In this document: one piece after another, positions 1 to 32,000 of the stretch
Position numbering within the stretch: the stretch's first letter is position 1
Layout of the letters: each line of letters begins with the position of its first letter
Source: Parcubacteria group bacterium GW2011_GWB1_45_10
GTDB lineage: Bacteria; Patescibacteriota; Minisyncoccia; UBA6257; Brennerbacteraceae
Assembly (NCBI GenBank): GCA_001001185.1
Contig: LCKC01000003.1
Coordinates: 1-32,000 of the forward strand
DNA: 32,000 bases
Direction of reading: 5' to 3'
The notes under the pieces: generated by a model
What the model was told of the DNA's origin: nothing
Databases searched by the model: none
What the model saw: the letters and a program-made list of their open reading frames with translations, nothing else
Program-made: the position numbers and the translations under genes

Positions 1-1
1 C

Positions 2-367
2 ATCGTCTACCTTTCCACTGAGGAAACCATACCGGCTGGCGGTTCAAGGAACTATCAGCTTAGCGGTACGGTGACGGCGCCCGGTTCCAACTCTTCAATC
101 AGCACTCAGCTGGTTTTGAGAGCCGACGCGACTACGGCTAGCATCCTTAAGGGCGCTGCCTGGCGCGATGTGGTTACGTCTGTCGCAGACAGCACCACAG
201 GAGTTAACACGGTAGTTAATGACACCGACTCCGGTTTTGTCTGGTCAGACAACTCGGCAACCGGCCACACCTATGGCGGTGAAGGCGCGGCGGGTGGAAC
301 GGCCGACTACGCAAACGGCGTCTTCATTGACACCTTCCCGTCAACGACTTACGCACGGTCCAACTAA
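2..367 (+). CDS. 3' end of an ORF running off the left edge; Thr/Ser/Gly/Ala-rich C-terminal fragment of a hypothetical, possibly surface or secreted, protein
   Basis: Frame 2 is open from base 2 to the TAA at 365-367. The ORF-track start at 71 is an internal GTG. A strong terminator follows. No family recognised. Confidence 0.5.
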   Translation: MVYLSTEETIPAGGSRNYQLSGTVTAPGSNSSISTQLVLRADATTASILKGAAWRDVVTSVADSTTGVNTVVNDTDSGFVWSDNSATGHTYGGEGAAGGTADYANGVFIDTFPSTTYARSN

Positions 368-385
368 ACCTATCCTTGAAGGTTC

Positions 386-417
386 GAAAGAGCCCCTTTT
401 CGGGGCTCTTTCGTTTT
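386..417 (+). terminator. Rho-independent terminator
   Basis: GAAAGAGCCCC (386-396), loop TTTTC, GGGGCTCTTTC (402-412): a perfect 11-bp stem followed by GTTTT. Confidence 0.75.
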
Positions 418-432
418 AAGCGTGATTTCGTT

Positions 433-438
433 TAGAAT
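433..438 (+). promoter_or_regulatory. -10-like box TAGAAT, 8 nt upstream of the ATG at 447 (predicted leaderless or near-leaderless transcript)
   Basis: TAGAAT at 433-438. There is no SD between it and the ATG. The -35 is weak and overlaps the terminator T-tract. Confidence 0.3.
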
Positions 439-446
439 TTAACAAT

Positions 447-2843
447 ATGCCGATAAACAATTTTCTTACGAGAACGGTTAAAATGCTTTTGTTCTTGTTC
501 GCTTTGACACCGCTCGTTGTTTCCGATTCTTTTTATCTTTTCCCGTTTGTCCTGCCGAAAGTGATATTTCTCCGTTCCGTCATCGGCTTGGCTTTGATTT
601 TATTCCTCGCCGATGTTTTGGCGGGTTTTTTCAAGACCCGAACTTTCCCGTCATTTCGTTTTTGGAAAAACCCGATCTTTATTTTCGTCTGCCTTTTCTT
701 AATATCCGCGGCTTTGAGTTCAATTTTTGCGCCCAATGCTTACCGTGCTTTCTTCGGCAATGCCGAGCGCAGCGAAGGACTCTACGGCATCCTCCATTAT
801 TTTGTTTTTATGATTCTCTCGCTTTTGATTTTCAGAAAGAAGGACTGGTTTACATTTTTTAAAATTCTTCTTGTCGTCGGTTTTATTTCTTCTTTTTACG
901 CTTGGCTTCAGTATTTGCGTATTGATAAATTCCCGCTGGCGTTTCCCGCCGAAGCCCAGCCCGGCTCGTTCCACGGCAATCCGGCTTTTTTGGCAAGCTA
1001 TCTTATTCTTCTTTTTGCGCCCGCCGCTTTCATTTTCTTAAACTCTAAAGAAGGCAGTTTTTGGCGCTATGCTTCGGTTTTCGTTTCGGTTTTCGCCTTT
1101 GCCACCGTCTTCATCACGGCCATCCGGGGCGCGATTTTGGGCCTTGCCGCCGGCCTTACGGTTCTTTTGATAATTTTGGCTTTCAGCTCAAAATTAAAAG
1201 TCAGGAAACTTTTTTTCGTAAATATAAGCGTCATTTTGCTCCTCGTTCTTATTGCTTTCGGATTTACTTTTTGGACGACGAAGGATTCGCCTTTCTGGCT
1301 CAAAATCCCCGGCCTTAATCGCTTAACCTCTCTTTCGTTTGAAAATCCGTCGGTTGTGACGCGTCTGGTGGGCCTTAAAATCAGCTGGGACGCTTTCAAG
1401 GAGAAACCGATTCTGGGTTGGGGGATGGAAAATTACGGCATCGCTTACAACAAGCACTTCGACCCGAGCTACTCTTTTTATGCAGAAGACTGGTTTGACC
1501 GGGCGCACAACCGGGTGGCCGACATTGCCGTGATGCAGGGACTGTTCGGATTTCTCGCTTATTTTGGGCTTTTGGGCAGCGTGTTCTATTTATTCTTCAA
1601 AGAATGGAAGAAAAAAAACGAGGGAGAGATTTCCCGGGCGGCGCCGGTTTTGGCCGCCGTCTTTGCGGCGTATTTCGTGAACAATTTTTTCCTTTTCGAC
1701 CAAATCACTTCTTACATCCCGCTTTTTGGAATTCTGGGATTTTTGATTGCCGAATCAAATATAGGGAGGTCCGACCTCCCAAATATTGATGGCAACGTCA
1801 GGAGGTCGGACCTCCGGGGAATTGGGCAGAAAATTAATCCCTACCTCTTTGCCCTGCCGGCTCTGGTTTTAACGGGCGGCGTACTCTGGGCACTCTATTT
1901 CTGGAATTACTTGCCGGTTTATCAAGTCATTACCCTCCGTGATGCCGTGAGGAGTCGTGTCGGCCAAAATATTTTGGCCGCCTCCGATAAATTTCTCACG
2001 CCCTACAACTACATCCAGATGGAGATAAGAAAGCAGTTTTTGGAAATTATTTACAACAGCAAGCTCATTACCAATGAGAAATTCAAGCCGCTTGCTGACA
2101 AAGCCCTCCAGGCCATGGAGGAATTCACGGACAAAGAACCGTTTGACCCGAGGCACTTCAGTTCCCTTATTGAATCCTACAACGAAAGAGCCAAAGAAGA
2201 CCCAAGTTTGTTTACCAAGACGGAAGTTTTCGCAAGGAAAGCGGTTGCTCTCTCGCCTAACCGCCAGGGCCTTCTTTATCATCTCGCCTTCACTTTAGCC
2301 GGTGAAGAGCGGTTTGACGAAGCGATTGAACTCTCAAGAGAAACACTTGCGCTTGACCCCCGCATCGCCAAAGCCCATTACGAACTTGCGATTAACTTAG
2401 CGCTTGCAGCCGACTCCGAAAAATATAAAGGCACGCCGAAACAAATGGAATACCGCACGGAAGCCCTCAAAGAACTTGACGAGGCATTAGATTTGGGCAG
2501 CCGCCGTTTGGGTTCCTTGGAGCCCTACAGCGGTTCGGATATCACCAACACCCAGTACTATCTTTTCTTGGAGAGCGACCTAAAGAATATGGTTATTTTG
2601 TATCGCAGTCTGGGTTTGCCAGACCGGATGGCTAAGGTTTTGGAAATTTTGATTGTTTCCCATCCGGAAAACAAGGATTACCGCTACGACGCGATGGTTG
2701 TTTACCGTGCCCTGCGCGATAAGGATAAAATAATAGAACACGCCGAGGCCTTAAAGAAACTAGACCCGGCGCTTGCCTCGGATATGGATACCATTATTGA
2801 TTTAGCGGAAAAAGGAGAGTGGGAGATTTTGGACTCATTCTAA
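447..2843 (+). CDS. O-antigen ligase/polymerase-like (Wzy_C family) polytopic membrane protein fused to a C-terminal membrane-anchored TPR-like domain
   Basis: 798-aa ORF. The N-terminal ~440 aa are strongly hydrophobic and multi-TM, with a WGMENYG...DRAHN segment. The C-terminal ~300 aa are helical-repeat (TPR-like; ALSPNRQGLLYHLAF, ALDPRIAKAHYELA). It is a clear paralog of 27603-28910 plus 28903-29502. Confidence 0.8.
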   Translation: MPINNFLTRTVKMLLFLFALTPLVVSDSFYLFPFVLPKVIFLRSVIGLALILFLADVLAGFFKTRTFPSFRFWKNPIFIFVCLFLISAALSSIFAPNAYRAFFGNAERSEGLYGILHYFVFMILSLLIFRKKDWFTFFKILLVVGFISSFYAWLQYLRIDKFPLAFPAEAQPGSFHGNPAFLASYLILLFAPAAFIFLNSKEGSFWRYASVFVSVFAFATVFITAIRGAILGLAAGLTVLLIILAFSSKLKVRKLFFVNISVILLLVLIAFGFTFWTTKDSPFWLKIPGLNRLTSLSFENPSVVTRLVGLKISWDAFKEKPILGWGMENYGIAYNKHFDPSYSFYAEDWFDRAHNRVADIAVMQGLFGFLAYFGLLGSVFYLFFKEWKKKNEGEISRAAPVLAAVFAAYFVNNFFLFDQITSYIPLFGILGFLIAESNIGRSDLPNIDGNVRRSDLRGIGQKINPYLFALPALVLTGGVLWALYFWNYLPVYQVITLRDAVRSRVGQNILAASDKFLTPYNYIQMEIRKQFLEIIYNSKLITNEKFKPLADKALQAMEEFTDKEPFDPRHFSSLIESYNERAKEDPSLFTKTEVFARKAVALSPNRQGLLYHLAFTLAGEERFDEAIELSRETLALDPRIAKAHYELAINLALAADSEKYKGTPKQMEYRTEALKELDEALDLGSRRLGSLEPYSGSDITNTQYYLFLESDLKNMVILYRSLGLPDRMAKVLEILIVSHPENKDYRYDAMVVYRALRDKDKIIEHAEALKKLDPALASDMDTIIDLAEKGEWEILDSF
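1764..1815. repeat. Pair of palindromic units (GGAGGTCCGACCTCC and GGAGGTCGGACCTCC) read in frame inside the Wzy_C-TPR gene
   Basis: Unit 1 is 1765-1779 (extendable to 1764-1780). Unit 2 is 1801-1815 and is the exact reverse complement of unit 1. Both are translated as RSDL in the linker GRSDLPNIDGNVRRSDLRG. Confidence 0.85.
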
Positions 2844-2852
2844 ACGGTAGAA

Positions 2853-4700
2853 CTAAACGATAAAATTGTCCAACGCCTTAACGGCCGCTTGCGGGCTATT
2901 CCGCAATTCCTTTGAAAGGGTTTCCAAACCGCTTTTTACGAGATTCGCGTCTTTCGATTTTTCGTTTTTGGTGATGAAGATTTTATCCCACTGGGTGCGG
3001 CCTACCTGTTTTTCGTCATCGGAGAAGATTTCTTCAAATATTTTCTCGCCCGGCCGGATGCCGGTGAAAACTATCGGCACGTCCAAGTCGGGCGTGAAAC
3101 CCGCCAAACGAATCATTTCCTTGGCGACGTCGGCGATTTTCACAGGTTTGCCCATATCCAGCATGAATATTTCGCCGCCACTGCCGACTGCCCCAGCTTC
3201 CATTACGAGAAGCGTTGCTTCCGGTATGGTCATAAAGTAGCGAGTCATCTCCGGGTGAGTAACCGTAACCGGCGAGCGAGATTTGATTTGCTCCTTGAAG
3301 AGGGGAACAACCGACCCGCGTGAGCCGATGACGTTGCCGAAGCGAACCGAAACGAATTTGGTTTTGTTTTCGCTGTTTAATCCCTGGACGATGACCTCCG
3401 CCACCCGTTTGGTTTTACCCATGACCGATACCGGTCGGATTGCCTTGTCGGTTGAGATGAGCACAAATTTCGGCACGCCCGCCTCCATCGCCGCCTCTGC
3501 TACGTTCAAGGTGCCGAAAACGTTCGTTTGAACAGCTTCTTCCGGGTATTCCTCCATCAAAGGCACGTGCTTGTAGGCCGCGGCGTGGAAAATCACGTCC
3601 GGTTTCCAATTCTTTACCAGAGAGAATATTTTACTGCGGTCGGAAATGTTGGCGATGACTGGCTGAAGCATTTCCACGGGGTAGGAGCGGATGAGTTCCA
3701 TATGAAGGTCATAGACGCCGCTTTCATTGAAATCAAGAAGAATTAATTTTTTCGGCTGAAAACCAGCGACTTGTCTTGCGATTTCCGAGCCGATGGAGCC
3801 AGCGGCACCCGTCACAAGTACTATTTTGTCTTTTACGAATTCCGCAATTTTCTCTGTTTCCAATTTTGCCGGATTCCGGCCTAAAAGGTCTTCAATCTCT
3901 ATTTCTCGGACGTCGGCCAAGCTCACCCGGCCGGATAAAAGTTCGTGGGTTTCAGGAATGATTTTAATGTCTTTAATGCCGGCTTCCCGTGCTGTTTTGG
4001 TGGCGTTTTTTATAACATCGGCTTCGGCCGAGGCGAGAGCGATGATAACGTGTTCAACGTTATTATCTTTAACAATTTTAGGCAGGTTTAGAACGGTACC
4101 CAGAACGCGAATGCCGTGGAGGGTAACCCCTTGTTTTTCCGGTCGATGGTCAACGATGCCGATGGGGAATATTTGCGCTTTATCGGATTTCAAAAGGACG
4201 CGGATTAACTGCTCGCCTTCGGGGCCCGCACCCACGATAAGAGCCCGCGGCGCATCGGAGACCGGACCTTTCTTTACGATTTCGTGCCAAACCCTCTTAG
4301 CAATTCTTATTGCGCCCAAAAATATGAGGTTCAGGAAATATGTTATGAAAATAACGGAGCGGGGGAAACCGGCAAAAAAAGCGGTATTTTCGCGGGCGAT
4401 GAAGACGATTATCGCAAAGACGGCATTGGCGTAGGTAACGGAGAGAAATAATTTATTTAACTCCCGCAAGCTTACAAATTCCCAACTAAAAGAATAAAGA
4501 CGGTTTGAGGAAAGTGCCGCGATGTTCAAGGCGGCAAGAATCAGGAAGTAATACAAAAACCGGCCCTGGTATTCCAAGGGCAGCGTTCCGTCAAAGCGGA
4601 GCAGGAAAGCAAGCCAAAGACCCAAAGCGATGAGTGCGATGTCGGCTAAGCCGAAAACTATCGCTTTCCGCCCGCGCAAATATTGATAAATATTCGCCAC
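2853..4700 (-). CDS. pglF: Membrane-anchored nucleotide-sugar 4,6-dehydratase of the PglF/CapD/WbpM family (polysaccharide biosynthesis protein)
   Basis: 615 aa with a GTG start. N-terminal TM helices, Rossmann motif VLVTGAAGSIGSE and an AAAYKHVP (YxxxK) motif typical of CapD-like enzymes. Confidence 0.85.
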   Translation of the reverse strand: MANIYQYLRGRKAIVFGLADIALIALGLWLAFLLRFDGTLPLEYQGRFLYYFLILAALNIAALSSNRLYSFSWEFVSLRELNKLFLSVTYANAVFAIIVFIARENTAFFAGFPRSVIFITYFLNLIFLGAIRIAKRVWHEIVKKGPVSDAPRALIVGAGPEGEQLIRVLLKSDKAQIFPIGIVDHRPEKQGVTLHGIRVLGTVLNLPKIVKDNNVEHVIIALASAEADVIKNATKTAREAGIKDIKIIPETHELLSGRVSLADVREIEIEDLLGRNPAKLETEKIAEFVKDKIVLVTGAAGSIGSEIARQVAGFQPKKLILLDFNESGVYDLHMELIRSYPVEMLQPVIANISDRSKIFSLVKNWKPDVIFHAAAYKHVPLMEEYPEEAVQTNVFGTLNVAEAAMEAGVPKFVLISTDKAIRPVSVMGKTKRVAEVIVQGLNSENKTKFVSVRFGNVIGSRGSVVPLFKEQIKSRSPVTVTHPEMTRYFMTIPEATLLVMEAGAVGSGGEIFMLDMGKPVKIADVAKEMIRLAGFTPDLDVPIVFTGIRPGEKIFEEIFSDDEKQVGRTQWDKIFITKNEKSKDANLVKSGLETLSKELRNSPQAAVKALDNFIV

Positions 4701-4707
4701 GTTAGTG

Positions 4708-4713
4708 ATTATA
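4708..4713 (-). promoter_or_regulatory. -10 box TATAAT (minus strand), 7 nt upstream of the GTG start at 4700
   Basis: Minus strand reads CCGTATAATCACTAAC-GTG. There is no good -35 at 16-18 nt (TTGACC lies 22 nt away). Confidence 0.35.
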
Positions 4714-4764
4714 CGGTATAACTAAATCGAGATTTGGTCAAATTTCCGAGAGAGGTTTTTAGCA

Positions 4765-4788
4765 GGTGGTATACTTAAGTATACCACC
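4765..4788. promoter_or_regulatory. Perfect 24-bp palindrome GGTGGTATACTTAAGTATACCACC in the degT-pglF intergenic gap (operator or U-tract-less hairpin)
   Basis: Checked base by base: the first half GGTGGTATACTT is the reverse complement of the second half AAGTATACCACC. Confidence 0.6.
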
Positions 4789-4839
4789 CGGATTTTATAT
4801 GACGGCACCAGAGATTTAGAGATTGTTTTCCAGTACTTT

Positions 4840-5994
4840 TTATTTGTAAAAATTTTTGATTGTTTCTATAACGTAGTCCACTTGCTCGTTGGTGAGTTCG
4901 GGGTACATCGGGAGCGATATCACGTCTTTGCAGATTTCTTCCGTTACGGGAAGCGAGGTGGCGTTCAAATTACCAAAACGCCACAATTTGCCCTTAGTTT
5001 CTTTCATCACCGGCTCTTCGTAGTTAGGCGTGGCATATTGAACAAGCGTTTCCGCTGATTGGTTATCGTCCAAATATTTTTTCAGTTCGTCGCGGCGTTC
5101 CACGAGAATAACGTAATTGTTGTAGATGTCACTTCGACGGTCATCATCGAAATGAGGGAGTTGTTTTACACCTTTCACGTTTTCCAATCCCTTCCGGTAC
5201 ATTTCGGCAATTTCTTTGCGTCTCCGGAGCCATTCTGGAAAATATTTCATTTTAACTAAAAGGAAAGCCGCCTTGATGTTGTCCAAGAGAAAATTATGGG
5301 CGTGGTAGTAAAAGTGCCGGTCTTCGCGGTCTTCGCCGTTGTAGCGCATCAGGCGCAGTTTTCTCGCCACTTCTGCATCGTCGGTCACGGCGATGCCGGC
5401 CGTGCCGGGGCCGCCCAAGGCCTTCGCCCAATACAAACTGAAACAGCCGACCAACCCGAAAGTGCCGGCTTTCTTTACGGTACCGTCCGCCATTTTCATC
5501 GTGGCGCCAAGCGCTTGGGCCGCATCCTCAATTACAATAAGCCCCTTTCTCTTGGCGATTTCCATTACCGCTTCCATATCGCATAACCGGCCGTTGAAAT
5601 GAACTGGCATAATCGCTTTCGTTTGCGGTGATATCGCCTCCTCAATTTTACTTGCATCCATATTAAAATCGCGGCCGACATCAACGAGCACTGCTTTGGC
5701 GCCTGTCATGCAGATGGTGGAGATACTAGCAATAAACGTGTGGGCGACGGTTATCACTTCATCGCCGGGACCCACACCTGCCGCTTGGAGAGCGATATCC
5801 AGAGCCGAAGTGCCGGAATTCGTAGCGATGCCGTATCTTGCCTCGCAGAGTTCAGCGAATTTTTCTTCAAAAACGGCGAGGTCTTTGGGCGTGACGAGTG
5901 CCCCGCGCTTTAAAACTTCATCCATCGCGCCCAAAAGCTCGTCGCGATGGTCGGCGTACTGTTTCTGCGGATTTACGAATCGTACTTTGTACAT
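4840..5994 (-). CDS. DegT/DnrJ/EryC1/StrS-family PLP-dependent nucleotide-sugar aminotransferase
   Basis: 384 aa with family-typical N-terminus and length, ATNSGTSALDIAL, VITVAHTFIAS, and an FSLYWAK lysine region. Confidence 0.85.
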   Translation of the reverse strand: MYKVRFVNPQKQYADHRDELLGAMDEVLKRGALVTPKDLAVFEEKFAELCEARYGIATNSGTSALDIALQAAGVGPGDEVITVAHTFIASISTICMTGAKAVLVDVGRDFNMDASKIEEAISPQTKAIMPVHFNGRLCDMEAVMEIAKRKGLIVIEDAAQALGATMKMADGTVKKAGTFGLVGCFSLYWAKALGGPGTAGIAVTDDAEVARKLRLMRYNGEDREDRHFYYHAHNFLLDNIKAAFLLVKMKYFPEWLRRRKEIAEMYRKGLENVKGVKQLPHFDDDRRSDIYNNYVILVERRDELKKYLDDNQSAETLVQYATPNYEEPVMKETKGKLWRFGNLNATSLPVTEEICKDVISLPMYPELTNEQVDYVIETIKNFYK

Positions 5995-5998
5995 ATTG

Positions 5999-6919
5999 TT
6001 ATTTGCCCTTAGTCATTAGCCGTCTTGCGGCCGCTGCGACGTTTTGCGGTGTAAGTCCAAAGTGTGCTCTTAAGAAATCGCGGTCGCCGATTTTTTTGGA
6101 AAACATGTCCGGAATGCCCAACATTTGAATTCTCACCCGACCGCCGTTTTTCGCAAGCACCTCTGCGACTGCGCTTCCCAAACCGCCCATGAGAGTATGT
6201 TCTTCAATAGTGATAATACACTTAGTTTCTCTTGCCGCTTTTAAAATAGTTCTTGCATCAAGGGGTTTCAAGGTATGCATGCTTATGACTCTCGCATTTA
6301 TTTTATTATTTTTGAGCATCTCGGCCGCATCAAGCGCGACCTTCAACATTCCGCCGATTGAGATGATCGTTACGTCACTGCCTTTTCTTACGGTAATCGC
6401 TTCGCCAATTTTGAATTTAGGTCTTTTTTTGTAGAGTTCGTTTTCAGTTGAGAGACGGAGATAACAAGGACCTTTATGGCGAATAATGGCGCGGGTCGCG
6501 AGTTCCGCTTCCGCGCGGTCGCCGGGTGCCACAACCGTTATATTGGGCAGAGCCCGCATAATTGCCAGATCTTCAGTTGCATGGTGGGTTGAGGCAAGGG
6601 CGCCATAATGAAGACCGCCGCCCACCGTCACCACTTTCACATTTAAATTATTGTAGCAGACGTCATTTCTTACCTGTTCCAGACAGCGAATGGTTGGGAA
6701 ATTGCCTAGAGAATACATAAAGACAATTTTGCCGGTTGAGGCGATGCCGGCGGCAATGCCGGCCAAATCCTGCTCGGCAACACCGACGTTCAGAAACTGC
6801 TTGGGGAATTTCGCCTGATAATTTTCAATAACTGAATAGCCCAAATCGCCAGTCAGGAAATAAATATCCTTGTTCTTGGCCGCTTCTTCCTCCAGGATTT
6901 TTATGAATGCATTTCTCAT
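5999..6919 (-). CDS. Transketolase C-terminal (pyrimidine-binding) subunit
   Basis: NVGVAEQDLAGIAAGIA motif. I use the internal ATG at 6919, which forms an ATGA overlap with the stop of the upstream subunit, rather than the ORF-track start at 6988. Confidence 0.8.
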   Translation of the reverse strand: MRNAFIKILEEEAAKNKDIYFLTGDLGYSVIENYQAKFPKQFLNVGVAEQDLAGIAAGIASTGKIVFMYSLGNFPTIRCLEQVRNDVCYNNLNVKVVTVGGGLHYGALASTHHATEDLAIMRALPNITVVAPGDRAEAELATRAIIRHKGPCYLRLSTENELYKKRPKFKIGEAITVRKGSDVTIISIGGMLKVALDAAEMLKNNKINARVISMHTLKPLDARTILKAARETKCIITIEEHTLMGGLGSAVAEVLAKNGGRVRIQMLGIPDMFSKKIGDRDFLRAHFGLTPQNVAAAARRLMTKGK

Positions 6920-7728
6920 TTCTTTTTTGAACTCAATTCTTTCAGGGCCTGCGCGAGAAGGACCTCGTCGGTGTTGGCGTAATGCCATTTAACCGTGTTT
7001 TCCATAAAACTCACGCCCTTGCCTTTTATGGTATGAGCGATGATAAATGACGGTTTTCCTTTTTTAAAAGGCACGCTTTTTAGAGTTTTAAGGATTTGGT
7101 TGTGGTTGTGGCCGTCGATTTCCCGCACTTCCCAGTTGAATGCCTTGAGCTTCGCCTTTAGCGGCTCCAAGTTCAGGGTTTTCTTGACGAAATCCAAGCT
7201 TTGGATTTTGTTGTAATCAACGATAGCGGTGAGATTATCCAGTTTGTGTTGCGGCGCAAAGAGGATTGCTTCCCAGTTGGAACCCTCGTCCAGTTCTCCG
7301 TCGGAGAGAAGGGCGAAGACACGGTATTTCTTTTTGTCGCGTTTACCGGCTAAAGCCACGCCGCAGGCGATAGGAAGGCCATGACCCAGAGCGCCGGTTG
7401 AGAATTCCACGCCCGGCACATCAAGCTTGGTGACGTGTCCCGCAAGCTTGCCGTTGTTTTTGTAATAAGTTTTGAGCCACCCCTTCGGGAAAAATCCTTT
7501 GTGGGCGAGGGCGGCATAAATAATTGCCGCCCCGTGGCCTTTGCTCACGATGAAGCGGTCGCGGTCCGGCCAATTCGGACTTTTCGGTTTCACCCGCAGG
7601 ATTTTTTTGTAGAGGATAGTGACAATGTCTGCGGCCGAAAGATTAGTGCCGAGGTGAGCGCTTTTCCCCCGATGACACATCCAGATAACGTCTTTCCTTA
7701 GTTCGTTAGCGATTAATTGCAGTTTCAC
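6916..7728 (-). CDS. Transketolase N-terminal (thiamine-diphosphate-binding) subunit
   Basis: 270 aa with a GTG start. GHGAAIIYAAL and the ThDP motif LLSDGELDEGSNWEA are present. Confidence 0.8.
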   Translation of the reverse strand: MKLQLIANELRKDVIWMCHRGKSAHLGTNLSAADIVTILYKKILRVKPKSPNWPDRDRFIVSKGHGAAIIYAALAHKGFFPKGWLKTYYKNNGKLAGHVTKLDVPGVEFSTGALGHGLPIACGVALAGKRDKKKYRVFALLSDGELDEGSNWEAILFAPQHKLDNLTAIVDYNKIQSLDFVKKTLNLEPLKAKLKAFNWEVREIDGHNHNQILKTLKSVPFKKGKPSFIIAHTIKGKGVSFMENTVKWHYANTDEVLLAQALKELSSKKK

Positions 7729-7737
7729 GATTGTTTT

Positions 7738-7765
7738 ATTATAGAGCGTAAGGCGTGACCGTCAA
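7738..7765 (-). promoter_or_regulatory. Sigma70-like promoter TTGACG-16-TATAAT, 9 nt upstream of the GTG at 7728
   Basis: Minus strand reads TTGACG GTCACGCCTTACGCTC TATAAT AAAACAATC GTG. Confidence 0.5.
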
Positions 7766-7781
7766 ATTATTTTTCCTTTTC

Positions 7782-7810
7782 TTGACAAAAAGATTTGTTT
7801 GTTTTATCTT
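7782..7810 (+). promoter_or_regulatory. Sigma70-like promoter TTGACA-17-TATCTT for the cupin gene
   Basis: TTGACA at 7782-7787, a 17-nt spacer, TATCTT at 7805-7810. The ~45-nt leader carries SD GGAGGG (7843-7848) 7 nt before the ATG at 7856. Confidence 0.45.
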
Positions 7811-7855
7811 CTAAGACGGCACAAACAATCGTTCACTCAAACGGAGGGCCAGAAA

Positions 7856-8410
7856 ATGACAGCGGTTGCGGTTCCGGTTCGGGCGCCGACCGTTCACGAC
7901 ATCACGGAATTTGAAACGGCGGGACCCTGGCCATCGAAATCCGGCGGCGAGCTCTGCGTTCTCACGCACCTCTCCGGCGACAGCGTGATGGGCATCCCCT
8001 TGATGCCTACCGCGAGCAGCTTCTTTCATTACGACAGCGATGAACTTGACCGTTCATCGCGGCAGCTCCCCGGGCTCCGGAAGTACACCGTCCGCGGGAT
8101 TCCGACGGGAAGGGTCGGCGGCACCGAGTTCCATAGGGTGCGGCAGGAGATGGTGTTCGGGCTCGAAGGCAGGGTCCGGTGGCAATGTGAGGACCTCTTC
8201 GGCGAGAAGCGCGAGTGGGTCATCACGCCCGATAACGGCATCTGGATGCCGCCCTTCATTCTCCACACCTACCACGCGCTCGAGCCTGGAAGCGGTCTCC
8301 TTGTCATCGCGAACACCCGCTTTGACATCGCCGACCCGAAGATGCGGGATAGCTACCCCCGCGAAGAGTTCCAGGCGCTCCAAGCCGAGTATCAGGAGAA
8401 CCACCGCTAG
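7856..8410 (+). CDS. Divergent WxcM/FdtA-like cupin (putative nucleotide-sugar 3,4-ketoisomerase-like protein)
   Basis: The C-terminal half resembles the WxcM-like cupin fold pattern (GGTEFHRVRQEMVFGLEGRV ... WMPPFILHTY ... LLVIANTRFD..D..RDSYPREEF). Start set at the SD-preceded ATG at 7856, not 7799. Markedly high GC. Confidence 0.5.
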   Translation: MTAVAVPVRAPTVHDITEFETAGPWPSKSGGELCVLTHLSGDSVMGIPLMPTASSFFHYDSDELDRSSRQLPGLRKYTVRGIPTGRVGGTEFHRVRQEMVFGLEGRVRWQCEDLFGEKREWVITPDNGIWMPPFILHTYHALEPGSGLLVIANTRFDIADPKMRDSYPREEFQALQAEYQENHR

Positions 8411-8428
8411 TTCTAACGGAGTAAACAG

Positions 8429-8467
8429 GCCCGCCGAGGCTTTTGACCGAGGCGGGCTTTTCATTTT
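8429..8467. terminator. Hairpin terminator between convergent genes
   Basis: GCCCGCC(8429-8435)...GGCGGGC(8451-8457) plus 2 inner GC pairs, followed by TTTTCATTTT. Confidence 0.55.
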
Positions 8468-8470
8468 AAA

Positions 8471-9070
8471 TTAAAGAAAGACTTTTTTGATTGTTTTTAA
8501 AATTATTTTAATATCTGTCCAAAGCGACATTTCTTTCACATATTTCATCTGGAGCCGCACTTTTTCCGGCCGCACTTTTTCCAAATAGATTTTCTCCGCC
8601 TCCTCGGTGCTCTTGGCTTGCGAGAGCATTTCTTCCTCACGCGAGTTCCAGAGAGAAGCATAGTCGGTAATGCCCGGCCGTACGGTATAGATGATCCTTT
8701 CCTTACCTTTGTACATATTGGCGTATTCAACGACTTCCGGCCGGGGGCCTACTAAGCTCATGTCGCCAAAAAAGACATTGACGAGTTGCGGCAGTTCATC
8801 CAGTTTCCATTTGCGCATGAATCGGCCGGAGGAAGTGAGGCGCGGGTCGCCCTCGCGGGTTGATGGGCCGCCGATTTTTTCGGCGTTCTCTACCATGCTC
8901 CGGAACTTGAAAATTCGGAAAGTTTTCCAGTTCTTGCCCATTCTCACGCCGCGGTAAAAAACTGGCCCCGGCGAATCGTGTTTAATCCAAACCGCGAGCG
9001 CCAAAAAAATGGGGGAGAGGATTATAAGTCCCAGTCCGGAGAAGAAAACATCGAAGATTCTCTTAGTCAT
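8471..9070 (-). CDS. pglC: Small monotopic phosphoglycosyl transferase (bacterial sugar transferase family, PglC/WbaP-C type); initiating enzyme
   Basis: 199 aa with a single N-terminal hydrophobic helix, then PGPVFY, KFRSM, DELPQL and SLVGPRPE motifs. Confidence 0.85.
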   Translation of the reverse strand: MTKRIFDVFFSGLGLIILSPIFLALAVWIKHDSPGPVFYRGVRMGKNWKTFRIFKFRSMVENAEKIGGPSTREGDPRLTSSGRFMRKWKLDELPQLVNVFFGDMSLVGPRPEVVEYANMYKGKERIIYTVRPGITDYASLWNSREEEMLSQAKSTEEAEKIYLEKVRPEKVRLQMKYVKEMSLWTDIKIILKTIKKVFL

Positions 9071-9082
9071 CTATTTGCTGAA

Positions 9083-10297
9083 TCACTTATTCAACCTTCG
9101 AAAACCCTCTCTGATGTCTTCCGGGCGGCCGGCGAAAGAAAATCGCAAGTGTCCCTCGCCCGAGGGGCCGAAAGCCGCTCCGGGAATTGTAATCACCCGC
9201 GCTTCGCGGAGGATTTTCAACGCGAGCTTGAAAGAGTTCATCTTCGGTTTTTTCACCTTAACCATAATGTAATAGGCACCCATTGGTTTTTGGTATTCAA
9301 AATAGTCGGAAAGTTTATCCAACTCGCGGCACATGAGGCGCCGGTTTTCGGAAAGTTTTTTCACGAAGTCGCGGACACTTGTTTGCGGACCGCGGAGAGC
9401 CGCCATCGCCGCTTTTTGTGATATGGCCGGGGCGCAGATTTGGAGAGCATCATGCACTTTAAGCATGTGGTCAATAATGCCCTCGTCGGCATAAGCAAAC
9501 CCGACGCGGTATCCGGTCATCGCGTATTTTTTGGAAAAACTGCCGCAGAGTATCACTCGGTCGCGAACCAAAGAGATGCTCGCCGGCGAGAAATGTTTTG
9601 CGCCGCCGTAGGTCAGGAAATCATATGTCTCGTCGGTGATTATTATTAAGTTCTTTCTTTTCGCGAATTTAGCGAGCTCAATCATCTCTTTTTTTCCGAA
9701 AACCGCGCCGGTCGGGTTGGAAGGATTGCTAAAAAGTATCGCTTTCGTTTTCTTGGTAATTCGCTTCTCGCATTCTTTGACGTTGAGCGCCCAGCCGTTT
9801 TTCTCGTGAAGTGGCACGAAAACCGGCTTGCCGCCCCACTGCAAAATCTGCTCAATATGCGAGGCAAACGCCGGCTCAGGCAGAAGCACTTGGTCACCGG
9901 GGTCAATCACGGTCGCGAGGGCGCAGGCCACCGCTTCCTGACATCCGGAACTCACCATTACTTCTTTTTTCGGTTTTATCCCCTTAATTTTTTTCCTGCG
10001 TTTAAGGTCGCGGGCAATCAACTCTCTTAATTCTGTAATGCCCGGCTCAAGCGTGTATTTGGCCGTATCCGGCTCTTGAAGCGCTTTCTTTATCGCCGTT
10101 TTAATGAGAGGCGGCGTATCAAAATAGGGAATGCCTTGGCCGAAAGAAATAATTTTTGGCCCTCGTTTTCCTTCCTCCAAATCAGCCAAAATAGACATTT
10201 CTTTAATGGGCGATATCACGATTTGCCGGACTCGCCGAGAGATATTTTTTGTTCTGAATTTTTTGCCGGCCGCGGCCAAACTCGAGCGATGCTTCAT
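9083..10297 (-). CDS. Class I/II (aspartate-aminotransferase-fold) PLP-dependent aminotransferase
   Basis: 404 aa with the SFSKKYAMTGYRVGF PLP-lysine motif, NPSNPTG, and N-terminal SPIKEM. The start lies 2 nt after the hicA stop. Confidence 0.8.
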   Translation of the reverse strand: MKHRSSLAAAGKKFRTKNISRRVRQIVISPIKEMSILADLEEGKRGPKIISFGQGIPYFDTPPLIKTAIKKALQEPDTAKYTLEPGITELRELIARDLKRRKKIKGIKPKKEVMVSSGCQEAVACALATVIDPGDQVLLPEPAFASHIEQILQWGGKPVFVPLHEKNGWALNVKECEKRITKKTKAILFSNPSNPTGAVFGKKEMIELAKFAKRKNLIIITDETYDFLTYGGAKHFSPASISLVRDRVILCGSFSKKYAMTGYRVGFAYADEGIIDHMLKVHDALQICAPAISQKAAMAALRGPQTSVRDFVKKLSENRRLMCRELDKLSDYFEYQKPMGAYYIMVKVKKPKMNSFKLALKILREARVITIPGAAFGPSGEGHLRFSFAGRPEDIREGFRRLNK

Positions 10298-10299
10298 TC

Positions 10300-10527
10300 T
10301 TAAAACAGTTCTTTAAGTTTTTCTATACTAACTTCGGCGTCTCTTAGAATACTTTTTAAAATTTTTGGATGAAGGATCTTGCCGGCATGGTGCGGCACCG
10401 TGACGCGTTTGCCGCCGGCATTTTTGTAGATTCTATGACTACCGCTTTGTCGTGTTAAAACAAAACCGGCCTTTTCTAGGACGGCAATAATCTCTTTAGC
10501 GGTAACTCGCGGCAACTCCTTTGACAT
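10300..10527 (-). CDS. hicA: HicA-family type II toxin (mRNA interferase)
   Basis: 75 aa with ...LEKAGFVLTRQSGSHRIYKN...VTVPHHAGKILHPKILKSILRDA, a typical HicA/YcfA pattern. Confidence 0.85.
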   Translation of the reverse strand: MSKELPRVTAKEIIAVLEKAGFVLTRQSGSHRIYKNAGGKRVTVPHHAGKILHPKILKSILRDAEVSIEKLKELF

Positions 10528-10534
10528 ACGAATG

Positions 10535-10759
10535 TTAAGCAGCCACCTCTATAGTAGATAGGCTTAGAGATTTCGCTTCAGGCAATTCTTCTCCGCTTTG
10601 TATTTTGTCTTCCAAATGAAGCTTGACGGCATCCTTGATATTCCCCAATGCCTCTTCATAGGTTTCGCCTTGACTGTAACAGCCCTGTAATTCTGGACAA
10701 AACACAAAATAGCCGTTTTCATCCCGCTCAATGATAATAGAAAGACGATAATTTTTCAT
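10535..10759 (-). CDS. hicB: HicB-family (UPF0150) antitoxin
   Basis: 74 aa with GYFVFCPELQGCYSQGETYEEALGNIKDAVKLHLE, a typical HicB N-terminal domain. It lies immediately upstream of hicA. Confidence 0.85.
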   Translation of the reverse strand: MKNYRLSIIIERDENGYFVFCPELQGCYSQGETYEEALGNIKDAVKLHLEDKIQSGEELPEAKSLSLSTIEVAA

Positions 10760-10767
10760 GTATTATT

Positions 10768-10795
10768 ATTATAATCCATTACTCTTATTTGTCAA
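10768..10795 (-). promoter_or_regulatory. Consensus sigma70 promoter TTGACA-16-TATAAT, 8 nt upstream of the hicB ATG
   Basis: Minus strand reads TTGACA AATAAGAGTAATGGAT TATAAT AATAATAC ATG. It fills the 43-nt gap after the GT2 stop. Confidence 0.55.
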
Positions 10796-10802
10796 TCTTA
10801 TT

Positions 10803-11819
10803 CTAGATTCTAAATACTAATCGGGCTAGCCCGATAATTGAACCAATACCGTAGGCGAAGTGCCGGACGGCAAAGGCAATCACGAGAAATGGCAGAAGCA
10901 GAATATTTTTTTCCTTTAAGGAGATGCTTGCGGAGAAGTAAAGGGAAACGGCAAGATAAAGCGCGAGTACGGCGGCGGTAAGCCAATAGAACGGCGGAAG
11001 CCAGATTGAAATTATAAGCGGCACGATTAAACCCAAAACGAAGAAGAGTGAAACTAAGTGCCTTAATTTGAAGGGCGGAGCACCGTATTTCATCGGCAAT
11101 ATCGCCCAAATGCCGTCCTTGATATTATGTTTGAAGAAACTTCCGAACGTCGTTTTAGGGTAGTAGGTCGTCGAAATGTCCGGCGCGAAAAGGATTTTCC
11201 CGCCGGCCTTGTGGAGCCGGATGCTGAATTCCATATCCTGGCTGCGAGTGAGATTCTCGTTGAAATAGCCGATTTTCCGGAAAACCTCCTTGCGGAAGCA
11301 ACCGCCGAAAGCCGTATCCACCCACCGCGGTTTTCCTGCCTGCGCAGGCAGGCCGCCGCCCACCCGGAAACTTGCCCCGCCCGTACCGAAGAAACTGGAA
11401 AGAGCAAGGGCAATCGCTCTTGCAGAGTAGGTGCCTACCGCCGGTTTAGTAACAAGGGCGCCGCCCACGTTGTCCGCGCCGTAATCTTCAAGATAACGGA
11501 CTGATTTGGAGATATAGTCGGGATTGTAAGTGGAATGAGCGCCGGTAATCATTATGATGTCACCTTTCGCGTTTTTTACGCCGATGTTCATTGAGATGGG
11601 TGTCGTTATCTTCGGGTTTTCCAAAAGTTTTATGAAGGGATATTTTTTGGAATAACCCTCAACAATTTCCCTAGTTTTATCGGTACTTGCGCCGTTCACA
11701 ATAAGGATTTCCAGCCGGTCTTTGGGATAATCATTGGCAACGATCGAATCAAGGCAGCGACCGATGAATTTCTCTTCGTTCCGACAGGGAATGACGACGC
11801 TGACGAAAGGCCTAACCAT
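10803..11819 (-). CDS. Family 2 glycosyltransferase with C-terminal TM helices
   Basis: VSVVIPCRNEE...IVNGASTDKT, GT2 DxD-region architecture and a hydrophobic C-terminus. Confidence 0.85.
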   Translation of the reverse strand: MVRPFVSVVIPCRNEEKFIGRCLDSIVANDYPKDRLEILIVNGASTDKTREIVEGYSKKYPFIKLLENPKITTPISMNIGVKNAKGDIIMITGAHSTYNPDYISKSVRYLEDYGADNVGGALVTKPAVGTYSARAIALALSSFFGTGGASFRVGGGLPAQAGKPRWVDTAFGGCFRKEVFRKIGYFNENLTRSQDMEFSIRLHKAGGKILFAPDISTTYYPKTTFGSFFKHNIKDGIWAILPMKYGAPPFKLRHLVSLFFVLGLIVPLIISIWLPPFYWLTAAVLALYLAVSLYFSASISLKEKNILLLPFLVIAFAVRHFAYGIGSIIGLARLVFRI

Positions 11820-12465
11820 ATTTTTTCAAAATCCAAAAATCAACGTAGACGAGTTTTTGCCTCCTTTCTATCTTAAATCCCGCTTTTCTCATTGCGTTTT
11901 CCACATCCTTTATTTTATGTTTTCCGTCGCCAGTTTCCCATTGGTGATCAGGGTCAATTGCCACTTTTTGTCCGAAGGGGCGGAGAAACCATTTCAAAGT
12001 TGGGATTCTCACAATGTGCGGTTTGTGTTTCCAGGATGTCATGAAGAAGAGATAGTGGGAGCGGTGGGGAATGGTAATGAGAGCGGTGCTGCCGGGTTTG
12101 AGGTACGCATTCAGGTTTTTTAAAGCAATTTCCAAATCTTCAAACGGGATGTGCTCCAAGATGTCGGCCGCAATCACGCAATCGTACTTGCCGCTCGCTT
12201 CGGCAATAAATTTGCGGATATTGCTCTCGTAAGTCGGCGAAAGTTTAGGGTTCACGTCGAGAGTATCATATCTTTCCACGAAATCTTTCATTACGTTCTT
12301 TATCACACCCTCGCCGGGACCGACCTCCAGCACAGAGGTCGGTTTGATTTTAGTGAGCTCCTTCACGATTGCCGCGTACCTCATCCAGTTTATAAGGTCT
12401 AATTTGGCGAGGAATTCCCAGGGCGTGAATTTGAATTGCCGGGTTTTGTCGTATTCGGCAGACAT
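11812..12465 (-). CDS. Class I SAM-dependent methyltransferase
   Basis: Motif I VLEVGPGEG, and DCVIAADILEHIP. Start set at the ATG at 12465 because the longer ORF would overlap the divergent GT2 start. Confidence 0.75.
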   Translation of the reverse strand: MSAEYDKTRQFKFTPWEFLAKLDLINWMRYAAIVKELTKIKPTSVLEVGPGEGVIKNVMKDFVERYDTLDVNPKLSPTYESNIRKFIAEASGKYDCVIAADILEHIPFEDLEIALKNLNAYLKPGSTALITIPHRSHYLFFMTSWKHKPHIVRIPTLKWFLRPFGQKVAIDPDHQWETGDGKHKIKDVENAMRKAGFKIERRQKLVYVDFWILKKYG

Positions 12466-12472
12466 ACTTCTT

Positions 12473-12500
12473 ATCTTACTATATGCTAAGATACTTGTAA
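12473..12500 (-). promoter_or_regulatory. Promoter-like TTACAA-16-TAAGAT, 7 nt upstream of the ATG at 12465
   Basis: Minus strand reads TTACAA GTATCTTAGCATATAG TAAGAT AAGAAGT ATG. Confidence 0.4.
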
Positions 12501-12508
12501 GTTTTTTT

Positions 12509-13285
12509 ATGAATCCTAAAGTTTCGGTCATTATAACAACCTATAACCGGCCGGAGTCGCTGAAGCGGGCGATTAAGAGCGTTCTTAATCAGGACTTTAA
12601 AAACTTTGAATTGATTATTGTTGACGATAGGTCGGATGCGGAAACCGGAGAGGCGGTGGCGAGTTTTAAGGACTCGCGGATAAATTTTATACAAAATCCC
12701 AAAAATCTCGGCGGCACAAAATCTTTGAACATTGGGTTAAAGCACGCGAAGGGAAAATACGTCTGTCCTTTGGACGACGATGATGAGTGGATTGATGCTC
12801 AAAAACTATCCAAGCAATTGGCTTTTTTCAAGGCACACCCTGATTATCTGGCGGTTGGGACAAATGCAGAGGTGAGGTTGTTGAATGGGGCCGGTGAGCT
12901 TATTAAAATCGTGAAAACCAAAAACCCCCTTTTAAATGAGGAAATTCATGACCGGCTCATTTTCACGAACTTAATTGCTCATGTTTCTTCAATATATGGG
13001 CGGGAGAAAGCGCTTATAGTCGGCGGCTATGACGAAAATCTGGAGCGGGGGAAGGACTGGGATTTATTTTTAAAGCTTGGCAAACTTGGTAAATTGGCGA
13101 ATCTACCGGATATCACCGTCCGTTTTGATGAGAAGCGGAAAGTTAATTTAAAATATAAAGATTCAAGAGCAAAACTGCGGATAATCCGGAAACATAGAGA
13201 TTACCCGCATTCCTTACAGGCATTTACTGTTGAGTTCGCGAGAATGTGCGTTTTTAGAATATTAATGTTATTTCCTAGCAGGTAA
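12509..13285 (+). CDS. Family 2 glycosyltransferase
   Basis: From the ATG at 12509: MNPKVSVIITTYNRPESL...IIVDDRSD...LDDDDEW (DxD). The ORF-track N-terminal extension from 12344 is rejected. Confidence 0.85.
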   Translation: MNPKVSVIITTYNRPESLKRAIKSVLNQDFKNFELIIVDDRSDAETGEAVASFKDSRINFIQNPKNLGGTKSLNIGLKHAKGKYVCPLDDDDEWIDAQKLSKQLAFFKAHPDYLAVGTNAEVRLLNGAGELIKIVKTKNPLLNEEIHDRLIFTNLIAHVSSIYGREKALIVGGYDENLERGKDWDLFLKLGKLGKLANLPDITVRFDEKRKVNLKYKDSRAKLRIIRKHRDYPHSLQAFTVEFARMCVFRILMLFPSR

Positions 13286-13297
13286 TAACTATTTATA

Positions 13298-14227
13298 ATG
13301 AGCCCAATGAAAATCATAGTTACCGGCGGGGCAGGATTTATTGGTTCTCACGTTGTTGACGCTTATATTAAAAAAGGTCACCAGGTGGTTACCATTGACA
13401 ATCTTAGCACCGGCTTTCGCCGGAATCTTAACCGACGGGCAAAGTTTTATAAGGCCGATATTAGGAACTTAAAAGCAGTTCTTAAAATTTTTCAAAAAGA
13501 AAAACCAACTGTAGTTAATCACCACGCCGCTATTGCTGAAGTGGTGAAATCGCTCAAAAATCCGTTGCCGACCTACGAAGTAAACATTCTGGGCACCGCA
13601 AACGTTCTTCTTGCTTTTAGTCAATATGGCCGGGGCAAGAACCGCAGGTTTATTTTTTCGTCAACCGGCGGCGCGGTTTACGGCGACCCGGAAAAGATTC
13701 CGGTCACGGAAAATACGCCGCTTAAACCCATCTCACCTTATGGGCTCTCAAAAGTACTCGGGGAAGAAGTTATAAAATTTTACAGCCGCATTTACGATTT
13801 TGACTATGTAATTTTTCGTTATCCCAATGTTTATGGACCGCGGCAGAATCCGAAAGGTGAAGCCGGGGTGGTGGCGATTTTTCACGGTTTAATGAGAGTC
13901 GGTAAAAGACCGGCCATTTTCGGCGACGGCACGAAAACGCGGGACTATTGTCATGTTGAAGACGTCGTGCGGGCAAACGTCATCGGCCTCCGGCGCGGCA
14001 GAAACGAGATTTTGAATATTGGTTGGGGAAAGAAAATAAGCGACCAGATGATTTTCGATGCCTTGGCGAAAGAGTTGGGTTTTAAGAAGCCGCCCATTTA
14101 TGCACCCTTCAAGTCAGGAGAGGTTTATAGAATCGCAATTCGAGCCGAGAAAGCAAAAAGAGTTATTGGTTGGAAACCGAGAATCACATTGAGTGAGGGA
14201 ATTAGAAAATATTCTAATTCTTTTTAG
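13298..14227 (+). CDS. NAD-dependent nucleotide-sugar epimerase/dehydratase (GalE-like SDR)
   Basis: IVTGGAGFIGSH Rossmann motif and an SPYGLSK (YxxxK) catalytic motif; 309 aa. Confidence 0.8.
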   Translation: MSPMKIIVTGGAGFIGSHVVDAYIKKGHQVVTIDNLSTGFRRNLNRRAKFYKADIRNLKAVLKIFQKEKPTVVNHHAAIAEVVKSLKNPLPTYEVNILGTANVLLAFSQYGRGKNRRFIFSSTGGAVYGDPEKIPVTENTPLKPISPYGLSKVLGEEVIKFYSRIYDFDYVIFRYPNVYGPRQNPKGEAGVVAIFHGLMRVGKRPAIFGDGTKTRDYCHVEDVVRANVIGLRRGRNEILNIGWGKKISDQMIFDALAKELGFKKPPIYAPFKSGEVYRIAIRAEKAKRVIGWKPRITLSEGIRKYSNSF

Positions 14228-14936
14228 ATAAGTAATCTACCACTTCTTTATAACGCTCTAGCGTGCCGACATCCTTTAAATAGTCATCACATTCGTAGCC
14301 GTAAAAACTTTCTTCTTTTTCTAAAATTTTAGGCAGCAATTGGTGATCAATTTCATAATAAGTTTGAGCTGGTATATAATCCAGTATTTTCCTATTGAAT
14401 ATATAAACTCCTTTCATCGCTTTATAAATTTTTGGGAGTTCTCTATGAGGTTTTGGGTAGATTCTTAAAAATTTGAGATTCTCGTCCACTTCTACTAAAT
14501 CGGAATCAAAAGGATGGTCACTATTACCTATGAGTTCCATACCGATTATACCCCCTTTTTTATTGATAAAATCTTTCATCTTTGAATAGTTAACAAGACT
14601 AAAAATATCGCCATAGATTACAAAGAAATTTTCCCCGAGTTTGTCTTCAAAATTTTTAACTCCGCCAGCAGTTCCTTGTATTTTTGATTCAAGCACATAT
14701 TTTATTTTTACACCCCACTTCGTGCCGTCGCCAAGATAATTTGTAATTGTGTCCGGCAGATGAAATAGATTGATGAAAAATTCATTAACGCCATGTTTTT
14801 TAAACTGCTCGATATTACGTTCCAGAAGCGGTTTACCGAGAATCGGCACCATTACTTTTGAAAGCGCATCGGTTATAGGTCTAAGGCGTGTTCCTAAGCC
14901 AGCCGATAGTATTACTGCCTGGGTGACTTTTTGCAT
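14214..14936 (-). CDS. hddC: Sugar-1-phosphate nucleotidyltransferase, by context D-glycero-alpha-D-manno-heptose-1-phosphate guanylyltransferase
   Basis: AVILSAGLGTRLRP signature. It is last in the hddA-gmhA-hddC unit and has SD GAGGT 6 nt before the ATG. Confidence 0.65.
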   Translation of the reverse strand: MQKVTQAVILSAGLGTRLRPITDALSKVMVPILGKPLLERNIEQFKKHGVNEFFINLFHLPDTITNYLGDGTKWGVKIKYVLESKIQGTAGGVKNFEDKLGENFFVIYGDIFSLVNYSKMKDFINKKGGIIGMELIGNSDHPFDSDLVEVDENLKFLRIYPKPHRELPKIYKAMKGVYIFNRKILDYIPAQTYYEIDHQLLPKILEKEESFYGYECDDYLKDVGTLERYKEVVDYLSKKN

Positions 14937-14945
14937 TTCTTACCT

Positions 14946-15536
14946 CTACCGGACCAAGTGGTCAAAGTAATCTTGGAAATATTTTGTAATCAAATGAAGA
15001 ATAACGGCGTGAACTCCCTCTACCATCTCATATTTTCCTTTTTCGGTTTTCACTAAAATTTTGATGTCGGCCAGCTCGTTTAGTTTTCCACCATCAAAGC
15101 CGGAAAGTCCGATGACCGGCACGTTGTGAGTTTTGGCCAATTCAACAGCTTTGATAATGTTCGGCGAATTGCCCGAACCGGAGATCGCTATCACGCAATC
15201 GGTCTCTTGAAGATAATTCTGCAGGGGGCCGGCGAAAACCATTTCGTAGCCAACGTCGTTCGCCCAAGCCGAAAGTTCCTCCTCGGTAGTTGGCAGCCTG
15301 ATTGCCTGGAAGCGTTTCGGATGCTTTTCAAGATTGTGACTGAAGACGGTTTTGTTAAAATCGCTCACCCAGTGGGTGGCAAGTGCAAGAGAACCGCCGT
15401 TCCCGAAAATATAGATTCTGCCGTCGCGTTCGTAAATCGCCTGAAGAACGTTGATAGCTTTGGCAATTTCTTCGGCGGGTACGTTTCTTAATACCATCTC
15501 CGTATCCGCAATGAATTTTTTAATATAATCAATCAT
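14946..15536 (-). CDS. gmhA: SIS-domain sedoheptulose-7-phosphate isomerase
   Basis: 196 aa with IFGNGGSLALATHWVSDF and AISGSGNSPN motifs. ATGA overlap with hddA. Confidence 0.8.
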   Translation of the reverse strand: MIDYIKKFIADTEMVLRNVPAEEIAKAINVLQAIYERDGRIYIFGNGGSLALATHWVSDFNKTVFSHNLEKHPKRFQAIRLPTTEEELSAWANDVGYEMVFAGPLQNYLQETDCVIAISGSGNSPNIIKAVELAKTHNVPVIGLSGFDGGKLNELADIKILVKTEKGKYEMVEGVHAVILHLITKYFQDYFDHLVR

Positions 15537-16555
15537 ACCAATCCGGTCTGGTGCTGGTTATTAAGCAGTATATCCGTGCCGGAATTTATAAACCTGACGG
15601 GAATTTCTTTGAAATCGGTTAGTTGATTTTGGTTTGCAATCTTCCTCATTGATTCTCTTATATTGTTTTGTTTTTCTGGTGGAGCAATGAATAGAAAACA
15701 ACCCCCACCCCCGGCTCCAAGAATTTTCCCACCCCAAGCGCCGGCATTTAACCCCCCCTCATACAAGTCATTAATTAAAGAGTTAGAGATATTTGAAGCC
15801 AACATTCTTTTTCTTTGCCAACCCTCATGGAGCATTGCGGCCATACCTCTTAAATCGCCTTTTAATAATTTGTCTTTGAAATCATAAACGGAATCAGCCA
15901 TTTTTTTATAGGTTTCAAAATTTTGTTCAATCTTTGAACGCTGCTCACTTAAAACAATAGAAGCTGGCCTGGTAATGCCGGTGAAAAAGAGAAGAGTATG
16001 TTTTTCTAAGTCAGATTTTTTCTGATAATCAACTAATATCGGTTCAACATCTACCGAATTATTGCTATTGAATTGGAATATATTAAACCCGCCGAACGAA
16101 GCTGCATATTGGTCCTGTTTACCAATAGGTTCTTTAATAAGTTCTATTTCTAAGCGACTTGCCGCTTCAGCAGCAGCGGTTTTGTTTAAATTTTTGCCAT
16201 CATAAGCATAGAGACCTTTTAGCAGAGCCACCGAAAAGCTAGAAGAAGAACCAAGGCCAGTCTTAGCTGGGAGGTCGGCAAAAGAGCCGATTTCCAATCC
16301 GCTCTTAACGAAATTCAAGTCAAGCAGAGCAGCTTTTATTCGGGTATGTTCCAGCTCGCTTGGATGAGAGACAAATTCTGTCTTTTGGTATTTGACCGTA
16401 AATTTATCGATTAAAGGAGTCGGGTTGATGAGAACATAGACAAATTTATTTATAGTCGCCGATAAAACCCGCCCCGGATGGGTTTTGTAAAAATCGGGCA
16501 GGTCTGTTCCGCCACCGACAAAGCTGACTCTAAGCGGGGCTCTAACTAAAATCAT
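15533..16555 (-). CDS. hddA: GHMP kinase, D-glycero-alpha-D-manno-heptose-7-phosphate kinase type
   Basis: 340 aa with RAPLRVSFVGGGTDLPDFY at the N-terminus and a GLGSSSSF ATP-binding motif. Confidence 0.75.
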   Translation of the reverse strand: MILVRAPLRVSFVGGGTDLPDFYKTHPGRVLSATINKFVYVLINPTPLIDKFTVKYQKTEFVSHPSELEHTRIKAALLDLNFVKSGLEIGSFADLPAKTGLGSSSSFSVALLKGLYAYDGKNLNKTAAAEAASRLEIELIKEPIGKQDQYAASFGGFNIFQFNSNNSVDVEPILVDYQKKSDLEKHTLLFFTGITRPASIVLSEQRSKIEQNFETYKKMADSVYDFKDKLLKGDLRGMAAMLHEGWQRKRMLASNISNSLINDLYEGGLNAGAWGGKILGAGGGGCFLFIAPPEKQNNIRESMRKIANQNQLTDFKEIPVRFINSGTDILLNNQHQTGLV

Positions 16556-16563
16556 GAGTTTAT

Positions 16564-16591
16564 GTTATACCAAGAATAAGGAATATGGCAA
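16564..16591 (-). promoter_or_regulatory. Promoter-like TTGCCA-16-TATAAC, 8 nt upstream of the hddA ATG
   Basis: Minus strand reads TTGCCA TATTCCTTATTCTTGG TATAAC ATAAACTC ATG. The -35 overlaps the gmhB start codon. Confidence 0.4.
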
Positions 16592-17160
16592 GAAGACAAA
16601 AGCAACCAGCAATTATTCTGGACCGAGACGGGGTTTTAATTGATCGGCCCCTTTTGACGTGGCGGAAGAGTCAAATGAAACTTTCCAAAGGTATTGCCGG
16701 AGAAATAAAATTTTTCAATGAGAAAAAAGTTCCGGTTATCGTTATTACCAATCAGTCGGTCGTGGCGAGAGGGTTAATTTCCGAAAAAGGGGTGGTTAAC
16801 TTACATGAACTTTTAAATAAAAGATTGAAAAAAAGCGGCGCTCACGTAGATAAATTTTATTTTTGTCCACATCATCCGAGTGCCAACCTGAAACGTTATC
16901 GAGTTATTTGTCAATGTCGAAAACCGAAAATAGGTCTTTTCAAAAAAGCCGCCAAAGAATTAAATCTTAATTTAAGAAAGAGCGTCACTATCGGCGATAT
17001 GACGCAGGATATTTTAGCCGGCAAGCGAGCTAAAACCACAACTATTTTAATTGAAAGCGGTCGCGGCGGTCGGGATTATAAATTTAATACCAAACCGGAT
17101 TACAAAGTGAAGAACGTTATTAAAGCGTTGCGTCTTGCAAGGCGTTTGATCAAACGTTAA
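16585..17160 (+). CDS. gmhB: HAD-IIIA D,D-heptose-1,7-bisphosphate phosphatase
   Basis: AIILDRDGVL nucleophile motif and a Zn-finger-like insert CPHHPS...CQCRKPKIGLF typical of GmhB; SD AAGGA. Confidence 0.8.
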   Translation: MARRQKQPAIILDRDGVLIDRPLLTWRKSQMKLSKGIAGEIKFFNEKKVPVIVITNQSVVARGLISEKGVVNLHELLNKRLKKSGAHVDKFYFCPHHPSANLKRYRVICQCRKPKIGLFKKAAKELNLNLRKSVTIGDMTQDILAGKRAKTTTILIESGRGGRDYKFNTKPDYKVKNVIKALRLARRLIKR

Positions 17161-17182
17161 GACCTCCGGGGAGGAGATCTTA
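17158..17182. repeat. Degenerate copy of the GGAGGTC/GACCTCC palindromic element forming a bulged hairpin that spans both convergent stop codons
   Basis: GACCTCCGGGGA (17161-17172) is identical to 1809-1820. TAAGA/TCTTA and CCTC/GAGG arms pair around a 3-nt bulge. No U-tract. Confidence 0.45.
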
Positions 17183-17734
17183 CGCTTGCTTGAGGTAGTC
17201 GAGGATGCGGGAGAGGCAGGTTTCGAGTGGCTCGGTGGTGTCCACTCGCAGGTGGGGGACGACGAGCGGCTCAAATCGCTCCTTCACCCGAAGGTAGTCG
17301 TCGATCGTCGTCGCGGCCGAAGGATCGTTGCCGTTTCTTCGGGATTCGGCCCGTTCTCTTACGACGCTTAGGGTTTTCTCGTCCGGTATTTCCAAGAGGA
17401 TAGTTCTTGTCTTGATGCCGTATCTCCCCGGCAAGTCCACCAGAACTTCCTGTTGGTAATCCTGTCTTGAGAATGTTCCTTCGACAATTAACGACTCACC
17501 GAGAGTGAGAAGCCTTTCGACTACGCCGGCCATTGCCGGATAAGCTCGGCTCAGTTGGAAATCGTCGAGTTCACGGTTTCCGACATACATTCTTGATGGC
17601 CCGAAAAGCAGGGGTCGTAATCTGTCCACGGCCACGAAAGGGATTCCAAGAATTTCTCGGAGACGATCGCCGATTGTGGTTTTGCCGGTGAACTGGCAGC
17701 CGCAAAGAGCGACGAGTATCTGCGTCTGCGGCAT
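17180..17734 (-). CDS. P-loop NTPase, small-molecule or nucleotide kinase-like (AAA_33-like) protein
   Basis: Walker A GCQFTGKTT immediately after the start. Start set at the ATG at 17734, which has SD GGAGGTG 5 nt upstream. A promoter lies inside the longer ORF-track version. High GC. Confidence 0.65.
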   Translation of the reverse strand: MPQTQILVALCGCQFTGKTTIGDRLREILGIPFVAVDRLRPLLFGPSRMYVGNRELDDFQLSRAYPAMAGVVERLLTLGESLIVEGTFSRQDYQQEVLVDLPGRYGIKTRTILLEIPDEKTLSVVRERAESRRNGNDPSAATTIDDYLRVKERFEPLVVPHLRVDTTEPLETCLSRILDYLKQA

Positions 17735-17786
17735 GCGCCACCTCCTGTAGATTATCAATCGGTTTAAGGCCCGATAGCTGTTCTCG

Positions 17787-17815
17787 ATAGTAAGAATAAC
17801 TCCAACTATTGTCAA
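17787..17815 (-). promoter_or_regulatory. Sigma70-like promoter TTGACA-17-TACTAT for the P-loop gene
   Basis: Minus strand reads TTGACA ATAGTTGGAGTTATTCT TACTAT, about 52 nt upstream of the ATG at 17734. Confidence 0.45.
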
Positions 17816-17897
17816 GTAGCTTTTATTCTGTTATTTTTAATTCTGGAAACTCGACAATCTACTAGAGACACAAACCAGAAAACAGGGGAGAGCGAGA

Positions 17898-19607
17898 ATG
17901 AAAATCCTCATGGTTTACCTGCGGCCGTCGCCGGTTTCGCCGCAGAAGAATTCCGCGCTCTCCGTGATTTATCCGGGGAGGGCGGCGGAGGAAGCCGGGC
18001 ACGATGTGGATTACTGGGATGCGCGCTTGGACAGCGAGAAGAAGTTGTGGTTTCTCACCGAGTGGGCCGACGTCGTGGCGATAAGCTCGCTCTCCGGTTT
18101 TCAGCTTGGAGAGTCAATTCGTTTCGCCCGCCGGGTAAGGGAATTGTATCCCAATAAACCCCTTGTTTGGGGCGGGGTGCATCCGACGTTCCAGCCCGTT
18201 CAGTCGCTCCGGGAACCCTTCGTTGACTTCTGCGTTATCGGTGAAGGCGAGAAGCGGTTTCCACGCCTCCTCGAAGTAATTGAGGGGGGTCGCGGGTTTC
18301 GATGTATTGATGGCTTGGGCTACAAAAGGACAAGCATCGGGTACGAACCGAGTCCGGAAGAAGAAGAGGTTTTCACGGACCCGGAGGCGCACCCCGGCGG
18401 TCTCGTGCTCCGGCCGATTCCCGGCCGCGAAGGCATGGACCGAATCGAGCTTCACGACGCGATGGGCGTTTTCGGCGACATTGCCGTGAACCCCCGCGGT
18501 CCGCTTCTTGACTTTGCGACCGAGTACGTTTCGGCGGTTTCGGAGAGAACGCTTCGTCTTTTCCGGGCGGCGGCGAAACGCAACGAGGTCATCTTCCAGG
18601 CCTCCCGCGGGTGTAACTGGACGCCGACCTCCTGCGAATTCTGTTCGGTCGGCGGCCAGTACACGGAGCAAGTGCCGGATCCGCGGACGGGCGAAGTAAA
18701 AACCCGGTCGCGGTACCGGTTCATTCCGTTCGAGCTTTGGTCGAAGGATTTAGGTGAGATCTACGACGCCGAACCTTTCGACTTCGTTGAGCTCGAAGAC
18801 GAGAATTCTTCGCATTTCGTGAGGGATTGGCGGTACGCCGAGTTCTTGCGAGAGCGGGGAGTGAAGTATCACCTTCACCTGCGGTCAGATCAGCTTCAAG
18901 ATGAGGAGGTTGTTTCCAAGCTCGCCGCGACGGGCTGTATCCGGATCCACATCGGCGCCGAGTCCGGGAACGAAGAGACACTTCGGACGATGCGGAAGAA
19001 CGAATCCGTCGCGGATCACTACAAGGCCGCGCGGGTGCTCGCCGAGTACGGTATCGAAGGAGTTTACACCTGGATTATCGGCAACCCCGGCGAGAAACCT
19101 CCCGAGATAATGGATACGCTTCGCGTCTCGGACGAGGTTCGGGCGCTCCATCCGCTAGGCAAGAGCCGGGCGACCATCTATGTGCTCATGCCGCTCCCGG
19201 GCACCATCGCTTTCAACCGGGCGGAGAAAGAGGGCTGGCCGTTGCCGACGACGATGGAGGGGTGGACGGATATGTCGGCGGCCTACAATCCGACCCTGCC
19301 CAAGTGGATGAACAACATCTACTTCATCGCCGGCTTTCATCACAATCGTCACCACAAAACGCCGCAGAATTTCCCCGGTTGGTGGCGGCTCCTCATTCTG
19401 CCTTTCGAGGTCGTGATGGAGTGGCGGTGGCGTCAGGGGATCAGAACGGCGAATATCGCCTACTTCAGCTGGTTTGACCTGGAATACTGGTGCATCGCCA
19501 AGCTCTTGTCTTGGCGAAGCCAGCGTTCCGTCGGACAGACGTCTCAAGGGCGTAGTCAGGTGCCCAAGCTTTTGGAACGGCTGATGCCGGGCCTGGCCGG
19601 GCACTAG
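17898..19607 (+). CDS. B12-binding-domain radical SAM enzyme (class B-like)
   Basis: 569 aa. N-terminal Rossmann-like B12-type domain (VVAISSLSG, WGGVHPTF, CVIGEGE), then SRGCNWTPTSCEFCSV and a TIM-barrel-type core (IRIHIGAESGN). SD GGGGAGAG. High GC. Confidence 0.75.
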   Translation: MKILMVYLRPSPVSPQKNSALSVIYPGRAAEEAGHDVDYWDARLDSEKKLWFLTEWADVVAISSLSGFQLGESIRFARRVRELYPNKPLVWGGVHPTFQPVQSLREPFVDFCVIGEGEKRFPRLLEVIEGGRGFRCIDGLGYKRTSIGYEPSPEEEEVFTDPEAHPGGLVLRPIPGREGMDRIELHDAMGVFGDIAVNPRGPLLDFATEYVSAVSERTLRLFRAAAKRNEVIFQASRGCNWTPTSCEFCSVGGQYTEQVPDPRTGEVKTRSRYRFIPFELWSKDLGEIYDAEPFDFVELEDENSSHFVRDWRYAEFLRERGVKYHLHLRSDQLQDEEVVSKLAATGCIRIHIGAESGNEETLRTMRKNESVADHYKAARVLAEYGIEGVYTWIIGNPGEKPPEIMDTLRVSDEVRALHPLGKSRATIYVLMPLPGTIAFNRAEKEGWPLPTTMEGWTDMSAAYNPTLPKWMNNIYFIAGFHHNRHHKTPQNFPGWWRLLILPFEVVMEWRWRQGIRTANIAYFSWFDLEYWCIAKLLSWRSQRSVGQTSQGRSQVPKLLERLMPGLAGH

Positions 19608-19620
19608 CAAGTAGCAAGAG

Positions 19621-19669
19621 ACAGCACTCTCGTGAGAGGGTGCTGTTTTGCTTTATTTGTAAAGCAAAA
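19621..19669 (+). terminator. Tandem intrinsic terminator hairpins after the radical SAM gene
   Basis: Hairpin 1: ACAGCACTCTC-GTGA-GAGGGTGCTGT (19621-19646, 11 bp including 1 G-U) followed by a T-run. Hairpin 2: TTTTGCTTTA-TTTG-TAAAGCAAAA (19646-19669, perfect 10 bp). Confidence 0.7.
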
Positions 19670-19748
19670 ATTACTCTAAAATATCTGATCTTCCAAATCT
19701 TTGAAATTGATGCTAAATTATAAATAATAACTGAATACGCCTAACCCT

Positions 19749-19754
19749 TATAGT
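19749..19754 (+). promoter_or_regulatory. -10-like box TATAGT, 6 nt upstream of the uORF ATG at 19761
   Basis: TATAGT TTTTCT ATG, preceded by an A/T-rich tract. The -35 is weak. The spacing matches the other leaderless-type promoters in the window. Confidence 0.3.
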
Positions 19755-19760
19755 TTTTCT

Positions 19761-19820
19761 ATGAGATATGGCAACAAAACCCACTACAGGACAGACAGCT
19801 CGTCATCAGAGCACCTGTAG
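19761..19820 (+). CDS. Candidate 19-codon leader peptide (MRYGNKTHYRTDSSSSEHL)
   Basis: ATG at 19761 to TAG at 19818-19820. It reads through the 5' repeat copy and stops inside the inverted copy, and contains four consecutive Ser codons. Purely predicted. Confidence 0.3.
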   Translation: MRYGNKTHYRTDSSSSEHL

Positions 19821-19924
19821 TGGGTCATATCCCGAAAGGGGTATGGGTAGTCGAAAGATTATCGCTGGTGGCGGGCTTTGTGTTTATCTGCCGCCAGAAG
19901 CATAAATAAAAACCCACTACAGGC
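19776..19924 (+). promoter_or_regulatory. Structured cis-regulatory leader RNA (unclassified riboswitch or attenuator-like) upstream of the methyltransferase block
   Basis: 15-nt perfect direct repeat (19776-19790 and 19909-19923) plus its 12-nt exact inverted copy (19814-19825). Three contiguous hairpins follow, two with GAAA loops. G-U pairs occur only on the + strand. Confidence 0.6.
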
Positions 19925-20656
19925 ATGCTTAAGAAGATACTAAAAACTGTATTAAGTGCTATATATAGATTACTTTTAAGACCATCTATAAGGTATGTTT
20001 TTCCAATAACCGTTGATAGATATCCTTTATTGGGATATGGAGACAGGGAAAAGATATTTTTCTATGCAATGGAGTTTGCAGCAGGCGGGGAAAAACTTGG
20101 CGGCGATTACTTAGAATTTGGTGTTGGTAACGGCGGCAGTTTTATTATTGCTTTTCATTTTGCGAAAAAACTCGAGAAGTTGAATTCAATGAAATTTTAC
20201 GCCTTTGATTCTTTTCGGGGGCTGCCAGAGCCTAAAGAAATTGATTTAGAAGAAAAGATTTTTAAAAAAGGAGAATATATGTGTTCAGAAGACGAGTTTT
20301 TAGAAAATATAAGAAAAAACGGGGTTGATTTAAATAGGGTAATTACTGTCCCCGGCTGGTATAAGGAGGTTCTAAATAAAGAAACTAAAGATAAACTTCA
20401 AATTCAGCGAGCAGCAGTTGTTTTTATCGACTGCGATCTTTACGAATCGGCTAATCTTGTTTTAAATTTTATAACTGATTATCTTGTGGATGGCTCTGTT
20501 CTTATATTTGATGATTGGTTTTGTTTTCGAGGGAATTCTAACAAGGGCGAACAAAAAGCTTTTGGAGAGTGGCTTAGAAAAAATCCAGAGATAAAGGTGT
20601 CAGAATTCTATAAATTTAGCTGGCATGGTAATTCATTTATTATTCATAAGGACTAG
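19925..20656 (+). CDS. TylF/MycF-family (macrocin-O-methyltransferase-like) SAM-dependent sugar O-methyltransferase
   Basis: 243 aa with YLEFGVGNGGS, FDSFRGLPEP and FIDCDLYESA, hallmarks of the TylF family. Low GC. Confidence 0.75.
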   Translation: MLKKILKTVLSAIYRLLLRPSIRYVFPITVDRYPLLGYGDREKIFFYAMEFAAGGEKLGGDYLEFGVGNGGSFIIAFHFAKKLEKLNSMKFYAFDSFRGLPEPKEIDLEEKIFKKGEYMCSEDEFLENIRKNGVDLNRVITVPGWYKEVLNKETKDKLQIQRAAVVFIDCDLYESANLVLNFITDYLVDGSVLIFDDWFCFRGNSNKGEQKAFGEWLRKNPEIKVSEFYKFSWHGNSFIIHKD

Positions 20657-20726
20657 GTCTTAAAGATATTTTATATAACTTTTTACTCCTCTTTATTTTT
20701 TGTTGTTGTGCTATTATTGTGATTAA

Positions 20727-21758
20727 ATGACGCGATGCAATATTTGTGGTAACGAAAATACCAAAAAAATGTATAGTGATCACGTCGGTTACATAGAAAA
20801 TGATGTTTACGATATTTACGGATGTGATAGTTGTGATGCTCAATTTGTTTCACCGTTGAAAGTCGATCCAAAATTATATGATATTATCTATTCGGATAGG
20901 ACTAATGAGATAGGACCTGCAGGATACGGTCAGCACTTAATTCAAGCTAAAAAAATTTCAAATCACGATAAGCCATTAGAGTTTTTAATAGAGACAGACA
21001 TCAATTATTCAGTTGTCGGGGATTATCTTAAAGACAAGAAAAATCTGGATATTCTGGAAGTGGGCGCTGGTTATGGATATTTAACTTACGCTCTGAAAAA
21101 ATTAAATCATAATTCATTCGGTATCGATATTTCTCGCGTGACGATTGATTATGCGCTCCAAACTTTTGGACCAAATTACAAATGCGCAGATTTAGAATCT
21201 TTTATCGGAAGCATAGGCAATAACCGGAAATTTGATCTTATCATAGCTATAGAGCTGGTTGAGCATCTTTCTAACCCAGAAAAGTTCATTAAAAATTGTT
21301 TTTCAATCCTTAAACCGAACGGTAGAGTGTTAATTACCACCCCTAATAAAGGTTATTATCGAAAAGGTAGTATTTGGATTTCTGATTTGCCGCCCGTTCA
21401 TCTGTTTTGGTTGAGCCCAAAAACCTTTAACTATATTGCGGAAGAAAATGGTTTAAACTTGAAATATTTCGACCTAGCTTCTCATATATTAAAACATGAC
21501 AAAATTAACCTTCTCATCAACTATTTGCGCAGTAGAGAAAAGATCAGAATAAGGCCGCATGTTTTTAAAGCATCTGGAGAACTCAATTTAGAAAATCATA
21601 ATTCTTTAAACCAACCGTCGTTGTTGAAGAAGCTTGTGCGCTTTATACTTGTTGATATAGCTCCAATAAGAATATTGTCTAATTTTCTTTATCGTAAAAT
21701 TATAAATCCAAAATTTCCAAATACCTCAACGCAAGCTTTATTATTATGGAGAGGATAA
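20727..21758 (+). CDS. Class I SAM-dependent methyltransferase with an N-terminal CxxC...CxxC zinc-ribbon
   Basis: CNICGN...CDSCDA at the N-terminus, motif I ILEVGAGYG, then LIIAIELVEHL and LKPNGRVLITTPN. Confidence 0.75.
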   Translation: MTRCNICGNENTKKMYSDHVGYIENDVYDIYGCDSCDAQFVSPLKVDPKLYDIIYSDRTNEIGPAGYGQHLIQAKKISNHDKPLEFLIETDINYSVVGDYLKDKKNLDILEVGAGYGYLTYALKKLNHNSFGIDISRVTIDYALQTFGPNYKCADLESFIGSIGNNRKFDLIIAIELVEHLSNPEKFIKNCFSILKPNGRVLITTPNKGYYRKGSIWISDLPPVHLFWLSPKTFNYIAEENGLNLKYFDLASHILKHDKINLLINYLRSREKIRIRPHVFKASGELNLENHNSLNQPSLLKKLVRFILVDIAPIRILSNFLYRKIINPKFPNTSTQALLLWRG

Positions 21759-21761
21759 ATT

Positions 21762-22430
21762 ATGTTGGAATTTTTAAGAAAGCATAAAAAGCTCGTATAC
21801 TTATTCCTCCCCACACTCCGGATTTCCAGTGTGGGCTGGATTAGTACCATGATTGAACTTCGTAGGCAGTTTAATAAATTAAAGCCCGGCATCGTGTTAG
21901 ATATCGGCGGCGGAGACGCGCCCTACAAAAAATTTGTACCACACACAAAGTACATGACCTTAGATGTTGACAAATCTAGTAATCCCGATATTTTATCTGA
22001 CGCCCATAATATTCAATGGCAATCAAATTATTTTGATACCATTATTTCAATTGAAACACTGGAACATCTTCGCGAACCGCAAAAATCCATTAATGAAATT
22101 TATAGGTTACTGAAGCCGGGAGGGGTCTGTGTGCTCTCTACGAGGTTTTTACATCCTTATCATCCGGGACCAGAGGATCATTATAGATTTACGTGGGATT
22201 CTTTAAGACATCTTTTTAGAAAATTTGATAATATTGAAATTTATCATGTTGGAAACAGATTACAATTATTCCATCAGTTTATAAACTTTGTAGATAGTGA
22301 GAATTTTTTAAAACAATTTATTACGACAGGAATGGCAATTTTTTTGAACATATTAAATCCTATTTTTGCAAGAATTCGCTTTAAAAAGACTAAATTCCCC
22401 TTAGGTTTTGTAGTATATGCAAGAAAATAA
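21762..22430 (+). CDS. Class I SAM-dependent methyltransferase (Methyltransf_11-like)
   Basis: VLDIGGGDAPY motif I, then IISIETLEHL and LKPGGVCVLS. Confidence 0.75.
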   Translation: MLEFLRKHKKLVYLFLPTLRISSVGWISTMIELRRQFNKLKPGIVLDIGGGDAPYKKFVPHTKYMTLDVDKSSNPDILSDAHNIQWQSNYFDTIISIETLEHLREPQKSINEIYRLLKPGGVCVLSTRFLHPYHPGPEDHYRFTWDSLRHLFRKFDNIEIYHVGNRLQLFHQFINFVDSENFLKQFITTGMAIFLNILNPIFARIRFKKTKFPLGFVVYARK

Positions 22431-23364
22431 ATACAAAAATTCTAAAGCAACTATTATTGTAAATACTTATAACCGTTCTAAAATTTTAGCCGAACGTTCT
22501 TTGCCGAGTGCTCTAAATCAAACTTATAAGAATTTTGATGTTATTATTGTTGACGATTGTTCAAAAGACGACACTGAAGAAATAGTTAAAGAATTTCAAA
22601 AGAAATATTCCGACCTTAGATATATAAAACAAAAAGGAAATAAAGGATTAGCTGCTTCAAGGAATACCGGCGCAAGAAAAGCAAGAGGAGAGTATGTTGT
22701 TTGTTTGGACGATGATGACGCTCTAGACCAAAAATTTTTAGAAATTACCGTTCCAGTTTTAGATAGATTACCAAAAGACTTTGGTGGCGTTGGTTGTGGT
22801 AGAAAAATCATTTATCCGGAGGCTGAAATTTATTCTCCGCCAGCGCATGCAAATCAACTTTACATTTCAATAGACGACGGCTTCCTTTTAAGGAAAAGCA
22901 TATTTTCCAAAATTAATTATGACGAGAATTTAAGATGGAGCGAAGATGCTGATTTCGGTATTCAGTTTTTCAAAAATTTTAAAATACACATGATAGATAA
23001 ACCATTATTACTGAAATACGGTCATAAAATAGAGGCATCTAAGAAAACCGATTATTTCTCTTTCAGCTTTCCTTCAGAACAAGTTCTTGTTGATATGCAA
23101 AAGTATATTGATAAAAACTTGCCATTTTTTTATGAACGGCGAGACAAAAAAGAAATTGCTTATATTTATCGTATGGCCGGGAGAAATTATTGTTGGGGTG
23201 GGCATATGTTTAAAGGAATTTCTTTTTTATGGCGAGCGTGCGTTACAAGACCAGTCCCCAGAAATATTTTGAATCTTTTGATGGCTCTCTGCGGTCCTTT
23301 TATTTATCGCTATTATTTAGCATTTGAAACAAGGATGATACGTCTTATACGTTCTCGGCTTTAA
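22417..23364 (+). CDS. Family 2 glycosyltransferase
   Basis: ATIIVNTYNRSK...IIVDDCSKDDT...CLDDDDA (DxD). 14-nt overlap with the upstream gene. Confidence 0.85.
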   Translation: MQENKYKNSKATIIVNTYNRSKILAERSLPSALNQTYKNFDVIIVDDCSKDDTEEIVKEFQKKYSDLRYIKQKGNKGLAASRNTGARKARGEYVVCLDDDDALDQKFLEITVPVLDRLPKDFGGVGCGRKIIYPEAEIYSPPAHANQLYISIDDGFLLRKSIFSKINYDENLRWSEDADFGIQFFKNFKIHMIDKPLLLKYGHKIEASKKTDYFSFSFPSEQVLVDMQKYIDKNLPFFYERRDKKEIAYIYRMAGRNYCWGGHMFKGISFLWRACVTRPVPRNILNLLMALCGPFIYRYYLAFETRMIRLIRSRL

Positions 23365-23374
23365 TACTTAGATA

Positions 23375-24211
23375 ATGATTAGCTACATTTTTTCGAACTT
23401 AGGAATGATTTGGTTTTTGCTTCAGCGCGCCAAGAATTGGAAAGCGCGGATTACCTTCGCCTCCTATATCGCAAGGAACATCCTGCGCCGGCTCATTAAA
23501 AGCGTTCCGTTGCCGGCCGAGATTTTTGCGGAAACAAAAGATTTAGATTTTTATTTTTCGCCTGGCAAAAGCGAACTCTCTCCCTACGTGGAGATTTACC
23601 GCGACCGCGGCTATGAAAAAGACGGGCGGTTTATTGCGAAGCCCGGCGAGACGGTTATAGATGTCGGCGCCCACATCGGCTTTTACGCCATCTGCGAGGC
23701 GAAACGAGTTGGAGAAAAAGGGAAAGTTTTTGTCATTGAACCGAACCCCGATACTTTCGGACGGCTTTTAAAAAACATAAAAGCCAATGATTTAGAGAAC
23801 GTTGTTCCTTTGAATAACGCCGCCACTTCGCGGAAAGGAAGGGTTTTACTCCGGGTTTCCGTAAGTTCGAGCGAAGCCAATACGATTATGGCCTCCGGCA
23901 CAACAGACGATTACGGAGAGGAAATTAAAATCCAAGCCATCGGTCTTGATGAAATTGTTAAAAAATATAACCTTTCTAAGATTGATATTTTGAAAATTGA
24001 CGCCGAAGGCGCGGAAGCGGAAGTGGTTGAGAGCGGTCTCAAAAAGGCCTTGCCGATAACGGAGAAAATCGTGACGGAAACCCACTCTGAAAACCTGAAA
24101 AACGAAGTTAAAAAACTTGTTTTGGGGAACGGCTTTGAACTTGTTGCCGAAGCGTTCTCCGGCGTGAACGCTTTAGGGAGAAATACGATGCTCTATTTCG
24201 TCAGAATTTAA
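23375..24211 (+). CDS. FkbM-family methyltransferase
   Basis: VIDVGAHIGFYA, VFVIEPNPDTF and ILKIDAEGAE, the typical FkbM pattern. Confidence 0.8.
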   Translation: MISYIFSNLGMIWFLLQRAKNWKARITFASYIARNILRRLIKSVPLPAEIFAETKDLDFYFSPGKSELSPYVEIYRDRGYEKDGRFIAKPGETVIDVGAHIGFYAICEAKRVGEKGKVFVIEPNPDTFGRLLKNIKANDLENVVPLNNAATSRKGRVLLRVSVSSSEANTIMASGTTDDYGEEIKIQAIGLDEIVKKYNLSKIDILKIDAEGAEAEVVESGLKKALPITEKIVTETHSENLKNEVKKLVLGNGFELVAEAFSGVNALGRNTMLYFVRI

Positions 24212-24869
24212 CTTCAACGATGCCGCCGTGTTTGCTCCACTCGCCGGGCCAGACATCTTCGGTGAATTTAGTGAGGGTGACTTTCGCCGCGGGCGCGATT
24301 TCTTTGAATAAGGTTTCATAATTGTAGGCCCAGTGGCCCAAATACTCCCAATCTTTCACCGAATTCCATTCAACGAGAATCACCGCATACTTCGCGATTC
24401 TCGCGAGTTCTCTTAATACCCCCTTAATCTTGTTTTTGCCGACGTAAATCAAGACCGCATCCGTAAAGACGACGTCAAAACTTTTGTCAGGAATGTTTTT
24501 CAGATTAAGAACGTTGCCTACCCGGAGTTCAACGTTCTTTATCTTCTGGAGTTCGAGGTATTTTTTGCCGGTTTGAATGGCCGAACCGCTTAGGTCGATG
24601 CCGGAAAACTTCGCTTGCGGCAGTTTTCGGGAGAGCAGGATGAGGTTCGGCCCAGAAGCGCAGCCGATTTCAAGCGCGTTTTGCGGATTGTATTTCGATA
24701 TTTTTTCGACGAGCAGCGACCGGTGGGGATGGGCGAGCGATTGTTTGGAAACGTAATTTTCCGGCCACCGCCGGTCGATGAAATGCCGGAAGCGCCAGAA
24801 CAATAGGTCGCTGGTCGTGCCCAGAACTTTATTTGATATTCTTTTAGCTATTTTTAATAACGTTCTCAT
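24201..24869 (-). CDS. Class I SAM-dependent methyltransferase
   Basis: ALEIGCASGPN motif I and DVVFTDAVLIYV. The ORF-track start at 24920 is a TTG. I prefer the ATG at 24869, which still overlaps the GT4 gene by 26 nt. Confidence 0.7.
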   Translation of the reverse strand: MRTLLKIAKRISNKVLGTTSDLLFWRFRHFIDRRWPENYVSKQSLAHPHRSLLVEKISKYNPQNALEIGCASGPNLILLSRKLPQAKFSGIDLSGSAIQTGKKYLELQKIKNVELRVGNVLNLKNIPDKSFDVVFTDAVLIYVGKNKIKGVLRELARIAKYAVILVEWNSVKDWEYLGHWAYNYETLFKEIAPAAKVTLTKFTEDVWPGEWSKHGGIVEVKF

Positions 24870-25953
24870 ACAATTTTTCAACCTTAGCCATTTCCACGTA
24901 ATAGTTATTTTTTTCTTCAATAATTTGTCGGTTGCGGGCGCCTTGCGATTTCCTCAAACTCTCGTTATTTATGAGAGCTATTATTTTTTCGGCGAGCACC
25001 TCCGGGGATTTTATGGGAATCACAAACTCATTATCCACCCACTCTTTGTTGTCGCCCGAGTCAGTGACGATGACTGGCAGACCCGTCGCCATCGCTTCGG
25101 CCGTTGAAGAGGAGAGACCACTGTCGGAGAGAGCGGTGGAAACGTAAATATCGGCTTCTTGAAGATGGCGCGGTAACTCTTCGTTATTAATTTTACCCAA
25201 AAATTTAACAGAACTTTCAATATTGAGTTCTTTAGCCAGGTTTTCGAGTTTTTCTTTTTCCGGCCCGCCGCCCGCGAGCAGAAATTCAGCATTGGGGGCG
25301 GATTTTAGGACAATAGCCGCCGCCTTTATTAATGTTTCAATGTCGTAAATCGGTACTAAGCTACGCAACGAAATAACTTTCAATGTTTTGGAGGTTGAAC
25401 CTCCTAAAGGAGGTTCAACCTCCTTATGTTGGACTGGTCGAAATTTCTCCACGTCGGTGCCGAAGCGGATAAGATGAATTTTTTCTCGGTCGGCTCCCAA
25501 ACCAATGAGTTTTTGGAACGTATTTTCGCCGTCGCAGGTGTAGGTGTCGGCCCGGTCAACGATGAACATGACTGAGAATTTTCTGATTAATCCGCCAAGA
25601 AGGATGTCTGAGCCCCAGGGAGTGAGGACCGCCGGATGAAAATTCGCGAGGGCGGCGGCGAGGCCGTAAGTGCCGGCTGAGTGGACGTGTAAAAGGTCCG
25701 GCCGCTCAGCCCGCAAAATCCCCTTGATTTGTTTTACCGCTTGCGGCAAATAACGGATGGCAAATCGGCCGTTGATATCGGCAAGAGGCGAGGGCGTTAT
25801 CTCGTAAAATTTTACTTTTTTAACCAAATTCTCCGCTTCTGGAATGGACGGCGCAAAAGAAATCCAGATGATTTCGTGGCCGCGGCTCACGAAAAATTTT
25901 ATCCAGCGGACGCTGTGGATGGAATTGGCACCGGCAAGGTAGGCTATTTTCAT
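24844..25953 (-). CDS. Family 4 (GT-B fold) glycosyltransferase
   Basis: 369 aa with a two-Rossmann layout and EX7E-type C-terminal motif (STAEAMATGLPVIVTDSGDNKEWV). Confidence 0.85.
   Translation of the reverse strand: MKIAYLAGANSIHSVRWIKFFVSRGHEIIWISFAPSIPEAENLVKKVKFYEITPSPLADINGRFAIRYLPQAVKQIKGILRAERPDLLHVHSAGTYGLAAALANFHPAVLTPWGSDILLGGLIRKFSVMFIVDRADTYTCDGENTFQKLIGLGADREKIHLIRFGTDVEKFRPVQHKEVEPPLGGSTSKTLKVISLRSLVPIYDIETLIKAAAIVLKSAPNAEFLLAGGGPEKEKLENLAKELNIESSVKFLGKINNEELPRHLQEADIYVSTALSDSGLSSSTAEAMATGLPVIVTDSGDNKEWVDNEFVIPIKSPEVLAEKIIALINNESLRKSQGARNRQIIEEKNNYYVEMAKVEKLYENVIKNS
25390..25423. repeat. Perfect 15-bp inverted repeat GGAGGTTGAACCTCC-TAAA-GGAGGTTCAACCTCC read in frame inside the GT4 gene
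   Basis: Unit 2 (25409-25423) is the exact reverse complement of unit 1 (25390-25404). On the minus strand it encodes ...KEVEPPLGGSTSK... in the inter-domain linker. Confidence 0.85.
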
Positions 25954-25960
25954 TAGATTT

Positions 25961-25966
25961 ATTTTA
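25961..25966 (-). promoter_or_regulatory. -10-like box TAAAAT, 7 nt upstream of the GT4 ATG at 25953
   Basis: Minus strand reads CCTAAAAT AAATCTA ATG. The -35 is weak. Confidence 0.3.
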
Positions 25967-25980
25967 GGTTATGGCTGGGG

Positions 25981-26014
25981 TAAATGAAAAGCGGATGGCC
26001 AAAAGGTCATCCGC
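25981..26014 (-). terminator. Intrinsic terminator of the zinc-ribbon gene
   Basis: GCGGATGGCC-AAAA-GGTCATCCGC (25991-26014, one mismatch). On the minus strand it is followed by TTTTCATTTA. Confidence 0.55.
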
Positions 26015-26016
26015 TT

Positions 26017-26247
26017 TCACGCTGCTCTTCCCGCCTCAATCAACCGCTTCGCTTCTTCGGCTGCTTGCTGGTCCTTGAAGCCCAGGGTGAGGGTCCATTT
26101 GTAGCCGCATTCCGGGCAGGCGTAATCGCTCACGAGGGAAATGTACCCGTTCAGCACGCAGTCGTCTTCTGTATCGCCGTCTTTTATTACGGAACGAATA
26201 TGCCGCGGCGTCGGCGAGGGCTTGCAGTACGCGCACTCATTTTTCAT
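26017..26247 (-). CDS. Small 4-Cys zinc-ribbon-like protein of unknown function
   Basis: 76 aa with CAYC near the N-terminus and CPEC at residues 44-47. It has its own promoter, SD AAGGA and terminator. High GC. Confidence 0.55.
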   Translation of the reverse strand: MKNECAYCKPSPTPRHIRSVIKDGDTEDDCVLNGYISLVSDYACPECGYKWTLTLGFKDQQAAEEAKRLIEAGRAA

Positions 26248-26273
26248 TTCAATGGTCCTTGTTCGAGTTCTGG

Positions 26274-26302
26274 ATAATAGAGTAGGCGAAAGAATGCTTC
26301 AA
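26274..26302 (-). promoter_or_regulatory. Promoter-like TTGAAG-17-TATTAT for the zinc-ribbon gene
   Basis: Minus strand reads TTGAAG CATTCTTTCGCCTACTC TATTAT, about 26 nt upstream of the ATG at 26247. Confidence 0.4.
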
Positions 26303-26309
26303 AGTCAAG

Positions 26310-27581
26310 TTAAGTTATAATACTCGGTTTCCTCGCTTTTATCGCGCCGCGGGTGTCAATGATAAGCTTCGCGGTTCTCGCAATCATTTTATAGTCGTAA
26401 ATCGAATGGTCGGTGAGAACAAGCACGCAGTCGGCACTCTTTAGCGCTTTTTTATTGAGCGGCACGGAACGGAAGGTTTTGCCGGAAACGTTTATTTGCG
26501 GAATGAACGGGTCATTATAACGGACATTCGCACCCTTCTTTACTAAATCCTTAATGACCTCAACGGCCGGCGATTCGCGCGGGTCATCTATGTCTTTTTT
26601 GTAAGCGACGCCCAGAGCAAGGATTTTCGCTCCGCGCACCGCCTTCTTCTTATTATTAAGAGCCCAGATTACTTTAGTGGCGACGTGGTGAGGCATAAGT
26701 TCGTTTATTTCACCGGCCAAGTCAATGAATCTGGTGAAAAAGTTCAATTCCCGCGCTTTCCAGGAAAGATAAAAGGGATCAAGCGGGATGCAATGGCCGC
26801 CAACGCCCGGTCCCGGATAGAACGGCGTAAAGCCGTAGGGTTTGGTCTTGGCCGCTTCAATCACTTCCCAAAAATCAATGTCCATTTTATCGGCGAGCAT
26901 CTTCAGTTCGTTCACGAGCGAAATATTCACCAAACGGAAAATATTCTCCAAAAGCTTCGTCATCTCCGCTGTTCTTGCGGAGGAAACAGGGTGAACTTTT
27001 TTGAGATAGAGCTGGTAGAACGCCGCAGTTTTATCGGTGGAAATTTTATTGATGCCGCCGACCACTTTTGGAATGTCCGTAAATTTAAATTGCTTGTTGC
27101 CCGGGTCAATCCGCTCCGGCGCAAAAGCGAGATAAAAATCCCGGCCAGCCTTGAGGCCGCTACGCTCCAAAATCGGCAGGAGCAATTCTTCGGTTGTGCC
27201 CGGGTAAGTGGTGCTCTCCAGAACGACAATTACCCCCCTTTTGATATGAGGATAAATTTTTTTGGCCGCGTTCTCTATAAAAGAAGTGTCCGGCGCCTTG
27301 TTCTTATTGAGGGGCGTCGGCACCGTGATGAGAACAACGTTGCATTTCTTAATCGCTTTCCAGTCGGTCGTCGCCCGGAAATTTTTGAGCATTCTTTTCA
27401 CGGTTTCATCCGGAATTTCCGCAATGAAACTTTTGCCGCCGTTCAACTGATTTACCCTTTTCTTGTTGATATCAATACCCGTGACTTTGACGCCGGCCTC
27501 GGCGATAGCAAGCGCCGTCGGTAGTCCCACATAGCCCAGGCCGACAACAGCGACGCTCGTTTTTGAAGCGAATTTTTTCAT
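26310..27581 (-). CDS. Nucleotide-sugar 6-dehydrogenase (UDP-GlcNAc/UDP-ManNAc dehydrogenase family; WbpA/WecC/TviB-like)
   Basis: 423 aa with VAVVGLGYVGLP Rossmann motif and a GPGVGGHCIPLDP catalytic-Cys motif. Confidence 0.85.
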   Translation of the reverse strand: MKKFASKTSVAVVGLGYVGLPTALAIAEAGVKVTGIDINKKRVNQLNGGKSFIAEIPDETVKRMLKNFRATTDWKAIKKCNVVLITVPTPLNKNKAPDTSFIENAAKKIYPHIKRGVIVVLESTTYPGTTEELLLPILERSGLKAGRDFYLAFAPERIDPGNKQFKFTDIPKVVGGINKISTDKTAAFYQLYLKKVHPVSSARTAEMTKLLENIFRLVNISLVNELKMLADKMDIDFWEVIEAAKTKPYGFTPFYPGPGVGGHCIPLDPFYLSWKARELNFFTRFIDLAGEINELMPHHVATKVIWALNNKKKAVRGAKILALGVAYKKDIDDPRESPAVEVIKDLVKKGANVRYNDPFIPQINVSGKTFRSVPLNKKALKSADCVLVLTDHSIYDYKMIARTAKLIIDTRGAIKARKPSIIT

Positions 27582-27591
27582 GTGTTAATAT
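27563..27591 (+). promoter_or_regulatory. Promoter TTGAAG-17-TAATAT for the second Wzy_C gene
   Basis: TTGAAG at 27563-27568, a 17-nt spacer, TAATAT at 27586-27591, 11 nt before the ATG at 27603. Confidence 0.45.
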
Positions 27592-27616
27592 TAACCCCAG
27601 TCATGACCTTTTTCAA
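27588..27616 (-). promoter_or_regulatory. Promoter TTGAAA-17-TAATAT for the dehydrogenase, 6 nt before its ATG
   Basis: Minus strand reads TTGAAA AAGGTCATGACTGGGGT TAATAT TAACAC ATG. Its -10 overlaps the +-strand -10 inside the palindrome GTTAATATTAAC (27584-27595). Confidence 0.45.
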
Positions 27617-28910
27617 AATCTCCAAATTCTTTCTTTACACGGCTCTCCTCGCCGTCATTTTCGTCAATGCCCAGACCCTTTTTCCTTTCATTGTTTTCAA
27701 ATACGTCTTTTTCCGGAGCGCGGTTTTGGCTGCCTTTATTTTCTTTCTCCTGGGTTTTTTGTTTTTGAGCGGTGAGGAAATGGAACAGTTCAAGAGTGAG
27801 GCGAAACGCCGGCTGAAATCGCCGCTCGTCATTGCGGTCTCAATTTTTGTTCTTGCCTTTCTTCTAGCAGGTCTCTTTGGTTTTAATCCTGCTTATTCCT
27901 TTTGGTCCAATTTTGAACGCGGCGAAGGCGGTTTCCAGATGCTCAATTTGTATGTATTTTTCTTGCTCTTAATTTTGCTTTTCCGCGACAAAAAGGACTG
28001 GCTTGCCGCTTTTAAGGTTTCCGTCACGGCGGCATTTTTAATGATTGCTTATGGCGTGCTTGCCGGCCTCGGCGTTCAAGGCTTCGTGGGCGTCCCTTTG
28101 AAAATAGGCCAGCGTTTCCAAGGTTCGCTCGGCAATACGGCTTACGTCGGCACCTATCTTCTTTTCGGGTTGTTTTATGTTTTTTACCTCCTTAAATCTT
28201 TGCGGGGCTTGAAATCGAAGATCGTTTTATGGCCGCTTGTTCCTATTTTTTTGGCAACCATCTGGTTTACCCAAACCCGCGGCGCTTTCTTGGGACTTGC
28301 CGCCGGCGTCGCGGCTTTTCTTTTATTTTCGGCACTCTCTAAAAATGGCGTGTTCCGCCGGGCGAGCGCCATGATCCTTATTATCTTAGTTTTATTGGGA
28401 GCATTTCTCTACCAGATCCGCTCTTCGCCGCTCATGCAGAAACTTTCTCTCACCCGTTTTTTCAACATCACTTTAAGCAATCTCTCCACCCAGAGTCGGT
28501 TTTGGTCTTGGGGTTCGGCGGTTGAGGGCTGGAAGGAGCGGCCGATTTTCGGCTGGGGGCCGGAGAATTACAACCGGCTTTTTGACAAGTATTTTGATAC
28601 GCGCCATTTCGTTCCCAATCAACCATCGGATACCTGGTACGACCGGGCTCACAGCATTATTTTTGATTATTTGGCTGAAACCGGCGTTGTCGGTCTCCTT
28701 GGTTATCTCGGCGTTTTCGGGGTTCTTTTTTTCTGGTTTTTTAAACGTTCGCCCCTCACCGATTTATCTCCGCCGGAGAAGGGACTTGTTCTTGCCATGA
28801 CCGCCGCTTATCTTGTCCAAGGGCTCGTGATTTTCGACGTTTTGCCGATTTACCTTAACCTGTTTTTGTTTTTAGGTTTTGTGAATTTTGCCTATCATAA
28901 AAATGAGTAA
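27603..28910 (+). CDS. O-antigen ligase/polymerase-like (Wzy_C family) membrane protein, paralog of the N-terminal part of 447-2843
   Basis: Multi-TM. Shares LFPF..K..F.RS, ERGEGG, FRDKKDW and WGPENYN...YDRAHS blocks with the 798-aa protein. Start set at the ATG at 27603 because the GTG at 27582 abuts the divergent start. Confidence 0.8.
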   Translation: MTFFKISKFFLYTALLAVIFVNAQTLFPFIVFKYVFFRSAVLAAFIFFLLGFLFLSGEEMEQFKSEAKRRLKSPLVIAVSIFVLAFLLAGLFGFNPAYSFWSNFERGEGGFQMLNLYVFFLLLILLFRDKKDWLAAFKVSVTAAFLMIAYGVLAGLGVQGFVGVPLKIGQRFQGSLGNTAYVGTYLLFGLFYVFYLLKSLRGLKSKIVLWPLVPIFLATIWFTQTRGAFLGLAAGVAAFLLFSALSKNGVFRRASAMILIILVLLGAFLYQIRSSPLMQKLSLTRFFNITLSNLSTQSRFWSWGSAVEGWKERPIFGWGPENYNRLFDKYFDTRHFVPNQPSDTWYDRAHSIIFDYLAETGVVGLLGYLGVFGVLFFWFFKRSPLTDLSPPEKGLVLAMTAAYLVQGLVIFDVLPIYLNLFLFLGFVNFAYHKNE

Positions 28911-29502
28911 CGCCATTTTAAAAATATCCGCAGCAGTTTTGATAATTGCCTCCGCCGCCGGCTGGTGGTTCGGCGCTTATCTTCCCTTCCAGAAATCCAA
29001 GCGGTTCATCGAAGTAATCCGTTCCGGTTCGGTCATTAAGACCATTGATGAATTGGAAAGGCGGTTCAATGCGGTTCTGGATTTTTATTCGCCGGTGGGA
29101 GAAGCCGAGGCCATCGGTTTTTTCGCCGACCAGATGGTCAATGTTTTGGGCACTAAGCCGCCGGCGGATGTGGGCGAGCGATTGATTGCCTACACCGAAG
29201 AAAAAGCGAGGCCGGTTTTGGAAAATCCCGAAAGTCCGGAACTCACCAAGGTTTTCCTTAAAGTGGCAAGCTTAAACGAGGTGGGTTGGATAATTTATCA
29301 AAAAGAAGAATACTTCCGCCGAGCCGAAAATTATCTTCTCGAAGGTTTGAAAATTAGCCCGAACCGCCCCCAATATCTTTACGGCCTTTTCAATCTTTAC
29401 GCGAGCGTGGGTGATAGGGAACGCGTAAAAGCGATTGGGGAAGAAATTCTCCGTTTCTGGCCTAACGATGAAGTTATGCGGGCAAAGGTCAGCCTTCTTT
29501 AA
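28903..29502 (+). CDS. Membrane-anchored TPR-like protein, paralog of the C-terminal tail of 447-2843
   Basis: N-terminal TM helix then YLPFQK (compare YLPVYQ), and SPNRPQYLYGLFN (compare SPNRQGLLYHLAF). The ATG at 28903 overlaps the upstream stop by 8 nt (ATGAGTAA). Confidence 0.65.
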   Translation: MSNAILKISAAVLIIASAAGWWFGAYLPFQKSKRFIEVIRSGSVIKTIDELERRFNAVLDFYSPVGEAEAIGFFADQMVNVLGTKPPADVGERLIAYTEEKARPVLENPESPELTKVFLKVASLNEVGWIIYQKEEYFRRAENYLLEGLKISPNRPQYLYGLFNLYASVGDRERVKAIGEEILRFWPNDEVMRAKVSLL

Positions 29503-30958
29503 CTCCGTTAATAAGAGCGAGGGGGTTTAAATCCCTGATAATGGGTTCCTTGAAGAGCCAGAGTGCGGCGAAATAAACGAGAGCCGCCGCCGCAATAATG
29601 ACGATAACGTTAATTCCCAAACCGCTCGTGGCCAGGATGAAGACCGACATCAAGGCGGCGGCGGCGATTATTTTCGGCAGATGAATCAGAGTTTGGAAGT
29701 TATTAATGCGCTTCATCGCGAGCCAGTTGAATCCGTTCGCCAAAAGCTGGGAGCCGATTGTCGCAATAGCCGAGCCGAAAATGCCGTAAGGCGGGATAAG
29801 GAGAAAATTAAAGATGACGTTCGCAATGGCGCCTAAGCCGATAAACCACATGAACAGCTTTTGCTTGTTGTAAGCGAAGACGGCGTTGGAGATAAGCGTG
29901 CCCGGAAAAACCAGAAAAAAAGTGAGAAGCAAAATCGTAAAGGCCAGGGCCGCCGGAGAGTAGGCCTCGCCGTAGACAAGTGAGATGATGCGGGGCGCGA
30001 GCAGGATGCCGCCCACCGCAAAGGGGAAGGCGAGCAAAAACATCGCTTTAATTGCTTTTTCAAAAATGGAACGGAATCTTTCATTGTCGGTATTTGCGAG
30101 CCGTGAAAGAGAAGGGAATAAGCTGACGATGAGATAGCCGGGGACAAGATAAACAAGGAGGATGATTTTCTGGGCGGCCGAATACAGACCGACGTCGGAA
30201 GCGCCTTTGAGCCACCCCAGCATCAGCATATCGGTGTTTAACATTATCGTGCCCAAAAGTCCCGCGAGCGCAAATGGCCAGGCCTCGGTCAAAATTGGTT
30301 TCACTAGTTCTTTTCGGAAGGAAGAAAAAATTTCCCGGAGATATTTTCTTAGAACGAAAATGACGGCAAAGAGGCCCACGGCGGAGCCGGCGGTATAACC
30401 CATAGTGAGGAGTTTCGTTGAAGGCGCAAGGAAAAGAGCGCCGGCGCCCAAAACGAGGATAGCCAAATTGGTGATAATGCTTACGCCGGCTTCTATCTCC
30501 ATTTTTTCAATAGAGCGGGTGTAGCCGAAAAAGAAATCCCGCAATGTATCAAAAGCAAAAAGGAAAACTATTATGTAAAAAAGCTCCTGCACTCCCTCCA
30601 GTTTCGCGAAGAGAGGCGCTATAAAAAGAATGAGGAGCGCGCTTATTGCCATAAAAATGAATTTTATCCCGAGTGCTGTGCTTAAATACGCCGTGCGTTT
30701 CTCGGGATTTCGGGCGCTCTCGCGGGTGAGGAGCGGCGTAAGGCCGATGTCGGCAAAAATCGCGAAAAAACCGGCAAGCGACAAGGCGTAAGAAAAAACG
30801 CCGTAGCCAGCCACTCCCAAAACGCGGGCGGCGTAAATTATAAGCACCGCCCGGATGAGGCGGCTTATGATATTCCCGAAAGTCAGCCAGAAGGTATTCT
30901 TCAAAACCGTCTGCCGGATACTCTTATTTTCAAAAAGGAAGGACTTCAGGCCTTGCAT
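29489..30958 (-). CDS. wzx: Wzx-type oligosaccharide flippase (MOP superfamily polysaccharide biosynthesis protein)
   Basis: 489 aa, about 12-14 predicted TM helices, family-typical N-terminus (...NTFWLTFGNIISRLIRAVLIIYAARVLG). Confidence 0.8.
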   Translation of the reverse strand: MQGLKSFLFENKSIRQTVLKNTFWLTFGNIISRLIRAVLIIYAARVLGVAGYGVFSYALSLAGFFAIFADIGLTPLLTRESARNPEKRTAYLSTALGIKFIFMAISALLILFIAPLFAKLEGVQELFYIIVFLFAFDTLRDFFFGYTRSIEKMEIEAGVSIITNLAILVLGAGALFLAPSTKLLTMGYTAGSAVGLFAVIFVLRKYLREIFSSFRKELVKPILTEAWPFALAGLLGTIMLNTDMLMLGWLKGASDVGLYSAAQKIILLVYLVPGYLIVSLFPSLSRLANTDNERFRSIFEKAIKAMFLLAFPFAVGGILLAPRIISLVYGEAYSPAALAFTILLLTFFLVFPGTLISNAVFAYNKQKLFMWFIGLGAIANVIFNFLLIPPYGIFGSAIATIGSQLLANGFNWLAMKRINNFQTLIHLPKIIAAAALMSVFILATSGLGINVIVIIAAAALVYFAALWLFKEPIIRDLNPLALINGVKEG

Positions 30959-30965
30959 CTTTTTT

Positions 30966-30971
30966 ATCTTA
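30966..30971 (-). promoter_or_regulatory. -10-like box TAAGAT, 7 nt upstream of the wzx ATG
   Basis: Minus strand reads TAAGAT AAAAAAG ATG. The -35 is weak. Confidence 0.3.
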
Positions 30972-30988
30972 TATTAAAGTTAGGGGAT

Positions 30989-31717
30989 ATGGAAGAAAAA
31001 ATACCCGAAGTTCTTCGGGAAAAAAAGCGCGATTGGCTCCTGCCGGTCTCCATCTTGGTCGCCGCCGTTTTAGTTTCCGGTTCGCTTTTCTACAGCGCGG
31101 GCAAAGGAACTTCGCAAAAAGCCGCTTCTCTCACGCCACCCGAGGATTCAGCGCCGTCCTTAGGGAACATTAGGCCCGTTTCCGGCGATGACCACATTCT
31201 GGGGAGCTTGAGTGCGCCCGTAAAAATCGTTGAATATTCGGACCTAGAGTGCCCTTTCTGCAAGAGGTTCCATCCGGTGATGCAGCAGGTTTTGCAGACC
31301 TACGGCGACAAGGTGGCTTGGGTTTATCGCCATCTGCCGCTCGATAATCTTCATTCTAAAGCAAGGAAAGAAGCCGAAGCCACGGAATGTGCGGCTGAAC
31401 TTGGCGGCAATAACGCCTTTTGGGCTTACGTTGATAAAGTTTTTGAGATTACGCCTTCCAACAACGGTTTGGACTTGACTCTTCTGCCGAAAATCTCAAA
31501 AGAAATCGGTCTTGATGAGGCAAAATTCACCGCATGTTTGGAAAGCGGCAAGTACGCTTCAAAAATTGAGAGCGATTTGGAAGATGCCGCAAGGGCCGGC
31601 GCGAGAGGAACGCCCTACTCTTTGATTTTGGGTACAGATGATGAAATGGGAGTCATCCCTGGCGCTCTGCCTTTTGAACAGGTTAAACTCTTAATTGACG
31701 GCGTTTTAGGTTCTTAA
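30989..31717 (+). CDS. DsbA-family thiol:disulfide oxidoreductase (thioredoxin fold) with an N-terminal membrane anchor
   Basis: CPFC active site (LECPFCKRFHP), an N-terminal TM helix, and the ATG at 30989 preceded by AGGGG. Confidence 0.8.
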   Translation: MEEKIPEVLREKKRDWLLPVSILVAAVLVSGSLFYSAGKGTSQKAASLTPPEDSAPSLGNIRPVSGDDHILGSLSAPVKIVEYSDLECPFCKRFHPVMQQVLQTYGDKVAWVYRHLPLDNLHSKARKEAEATECAAELGGNNAFWAYVDKVFEITPSNNGLDLTLLPKISKEIGLDEAKFTACLESGKYASKIESDLEDAARAGARGTPYSLILGTDDEMGVIPGALPFEQVKLLIDGVLGS

Positions 31718-31718
31718 A

Positions 31719-31883
31719 ATGCACTGGTTTCAATGGGCAATCGTAGTTTTGGGCGTTTGGCTTTTTATCTCGCCCTGGGTTTTGGGCTACGCGAGCATTA
31801 ATCTGATGCTTTGGAATAATTTAATCATCGGGGGCTTGGTCATCATTTTCGCCCTCTGGAATTCTACGTCGCCCGAGGCATAA
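31719..31883 (+). CDS. SPW-repeat small membrane protein (54 aa; absent from the ORF track)
   Basis: My translation is MHWFQWAIVVLGVWLFISPWVLGYASINLMLWNNLIIGGLVIIFALWNSTSPEA. It has two TM helices and an SPW motif, and starts 1 nt after the dsbA-like stop. Confidence 0.6.
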   Translation: MHWFQWAIVVLGVWLFISPWVLGYASINLMLWNNLIIGGLVIIFALWNSTSPEA

Positions 31884-31890
31884 TATATTC

Positions 31891-32000
31891 ATGGCCAAAG
31901 TAAAAATTTATACAACCCCGAGTTGCGTCTACTGCCGGATGGCCAAGGATTATTTCAAGAAAGCTGGCGTGGAGTATGAAGAACTTGATGTTGCGCGGGA
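31891..32000 (+). CDS. Glutaredoxin/NrdH-like redoxin, 5' part (runs off the right edge)
   Basis: MAKVKIYTTPSCVYCRMAKDYFKKAGVEYEELDVAR..., the classic KIYT-x-x-x-CxxC glutaredoxin N-terminus. Confidence 0.7.
   Translation, partial: MAKVKIYTTPSCVYCRMAKDYFKKAGVEYEELDVAR

Follow-up and report, generated by a model that had tools for sequence, protein, structure and literature searches.

The palindromic segment at 1754-1815 in a Wzy_C-TPR gene of Parcubacteria group bacterium GW2011_GWB1_45_10 is probably a non-autonomous REP/REPIN-type repeat of a RAYT-like system, copies of which persist in frame in protein linkers. We put the probability of this reading at roughly 0.7. The general unit would be a 15-nt hairpin of the form GGAnnT-N3-AnnTCC, with two inverted copies making up the element. 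Coordinates refer to the window, the whole 32,000-nt stretch of contig LCKC01000003.1 that was analysed (Table 1).

Table 1. Elements, host genes and genomic context in the window.
Feature	Position	Strand	Description
Unit 1, REP-like hairpin GGAGGT-CCG-ACCTCC	1765-1779	.	GGAGGTCCGACCTCC; 6-bp stem, 3-nt loop
Unit 2, GGAGGT-CGG-ACCTCC	1801-1815	.	GGAGGTCGGACCTCC; forms a REPIN-like inverted doublet with unit 1
Spacer, 21 nt	1780-1800	+	CAAATATTGATGGCAACGTCA; holds the AAATATTGA motif common to long-form copies
Small spacer hairpin TGATG-GCAA-CGTCA	1787-1800	+	Predicted fold
AT-rich left flank	1754-1764	+	ATCAAATATAG; contains AAATAT
Host gene of the element	447-2843	+	798 aa; Wzy_C (O-antigen-ligase-like) membrane domain and TPR-like tail
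Short-form doublet	25390-25423	.	GGAGGTTGAACCTCC-TAAA-GGAGGTTCAACCTCC; minus-strand translation EVEPPLGGSTS
GT4 glycosyltransferase, host of the short-form doublet	24844-25953	-	
Split paralogous pair, Wzy_C-only gene and 204-aa tail gene	27582-28910 and 28888-29502	+	Context, outside the element

The element is an inverted doublet of small hairpins read through in frame. A sequence check upheld the architecture described in the earlier note: the two units are exact reverse complements 21 nt apart, making a 15-bp stem possible, and each is self-complementary, with 6-nt arms around a 3-nt centre. Both lie in one frame of the 798-aa ORF, where they would be translated as ...IGRSDLPNIDGNVRRSDLRG..., and the doublet encodes residues 440-457, within a hypervariable linker. 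AAATAT does stand on both sides of unit 1 (1757-1762 and 1781-1786), its left coordinates having earlier been given one base off. Sequence outside the units recurs as well. The left flank shares 9 of 11 nt with the copy at locus L001 and the spacer 17 of 21, while the CAAATATTGA...TCA spacer layout reappears in reverse complement at L133, with closely similar motifs at L009, L087 and L026. The long form in the window matches that of a 47%-identical paralog from another metagenome at 45 of 51 positions (88%); the gene DNA of this paralog is about 64% identical.

Chance and assembly error fail to account for this structure. The window contains four occurrences of GGAGGTNNNACCTCC, where 0.03 would be expected, and none of 100 shuffles gives as many. 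The element sequence is identical in three independent assemblies carrying the same protein, and more than 100 independent MAGs hold related copies. Small size alone speaks for a chance palindrome or an artefact, an explanation already refuted and left with next to no probability.

A second inverted doublet, absent from the earlier note, occupies the linker between the two Rossmann-like domains of a GT4 glycosyltransferase and accounts for the other two GGAGGTNNNACCTCC matches. Its 9-11 residues are missing from most GT4 homologs. The predicted products of the translated doublets include the peptides SDLPNIDGNVR in Wzy_C-TPR and EVEPPLGGSTSK in GT4.

The doublets belong to a dispersed repeat family. 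Whether the palindrome is multi-copy had been the key test set by the earlier note, and both the second doublet in the window and a scan of species-representative genomes answer it positively. That scan, whose pattern was biased toward GGAGGT arms, returned at least 119 stretches, mostly in Patescibacteria, against about 0.1 expected by our own estimate from 24 fixed bases. The unit is a 15-nt palindrome, extending to 23 nt with its flanks, and even 8-kb samples of a MAG contain several copies. Among the matches listed, loop triplets are reverse-complementary in about 75% of pairs (1/64 by chance) and one dimer type is favoured, as in TCG...CGA (14 versus 1 by our own count). An AAAWATT-like flank consensus extends across 94 inverted doublets. 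Of these listed doublets, 57 lie within ORFs (90 aa or longer), with every frame and both strands represented, and the other 37 lie between genes, often 5-15 nt from gene ends; if coding density is about 90%, an assumed value, intergenic space is over-represented.

The family is patchy rather than universal in CPR, since an unbiased survey of 930 kb of other Wzy_C-bearing CPR contigs found doublets at one locus only, L133. Density in the window's own genome is low, at two doublets in the 41.5 kb read. The hosts are Patescibacteria together with some Elusimicrobia and Bdellovibrionales. A scan of IMG/VR gave one match, with two adjacent occurrences 70 nt apart, so nothing suggests that viral contigs commonly carry the family.

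Within a genome, copies have their loop triplet in common. Examples are CAZYSH01 (four copies, CGT/ACG), JBBQCF01 (five, TCA/TGA, with the spacer ATAAG or its complement), DMXM01 (four, TCA-3-TGA) and JAGVDT01 (three, CAG/CTG). Judging from GT4 ortholog sequences, element identity tracks the genome and not the host gene: a 65%-identical ortholog carries an identical core (30/30 nt), and a 79%-identical one carries GGACTT arms (17/30). All GT4 ortholog copies keep their pairing, at 100% and 97.8% of cells, and in 4 and 6 pairs both partners have changed. In a neighbour-joining tree of GT4 homologs, poorly resolved for counting gains and losses, carriers are patchily spread. Carriers and non-carriers are too divergent at either linker to define exact insertion boundaries or a target-site duplication, and the comparison yielded no empty and filled site pair that shows precise boundaries or a duplicated target.

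Coordinated change of this kind also bears on an origin without any transposase. Replication template switching (quasi-palindrome correction) might generate palindromes or perfect them where they lie, given repair-poor genomes and plentiful GGAGGT (SD) motifs as seeds. Complementarity is perfect in arms and loop triplets alike, orthologous copies differ by 4-12 coordinated substitutions, as hairpin-templated copying would yield, and GGAGGT is the commonest arm, but in a sample selected for GGAGGT. Local correction does not lead one to expect the same 15-mers, spacers and AT-rich flanks at unrelated loci across Patescibacteria classes, nor a single loop triplet for all copies of a genome, nor units flanking Y1 transposase genes, and there is no reason for an SD to lie in a GT4 linker. 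We judge template switching decidedly improbable.

Shine-Dalgarno letters do not define the element. The earlier note had read its arms as an SD:anti-SD mimic (GGAGG/CCTCC); the letters themselves are not conserved: arms vary with compensating changes, and orthologous and paralogous copies carry GGACGT, GGAAGT, GGACTT, GGACAT or GGAAAC. Mimicry is further contradicted by the occurrence of copies on both strands and in each of the three frames. A broader alternative holds that the doublet is a selected cis-acting mRNA structure, causing a ribosome pause, masking an internal SD-like GGAGG or directing RNase processing, and that the family exists because many genes need this function. RNA folding predicts a very stable structure (-36 to -40 kcal/mol, z = -5.8 to -8.4), pairing at an orthologous site survives substitution of both partners, both window copies sit at inter-domain linkers, and the two imperfect pairs in one copy (L123) are G.U on the sense strand. 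The AAATATTGA side is on the coding strand in 5 of about 8 long forms, though the cases are few and ambiguous. Against an mRNA function, copies occur in both orientations, in three frames, in genes of unrelated kinds and in the gaps separating genes, and the letters resembling an SD can be replaced. The asymmetry of G.T versus A.C mismatches is 3 versus 1 in only 4 informative cases, too few to tell RNA-level from DNA-level constraint. Nor would such a function predict genome-specific homogeneity or adjacency to transposase genes. Rfam 15 holds no family for the element at gathering or permissive thresholds, returning only sub-threshold miRNA-hairpin noise (1761-1821, E >1). A selected mRNA structure is clearly unlikely in our view.

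The place of the element corresponds to a gene boundary in the split paralogs. The earlier note had proposed this by eye, and it is borne out by two alignments that together place the boundary at the element: BLASTP of the 442-aa Wzy_C paralog stops at residue 433 of the fused protein, where the element starts at residue 440, and hhalign puts the 204-aa downstream ORF on residues 470-638 (probability 76%, E 2e-5), BLASTP having found no similarity between that ORF and the fused protein. The element is not the origin of the Wzy_C-TPR fusion. A fused form of about 680-890 aa is found in all 120 homologs listed except one 582-aa match covering 70% of the query, and the closest ortholog among the matches listed (65% identity) lacks the element peptide.

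Position at a gene boundary could also mean that the segment is a fossil intergenic region, including the SD of the downstream gene, read through when Wzy_C and tail genes fused. Besides the coincidence with the split paralog's boundary, many family members lie exactly between co-directional genes. Yet the fusion is old and near-universal among the listed homologs, whereas the linker is hypervariable and without the element in the closest listed ortholog. The split-pair genes overlap by 23 nt and leave no spacer, and the GT4 enzyme that holds the second copy is of the classical two-domain kind and never consisted of separate genes. The ortholog alignment has largely refuted this explanation, which we consider very improbable.

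Units are associated with genes for RAYT-like transposases. Four ORFs are flanked by units on both sides; of the three examined, two are Y1_Tnp proteins (PF01797, E 4e-7 and 2e-8). A 112-aa ORF between units at L133 had no Pfam match. The fourth flanked ORF, at L001, is a 93-aa minus-strand frame antisense within the P0017 gene. For the flanked Y1 proteins the sole NCBIfam match is NF047646, REP-associated tyrosine transposase (E 9e-11 to 6e-6), at 26-42 bits against a curated cut-off of 80, while Pfam Y1_Tnp scores of 30-35 bits pass the cut-off of 23. The proteins are about 220 aa long and carry the HUH motif PNHFH and a conserved YIHLNP, and their genes often contain an in-frame unit. A PDB sequence search with a RAYT-like protein gave no match.

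This association extends beyond the flanked ORFs. By tblastn, RAYT-like genes number 10 in about 0.78 Mb of pattern-selected loci versus 2 in 0.93 Mb of protein-selected loci, and 8 of these 12 have units within 100 nt or inside. At family level, unit-flanked Y1/HUH genes occur at L012, L088, L102, L006, L032, L072, L018 and L204. RAYT-like genes picked by protein similarity alone have flanking hairpins of their own at L204, L209, L184 and L057, with inverted loops at the last three; at L210 the hairpin is on the downstream side only. Stems flanking these genes are lineage-specific, for example GGAAAC-CAG-GTTTCC at L204. Unlike the canonical REPtron, L088 and L204 have both flanking units in the same loop orientation and an inverted internal unit. 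The window and an extra 10 kb of the same contig (41.5 kb in total) contain no RAYT-like gene. Because unit-flanked Y1/HUH genes match NF047646 and relatives picked by protein bring their own hairpins, the REP/REPIN-RAYT reading is the best explanation.

Under the REP/REPIN-RAYT reading, the units would be mobilised by a divergent HUH/Y1 tyrosine transposase, a relative of RAYTs, whose genes have units beside them and often within them. If this enzyme acts like the characterised RAYT and IS200/IS605 enzymes, it would recognise the folded hairpin on single-stranded DNA and cut and join beside it. Such cutting and joining may copy or re-seat units at AT-rich AAATATT-like sites, keeping the copies of one genome alike. 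In compact, gene-dense genomes, copies would persist only where harmless, in the few intergenic bases or in flexible protein linkers. The palindrome is stop-free in most frames of either strand and encodes linker-friendly GG-x-TS, EV-x-PP and RR-xx-L, which suggests that inserts are simply translated. The doublet in Wzy_C-TPR would lengthen the loop that leads from the Wzy_C domain to the following transmembrane helix by about 17 residues (GRSDLPNIDGNVRRSDLR).

Instead of being passive cargo, the hairpins might form, with the RAYT-like enzyme, a long-lived, vertically inherited, co-opted system that rewrites resident copies in place. Rewriting would make element identity follow the genome and not the host gene, a hairpin retained in frame at one constant place within the transposase gene could be an autoregulatory site, and hairpins at gene and domain boundaries might modulate translation or mRNA fate where intergenic space is nearly absent. 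We hold co-option to be unlikely, while granting it a real share of our credence.

A REP-like system in Patescibacteria would broaden a class mainly known from Proteobacteria and defined as extragenic. A related system appears across these tiny, tightly packed genomes, with more than half of the sampled copies inside proteins, and we found no description of this hairpin family in the literature searched. The family would explain unusual linker peptides such as GGSTS, EVEPP and RRSDL, as well as local breaks in the assembly of CPR MAGs. Doublets could serve as markers for strain or lineage tracking and, taken together, as a natural record of where CPR proteins tolerate insertions. As a candidate enzyme and substrate, the roughly 220-aa Y1 protein and the 15-nt hairpin make a simple pair for testing how RAYT-type enzymes choose and maintain hairpins.

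The closest known counterparts are the REP/BIME/REPIN-RAYT systems, such as E. coli REP-TnpA_REP and Pseudomonas fluorescens REPIN-RAYT. These share short palindromic units, mostly in inverted dimers foldable as two small hairpins or one long one, genome-specific sequence families, intergenic copies packed between unidirectional genes, and a single Y1/HUH transposase gene bracketed by units among housekeeping genes. The Patescibacteria core is smaller (6-bp stem, 3-nt loop), its 15-nt unit falling below the REP definition of about 20-40 bp. REPs are predominantly extragenic, whereas more than half of the dimers sampled here lie inside ORFs, in frame. The hosts differ, and the transposase falls below the RAYT model cut-off. 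A conserved GTAG or CGTC tetranucleotide at one unit end marks REPs (PMC3733652). Tags of this kind (GTAG/CTAC or CGTC/GACG) are near only 1-6 of 94 doublets, which have the AAAWATT flank instead, so the family would form a separate REP superfamily.

Other relatives match in part. CGTC elements have no known dedicated transposase. RPE-1, at about 100-150 bp, is much longer than the Patescibacteria unit. The analogy to Rickettsia palindromic elements drawn in the earlier note is apt: here too, in-frame palindromes sit in unrelated ORFs (Wzy_C-TPR, GT4) and are missing from the closest listed Wzy_C-TPR ortholog and from most GT4 homologs. Like those elements and the intragenic REPs of Opitutus terrae, the doublets would be translated in frame and tolerated in surface or linker regions, dimers adding about 20-30 residues. 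They differ from the Rickettsia elements in size, tag, host phylum and the associated Y1 gene, and probably in sequence; RPE-4 and RPE-6 are classed as CGTC-tagged REPs (PMC3733652). With IS200/IS605 and its palindrome-associated derivatives (PATEs) the likeness would be a Y1 HUH transposase acting on subterminal DNA hairpins. Unlike IS200/IS605, the present system has no tnpB partner, no asymmetric left and right ends, and tiny units dispersed singly or as inverted dimers, and its transposase gene resembles those of RAYTs in seeming single and domesticated.

Organelles, too, have coding sequences that contain perfect inverted repeats or hairpins. The byp elements of Magnusiomyces mitochondria are hairpin inserts in coding sequence, and coding palindromes are known in mitochondrial genes of Nematomorpha (PMC6649704). 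Unlike the doublets, these organellar inserts are much longer or are skipped by translational bypassing. The stop-free frame through the Patescibacteria insert argues for plain translation.

The palindromic pair in the Wzy_C-TPR gene is real, and it has company in the same window. Both 15-nt units lie where the earlier note placed them, are exact reverse complements of each other and are each self-complementary, with 6-nt arms flanking a 3-nt centre. In frame they read GRSDLPNIDGNVRRSDLRG. AAATAT does stand on either side of unit 1, at 1757–1762 (not 1758–1763, as first noted) and 1781–1786. A second inverted doublet, absent from that note, lies in a GT4 glycosyltransferase gene. Both are predicted to form very stable hairpins (−36 to −40 kcal/mol for Wzy_C-TPR, −30 kcal/mol for GT4; folding z-scores −5.8 to −8.4), and the window contains four occurrences of the generic unit GGAGGTNNNACCTCC versus 0.03 expected. 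Two other palindromic features and three further observations are listed in the Table.

The Wzy_C-TPR element occupies what is a gene boundary in the split paralogs, as had been proposed. The host ORF is 100% identical to the "O-antigen ligase" of Parcubacteria group bacterium GW2011_GWB1_45_10. Its alignment with the 442-aa Wzy_C paralog ends at residue 433; BLASTP found no similarity between the 204-aa downstream ORF and the fused protein, and profile alignment places that ORF on residues 470–638. These alignments thus put the boundary at the element. The element-encoded residues, 440–457, fall in a region highly variable in length and sequence among homologs, and the doublet would be tolerated owing to its place in a flexible loop and to a palindrome that lacks stop codons in most frames. 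We also considered the element as the cause of the fusion and rejected it: all but one of the 120 homologs listed are Wzy_C plus TPR-like fusions of about 680–890 aa (the exception is a 582-aa match covering 70% of the query), and the closest ortholog among the matches listed (65% identity) lacks the element peptide.

Copies of the motif extend far beyond this gene. In another metagenome, the gene for a 47% identical paralog (P0017) contains a near-identical 51-nt long form, with a spacer like that in the window (GGAGGTTCGACCTCC-caaatattgacgtgaatgtca-GGAGGTCGAACCTCC). It matches the window at 45 of 51 positions versus about 64% for the genes themselves, and its loop triplets co-vary (TCG/CGA vs CCG/CGG); the same gene has a short doublet with arms GGACGT/ACGTCC. 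Scanning one genome per species with a pattern that favours GGAGGT arms returned at least 119 stretches, versus about 0.1 by chance on our own estimate. Among the matches listed, the majority are Patescibacteria, including Saccharibacteria and Moran-, Nealson-, Harrison-, Jorgensen-, Wolfe-, Kaiser- and Giovannonibacteria; the others are some Elusimicrobia and Bdellovibrionales and a few unrelated tandem repeats in other phyla. Loop triplets are exact reverse complements in about three quarters of pairs listed (chance, 1/64). Copies within one MAG have a loop triplet in common and often one spacer in either orientation (five copies of TCA-ATAAG/CTTAT-TGA in JBBQCF01, four of CGT/ACG in CAZYSH01), and doublets vary between MAGs. 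Several candidate phyla share the long-form layout of AATATT-like flank, first unit, (C)AAATATTGA...TCA and second unit, with AAAWATT as the consensus flank outside units. The distribution is patchy, with two doublets in the 41.5 kb examined of the window's genome and doublets at a single locus within 930 kb around Wzy_C relatives; an IMG/VR scan gave one match entry with two adjacent pattern matches. Six high-GC Elusimicrobia MAGs (L019, L029, L079, L106, L114, L117) carry 33-nt doublets, GGAGGTTCAACCTCC-GTT/AAC-GGAGGTTGAACCTCC, often in frame, and a contig assigned to a DPANN archaeal bin (L049, Pacearchaeota) carries an inverted doublet; these could reflect spread across phyla or mis-binning.

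Most sampled doublets lie inside genes. Of 94 inverted doublets among the matches listed, 57 are entirely within ORFs of at least 90 aa, on both strands and in all three frames, encoding GG-x-TS, EV-x-PP or RR-xx-L. The remaining 37 lie mostly 5–15 nt from gene ends, often separating co-directional genes. The proposed mimicry of an SD/anti-SD duplex did not hold up: the GGAGGT arm is freely replaced with compensation, and other arms in scanned loci include GGACAT, GGAAGT, GGTAAT, GGAAGC and GAGGGT. GGAGGT is the commonest arm in a sample selected for GGAGGT. The resemblance is incidental, at most ancestral.

Orthologs of the GT4 gene reveal how the doublet changes. It encodes EVEPPLGGSTS in frame, in the linker joining two Rossmann-like domains, where most of 60 homologs are 9–11 residues shorter. 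Six orthologs carry a doublet at this one position: GGAGGT-TGA/GGAGGT-TCA in the window and P0136 (65% aa identity to the window), GGAAGT-TGA/GGAAGT-TCA in P0122 (76%), and GGACTT-CGC/GGACTT-GCG, with small variants, in P0121, P0123 and P0134 (79, 75 and 71%). A seventh, P0129, has a single intact unit, GGAAGT-TTA-ACTTCC, beside a decayed partner. When each unit folds by itself into a small hairpin, 100% of cells pair, with both sides changed in 4 pairs; as one long hairpin, 97.8% pair, with both sides changed in 6; slid controls give 22–64%. Similarity of the doublets does not track similarity of the host genes: the core matches the window at 30/30 positions in the 65% ortholog and 17/30 in the 79% ortholog, and carriers and non-carriers intermingle on the tree. 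Slow independent drift fits this pattern poorly. Homogenisation templated by the hairpin could produce it, and it is consistent with each genome's current master sequence replacing or re-seating copies. Separately, five doublet-free homologs (P0132, P0139, P0142, P0145, P0127) have another insert in this linker, ENRKQ(K)IENR, with a direct-repeat look in the DNA; this linker seems prone to short insertions in general.

The units are associated with RAYT-like transposases. Four ORFs have units on both sides, and two of three examined match Pfam Y1_Tnp, the IS200-like HUH tyrosine transposase domain; the sole NCBIfam match of both is NF047646, "REP-associated tyrosine transposase", scoring below cut-off. 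tblastn recovered ten RAYT-like genes in pattern-selected loci and two in protein-selected loci, and units adjoin or lie within 8 of these 12. A RAYT gene bracketed by its REPs is a REPtron, and this is the organisation of a RAYT-like gene with flanking units. The proteins share GEYYHIYNRG, PNHFH (the HUH motif), YTMYFN, LFQGRFK and YIHLNP, the last motifs being similar to their counterparts in E. coli RayT. Patescibacteria have a large family of such proteins (at least 7790 at E ≤1e-10, annotated only "transposase"); its neighbours are housekeeping genes, and tnpB was absent from the neighbourhoods examined. One subfamily has a hairpin or doublet in frame inside its own ORF, with gene-specific stem letters. 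In this subfamily its position is fixed at about nt 184–228, between GEYYHIYNRG and PNHFH, and the hairpin may be an autoregulatory site. As controls, we examined three RAYT-like genes from a protein search and re-examined two earlier loci. Other subfamilies (L209, L210, L184, L057) are flanked by unrelated, lineage-specific hairpins with inverted loops, so several REP families seem to exist in Patescibacteria. The flanks of the L211 gene yielded no matching hairpin pair; a related TTGTCAAAAG hairpin lies within it.

Coordinates of repeats and other features in the window and in loci from other genomes or contigs (L-numbers)
Locus	Feature	Coordinates	Remark
Window	Wzy_C-TPR ORF	447-2843	798 aa
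Window	Unit 1, GGAGGTCCGACCTCC	1765-1779
Window	Unit 2, GGAGGTCGGACCTCC	1801-1815
Window	GT4 doublet, GGAGGTTGAACCTCC-TAAA-GGAGGTTCAACCTCC	25390-25423	in gene 24844-25953, minus strand
Window	GC-rich hairpin, CGAAAGAGCCCC-TTTTC-GGGGCTCTTTCG	385-413	just 5' of Wzy_C-TPR gene; terminator-like, probably the end of the upstream 1176-aa gene
Window	Perfect 24-nt palindrome, GGTGGTATACTTAAGTATACCACC	4765-4788	intergenic between two minus-strand genes (4700 and 4840); unrelated to GGAGGT family
Window	HicA/HicB toxin-antitoxin pair	about 10300-10760	inside polysaccharide biosynthesis cluster; = L205 19818-20277
Window	LOOT RNA (RF03000), full length	19738-19863 (+)	84 bits vs gathering score 46; in gap separating ORFs 17898-19607 and 19925-20656
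Window	Low-GC island	about 20000-24000	0.35-0.37 vs about 0.48 elsewhere; spans plus-strand genes 19925-24211; may be a horizontally acquired portion of the glycan cluster
L012	RAYT-like gene		unit 18 nt beyond 3' end; doublet at 5' end
L088	RAYT-like gene	3249-3263 (internal hairpin)	units 19 nt upstream, in frame internally (LGGSTSK) and at stop codon
L102	RAYT-like gene		units on both sides and internal
L032	RAYT-like gene	2191-2225 (internal hairpin)
L204	RAYT-like gene	12288-12302 (internal hairpin)	own variant GGAAAC-CAG/CTG-GTTTCC upstream, inside and downstream; selected independently of DNA pattern
L209	TCCGAAGG-N5-CCTTCGGA hairpins	2939-2959 and 3735-3755; 3205-3242 (internal hairpin)	both sides, loops inverted
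L210	TCCGAAGG-N5-CCTTCGGA hairpin	912-940; 407-436 (internal hairpin)	downstream side only
L184	TGTCAAAAGT-N3-ACTTTTGACA hairpins	1726-1756 and 2473-2495	flanking
L057	TAGACACTCGGTGT... hairpins	6820-6850 and 7553-7583	flanking

The 1754–1815 doublet is best read as a non-autonomous repeat of REP/REPIN type, whose upkeep would fall to a RAYT-like enzyme coded elsewhere in the genome, now or formerly. We infer transposition of the units, the position of cleavage and translation of the insert.

Our searches of the literature available to us found no account of these hairpin sequences, nor of REP/RAYT systems in CPR. The likeness to Rickettsia palindromic elements drawn in the earlier note is sound, RPE-4 and RPE-6 being themselves REP-type repeats, and a few species have intragenic REP dimers that add 20–30 residues (PMC3733652). 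Unlike classical REPs, the Patescibacteria family has a smaller unit without a GTAG or CGTC tag, most of its sampled copies are intragenic, and it occupies a different host radiation. Its transposase is also divergent, often with an in-frame unit in its own gene.

Follow-up and report, generated by a model that had tools for sequence, protein, structure and literature searches.

A predicted class B radical SAM enzyme with an expanded cysteine loop beside heptose genes in a Parcubacteria genome

Class B radical SAM enzymes catalyse some of the hardest alkylations in biology, and those characterised originate almost all from antibiotic, cofactor, lipid or peptide pathways. In aminoglycoside pathways, enzymes of the GenK, GenD1 and Fms7 type act as cobalamin-dependent sugar C-methyltransferases, modifying unactivated carbons of pseudo-oligosaccharide antibiotics. 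The characterised class B enzymes are mostly methylases, according to the papers on PoyC (polytheonamide) and MpcB (clavusporin). Both PoyC and MpcB are class B radical SAM C-methyltransferases with a CX7CX2C motif, so an expanded spacing between the first and second cysteines is not unprecedented in this class. The description of PoyC as an active, B12-dependent C-methyltransferase shows that expanded loops are compatible with catalysis. Several spacing variants are given in the RadicalSAM.org paper, including CX6CX2C (Megacluster-5-2) and CX7CX2C (Megacluster-2-5), while the B12-binding subgroup is Megacluster-2-1.

The window analysed here is the whole stretch of 32,000 nucleotides at positions 1 to 32,000 of contig LCKC01000003.1 from Parcubacteria group bacterium GW2011_GWB1_45_10. 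It contains an intact ORF of 569 amino acids (aa), which almost certainly encodes a class B radical SAM enzyme with the cysteine triad C239/C246/C249. The features of this gene and its product are listed below, with the evidence in brackets.

17885..17890, + strand: Shine-Dalgarno-like GGGGAG, 7 nt 5' of the ATG (sequence read)
17898..19607, + strand: class B (B12-binding domain) radical SAM enzyme, 569 aa (Pfam, homologues, AlphaFold2)
17964..18269, + strand: N-terminal Rossmann-like B12-binding domain, residues 23-124 (PF02310)
18603..19124, + strand: radical SAM core domain, residues 236-409 (PF04055 and Foldseek)
18612..18644, + strand: predicted cluster-binding motif C239-N-W-T-P-T-S-C246-E-F-C249, CX6CX2C (direct reading; Cys invariance in 100 homologues)
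18621..18629, + strand: clade-specific three-residue insertion T242-P243-T244, approximate, exact register ambiguous (alignments with P0053 and PDB chains)
19125..19550, + strand: family-specific C-terminal helical domain with the block SAAYNP...NNIYFIAGFHHNRxHKTxQNFPGWW (conservation, model)
19618..19649, + strand: terminator-like hairpin directly after the stop codon, with a 14-bp stem followed by a T run (sequence)

The initial annotation had described the product as a B12-domain radical SAM enzyme, and both Pfam domains pass their cut-offs. PF02310 (E=4e-16, 59.4 bits versus a cut-off of 32.1) matches residues 23-124, N-terminal to the radical SAM core, which is recognised by PF04055 (E=2e-14, 54.4 bits versus 29.5). 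Homologues align along 100% of the protein. In a 40-sequence alignment of the clade described below, at least 90% of the members retain S63, and all have G92 and G93; S63-x-L and G92-G93 presumably represent the SxL and GG motifs of such domains. Like other class B enzymes, the protein has no DxHxxG in this domain, and it is predicted to use cobalamin.

The AlphaFold2 model has a mean pLDDT of 93.5 and a pTM of 0.92, with values of 97 and 93 for the blocks over the motif loop. Its partial (beta/alpha)6 barrel matches radical SAM structures including MiaB, HydE, BioB and LipA as well as class B enzymes, and the top Foldseek matches in the PDB (E from 2e-17 to 4e-13) are all B12-domain radical SAM proteins, i.e. 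MgmA (9ccb), OxsB (5ul3), TsrM (6wte), AprD4 (6fd2), TokK (7kdy) and CysS (9n1c). The C-terminal domain is modelled with high confidence and has many invariant residues (S460, A461, N472, N483, H486, K487, N491, P493 and G494), and no Pfam family matches it. DUF4070, for which an alignment had been suggested, was not hit: the four Pfam families listed at E <=1 do not include it, in a search that filtered out most matches above E ~0.1. None of the NCBIfam equivalogs considered (BchE, HpnJ, HpnR, PhpK, BzaD, MgmA/TIGR04014, AprD4, ApyD, ArsL and TIGR04013) reaches its cut-off; the best, TIGR04013, scores 78 bits versus 251, and all others are also far below.

The residues at 18603-18659, read directly, are S-R-G-C-N-W-T-P-T-S-C-E-F-C-S-V-G-G. 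The cysteine codons are TGT at 18612-18614 (C239), TGC at 18633-18635 (C246) and TGT at 18642-18644 (C249), with six residues between the first pair and two between the second, identical to the codons and spacing originally noted. The three cysteines and the aromatic residue before the third are thus those of a radical SAM motif, and the spacing is CX6CX2C, not CX3CX2C, through an insertion of three residues. The protein contains seven cysteines (112, 136, 239, 246, 249, 347 and 532), and alignments of 100 and of 40 homologues show that only C239, C246 and C249 are invariant; R237 and G238 are likewise invariant in the 100 sequences. C347 is replaced by Val in a subclade of 620-650-aa proteins, and C112, C136 and C532 are variable. 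These four cysteines had already been noted as isolated, and since they are also unconserved, there is no sign of an auxiliary cluster. C239, C246 and C249 would ligate the SAM-binding [4Fe-4S] cluster, and the insertion would lengthen the loop between the first two cysteines while the cluster-ligating residues stay the same.

The motif did not arise as a chance oddity of one sequence: the expanded loop is present in 71 of 71 analysed members of a clade composed of P0001-P0072 without P0053, 60 having CX6 and 11 CX8 or CX9. Its consensus is C-x-W-S-x-[T/D]-S-C-x-F-C, in which the tryptophan (W241 of the window protein) is invariant and the phenylalanine (F248) occurs in 90% or more of the members. 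CX3CX2C occurs in the sister branch, P0053, and in all 25 other outgroup rows of the tree, and the branch between the clade and these CX3 sequences has an SH-aLRT value of 96. Aligned with P0053, the loop faces CPW---RC, and aligned with PDB chains it faces RGC---PxxCxFC, with the three-residue gap opposite 'NWT'. An exhaustive search of 1.8 billion representative proteins yielded only 56 sequence clusters (50% identity) at E <=1e-30. CX3CX2C was found in 122 of the 137 scorable sequences among 146 further representatives from this search; longer spacings among the 137 are mostly artefacts of extra upstream cysteines.

By sequence comparison, then, the three-residue insertion arose once, at the base of a small clade. 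The contrast drawn in the initial annotation, CX6CX2C where relatives carry CX3CX2C, holds against close and distant relatives alike, and the question it raised, whether the variant defines a subfamily, can be answered positively: a single expansion has been kept in a clade of ~70 proteins. Judged by the RadicalSAM.org listing, in which the B12-binding subgroup and the CX6CX2C variant fall into different megaclusters, this B12-domain clade would not be expected in Megacluster-5-2. The window protein groups with P0002 inside the clade, shares 69-70% identity with P0002 and P0005, and has the full signature of the clade, i.e. CNWTPTSCEFC, the C-terminal block and heptose-pathway neighbours; the loop consensus C-x-W-S-x-T/D-S-C-x-F-C together with the C-terminal block can be used to find further such genes.

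The CX8 and CX9 members form a nested group in one subclade. Because loop length varies within this subclade (CX6, CX8, CX9), the exact spacing is perhaps not critical. An intein was observed at the same loop. The family thus offers a natural loop-length series (CX3, CX6, CX8, CX9, intein) for probing the tolerance of the cluster-binding loop.

The genes located upstream of the radical SAM gene are as follows.

14214..14936, - strand: HddC-like sugar-1-phosphate nucleotidyltransferase (PF00483; homologues in 9/19 clade loci)
14946..15536, - strand: GmhA-like SIS-domain isomerase, sedoheptulose-7-phosphate isomerase type (SIS_2 and SIS domains)
15533..16555, - strand: HddA-like GHMP kinase, heptose-7-phosphate kinase type (GHMP_kinases_N and _C)
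16585..17160, + strand: GmhB-like HAD phosphatase (Hydrolase_like, HAD_2 and PNK3P domains)
17180..17815, - strand: divergent P-loop AAA_33 kinase-like ORF, probably starting at the ATG that ends at 17734 (PF13671, E=5e-11)

The GmhA, HddA, GmhB and HddC genes lie 0.7 to 3.7 kb upstream of the radical SAM gene. The enzyme had been described as embedded in a glycan cluster with six SAM methyltransferases; all six genes were located (11812-12531, 19925-20656, 20727-21758, 21762-22430, 23375-24211 and 24201-24920), and the heptose pathway is found in addition. No precursor peptide gene was identified in the window, where the neighbours are glycan genes. The AAA_33 ORF was considered as a functional partner and rejected: apart from one partial homologue near a radical SAM homologue (L104), none was found in 19 clade loci or in 80 control loci. 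A LOOT RNA downstream of the radical SAM gene was likewise rejected as a part of the system, being absent from 11 clade loci and occurring, with no window-like genes within ~1.5 kb, in 5 of 40 relatives without the radical SAM gene.

To assess this association across loci, 80 loci around distant CX3 B12-radical SAM enzymes (21-28% identity to the window protein) served as controls. They came from an alignment-based scan of genome contigs that was dominated by a generic GEGE pattern and yielded no member of the clade. HddA-, GmhA- or GmhB-like genes are present at 12 of the 18 clade loci whose flanks extend for 4 kb or more versus 1 of the 80 controls (Fisher p = 3e-10, for loci that are not phylogenetically independent). 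Taken gene by gene, the homologues occur as follows: GmhA-like (62-77% identity) in 5/19 clade loci versus 0/80 controls, HddA-like in 11/19 versus 1/80, and GmhB-like in 9/19 versus 0/80. At loci L003, L004, L005, L007, L008 and L009, which represent all three subclades, the radical SAM gene has a GHMP kinase gene nearby, accompanied by genes for SIS, HAD and/or nucleotidyltransferase proteins. Loci L103, L113 and L115 are without heptose genes, yet contain glycan clusters. These results place the clade in surface-glycan clusters and link it specifically to the activation of NDP-heptose by GmhA, HddA, GmhB and HddC. The earlier guess of a sugar or heptose substrate thereby gains strong comparative support. 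Literature searches pairing B12 radical SAM enzymes with heptose, O-antigen or capsule found nothing relevant.

The radical SAM gene has a GC content of 59.5% versus 45.3% for the genome, and a GC3 of 0.74 versus 0.37 in the neighbouring HddA and GmhB genes. The AAA_33 ORF (GC 53.5%, GC3 0.61) lies in the same high-GC island. Across 19 distinct loci the radical SAM gene is 0-12 GC points richer than its flanks in 18, and poorer in the Nitrospirae locus; however, high GC as a mere property of the family was rejected, since amino-acid content alone cannot explain the difference in GC3. Searches of 40 relatives from the order and of 400 genomes drawn from the whole phylum turned up no clade member; of the 40 relatives, 7 have HddA-like genes. 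The radical SAM gene thus looks horizontally acquired in this CPR-type genome of 0.5 Mb; together with the adjacent AAA_33 ORF, it probably arrived recently beside a heptose pathway that is itself patchy in the order.

The genome assembly (496 kb, 93% complete) contains a PF02310 match only in the window protein and no other B12-domain protein. Neither NrdJ above its cut-off nor a hit to the bacterial MetK C-terminal domain was found in it, and the gene content of the 93%-complete genome leaves the supply of cobalamin and SAM unexplained. A sole B12-domain gene in a 0.5-Mb genome invites a test of whether CPR bacteria scavenge cofactors.

We propose, with a probability of roughly 60%, that a class B radical SAM enzyme with this triad modifies a heptose-derived surface sugar, whether or not by methylation. 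The sugar could be nucleotide-activated or already part of a glycan; a glycan or heptose is the probable substrate. Because the clade has no characterised member and all NCBIfam equivalogs score far below their cut-offs, we infer the reaction by analogy. Methylation of an unactivated sugar carbon would be the likeliest, and we give C-methylation slightly less than an even chance. In such a reaction, reductive cleavage of SAM would generate a 5'-deoxyadenosyl radical that abstracts hydrogen from the sugar, the sugar radical would then take up the methyl group of methylcobalamin, and the cobalamin would be remethylated by a second SAM.

A non-methylating reaction on the same class of substrate is the best-surviving alternative, although we regard it as unlikely. 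It could be the dehydration of a 1,2-diol or a deoxygenation, as with AprD4, an epimerisation, or the contraction of a ring or formation of a carbocycle in the manner of OxsB or HpnJ, with the B12-like domain vestigial or using cobalamin differently. By sequence the closest PDB entry is AprD4, by fold OxsB is one of the leading matches, and the HpnJ, BchE and AprD4 models are among the sub-threshold NCBIfam matches. AprD4 is not known to use cobalamin and shows that a B12-type domain can exist without it; the Parcubacteria genome has no other cobalamin-dependent protein or evident B12 source. SDR epimerase/dehydratase genes are frequent near the radical SAM gene (11 of 19 clade loci), and their products could reduce a keto compound formed by the radical step, as AprD3 does for AprD4, but such genes are also common around the controls (14/80). 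Furthermore, most characterised class B enzymes are methylases, and the clade has kept the SxL-like and GG elements of its B12 domain.

It is improbable that the family's substrate is a different component of the envelope, for instance a lipid or a polyprenyl carrier, and that the family adjoins heptose genes only because both reside in envelope gene islands. The closest homologue, P0002 of a Nitrospirae MAG, does adjoin DUF362 and three amine-oxidase-like (or phytoene-desaturase-like) genes instead of heptose or sugar genes, and the C-terminal domain, whose long helices contain many Trp, Arg and hydrophobic residues, might associate with a membrane. However, the heptose association spans three subclades that share only 33-46% identity with one another, and it is specific to heptose genes, GmhA and GmhB being found at none of the 80 controls, and not to glycan genes at large. 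Equally improbable is that the gene was merely carried along in a recent transfer and has no function, being useless to an ultra-small symbiont without cobalamin synthesis: its foreign composition, its absence from the 440 sampled relatives, its status as the only B12-domain gene and the missing MetK fit this view, but the ORF is full length and keeps every clade-invariant residue, it has its own ribosome-binding site, an AT-rich promoter-like region upstream and a terminator-like hairpin, the genome encodes the heptose pathway usual beside the family, and the cofactors could be scavenged from a host.

The proposed modification of a heptose-derived surface sugar can be extended, tentatively, to a joint reading of these observations. 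The CX6 clade may carry out an undescribed radical modification of activated heptose (for example a rearrangement, or methylation of an unactivated carbon that yields a chain-extended or C-methyl heptose), the W-S-x-T/D-S insertion and the HHNxxHKTxQNFPG domain may form a sugar-nucleotide pocket, and a CPR bacterium with no other B12 enzyme may have captured the gene to diversify its surface. If this is true, the bacterium scavenges cobalamin from its host or community. A compact, sharply bounded family tied to a GDP-heptose-type pathway points to unknown radical chemistry on the surface sugars of uncultured bacteria.

Among enzymes of solved structure, TokK (7kdx/7kdy), TsrM (6wte), OxsB (5ul3), CysS (9n1c) and MgmA (9ccb) resemble the window protein in placing a B12-type Rossmann domain ahead of a radical SAM barrel (Foldseek TM-scores normalised to the query of ~0.5-0.58), with a three-cysteine motif after R-G and an aromatic residue before the third cysteine. 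Their identity to it is only 13-18%, and the C-terminal domain of the window protein is specific to its family. TokK and MgmA, as aligned solved structures, have CX3CX2C where the window protein has CX6CX2C, and these five enzymes are encoded among antibiotic, RiPP or MCR modification genes, in contrast to the heptose and glycan genes found here.

PoyC and MpcB share with the window protein the class B assignment and an expanded spacing between the first two cysteines, but theirs is CX7 and their substrates are RiPP peptides. The model for RiPP C-methyltransferases, TIGR03975, scores 62 bits on the window protein versus a cut-off of 282; the protein therefore belongs to a different family from the PoyC type, and we presume that the two expansions originated independently. 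AprD4 (6fd2; apramycin), which matches residues 319-448 (E=1.4e-7), has the same two-domain architecture and also acts on a sugar, paromamine. It is, however, a 1,2-diol dehydratase, not a methylase, its model NF033070 gives the window protein 34 bits versus a cut-off of 500, and its context is an aminoglycoside pathway and not surface-glycan heptose genes. The closest functional analogy for the proposed reaction is provided by enzymes of the GenK, GenD1 and Fms7 type.

The ORF at 17898-19607 (+) encodes a 569-aa protein, rSAM, whose cluster motif region (18603-18659) reads SRGCNWTPTSCEFCSVGG. The cysteine codons and domains of this protein are as follows:

18612, +, TGT, first cluster cysteine (C239)
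18633, +, TGC, second cluster cysteine (C246)
18642, +, TGT, third cluster cysteine (C249)
residues 23-124, B12-binding domain (Pfam, 59.4 bits; cut-off 32.1)
residues 236-409, Radical_SAM domain (Pfam, 54.4 bits; cut-off 29.5)

The codons confirm the CX6CX2C triad described in the initial annotation, which had also regarded the other cysteines as isolated. Of the seven cysteines (positions 112, 136, 239, 246, 249, 347 and 532), only C239, C246 and C249 are invariant, both in an alignment of 100 homologues and in one of 40 clade members. Since the remaining four are variable or limited to subclades, nothing points to an auxiliary Fe-S site.

The initial annotation had assigned the protein to the B12-type radical SAM enzymes and proposed comparison with three Pfam families. 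Two of them matched above their cut-offs, but DUF4070 gave no match at E values up to 1. No curated NCBIfam equivalog came near its cut-off (the best, TIGR04013, reached 78 bits against 251), and scores with the BchE, HpnJ, HpnR, PhpK, AprD4 and MgmA models fell far below theirs. An AlphaFold2 model built from the 100-sequence alignment had a mean pLDDT of 93.5 and a pTM of 0.92, with the motif-loop blocks at 97 and 93 and disorder limited to the final 18 residues. Its best Foldseek matches in the PDB were MgmA, OxsB, TsrM, AprD4, TokK and CysS (E 2e-17 to 4e-13; TM-score ~0.5-0.58; 13-18% identity), followed by MiaB and RimO. Taken together, these results identify rSAM as a class B radical SAM enzyme of an uncharacterised family; for class B membership with this triad we estimate a probability of about 0.95. 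At least 90% of clade sequences keep S63-x-L, and all keep G92-G93; we equate these with the SxL and GG motifs known from B12-binding domains. The DxHxxG histidine loop is absent, as is usual in class B enzymes.

The extreme C-terminal tail (PKLLExxxPGLAGH, ~19560-19604 in the window), disordered in the model (pLDDT below 50), is conserved at the end of the 557-589-aa proteins. A related tail (ETLAGH) terminates most 620-650-aa homologues, and the 480-aa subclade has none. It could serve as a ligand or docking tail.

When rSAM was aligned to solved structures, a three-residue gap faced its NWT residues (TokK and MgmA read RGC---PxxCxFC). A word-indexed search retrieved 109 homologues, with the following loop forms (identity to rSAM in brackets):

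P0001-P0038 (47-100%), mostly 557-589 aa, CxWSxTSCxFC in nearly all; CQWQVGHC in P0036
P0055-P0072 (33-40%), 620-650 aa, CPWS[TPSV][DT]SC
P0039-P0054 (~45-49%), ~480 aa, CPW followed by CX6, CX8 or CX9 spacing
P0053 (47%), 500 aa, CPWRC (CX3)
more distant relatives (<36%), varied length, CX3CX2C

The family is small: an exhaustive phmmer search of 1.84 billion representatives yielded only 56 clusters at E ≤1e-30, and CX3 was present in 122 of 137 scorable motifs among 146 additional sequences. Maximum-likelihood analysis of 97 sequences set all 71 expanded-loop proteins apart by a branch with an SH-aLRT support of 96, so the variant does define a subfamily, a question left by the initial annotation. 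Their sister, P0053, and the outgroups are CX3, the CX8/CX9 forms are nested within one subclade, and three changes suffice for the whole loop-length distribution. By this topology, the insertion had a single origin and was retained. W241 never varies, and two subclades strongly conserve the inserted residues, as WSxTS and WSTDS. Loop length drifts within the 480-aa subclade; the cluster loop is evidently tolerant of length change.

A further sign of this tolerance is that three distant homologues (P0111, P0123 and P0124; 755-832 aa) carry inteins (Pfam Intein_splicing) exactly in the cluster loop; an HNH endonuclease is also present in one of them and LRR repeats in one. The second cluster cysteine occupies the +1 extein position, where it would act as the nucleophile. 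Judging from the P0111 sequence, RGC-PYR-[CLSGDT...VKN]-C-SF-C, splicing would restore CX3CX2C.

The window is a surface-polysaccharide cluster of at least 32 kb, ~6% of the 496-kb genome. Among its genes are two for Wzy-like polymerases or ligases and one for a Wzx-type flippase; sugar transfer is represented by an initiating sugar transferase and by glycosyltransferases of the GT2 and GT4 families. It also encodes a UDP-sugar dehydrogenase, several aminotransferases, a transketolase-like pair of split halves and the six previously noted SAM methyltransferases, each of the six confirmed by Pfam. A complete NDP-heptose set lies directly upstream of the rSAM gene:

14214-14936, HddC-like
14946-15536, GmhA-like
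15533-16555, HddA-like
16585-17160, GmhB-like

Similar genes accompany the family elsewhere. In six of eight annotated homologue loci, spanning all three subclades, a GHMP kinase gene and SIS, HAD and/or nucleotidyltransferase genes occur within ~6 kb. Scanning metagenome contigs for the motif at the DNA level brought in 25 further loci, and window proteins were compared by tblastn with all loci and with 80 control loci around distant CX3 B12-domain radical SAM genes:

HddA-, GmhA- or GmhB-like (any), 12/18 clade loci with ≥4 kb flank, 1/80 controls
HddA-like, 11/19 clade loci, 1/80 controls
GmhB-like, 9/19 clade loci, 0/80 controls
GmhA-like, 5/19 clade loci, 0/80 controls

The combined count gives a Fisher p of 3e-10, for loci that are not phylogenetically independent. 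Three loci with short flanks (L103, L113 and L115) lack heptose genes, yet are still glycan clusters. Only the closest homologue, which comes from a Nitrospirae MAG, clearly departs from this pattern; it adjoins DUF362 and three amine-oxidase-like genes.

From this association we infer that the family modifies a heptose-derived sugar, which lends strong comparative support to the sugar or heptose substrate considered plausible in the initial annotation. By analogy with class B enzymes, methylcobalamin-dependent methylation of an unactivated sugar carbon is the leading, if tentative, candidate chemistry; a dehydration like that of AprD4, or a rearrangement of the OxsB or HpnJ kind, is a less probable alternative.

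At 4840-7728 (-), a DegT-family aminotransferase or dehydratase precedes the split transketolase-like pair, whose N-terminal half lies at 6916-7728 and C-terminal half at 5999-6988. Clade loci L005 and L095 have homologous pairs, while L004 and L006 have other TPP enzymes; a carbon-branching reaction may thus belong to the same sugar pathway. The contig of P0084 (L010), a CX3 relative with 31% identity, looks viral, with many short same-strand ORFs, an HNH endonuclease, an AP2 domain and an Acb2/Tad1-like hairpin protein. Glycosyltransferases, methyltransferases and the B12-domain radical SAM protein are also encoded there, and it may represent a phage or giant-virus glycan module.

The rSAM gene differs in composition (GC 59.5%, GC3 0.74) from HddA (GC3 0.37), GmhB (0.365) and the downstream methyltransferase (0.28). 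It has its own Shine-Dalgarno-like sequence, AT-rich promoter-like region and 14-bp terminator-like hairpin. Neither 40 same-order relatives nor a phylum-wide sample of 400 genomes yielded a clade member; 7 of the 40 carry HddA-like genes. Divergent from it is an AAA_33 P-loop kinase-like ORF (17180-17815, -; GC 53.5%, GC3 0.61) that appears co-acquired but is not conserved next to other family members. Its listed TTG start overlaps a promoter-like TTGACA, and the ORF more probably begins at an ATG ending at 17734 (MPQTQILVALCGCQFTGKTT...). These features argue that both genes are a horizontally acquired addition to a heptose pathway that is itself patchy in the order.

Three methyltransferases and a GT2 (19925-23364) have 32-35% GC, ~11 points under the genome mean, and directly adjoin the 59% GC rSAM gene. 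In composition, the glycan cluster is a patchwork with three or more origins. The spacer between the terminator-like hairpin and this low-GC block holds a full-length LOOT RNA (Rfam RF03000; 19738-19863, +; 84.4 bits, gathering score 46.4), single-copy in the genome, beside a promoter-like site (19701-19728). Because it occurs in 5 of 40 relatives without rSAM and is absent from 11 clade loci, we rejected its membership of the rSAM system and regard it as an RNA of the lineage.

In the source assembly (496 kb, 25 contigs, 93% complete, 45.3% GC), rSAM is the sole protein with a B12 domain, and there is just one other radical SAM protein. NrdJ did not score above cut-off, and the bacterial MetK C-terminal domain (PF02773) was not found, although the window alone encodes six SAM methyltransferases and a radical SAM enzyme. 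If rSAM is active, cobalamin and probably SAM must be scavenged. This need is the main argument for the rival view that the enzyme is B12-independent or idle in this genome; the intact, fully conserved ORF speaks against decay.

In the literature, we found no description of a CX6CX2C class B family or of any clade member. What is new here is a class B family, so far uncharacterised and linked to heptose genes, whose cluster loop carries a fixed expansion; its interest lies less in the spacing, which has precedents, than in how tightly it is associated with heptose genes and in the capture of one member by an ultra-small genome. The RadicalSAM.org paper lists CX4, CX5, CX6, CX7, CX8, CX9 and CX11 variants across different megaclusters; for CX6 the example given is Megacluster-5-2 rather than Megacluster-2-1, the B12 subgroup. 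Within class B, PoyC, described as an active B12-dependent C-methyltransferase, and MpcB carry CX7CX2C. Altered spacing in B12 radical SAM enzymes is therefore a variant of a known phenomenon. The CX6 spacing gives no reason to doubt cluster binding by rSAM, which shares with PoyC and MpcB both class B membership and a widened spacing between the first two cysteines.

Follow-up and report, generated by a model that had tools for sequence, protein, structure and literature searches.

A LOOT RNA with a covarying pseudoknot and a start-codon decoy strand, a candidate riboswitch-like leader of a methyltransferase operon in a Parcubacteria bacterium

The window, a stretch of 32,000 nucleotides from contig LCKC01000003.1 of Parcubacteria group bacterium GW2011_GWB1_45_10, contains a gene for a B12-radical-SAM protein (17898-19607) that is ended by a terminator-like hairpin, which sets the 5' limit of the transcription unit described here. 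The genes of this unit were confirmed as a TylF-like methyltransferase, two class I methyltransferases, a GT2 glycosyltransferase and a FkbM-type methyltransferase. Between the hairpin and the first gene lies a LOOT RNA, situated at a GC boundary in the window. The features on the forward strand are as follows, with PK for the strands of a pseudoknot and antiPK for the competitor of its 3' strand.

19618-19649, + strand: terminator-like hairpin and T-run, with a 14-pair stem, a 4-nt loop and a T-rich tail
19701-19728, + strand: candidate promoter region, TTGAAA-16 nt-AATAAT (19701-19728) and an extended -10 TGcTAAATT (19711-19719)
19739-19772, + strand: P1, outer 3 bp (19739-41/19770-72) and inner 7 bp (19747-53/19759-65)
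within 19739-19772, + strand: P1 internal loop, CCUAAC / UAUGG, sharing 10 of 11 positions with the 11-nt GAAA-tetraloop receptor
19779-19790, + strand: P2 5' strand, ACCCACUACAGG, with the preceding AAA the first 15-nt repeat copy (19776-19790)
19797-19809, + strand: PK5', AGCUCGUCAUCAG, in the P2 terminal loop, pairs with 19865-19877 and overlaps the short distal GCUC/GAGC hairpin of Rfam
19814-19825, + strand: P2 3' strand, CCUGUAGUGGGU, shared, pairs with 19779-19790 or with 19912-19923
19826-19845, + strand: P3 hairpin, 8 bp, GAAA loop
19846-19863, + strand: P4 hairpin, 7 bp, GAAA loop
19865-19877, + strand: PK3', CUGGUGGCGGGCU, pseudoknot 3' strand, 3' of the part covered by the Rfam model
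19878-19887, + strand: conserved U-rich tract, UUGUGUUUAU, loop of the third hairpin, family consensus GCTTTnTGTTT
19888-19897, + strand: antiPK, CUGCCGCCAG, pairs with 19865-19874
19898-19911, + strand: A-rich linker, AAGCAUAAAUAAAA
19912-19923, + strand: decoy copy of the P2 5' strand, pairs with 19814-19825 (helix P2') and ends 1 nt before the ATG
19925-20656, + strand: TylF-like O-methyltransferase, first gene of a low-GC five-gene tailoring block (to 24211)

The direct repeat of 15 nt, AAAACCCACTACAGG, was present at 19776-19790 and 19909-19923 with zero mismatches, and its 12-nt reverse complement CCTGTAGTGGGT at 19814-19825, as had been described. With up to two mismatches allowed, the 15-mer had three matches in the window against 0.02 expected, a number reached by none of 100 dinucleotide shuffles. 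The three hairpins following the middle strand were recovered as well (19826-19845, 8 bp, GAAA; 19846-19863, 7 bp, GAAA; 19865-19897, 10 bp, 13-nt loop), then an A-rich linker of 14 nt and the end of the second helix at 19923, one nucleotide before the ATG at 19925, the first possible start codon of its frame. The third hairpin exists as described, but is not independent, since the pseudoknot uses its 5' arm as 3' strand. Two parts of the same RNA had been missed: the upstream hairpin at 19739-19772 and the pseudoknot, formed by the 23-nt loop between the first two repeat strands and the 5' arm of the third hairpin. On the + strand every non-Watson-Crick pair is a G-U pair; that the segment is a sense-strand RNA structure within a 5' leader, as had been proposed, is supported. 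The minimum-energy fold of 19730-19945 is the one in which the middle strand pairs with the downstream copy (-77.9 kcal/mol, z = -5.7, none of 200 shuffles being as stable). The segment was also found on groundwater metagenome contigs.

The original prediction regarded the leader as unclassified and named a match to a known Rfam family as refutation. Positions 19738-19863 are a full-length LOOT RNA (Rfam RF03000), scoring 84.4 bits against a gathering score of 46.4 (E = 1e-16) and covering model positions 1-121 of 121, thus this claim falls. As in the model, the region presents P1 with an asymmetric internal loop, an A-rich (AAAA) linker, a long P2 and two adjacent GNRA-capped hairpins. Related loci were recognised by the model in 20 of 20 cases with 67-96 bits. 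A permissive cmscan of 19600-20000 (E up to 1) yielded, besides LOOT, three sub-threshold chance matches only; no SAM, SAH, preQ1, c-di-GMP, ZTP, fluoride or other riboswitch family matched. The LOOT motif originates from Weinberg et al. 2017 (PMC5737381), via the ZWD alignments (PMC7779021), and is not mentioned in the main text of the former. Its structure was summarised as 'about 43 base pairs in six helices, 28 cross-covariations' (PMC7657543), and two pairs were added in Rfam 15. A published function was not found in the literature searched. For comparison we used 143 distinct LOOT loci, mostly from genomes of Patescibacteria/CPR and from metagenomes; the named hosts were mostly Patescibacteria MAGs. 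To our knowledge, LOOT had been known only from marine metagenomes without a classified host. Viral contigs searched with the pattern GGGTN5CCCGAAAGGGN5GG gave 14 loci, none of them LOOT, and no sign of a phage origin. One contig (L006), considered as a natural variant of the middle strand, was internally inconsistent and probably an assembly chimera.

Rfam lists LOOT under the type 'Gene; sRNA'. The RNA in the window is probably not stand-alone, as a co-oriented ATG follows 61 nt behind it with no canonical terminator in between, a placement shared by 137 of 143 relatives; its membership in the family stands since the type is a catalogue label and not a structural criterion. From either candidate promoter the RNA would start about 4-13 nt before LOOT. 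Hexamers of the -10-like form TANNWT were enriched 24-29 nt upstream of LOOT among 142 loci, and the TAAATT of the window is located at -25 to -20. A co-oriented ORF of at least 60 amino acids starting with ATG was present within 260 nt of the pseudoknot 3' strand in 137 of 143 loci, at a median distance of 46 nt (interquartile range 34-58). That other transcription units of the window are leaderless, as had been proposed, is plausible: most of its genes are without a Shine-Dalgarno sequence, and in several a TATAAT-like box lies 7-10 nt ahead of the start codon.

Covariation of P1, P2, P3 and P2' was determined in an alignment of the 37 leaders that carry a copy of the P2 5' strand. The inner helix of P1 was paired to 93.7 % with compensatory changes in 6 of 6 pairs, P2 to 88.0 % with both partners changed in 9 of 12 pairs, and P3 to 98.3 % with all 8 pairs compensatory. 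The distal P2 hairpin of the Rfam model (GCUC/GAGC) was paired to 52 %, within a loop region misaligned by MAFFT. The 11-nt receptor for GAAA tetraloops has the consensus CCUAAG...UAUGG. In the LOOT loci, receptor positions 6 and 7 covary, with A.C in 81 and C.U in 45 loci. The likely partner of the P1 receptor is the GAAA loop of P3, a loop occurring in 131 of 137 loci, although the search pattern itself had required GAAA. The conserved nucleotides of LOOT are mostly structural, comprising the receptor, the tetraloops and CCC/GGG, and thus little of an obvious binding pocket is left.

In 137 loci the 11 pairs of the pseudoknot core were paired to 96.1 %, and all 11 were changed on both sides. 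Slid controls were paired to 37-58 %, and no shuffle equalled the observed value. The pseudoknot of the window itself bears a compensatory change from G-C to A-U. By pairing of the U-rich tract with the A/G-rich 5' part of the P2 loop, the pseudoknot is lengthened to 17-19 bp in several relatives. A pairing of the U-rich tract with the 5' leader before P1 gave no signal (mean duplex energy -3.15 vs -2.97 for shuffled or permuted partners). The first 10 nt of PK3' double as 5' arm of the third hairpin; antiPK takes up 19865-19874 and hence competes with the pseudoknot. The antiPK helix was paired to 76.5 % with 5 of 10 pairs compensatory, in a ragged alignment. Its duplex was better than all 30 shuffles in 67 % of the loci with a copy and in 37 % of the others.

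A sense copy of the locus's own P2 5' strand, at least 9 nt long and 60-115 nt behind P2, was found in 37 of 143 loci (26 %). As in the window, where the second pairing adjoins the start codon, the copies of the relatives end 0-7 nt before an ATG; in one locus (L030) the ATG is inside the copy. Helices of at least 10 bp with the P2 3' strand were formed downstream in 31 loci against 3 in an upstream control of equal size. Nine distinct P2 core sequences occurred, each with its matching copy. The alternative helix P2' covaries as well as P2 itself: it was paired to 90.1 %, compared to 33-46 % in slid controls for P2 and P2', and in 9 of its 12 pairs both bases had changed. The comparison with 143 loci thus bears out the mutually exclusive partners of the middle strand, which the original prediction had drawn from this single locus, as a conserved, covarying architecture. 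An unbiased longest-common-substring scan of the tails identified the P2 5' strand alone as recurrently duplicated; other LOOT strands, e.g. a P4-like AAAGGUCG motif, did not recur. The AAAA prefix of the decoy copy is conserved (alignment A3). Judged by these alignments, the downstream repeat is a conserved, covarying decoy strand that would be able to lock up the start-codon region. In the window, five further pairs of the fold with P2' span the UG of the AUG (-5.1 kcal/mol). Across the family this extension had -0.99 against -1.02 in shuffled sequences and was significant in 1 of 37 leaders; the pairing of the AUG is specific to the window and not general.

These data bear on two explanations without control of the adjacent gene. 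A repeat acting at the DNA level, as target-site duplication of a MITE-like element, as recombination site or as substrate of slippage deletion in phase variation, would account for a perfect 15-bp direct repeat with copies 133 bp apart and would suit an RNA that precedes many accessory or mobile genes and lies at a GC boundary here. The repeats, however, do not flank an element, because the 5' copy is internal to LOOT, behind P1. The complementary strand between the repeats cannot be explained by target duplication. In each of nine P2 variants all three strands have stayed complementary or identical to one another; G-U pairing is confined to one strand, no deletion variant was present among 7 independent metagenome contigs, and near-identical copies are absent, the copies diverging with compensatory changes. 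We regard this explanation as hardly credible, and its form as MITE or target duplication, raised earlier, as excluded by the internal 5' repeat, the lack of terminal inverted repeats and the separate repeat of each relative. Very improbable is also a trans-acting small RNA as catalogued, for which operon position and repeat would have no cis function. The Rfam type and the majority of loci without a copy speak for it, but every copy fits the P2 of the locus it belongs to even though P2 varies between loci, only 0-7 nt separate it from the adjacent gene's ATG, and LOOT is almost always co-oriented with an ORF 34-58 nt away. We regard LOOT as probably a switch of gene control rather than a separate small RNA.

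Between LOOT and the ATG of the window no canonical terminator of hairpin and U-run was detected; the hairpin 19865-19897 is followed by A's. The pseudoknot helix alone precedes a U-rich tract, and a scan flagged a weak terminator-like site at 19862-19874. True terminators were found in 10 of the 106 other LOOT leaders, with antiPK overlapping the terminator arm, and these ten loci imply a polarity opposite to that of the start-codon decoy. Transcription attenuation could consequently be considered the main mode, in which the pseudoknot helix with UUGUGUUUAU terminates, a LOOT sRNA of about 140 nt is released and the decoys matter only in read-through RNA. The position of the U-rich tract directly 3' of PK3' in nearly all loci, the Rfam sRNA type, the flagged site and the ten genuine terminators coupled to antiPK are in line with it. 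Against this stand the missing canonical terminator in the window, the use of the U-tract for the pseudoknot extension in several loci and the tightly distributed short distance to an ORF in 137 of 143 loci. Moreover, no ON state would exist if the pseudoknot terminated transcription and the decoy helix blocked translation. As the principal mode, attenuation of transcription is unlikely.

We estimate a probability of about 0.65 that this segment serves the methyltransferase operon as 5' leader and consists of a LOOT sensor domain and a riboswitch-like translational expression platform. This reading draws directly on the family membership, the pseudoknot, both competing pairings with their covariation and the leader position. 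As in riboswitches, a conserved structured domain is located in the 5' leader of a downstream gene, and P2/P2' as well as pseudoknot/antiPK are mutually exclusive and overlap the start site or a terminator. Two folds are proposed. In fold A, LOOT would adopt its native structure of P1 with the GAAA-receptor-like loop, P2, the GNRA hairpins P3 and P4 and the pseudoknot of the P2 loop with 13 nt behind P4; the A-rich region and the AUG would be single-stranded, and translation would be possible. In fold B, the two downstream decoys would act, the copy at 19912-19923 on the P2 3' strand and antiPK at 19888-19897 on PK3'. The 12-bp helix then ending 1 nt before the AUG should block binding of the 30S subunit in an organism mostly without Shine-Dalgarno sequences. 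Fold A would be maintained, and the operon switched ON, by anything that stabilises the tertiary fold of LOOT, which might be a protein, an ion or a small ligand.

The competing duplexes of the window are balanced, with -21.6 kcal/mol for both P2 and P2', -20.1 for the pseudoknot and -19.0 for antiPK. The nested folds of the leader had -63.9 and -65.6, pseudoknot and tertiary terms being outside the model. The predicted fold turns to B only after 19912-19923 has been transcribed. In the nested energy model fold B was reached in 18 of 37 copy-type leaders. Among the leaders without a copy, the start region was unpaired in the minimum-energy fold in 73 of about 100, hence LOOT must also do something else. 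A late switch between nearly isoenergetic states would equally be expected of a kinetic or constitutive attenuator without ligand: LOOT folds first and gives the ribosome a brief window, then fold B shuts down translation, either with no signal or with only general conditions, i.e. temperature or Mg2+, acting on the tetraloop-receptor fold. The lack of a pathway common to the downstream genes and the mostly structural role of the conserved positions fit this explanation. A simple delay, however, would need no fold of about 140 nt with a receptor and two GNRA loops, a pseudoknot of 11-13 bp kept across many CPR lineages would be superfluous, and the same domain is coupled to terminators with an antiterminator logic that is typical of sensors. 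Such an attenuator appears rather improbable.

For a sensor, the genes behind LOOT are unusual. The 134 ORFs belonged to 66 Pfam families, none with more than 7 members, and most ORFs had no match. The commonest were DUF4352 (7), zinc-ribbon (7), SNase (5) and DNA methylase (3). Nucleases, methyltransferases for DNA and sugars and small membrane proteins have no common pathway; many genes preceded by LOOT are accessory or horizontally mobile. Several kinds of methyltransferase recur, yet they are a minority. SAM, SAH or a nucleotide sugar as ligand finds no support in the genes that accompany the family overall. The 134 ORFs do not point to one metabolite or signal, and with this heterogeneity LOOT differs from most metabolite riboswitches. 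We therefore put forward only tentatively, and with the balance slightly against it, that LOOT represents the sensor domain of a riboswitch class not recognised before and a global regulator in CPR bacteria of surface, nuclease, restriction-modification and glycan-tailoring genes, with a pseudoknotted aptamer and at least two platforms, a start-codon decoy (ON) and an antiPK/terminator (OFF). As ligand, an ion, a second messenger or some cue from the host might be considered.

LOOT has been in Rfam since 2017-2020 as a metagenomic "sRNA" without described function. New are its position as a 5' leader element, the unmodelled pseudoknot and the modular expression platforms, which make LOOT a concrete, testable riboswitch candidate. 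Likewise new are its named hosts, mostly Patescibacteria/CPR, ultrasmall and largely uncultured organisms with almost unknown gene regulation, and LOOT would give CPR genetics a native control element. The candidate regulon of secreted nucleases, DNA methylases, small envelope proteins and glycan tailoring bears on the dealings of episymbionts with hosts and phages. In annotation, about 15 nt should be added to the Rfam model, and the type assigned to the family should be changed.

Compared to the catalogued family, whose model stops after P4, the window and 137 relatives continue into the covarying pseudoknot strand, and the RNA catalogued as sRNA sits here in a 5' leader, with a start-codon platform in a quarter of the cases. 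The properties of the GAAA tetraloop/11-nt receptor module have been described (PMC2275092). The P1 loop of the window (CCUAAC / UAUGG) and the GAAA loops on P3 and P4 resemble this module, but position 6 in LOOT is C or A instead of the canonical G and covaries with U or C at position 7; docking is putative. H-type pseudoknot riboswitches are known for preQ1, SAM-II and fluoride. As in these, a hairpin loop of LOOT pairs 3' of its hairpin and competes with a helix of the expression platform; the LOOT pseudoknot, however, spans two intervening hairpins within a much larger fold and has no Rfam similarity to them. Riboswitches for second messengers such as c-di-GMP-I (GEMM-I) have a GNRA tetraloop-receptor fold and are found ahead of a wide range of genes, which often encode surface or secreted proteins. 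LOOT likewise stands before diverse genes and has ON as well as OFF platforms. The resemblance is confined to behaviour; LOOT consists of four hairpins and a pseudoknot and gave no cmscan match to any of these families even at E = 1. The add adenine riboswitch of Vibrio vulnificus is a translational ON switch with a strand-exchange platform. There, as proposed for LOOT, the 3' strand of an aptamer helix alternates with a downstream segment at the initiation region, and the folded aptamer frees the start. The sensor of LOOT is unrelated to it in sequence and fold, and, in contrast to add, its decoy is an exact copy of an aptamer strand, works without a Shine-Dalgarno sequence and would be switched in parallel with a second helix, the pseudoknot against antiPK.

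The only Rfam match in the window was the LOOT RNA (RF03000) on the + strand at 19738-19863; it covers the whole model and scores 84.4 bits, the gathering score being 46.4. The leader of the TylF-like methyltransferase, described as unclassified in the original prediction, is therefore an ordinary LOOT member. LOOT consists of an upstream hairpin (P1), an AAAA linker, the hairpin P2 between the first repeat copy and its complement, which is fold (a) of the original prediction, and two GAAA hairpins (P3 and P4). P1 was absent from the original prediction; the third hairpin and the second repeat copy lie outside the Rfam model. The repeat, complement, hairpins and start codon were all present in the sequence where the prediction had placed them:

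19776-19790 and 19909-19923, + strand: direct repeat of the 15-mer AAAACCCACTACAGG (sequence inspection)
19814-19825, + strand: 12-nt complement of the 15-mer (sequence inspection)
19826-19845, + strand: hairpin with GAAA loop
19846-19863, + strand: hairpin with GAAA loop
19865-19897, + strand: third hairpin, 3' of both GAAA hairpins

The second long helix (P2'), formed by the downstream copy and the P2 3' strand, ends one base 5' of the ATG at 19925. Three matches to the 15-mer were found in the window, 0.02 being expected by chance. The 216-nt leader region had a folding z of -5.7 relative to shuffles, and its minimum-energy structure was the predicted fold containing P2' (fold B). A 45-codon ATG ORF wholly within LOOT (19768-19905), annotated as a gene in a single metagenome contig (locus L006), is almost certainly spurious. 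The P1 5' strand (19746-19760) is 80% complementary to 19979-19993, about 55-70 nt into the coding region, which is near chance level for such a length in a 400-nt region.

Contigs from groundwater metagenomes carried the window's methyltransferase behind identical leaders, thus close relatives were uninformative. A degenerate LOOT pattern retrieved 59 loci from species-representative genomes, 56 of them genuine and hosted overwhelmingly by Patescibacteria/CPR MAGs, and at least 120 further loci from metagenomes. All 20 loci re-tested against Rfam scored 67-96 bits. After duplicate removal, 143 loci from the species-representative genomes and the metagenome matches listed were analysed. Genuine LOOT was present on contigs titled Gammaproteobacteria (L028, L029, L034, L036, L039, L048, L060), Bathyarchaeia (L041), Latescibacter (L067), Simkania (L061) and Anaerolineales (L065); either the binning or the labels are wrong, or LOOT extends beyond Patescibacteria. 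In L006 (1-45 of a 1.4-kb contig), the downstream leader and gene were the same, the P2 loop and P2 3' strand differed, and both were incompatible with its own 5' end. For L006, a chimeric assembly at the conserved GGGUCAUAUCCCGAAAGG core is the most likely explanation, and assemblies may break where LOOT copies are repeated.

Of the 143 loci, 137 had a co-oriented ATG ORF (60 aa or longer) beginning within 260 nt, at a median distance of 46 nt from the end of the structure (interquartile range 34-58). In the 60 nt upstream of 142 loci, -10-like hexamers were enriched 24-29 nt before LOOT (GCCUAA). In the window TGcTAAATT takes this place, another promoter-like site lies at 19701-19728, and the upstream gene is closed by its own terminator (19618-19649). 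LOOT, an sRNA by its Rfam entry type, is a leader element and not a free sRNA. Between the hexamers and P1, an ACAAYUGAAU-like stretch recurred in the 142 loci (19711-19737 in the window), possibly as start-site context or as an extra RNA element. The radical-SAM gene's terminator is directly followed by a second hairpin, a perfect one of 10 bp (19646-19669, TTTTGCTTTA / TAAAGCAAAA), which may belong to a bidirectional terminator or to an AT-rich spacer.

A sense copy of the locus's own P2 5' strand was found in the tail of 37 of the 143 loci (26%), with an AAAA prefix, 60-115 nt after P2 and stopping 0-7 nt short of the start codon; one locus had its ATG inside the copy. Helices of at least 10 bp with the P2 3' strand were formed downstream in 31 loci versus 3 in an equal-sized upstream control. 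At least nine P2 sequence versions had each a matching copy, and recurrent duplication of other LOOT strands was not found in the leader tails. The two mutually exclusive pairings of the original prediction withstood the covariation check: P2' was 90.1% and P2 88.0% paired, with both-side changes in 9 of 12 pairs in each. Judged from these comparisons, the repeat is a conserved putative decoy and chance is excluded. The P2 versions are discrete (GCUAGAG, ACUACAGG, AUCCCUG, AUCGAAGA and others), without base-by-base drift in the leader alignments A3 and A5, and may lie behind the 28 'cross-covariations' that CaCoFold reported for LOOT. A mobile insertion (MITE) flanked by target-site duplications, raised as an alternative reading of the repeat, was excluded because the 5' copy is internal to LOOT and the sequence between the copies holds their complement.

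The terminal loop of P2 (19797-19809, AGCUCGUCAUCAG) can pair with the 13 nt following P4 (19865-19877, CUGGUGGCGGGCU), giving a pseudoknot that reaches about 15 nt past the point where the Rfam model stops on the 3' side. When 137 loci were aligned with MAFFT by sequence only, its 11 core pairs were 96.1% paired, all 11 with both-side changes; slid partners gave 37-58%, and no shuffle reached the observed values. The window has A-U where most relatives have G-C, and some loci (L025, L109) extend to 19 contiguous pairs including a U-rich tract. The third hairpin and the pseudoknot use the same 5' arm and are therefore competitors. The 3' arm of this hairpin (antiPK, 19888-19897) was 76.5% paired in a ragged alignment, its duplex exceeding all shuffles in 67% of copy-type and 37% of other leaders; these results clearly support the predicted antiPK, at a level below the pseudoknot.

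Our conclusion is that this leader works as a switch between two states; this part of the original interpretation is upheld. In the window, P2 and P2' have equal duplex energies (-21.6 kcal/mol each), the pseudoknot -20.1 versus -19.0 kcal/mol for the antiPK hairpin, and the two global folds are within 2 kcal/mol of each other in their nested parts. The predicted fold shifts from LOOT to fold B only after the copy is transcribed. The P1 internal loop (19740-19745 / 19767-19771, CCUAAC/UAUGG) is a near-perfect 11-nt GAAA receptor. The classical motif has G.U at positions 6/7; here 81 loci had A.C and 45 had C.U, so that the two positions co-vary without Watson-Crick pairing (alignment A5). Since the two GAAA loops face this receptor, the native fold should be held by tertiary contacts that depend on P2 and not on P2'. 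Folded LOOT would leave the start region free; without stabilization the decoys would invade and the 12-bp helix would abut the AUG. Both this polarity and the presence of a ligand are inferred. Most genes of the window miss a Shine-Dalgarno sequence and several appear leaderless, thus an unstructured start region should matter. TATAAT-like boxes 7-10 nt before the starts 4700(-), 7728(-), 16555(-) and 16585(+) suggest many leaderless or very-short-leader mRNAs in the source organism. The extension of fold B across the AUG is specific to the window.

Three quarters of the LOOT leaders miss the copy. Ten of these (L041, L047, L061, L113, L133, L139 and four others) have a classical terminator (hairpin plus U-run) with a 5' arm that overlaps antiPK. 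Such leaders would act as antiterminator/terminator attenuators with the folded pseudoknot as OFF state, opposite in polarity to the start-codon decoy type. For the remaining copy-less leaders an open start region was predicted.

The 134 ORFs behind LOOT shared no pathway and most had no Pfam match; DUF4352, zinc-ribbon, SNase, DNA methylases, bPH and Pmp3 were the commonest families. SAM or a nucleotide sugar, named in the original prediction among the ligands to probe, gains no special support as signal. The genes of the window form a surface-polysaccharide locus (Wzy-like, CapD-like, DegT, GT2/GT4, UDP-glucose dehydrogenase, flippase). LOOT lies exactly at the 5' boundary of the low-GC five-gene methyltransferase/GT2 tailoring block (19925-24211; 32-35% GC, 41% in the last kilobase, versus about 48% elsewhere in the window). 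Many LOOT-led genes elsewhere are accessory too, e.g., restriction-modification methylases and nucleases.

LOOT has been listed as a metagenome-derived family (PMC7779021), was given a structure of six helices with about 43 pairs (PMC7657543), and is among the tabulated R-scape refinements (PMC11701678). In the literature searched, we found neither a functional study of LOOT nor its description as a CPR leader that contains a pseudoknot and has modular expression platforms, and the family is worth experimental follow-up.

Follow-up and report, generated by a model that had tools for sequence, protein, structure and literature searches.

The window analysed here is a 32,000-nucleotide stretch of a contig from Parcubacteria group bacterium GW2011_GWB1_45_10, and it contains two doubled palindromes, each read in frame within a protein-coding gene. 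The element under study lies at 25390–25423 in a glycosyltransferase gene; a sister element lies near the other end of the window. The features are as follows.

447–2843, plus strand: gene for a Wzy_C (O-antigen-ligase-like) membrane protein with a C-terminal TPR region, host of the sister element
1765–1815, no strand: sister element, GGAGGTCCGACCTCC, a 21-nt spacer CAAATATTGATGGCAACGTCA, then GGAGGTCGGACCTCC; read in frame as GRSDLPNIDGNVRRSDL
24844–25953, minus strand: host gene of the element under study, a GT4 (GT-B fold) glycosyltransferase of 369 aa, assigned by ORF, Pfam, AlphaFold and structure match
25387–25425, minus strand: translated element, codons for aa 177–189 = KEVEPPLGGSTSK, a disordered interdomain loop judging from its place between the Pfam domains and its pLDDT
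25390–25404, no strand: unit 1, GGAGGTTGAACCTCC, with arms GGAGGT and ACCTCC around the centre TGA; 6-bp stem, 3-nt centre, self-complementary 7+1+7
25405–25408, no strand: spacer or loop, TAAA
25409–25423, no strand: unit 2, GGAGGTTCAACCTCC, with arms GGAGGT and ACCTCC around the centre TCA; exact reverse complement of unit 1

The perfect 34-nt hairpin with 15-nt arms and a TAAA loop that the initial annotation had described was re-read exactly, in sequence and coordinates, and both the sequence and a repeat search confirmed that units 1 and 2 are exact reverse complements of each other and that each 15-nt unit, taken singly, is itself a 7+1+7 palindrome. Because the outer T and A of TAAA pair, the repeat search could extend the arms to 16 nt around a 2-nt loop, with 100% complementarity. 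RNA folding of the 94-nt region around the hairpin gave −36.3 kcal/mol (z = −6.5 versus shuffles). Two perfect inverted repeats (arms ≥15 nt, loop ≤30 nt) were observed in the window versus 0.003 in simulations (300 first-order Markov simulations of the window), and with up to two mismatches allowed, GGAGGTNNNACCTCC matches nothing in the window beyond the four units of the two doublets. ATGTT is present on both flanks of the hairpin and may be a target-site duplication; orthologs retain this repeat partly, and same-genome copies elsewhere show no common flank or duplication. There is no T-run 3′ of the hairpin, and no tandem simple-sequence tract at the site or in the window. At the gathering threshold, Rfam gave no match at either element, and a known RNA family was therefore rejected. 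The sole Rfam match in the window is a LOOT RNA at 19738–19863.

The sister element is situated in the linker downstream of the Wzy_C domain. As had been pointed out, the outer arms GGAGGT/ACCTCC are common to both elements and the centres are different, that of the sister being CCG/CGG; two such doublets are seen in 41.5 kb of this contig. The sister element is identical across four independent assemblies, and its AATATTGA-type spacer core is found in other CPR loci too. The possibility of a presence/absence polymorphism was rejected, since the 786-aa cluster mate proved to be the 798-aa host protein read from a later start codon.

Read on the minus strand of ORF 24844–25953, the element at 25390–25423 appears as HKEVEPPLGGSTSKT, and the peptide predicted from reading through it is EVEPPLGGSTSK. 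Its placement, in frame and in the linker between the two GT-B domains, agrees with the Pfam boundaries: Glyco_transf_4 ends at aa 169, Glycos_transf_1 starts at aa 188, and the element lies between them. The AlphaFold model, whose fold resembles GT4/GT-B structures such as MshA and BshA, has a mean pLDDT of 91.8; the only segment below 50 is aa 178–187, which bears out the proposal that the insert is a surface loop. The resulting disordered loop, of ~12 residues, occupies the linker between the two Rossmann-like domains, probably with little effect on the enzyme, and the insert would be functionally neutral for the GT4 protein.

The view that two in-frame doubled palindromes in one window are no coincidence held up well, as both belong to one dispersed family. 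A census across GTDB species-representative genomes located GGAGGTNNNACCTCC-N(0-30)-GGAGGTNNNACCTCC in at least 119 stretches (chance expectation ~0.1, by our own estimate), and a relative of the sister element with a homologous loop occurs in a different gene of another genome (L004). The scan covered GGAGGT/ACCTCC arms only; GGAAGT, GGACTT, GGACGT, GGTAAT and GGACAT were met incidentally. Among the matches listed, 91 of 126 have two centres that are reverse complements of each other, for which chance would be 1 in 64, and 68 of these 91 exact-inverted doublets are held by CPR-labelled MAGs. Copies of the same variant recur within single genomes, again among the matches listed: at least five in Moraniibacteriota JBBQCF01, at least four in Saccharibacteria CAZYSH01 and at least four in Elusimicrobia UBA11697. 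Variants differ between genomes and copy density is low; the unit stem, 6–7 bp here, reaches 9–14 bp in other genomes, and the flanking bases tend to be T 5′ of the unit and A 3′ of it. Of the listed copies, 63% fall in open frames of 450 nt or more, versus 82% of random positions. The listed in-ORF copies occupy all reading phases and both orientations, with about 37% of listed copies outside long ORFs, and the hosts among the matches listed include IleRS, LeuRS, three LigA, two GuaA, IF-2, the CCA-adding enzyme and TsaD. A DNA uptake sequence, a parS-like site and a terminator were set aside on account of the low density, the genome-specific variants, the in-frame copies and the missing T-run. 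Phage origin was rejected because 2.9 million viral contigs gave one locus only, a tandem repeat and not an inverted doublet.

Some members of the family are associated with a transposase, in loci that had been selected by the repeat pattern and not by the enzyme. The ORF hosting the copy at locus L039 matches Pfam Y1_Tnp (34.4 bits; cutoff 23), and tblastn with this transposase revealed nine more homologs in eight further pattern-retrieved loci (ten genes in nine loci altogether). A palindromic unit lies no more than 25 nt from at least one end in nine of the ten genes; several have units at both ends as well as inside, the internal unit often being in frame, and the genes at L039 and L095 are flanked by unit 1 of the window in its exact form. 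PNHxH and Y..N motifs are invariant in these proteins, with the HUH and Tyr motifs intact. For all five proteins tested, the best NCBIfam match is NF047646, the REP-associated tyrosine transposase (RAYT; E 6e-7 to 1.5e-18), at 29.5–67 bits versus a curated cutoff of 80, and matches to solved TnpA-REP and IS200-family structures are weak at the sequence level (E 1e-3 to 1e-2). At E ≤ 1e-10 this transposase family numbers at least 7510 proteins, and the source names, where given, are ‘transposase’ in CPR MAGs and ‘RayT’ in JGI annotation. Loci L025 and L064 suggest that each RAYT clade may have its own cognate unit. No transposase gene was found in the 41.5 kb of this contig made up of the window (Pfam on 30 ORFs; tblastn) and the adjoining 9.5 kb upstream, and tblastn gave no RAYT-like homolog in ~0.33 Mb of GT4-ortholog loci. 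We infer that a RAYT-like enzyme mobilises the units and that the genome behind this contig encodes such an enzyme.

Comparison of the GT4 site between orthologs, which had been proposed as a check on the presence or absence of the segment, uncovered perfect, decayed, half-deleted and absent copies. Orthologs have GGAGGT, GGAAGT or GGACTT arms with pairing kept, or no hairpin at all, and the hairpins come from independent samples (L001; L002 and L003; L128, L129 and L130). The copy in L007 is decayed, as is that in L005, whose imperfections are two G-U pairs (sense strand) and one mismatch; in L153, unit 2 has been removed by an in-frame deletion; and in L152, L154 and L004, which at 72–73% nucleotide identity are as close as the carriers, the hairpin is absent. 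No closely related empty site was found. Orthologs with an EVEPP..GGSTS-like segment retain the nucleotide palindrome too, with compensatory changes; the refuting case named in the initial annotation, such a segment free of palindromic symmetry, was not encountered. Between the window and L001, the arms are identical at 30/30 positions, the loop differs at two of four bases and the gene has 66% nucleotide identity. More generally, the loop on the coding strand is TTTA in the window and TCAA, TTAT, ATAT or GCGT in orthologs, with the arms still paired. The long-hairpin alignment, covering seven sequences equivalent to three or four independent arm types, has 95% of its cells paired and both-side changes in seven of 15 pairs. 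Since a neutral relic would be expected to drift more than the 30/30 arms suggest, this conservation hints at selection, hairpin-templated correction or re-insertion. The ortholog linker also contains heptamer tandem repeats, namely (ACTACAA)n in L131, (AACTACC)n in L132, (GCAAAGA)n in L133, (CCAAGAT)n in L135/136 and (CAACCTA)n in L152, and in L154 an unrelated perfect palindrome of 20 nt.

The 34-nt hairpin is probably a REP-doublet (REPIN-like) element of this CPR family; its mobility would come from a RAYT-like enzyme, and the protein would tolerate it as part of a surface loop. The enzyme would recognise the unit as a hairpin in single-stranded DNA and then cut and paste it, or copy it, to new sites; surviving copies would be those that are in frame, free of stops and situated in a permissive surface loop. 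Insertion at the GT4 site would be old, being common to orthologs at 66% nucleotide identity, after which some lineages preserved the pairing of the arms or acquired other arms, whereas in others the arms decayed or were lost.

Similarity is greatest to the REP/REPIN and RAYT systems of E. coli and Pseudomonas (Nunvar 2010; Bertels & Rainey 2011, PMC3116915; Ton-Hoang 2012; Di Nocera 2013, PMC3733652). Common to both are a short palindromic unit forming a stem-loop, paired inverted units able to form a single larger hairpin (91 of the 126 matches listed here) and units flanking an HUH/Y1 transposase gene for which RAYT is the best model (here in related genomes). Recurrence of one genome-specific variant may be common to both as well, with three to five or more copies among the matches listed for other genomes and, in 41.5 kb of this contig, two doublets that differ in their centres. 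By contrast, the units lack the GTAG/CGTC tag of classical REPs, with GTAG lying within 8 nt of seven of 286 units and CGTC within the same distance of nine; the unit core is only 15 nt, spacers are often 2–5 nt, and the hosts are CPR bacteria. Unlike extragenic REPs, the two copies in the window each lie in frame within a gene, and most listed copies lie in ORFs; unlike known RAYTs, the CPR transposases fall under the curated cutoff, are longer (~220 aa) and often have the unit in frame inside the gene. REP dimers that lie within genes and add residues to the protein have been described before, in Opitutus terrae and Rickettsia conorii (PMC3733652). A full-text search of a limited literature collection, exact units included, retrieved no paper on in-frame palindromes or RAYT/REPIN in CPR.

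Rickettsia palindromic elements (RPEs), reportedly described by Ogata et al. in 2000, are to our knowledge restricted to Rickettsia, and we know of no dedicated transposase for them. They resemble the present family in their in-frame insertion into functional, often essential protein genes, in being read through as an extra surface peptide and in having intergenic copies too. As summarized in PMC3733652, RPE-1 elements are ~100–150 bp long and occur in Rickettsia, and the short relatives of RPEs are CGTC-tagged; the present elements, at 34–51 nt and in CPR hosts, are set apart by length and host, and probably by sequence. IS200/IS605 elements and PATEs share the transposase superfamily (Pfam Y1_Tnp, with a PDB profile match to ISDra2 TnpA); their enzymes recognise DNA hairpins at element ends, as the RAYT-like enzyme would here. 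However, the repeat here is a bare hairpin or doublet with neither distinct left and right ends nor coding capacity, and the CPR transposases fit the NCBIfam model for IS200 far less well than that for RAYT. MITEs have terminal inverted repeats flanked by a target-site duplication and are ~70–300 bp long; at 34 nt, the element is below this range, and its ATGTT flanks are kept in part by orthologs. Organelle hairpin elements (double-hairpin elements, GC clusters and the coding palindromes of Nematomorpha mitochondria; PMC6649704) likewise include short hairpin repeats or perfect inverted repeats in translated coding sequence, but they are not bacterial, are unrelated in sequence, have no transposase and are mostly much longer or GC-rich.

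Selection of the hairpin for a host benefit in cis, as RNA or DNA, with the family resemblance being secondary or a sign of domestication, is a less likely explanation, to which we nevertheless assign more weight than to any of those below. Such a hairpin might make ribosomes pause between the domains, modulate the stability of the mRNA or its cleavage by RNase III, or be bound by a protein, and its position exactly at a domain boundary would suit these roles. The arms shared in full with L001 despite the divergence of gene and loop, and the compensatory changes, are what selection on pairing would leave, but they derive from those few sequences and arm types, and hairpin-templated correction or re-insertion could preserve perfect arms without selection. 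The imperfections of L005, being two sense-strand G-U pairs and a single mismatch, also count in favour of this reading, yet the hairpin has decayed in both L007 and L005, is half-deleted in L153 and is missing from many orthologs. Different doublets do occur at one position in GuaA (L116, L089) and at the Wzy_C linker (window, L105), whereas the units as a whole are spread over unrelated genes, in three phases and both orientations, with over a third of the listed copies outside long ORFs, and neither element corresponds to an Rfam family. It is rather doubtful that the doublets go beyond selfish elements and are a domesticated REPIN-RAYT system inside coding sequence, long kept for host benefit at orthologous in-frame positions. 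These positions would be the GT4 linker, GuaA and the Wzy_C linker, with stems conserved or covarying and loops free to change; the doublets might act as structure-specific domain-boundary sites that affect translation or folding, or as sites that affect replication or repair, and the copy embedded in the transposase gene could be a feedback element.

We consider it improbable that slippage or template switching in a locally unstable, hypervariable linker created the palindrome at this site. Phase variation is common in glycan genes, the host is a glycan gene, and deletion of a unit together with the spacer, 19 nt in all, would cause a frameshift, so that the site might function as a mutational switch. 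The heptamer repeats and the 20-nt palindrome of the ortholog linkers, together with the loss of unit 2 in L153, attest to local instability, but that deletion is in frame, the window has no tandem simple-sequence tract and no population heterogeneity was seen, the protein being identical on ten contigs. A simple-sequence contingency locus was rejected on the same grounds, the heptamers being confined to other orthologs. More than 100 unrelated loci contain the exact 15-nt unit, which is also found beside RAYT-like genes, a distribution that local generation cannot account for. Chance, or an assembly artefact such as a fold-back chimera, has a negligible probability. Fold-back artefacts are able to make perfect palindromes, and nothing else speaks for this origin; the simulated frequency of such hairpins is far below the two observed, and the artefact that the initial annotation had named as a possible refutation is ruled out by the GT4 protein with its insert being recorded on ten contigs from several sources, by the sister element in its four assemblies and by the ortholog hairpins from other samples.

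With a mobile REPIN-like doublet as the preferred reading, the small, streamlined genomes of CPR/Patescibacteria appear to carry widespread REP-type hairpin repeats together with RAYT-like transposases, which would add a large uncultured section of the bacterial tree to the known range of REPIN/RAYT systems. Most listed copies lie in frame in proteins, and essential proteins, among them tRNA synthetases, DNA ligase, GMP synthase and IF-2, are not exempt. The family would account for a share of the lineage-specific peptide insertions in CPR proteins; it may also lie behind broken assemblies and odd annotations in CPR MAGs. Finally, arms kept at 30/30 positions in a gene down to 66% identity offer a natural test of whether such repeats are parasites or long-term residents.

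The window holds two doublets of a 15-nt palindromic unit (GGAGGT-NNN-ACCTCC), one in each of two genes:

Window 25390-25423, in frame within minus-strand host ORF 24844-25953 (GT4 glycosyltransferase): GGAGGTTGAACCTCC TAAA GGAGGTTCAACCTCC, translated as ...HKEVEPPLGGSTSKT...
Window 1765-1815 (element 1), in frame within ORF 447-2843, plus strand (Wzy_C + TPR protein): arms GGAGGT/ACCTCC, centres CCG/CGG, spacer 21 nt

The initial annotation had described the former as a perfect 34-nt hairpin of self-complementary units, sharing its arms but not its centres with element 1, and the sequence bears this out: reverse-complementing the first 15-mer gives exactly the second, each alone is a 7+1+7 palindrome, and complementarity is 100%, with arms of 16 nt and a 2-nt loop once the outer spacer bases are counted. 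The predicted RNA fold of the region reaches -36.3 kcal/mol (z = -6.5). Two perfect inverted repeats (arms ≥15 nt, loop ≤30 nt) occur in the window versus 0.003 per window in first-order Markov simulations, and GGAGGTNNNACCTCC matches, even at two mismatches, comprise only the four units of the two doublets. Unrelated to the GGAGGT family are two perfect intergenic palindromes, one between ORFs 2853-4700 and 4840-5994 (CAGGTGGTATACTT/AAGTATACCACCCG, 4763-4790) and the other a hairpin just upstream of the Wzy_C gene (CGAAAGAGCCCC-ttttc-GGGGCTCTTTCG, 385-413). A LOOT RNA (RF03000; 19738-19863, plus strand; Rfam 84.4 bits versus a gathering score of 46.4), spanning an inverted repeat at 19779-19825, lies between radical-SAM and TylF-like methyltransferase genes.

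The entire window is a surface-glycan biosynthesis cluster, encoding GT2 and GT4 glycosyltransferases, methyltransferases, sugar-nucleotide enzymes, a flippase and two Wzy_C proteins, with no transposase among its genes. Placement of the insert in the interdomain linker of the GT-B fold, as originally proposed, was correct, since it falls between Pfam Glyco_transf_4 (ending at residue 169) and Glycos_transf_1 (starting at residue 188), and in the AlphaFold model (40 homologs; mean pLDDT 91.8), which resembles GT4/GT-B structures including MshA and BshA (TM-scores ~0.83), the only segment below 50 is the insert itself, residues 178-187. The nearest homologs of the host are from Paceibacterota/Patescibacteria MAGs. 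The window is part of a 64,999-nt groundwater scaffold; an assembly artefact is excluded by the presence of the insert-bearing GT4 protein on 10 contigs from several sources and by the identity of element 1 in the four assemblies read, its host protein being recorded on 13 contigs. A 786-aa cluster mate of that protein, considered as a variant, is merely another start-codon call.

Orthologous GT4 loci (L numbers denote loci from other genomes) were compared at the equivalent linker position. Presence and absence of the hairpin, the comparison the initial annotation had proposed, were both seen, the site carrying an intact, decayed, half-deleted or no hairpin.

Coding-strand DNA at the GT4 linker site (percentages, gene nucleotide identity to the window)
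Window, reference: GGAGGTTGAACCTCC-TTTA-GGAGGTTCAACCTCC
L001, 66%: arms identical 30/30, loop TCAA
L002 (73%) and L003: GGAAGTTGAACTTCC-TCAA-GGAAGTTCAACTTCC, four coordinated changes preserving pairing within and between units
L128 (73%), L129 and L130: perfect GGACTTCGCAAGTCC-TTAT-GGACTTGCGAAGTCC
L006, 72%: GGACTT version, one mismatch
L005, 76%: GGACTT version, two sense-strand G-U pairs and one mismatch
L007, 70%: unit 1 decayed, unit 2 intact
L153, 67%: unit 1 decayed, loop TCAA, unit 2 deleted
L154 (283-1383), 72%: unrelated perfect 20-nt palindrome GGCGCTTAGC/GCTAAGCGCC
L152 (73%), L131, L132, L133, L135 and L136: 7-nt tandem repeats
L004, 72%: nothing comparable

The outgroup clade consists of L001 and L153, which makes GGAGGT-TGA with a TCAA loop the probable ancestral form at this site. 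Stems are conserved or covarying while loops drift: over seven sequences, pairing in the long hairpin reaches 95%, and 7 of its 15 pairs have changed on both sides; for an alternative fold into two short hairpins the corresponding figures are 96% and 4 of 12. The hairpin is nevertheless dispensable, being absent or decayed in many orthologs. The arm identity between the window and L001 (30/30, in genes 66% identical) exceeds the expectation for a neutral relic, which keeps both selection on the hairpin and hairpin-templated correction in play. A contribution from a hypervariable linker also stays alive, since at this linker some orthologs have 7-nt repeats and one has a different palindrome.

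The hairpin-less orthologs with tandem repeats carry three to four 7-nt units (ACTACAA, AACTACC, GCAAAGA, CCAAGAT or CAACCTA) in the linker corresponding to window 25387-25425 (genes L131:10001-11098, L132:154-1275, L133:2838-3968, L135:934-2097, L136:3-1073 and L152:1246-2340). Since adding or removing a single copy would change the reading frame, such tracts in CPR GT4 linkers could act as a phase-variable switch of a surface-glycan gene. Small 23S_rRNA_IVP genes (PF05635), not found in the window, directly adjoin the GT4 ortholog at L002:9111-9311, L003:1644-1844 and L004:9615-9896.

Two GGAGGTNNNACCTCC units separated by 0-30 nt were sought in 185,579 species-representative genomes in a single pattern scan, which returned at least 119 stretches, against ~0.1 expected by chance (our estimate, from 24 fixed bases). 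Viral contigs are essentially free of this pattern. Among the matches listed, centres are reverse-complementary in 91 of 126, and 68 of these 91 inverted doublets are from CPR-labelled MAGs (Saccharibacteria, Moranbacteria, Paceibacterota, and Nealson-, Wolfe-, Kaiser-, Harrison-, Jorgensen-, Lloyd-, Giovannoni-, Uhr-, Yonath- and Yanofskybacteria), 12 being unlabelled and six from Elusimicrobia. Direct-repeat matches (cyanobacteria, Actinomycetota, Saprospiraceae, Clostridiales) were rejected as unrelated tandem arrays. Genomes carry several copies of one variant, whose mutual similarity ends at the arms or a few bases outside; spacers, in the matches listed, are mostly 2-5 nt or, as in element 1, ~19-22 nt with a common AATATTGA-like core. 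An element with such a long spacer also occurs in the L004 GT4 gene, away from the linker site, and further arm variants are present in the flanks of fetched loci. Since Elusimicrobia MAGs carry multiple copies of the same GGAGGTTCAACCTCC-NNN-GGAGGTTGAACCTCC doublet (L026, L036, L113 and L121 from UBA11697; L063, L087 and L124 from GWC2_61_19; L086), the family is not strictly CPR-confined, or has been transferred.

Longer palindromes were also seen. The Saccharibacteria MAG CAZYSH01 holds more families of perfect palindromes of 60-92 nt with a small loop or none, such as ...TTCAAGGTACGGCCTCAAAATTACTACCCTTTG/CAAAGGG... (L013:6888-6979, L058:6140-6213, L110:464-529, L110:6465-6536, L013:4544-4606 and L058:438-502). 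At a contig end, L108:1146-1265 is a perfect 120-nt palindrome (60-nt arms, no loop) around a GGAGGTCGCACCTCC doublet, either a long-armed element or an assembly fold-back.

Of the inverted doublets among the matches listed, 63% fall in reading frames that stay open for 450 nt or more, versus 82% of random positions in the same loci. Intragenic copies occur in every phase and both orientations, encoding peptides that include EVEPP..GGSTS, RRSDL..., RRFNL... and GGSTS..EVEPP. Hosts named by NCBIfam include IleRS, LeuRS, IF-2, the CCA-adding enzyme, TsaD and LigA, the last at a different position in each of three genomes. GuaA (GMP synthase) carries doublets in two CPR genomes at one shared protein position, just past the SGGSDSS P-loop helix (L116:6177-6213, CAG/CTG with a 7-nt spacer, versus L089:3246-3277, TAA/TTA with 2 nt), and in the L105 Wzy_C + TPR protein the linker corresponding to the element 1 site holds a doublet with a short spacer.

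The host ORF of the L039 doublet matches Pfam Y1_Tnp, the IS200-like transposase family (34.4 bits versus a cutoff of 23). A tblastn search with this protein recovered another nine homologs from eight additional loci retrieved by the pattern, and none from the window or the GT4-ortholog loci. All ten proteins share invariant PNHxH (the HUH motif) and Y..N, and NF047646, REP-associated tyrosine transposase, is the best NCBIfam match of all five tested (E 6e-7 to 1.5e-18, under the curated cutoff); PDB profile matches are weak (ISDra2 TnpA, E 1e-3; E. coli TnpA-REP, 4er8, E 9e-3). The RAYT-like family has at least 7,510 members at E of at most 1e-10; members named by their source appear as 'transposase' (CPR MAGs) or 'REP element-mobilizing transposase RayT' (JGI). 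Those listed (P0121-P0240) come mostly from very short contigs (0.8-5 kb), which fits assemblies breaking at repeat-flanked genes. Small-palindrome mapping showed that nine of the ten genes have a unit no more than 25 nt from at least one end, several having units at both ends and one inside:

L095: ACTTGGAGGTTGAACCTCCAAGT upstream at 14 nt, one internal unit, and another overlapping the stop codon
L039: doublet inside the gene, TGGAGGTTGAACCTCCA 23 nt downstream
L013, L019, L079 and L109: adjoined by their own genome's unit variant
L025a (L025:999-1781) and L064:6816-7588: palindromes on both sides, 2-20 nt away, unrelated to GGAGGT (TTGCTTAACTNAGTTAAGCAA; GTTAGACACTCGGTGT...ACACCGAGTGTCTAAC)

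The other palindromes flanking the last two suggest a separate cognate unit for each transposase, and several transposase/unit pairs; L025 itself carries two paralogs with different units. Some RAYT-like genes (L039:1999-2685, L095:3066-3701, L013:3-551, L109:3760-4503 and L025:4292-4888) contain one of their own units, in frame and always at the same point shortly before the HUH motif. It encodes GG(S/T/L/P)(T/A)S and could serve self-regulation or be no more than an insertion that is tolerated.

In its anatomy the family corresponds to REP doublets (REPINs) and their RAYTs: the unit is palindromic, the doublet inverted, the variants are specific to each genome, and a RAYT-type gene has units on its flanks. 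The correspondence is drawn from established knowledge together with published descriptions (PMC3116915, PMC3337134, PMC3733652). On this basis we interpret window 25390-25423 as one REP doublet. This reading is weakened by the lack of a RAYT-like gene in 41.5 kb of this contig and of GTAG or CGTC tags on the units, and by the arm identity with L001. A search for highly similar loci with an empty site gave none, so that mobility is inferred, not demonstrated. Most likely, a RAYT-like enzyme would mobilise the doublet as a single-stranded hairpin, and the GT4 copy would have been retained because its linker is disordered.

Palindromic elements inside genes are not new in principle: both REPs and REP dimers have been documented within genes of Opitutus terrae and Rickettsia conorii, and RPEs were recognised as early as 2000 (PMC3733652). 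The literature searched contained nothing tying RAYTs or REPINs to CPR, and none of its papers contained the unit sequences. By contrast with those known systems, the elements described here have CPR as their host group and a very short unit without a tag; in-frame intragenic copies predominate, including in essential genes, and the associated transposases would constitute a divergent RAYT clade, often with its own unit in frame.
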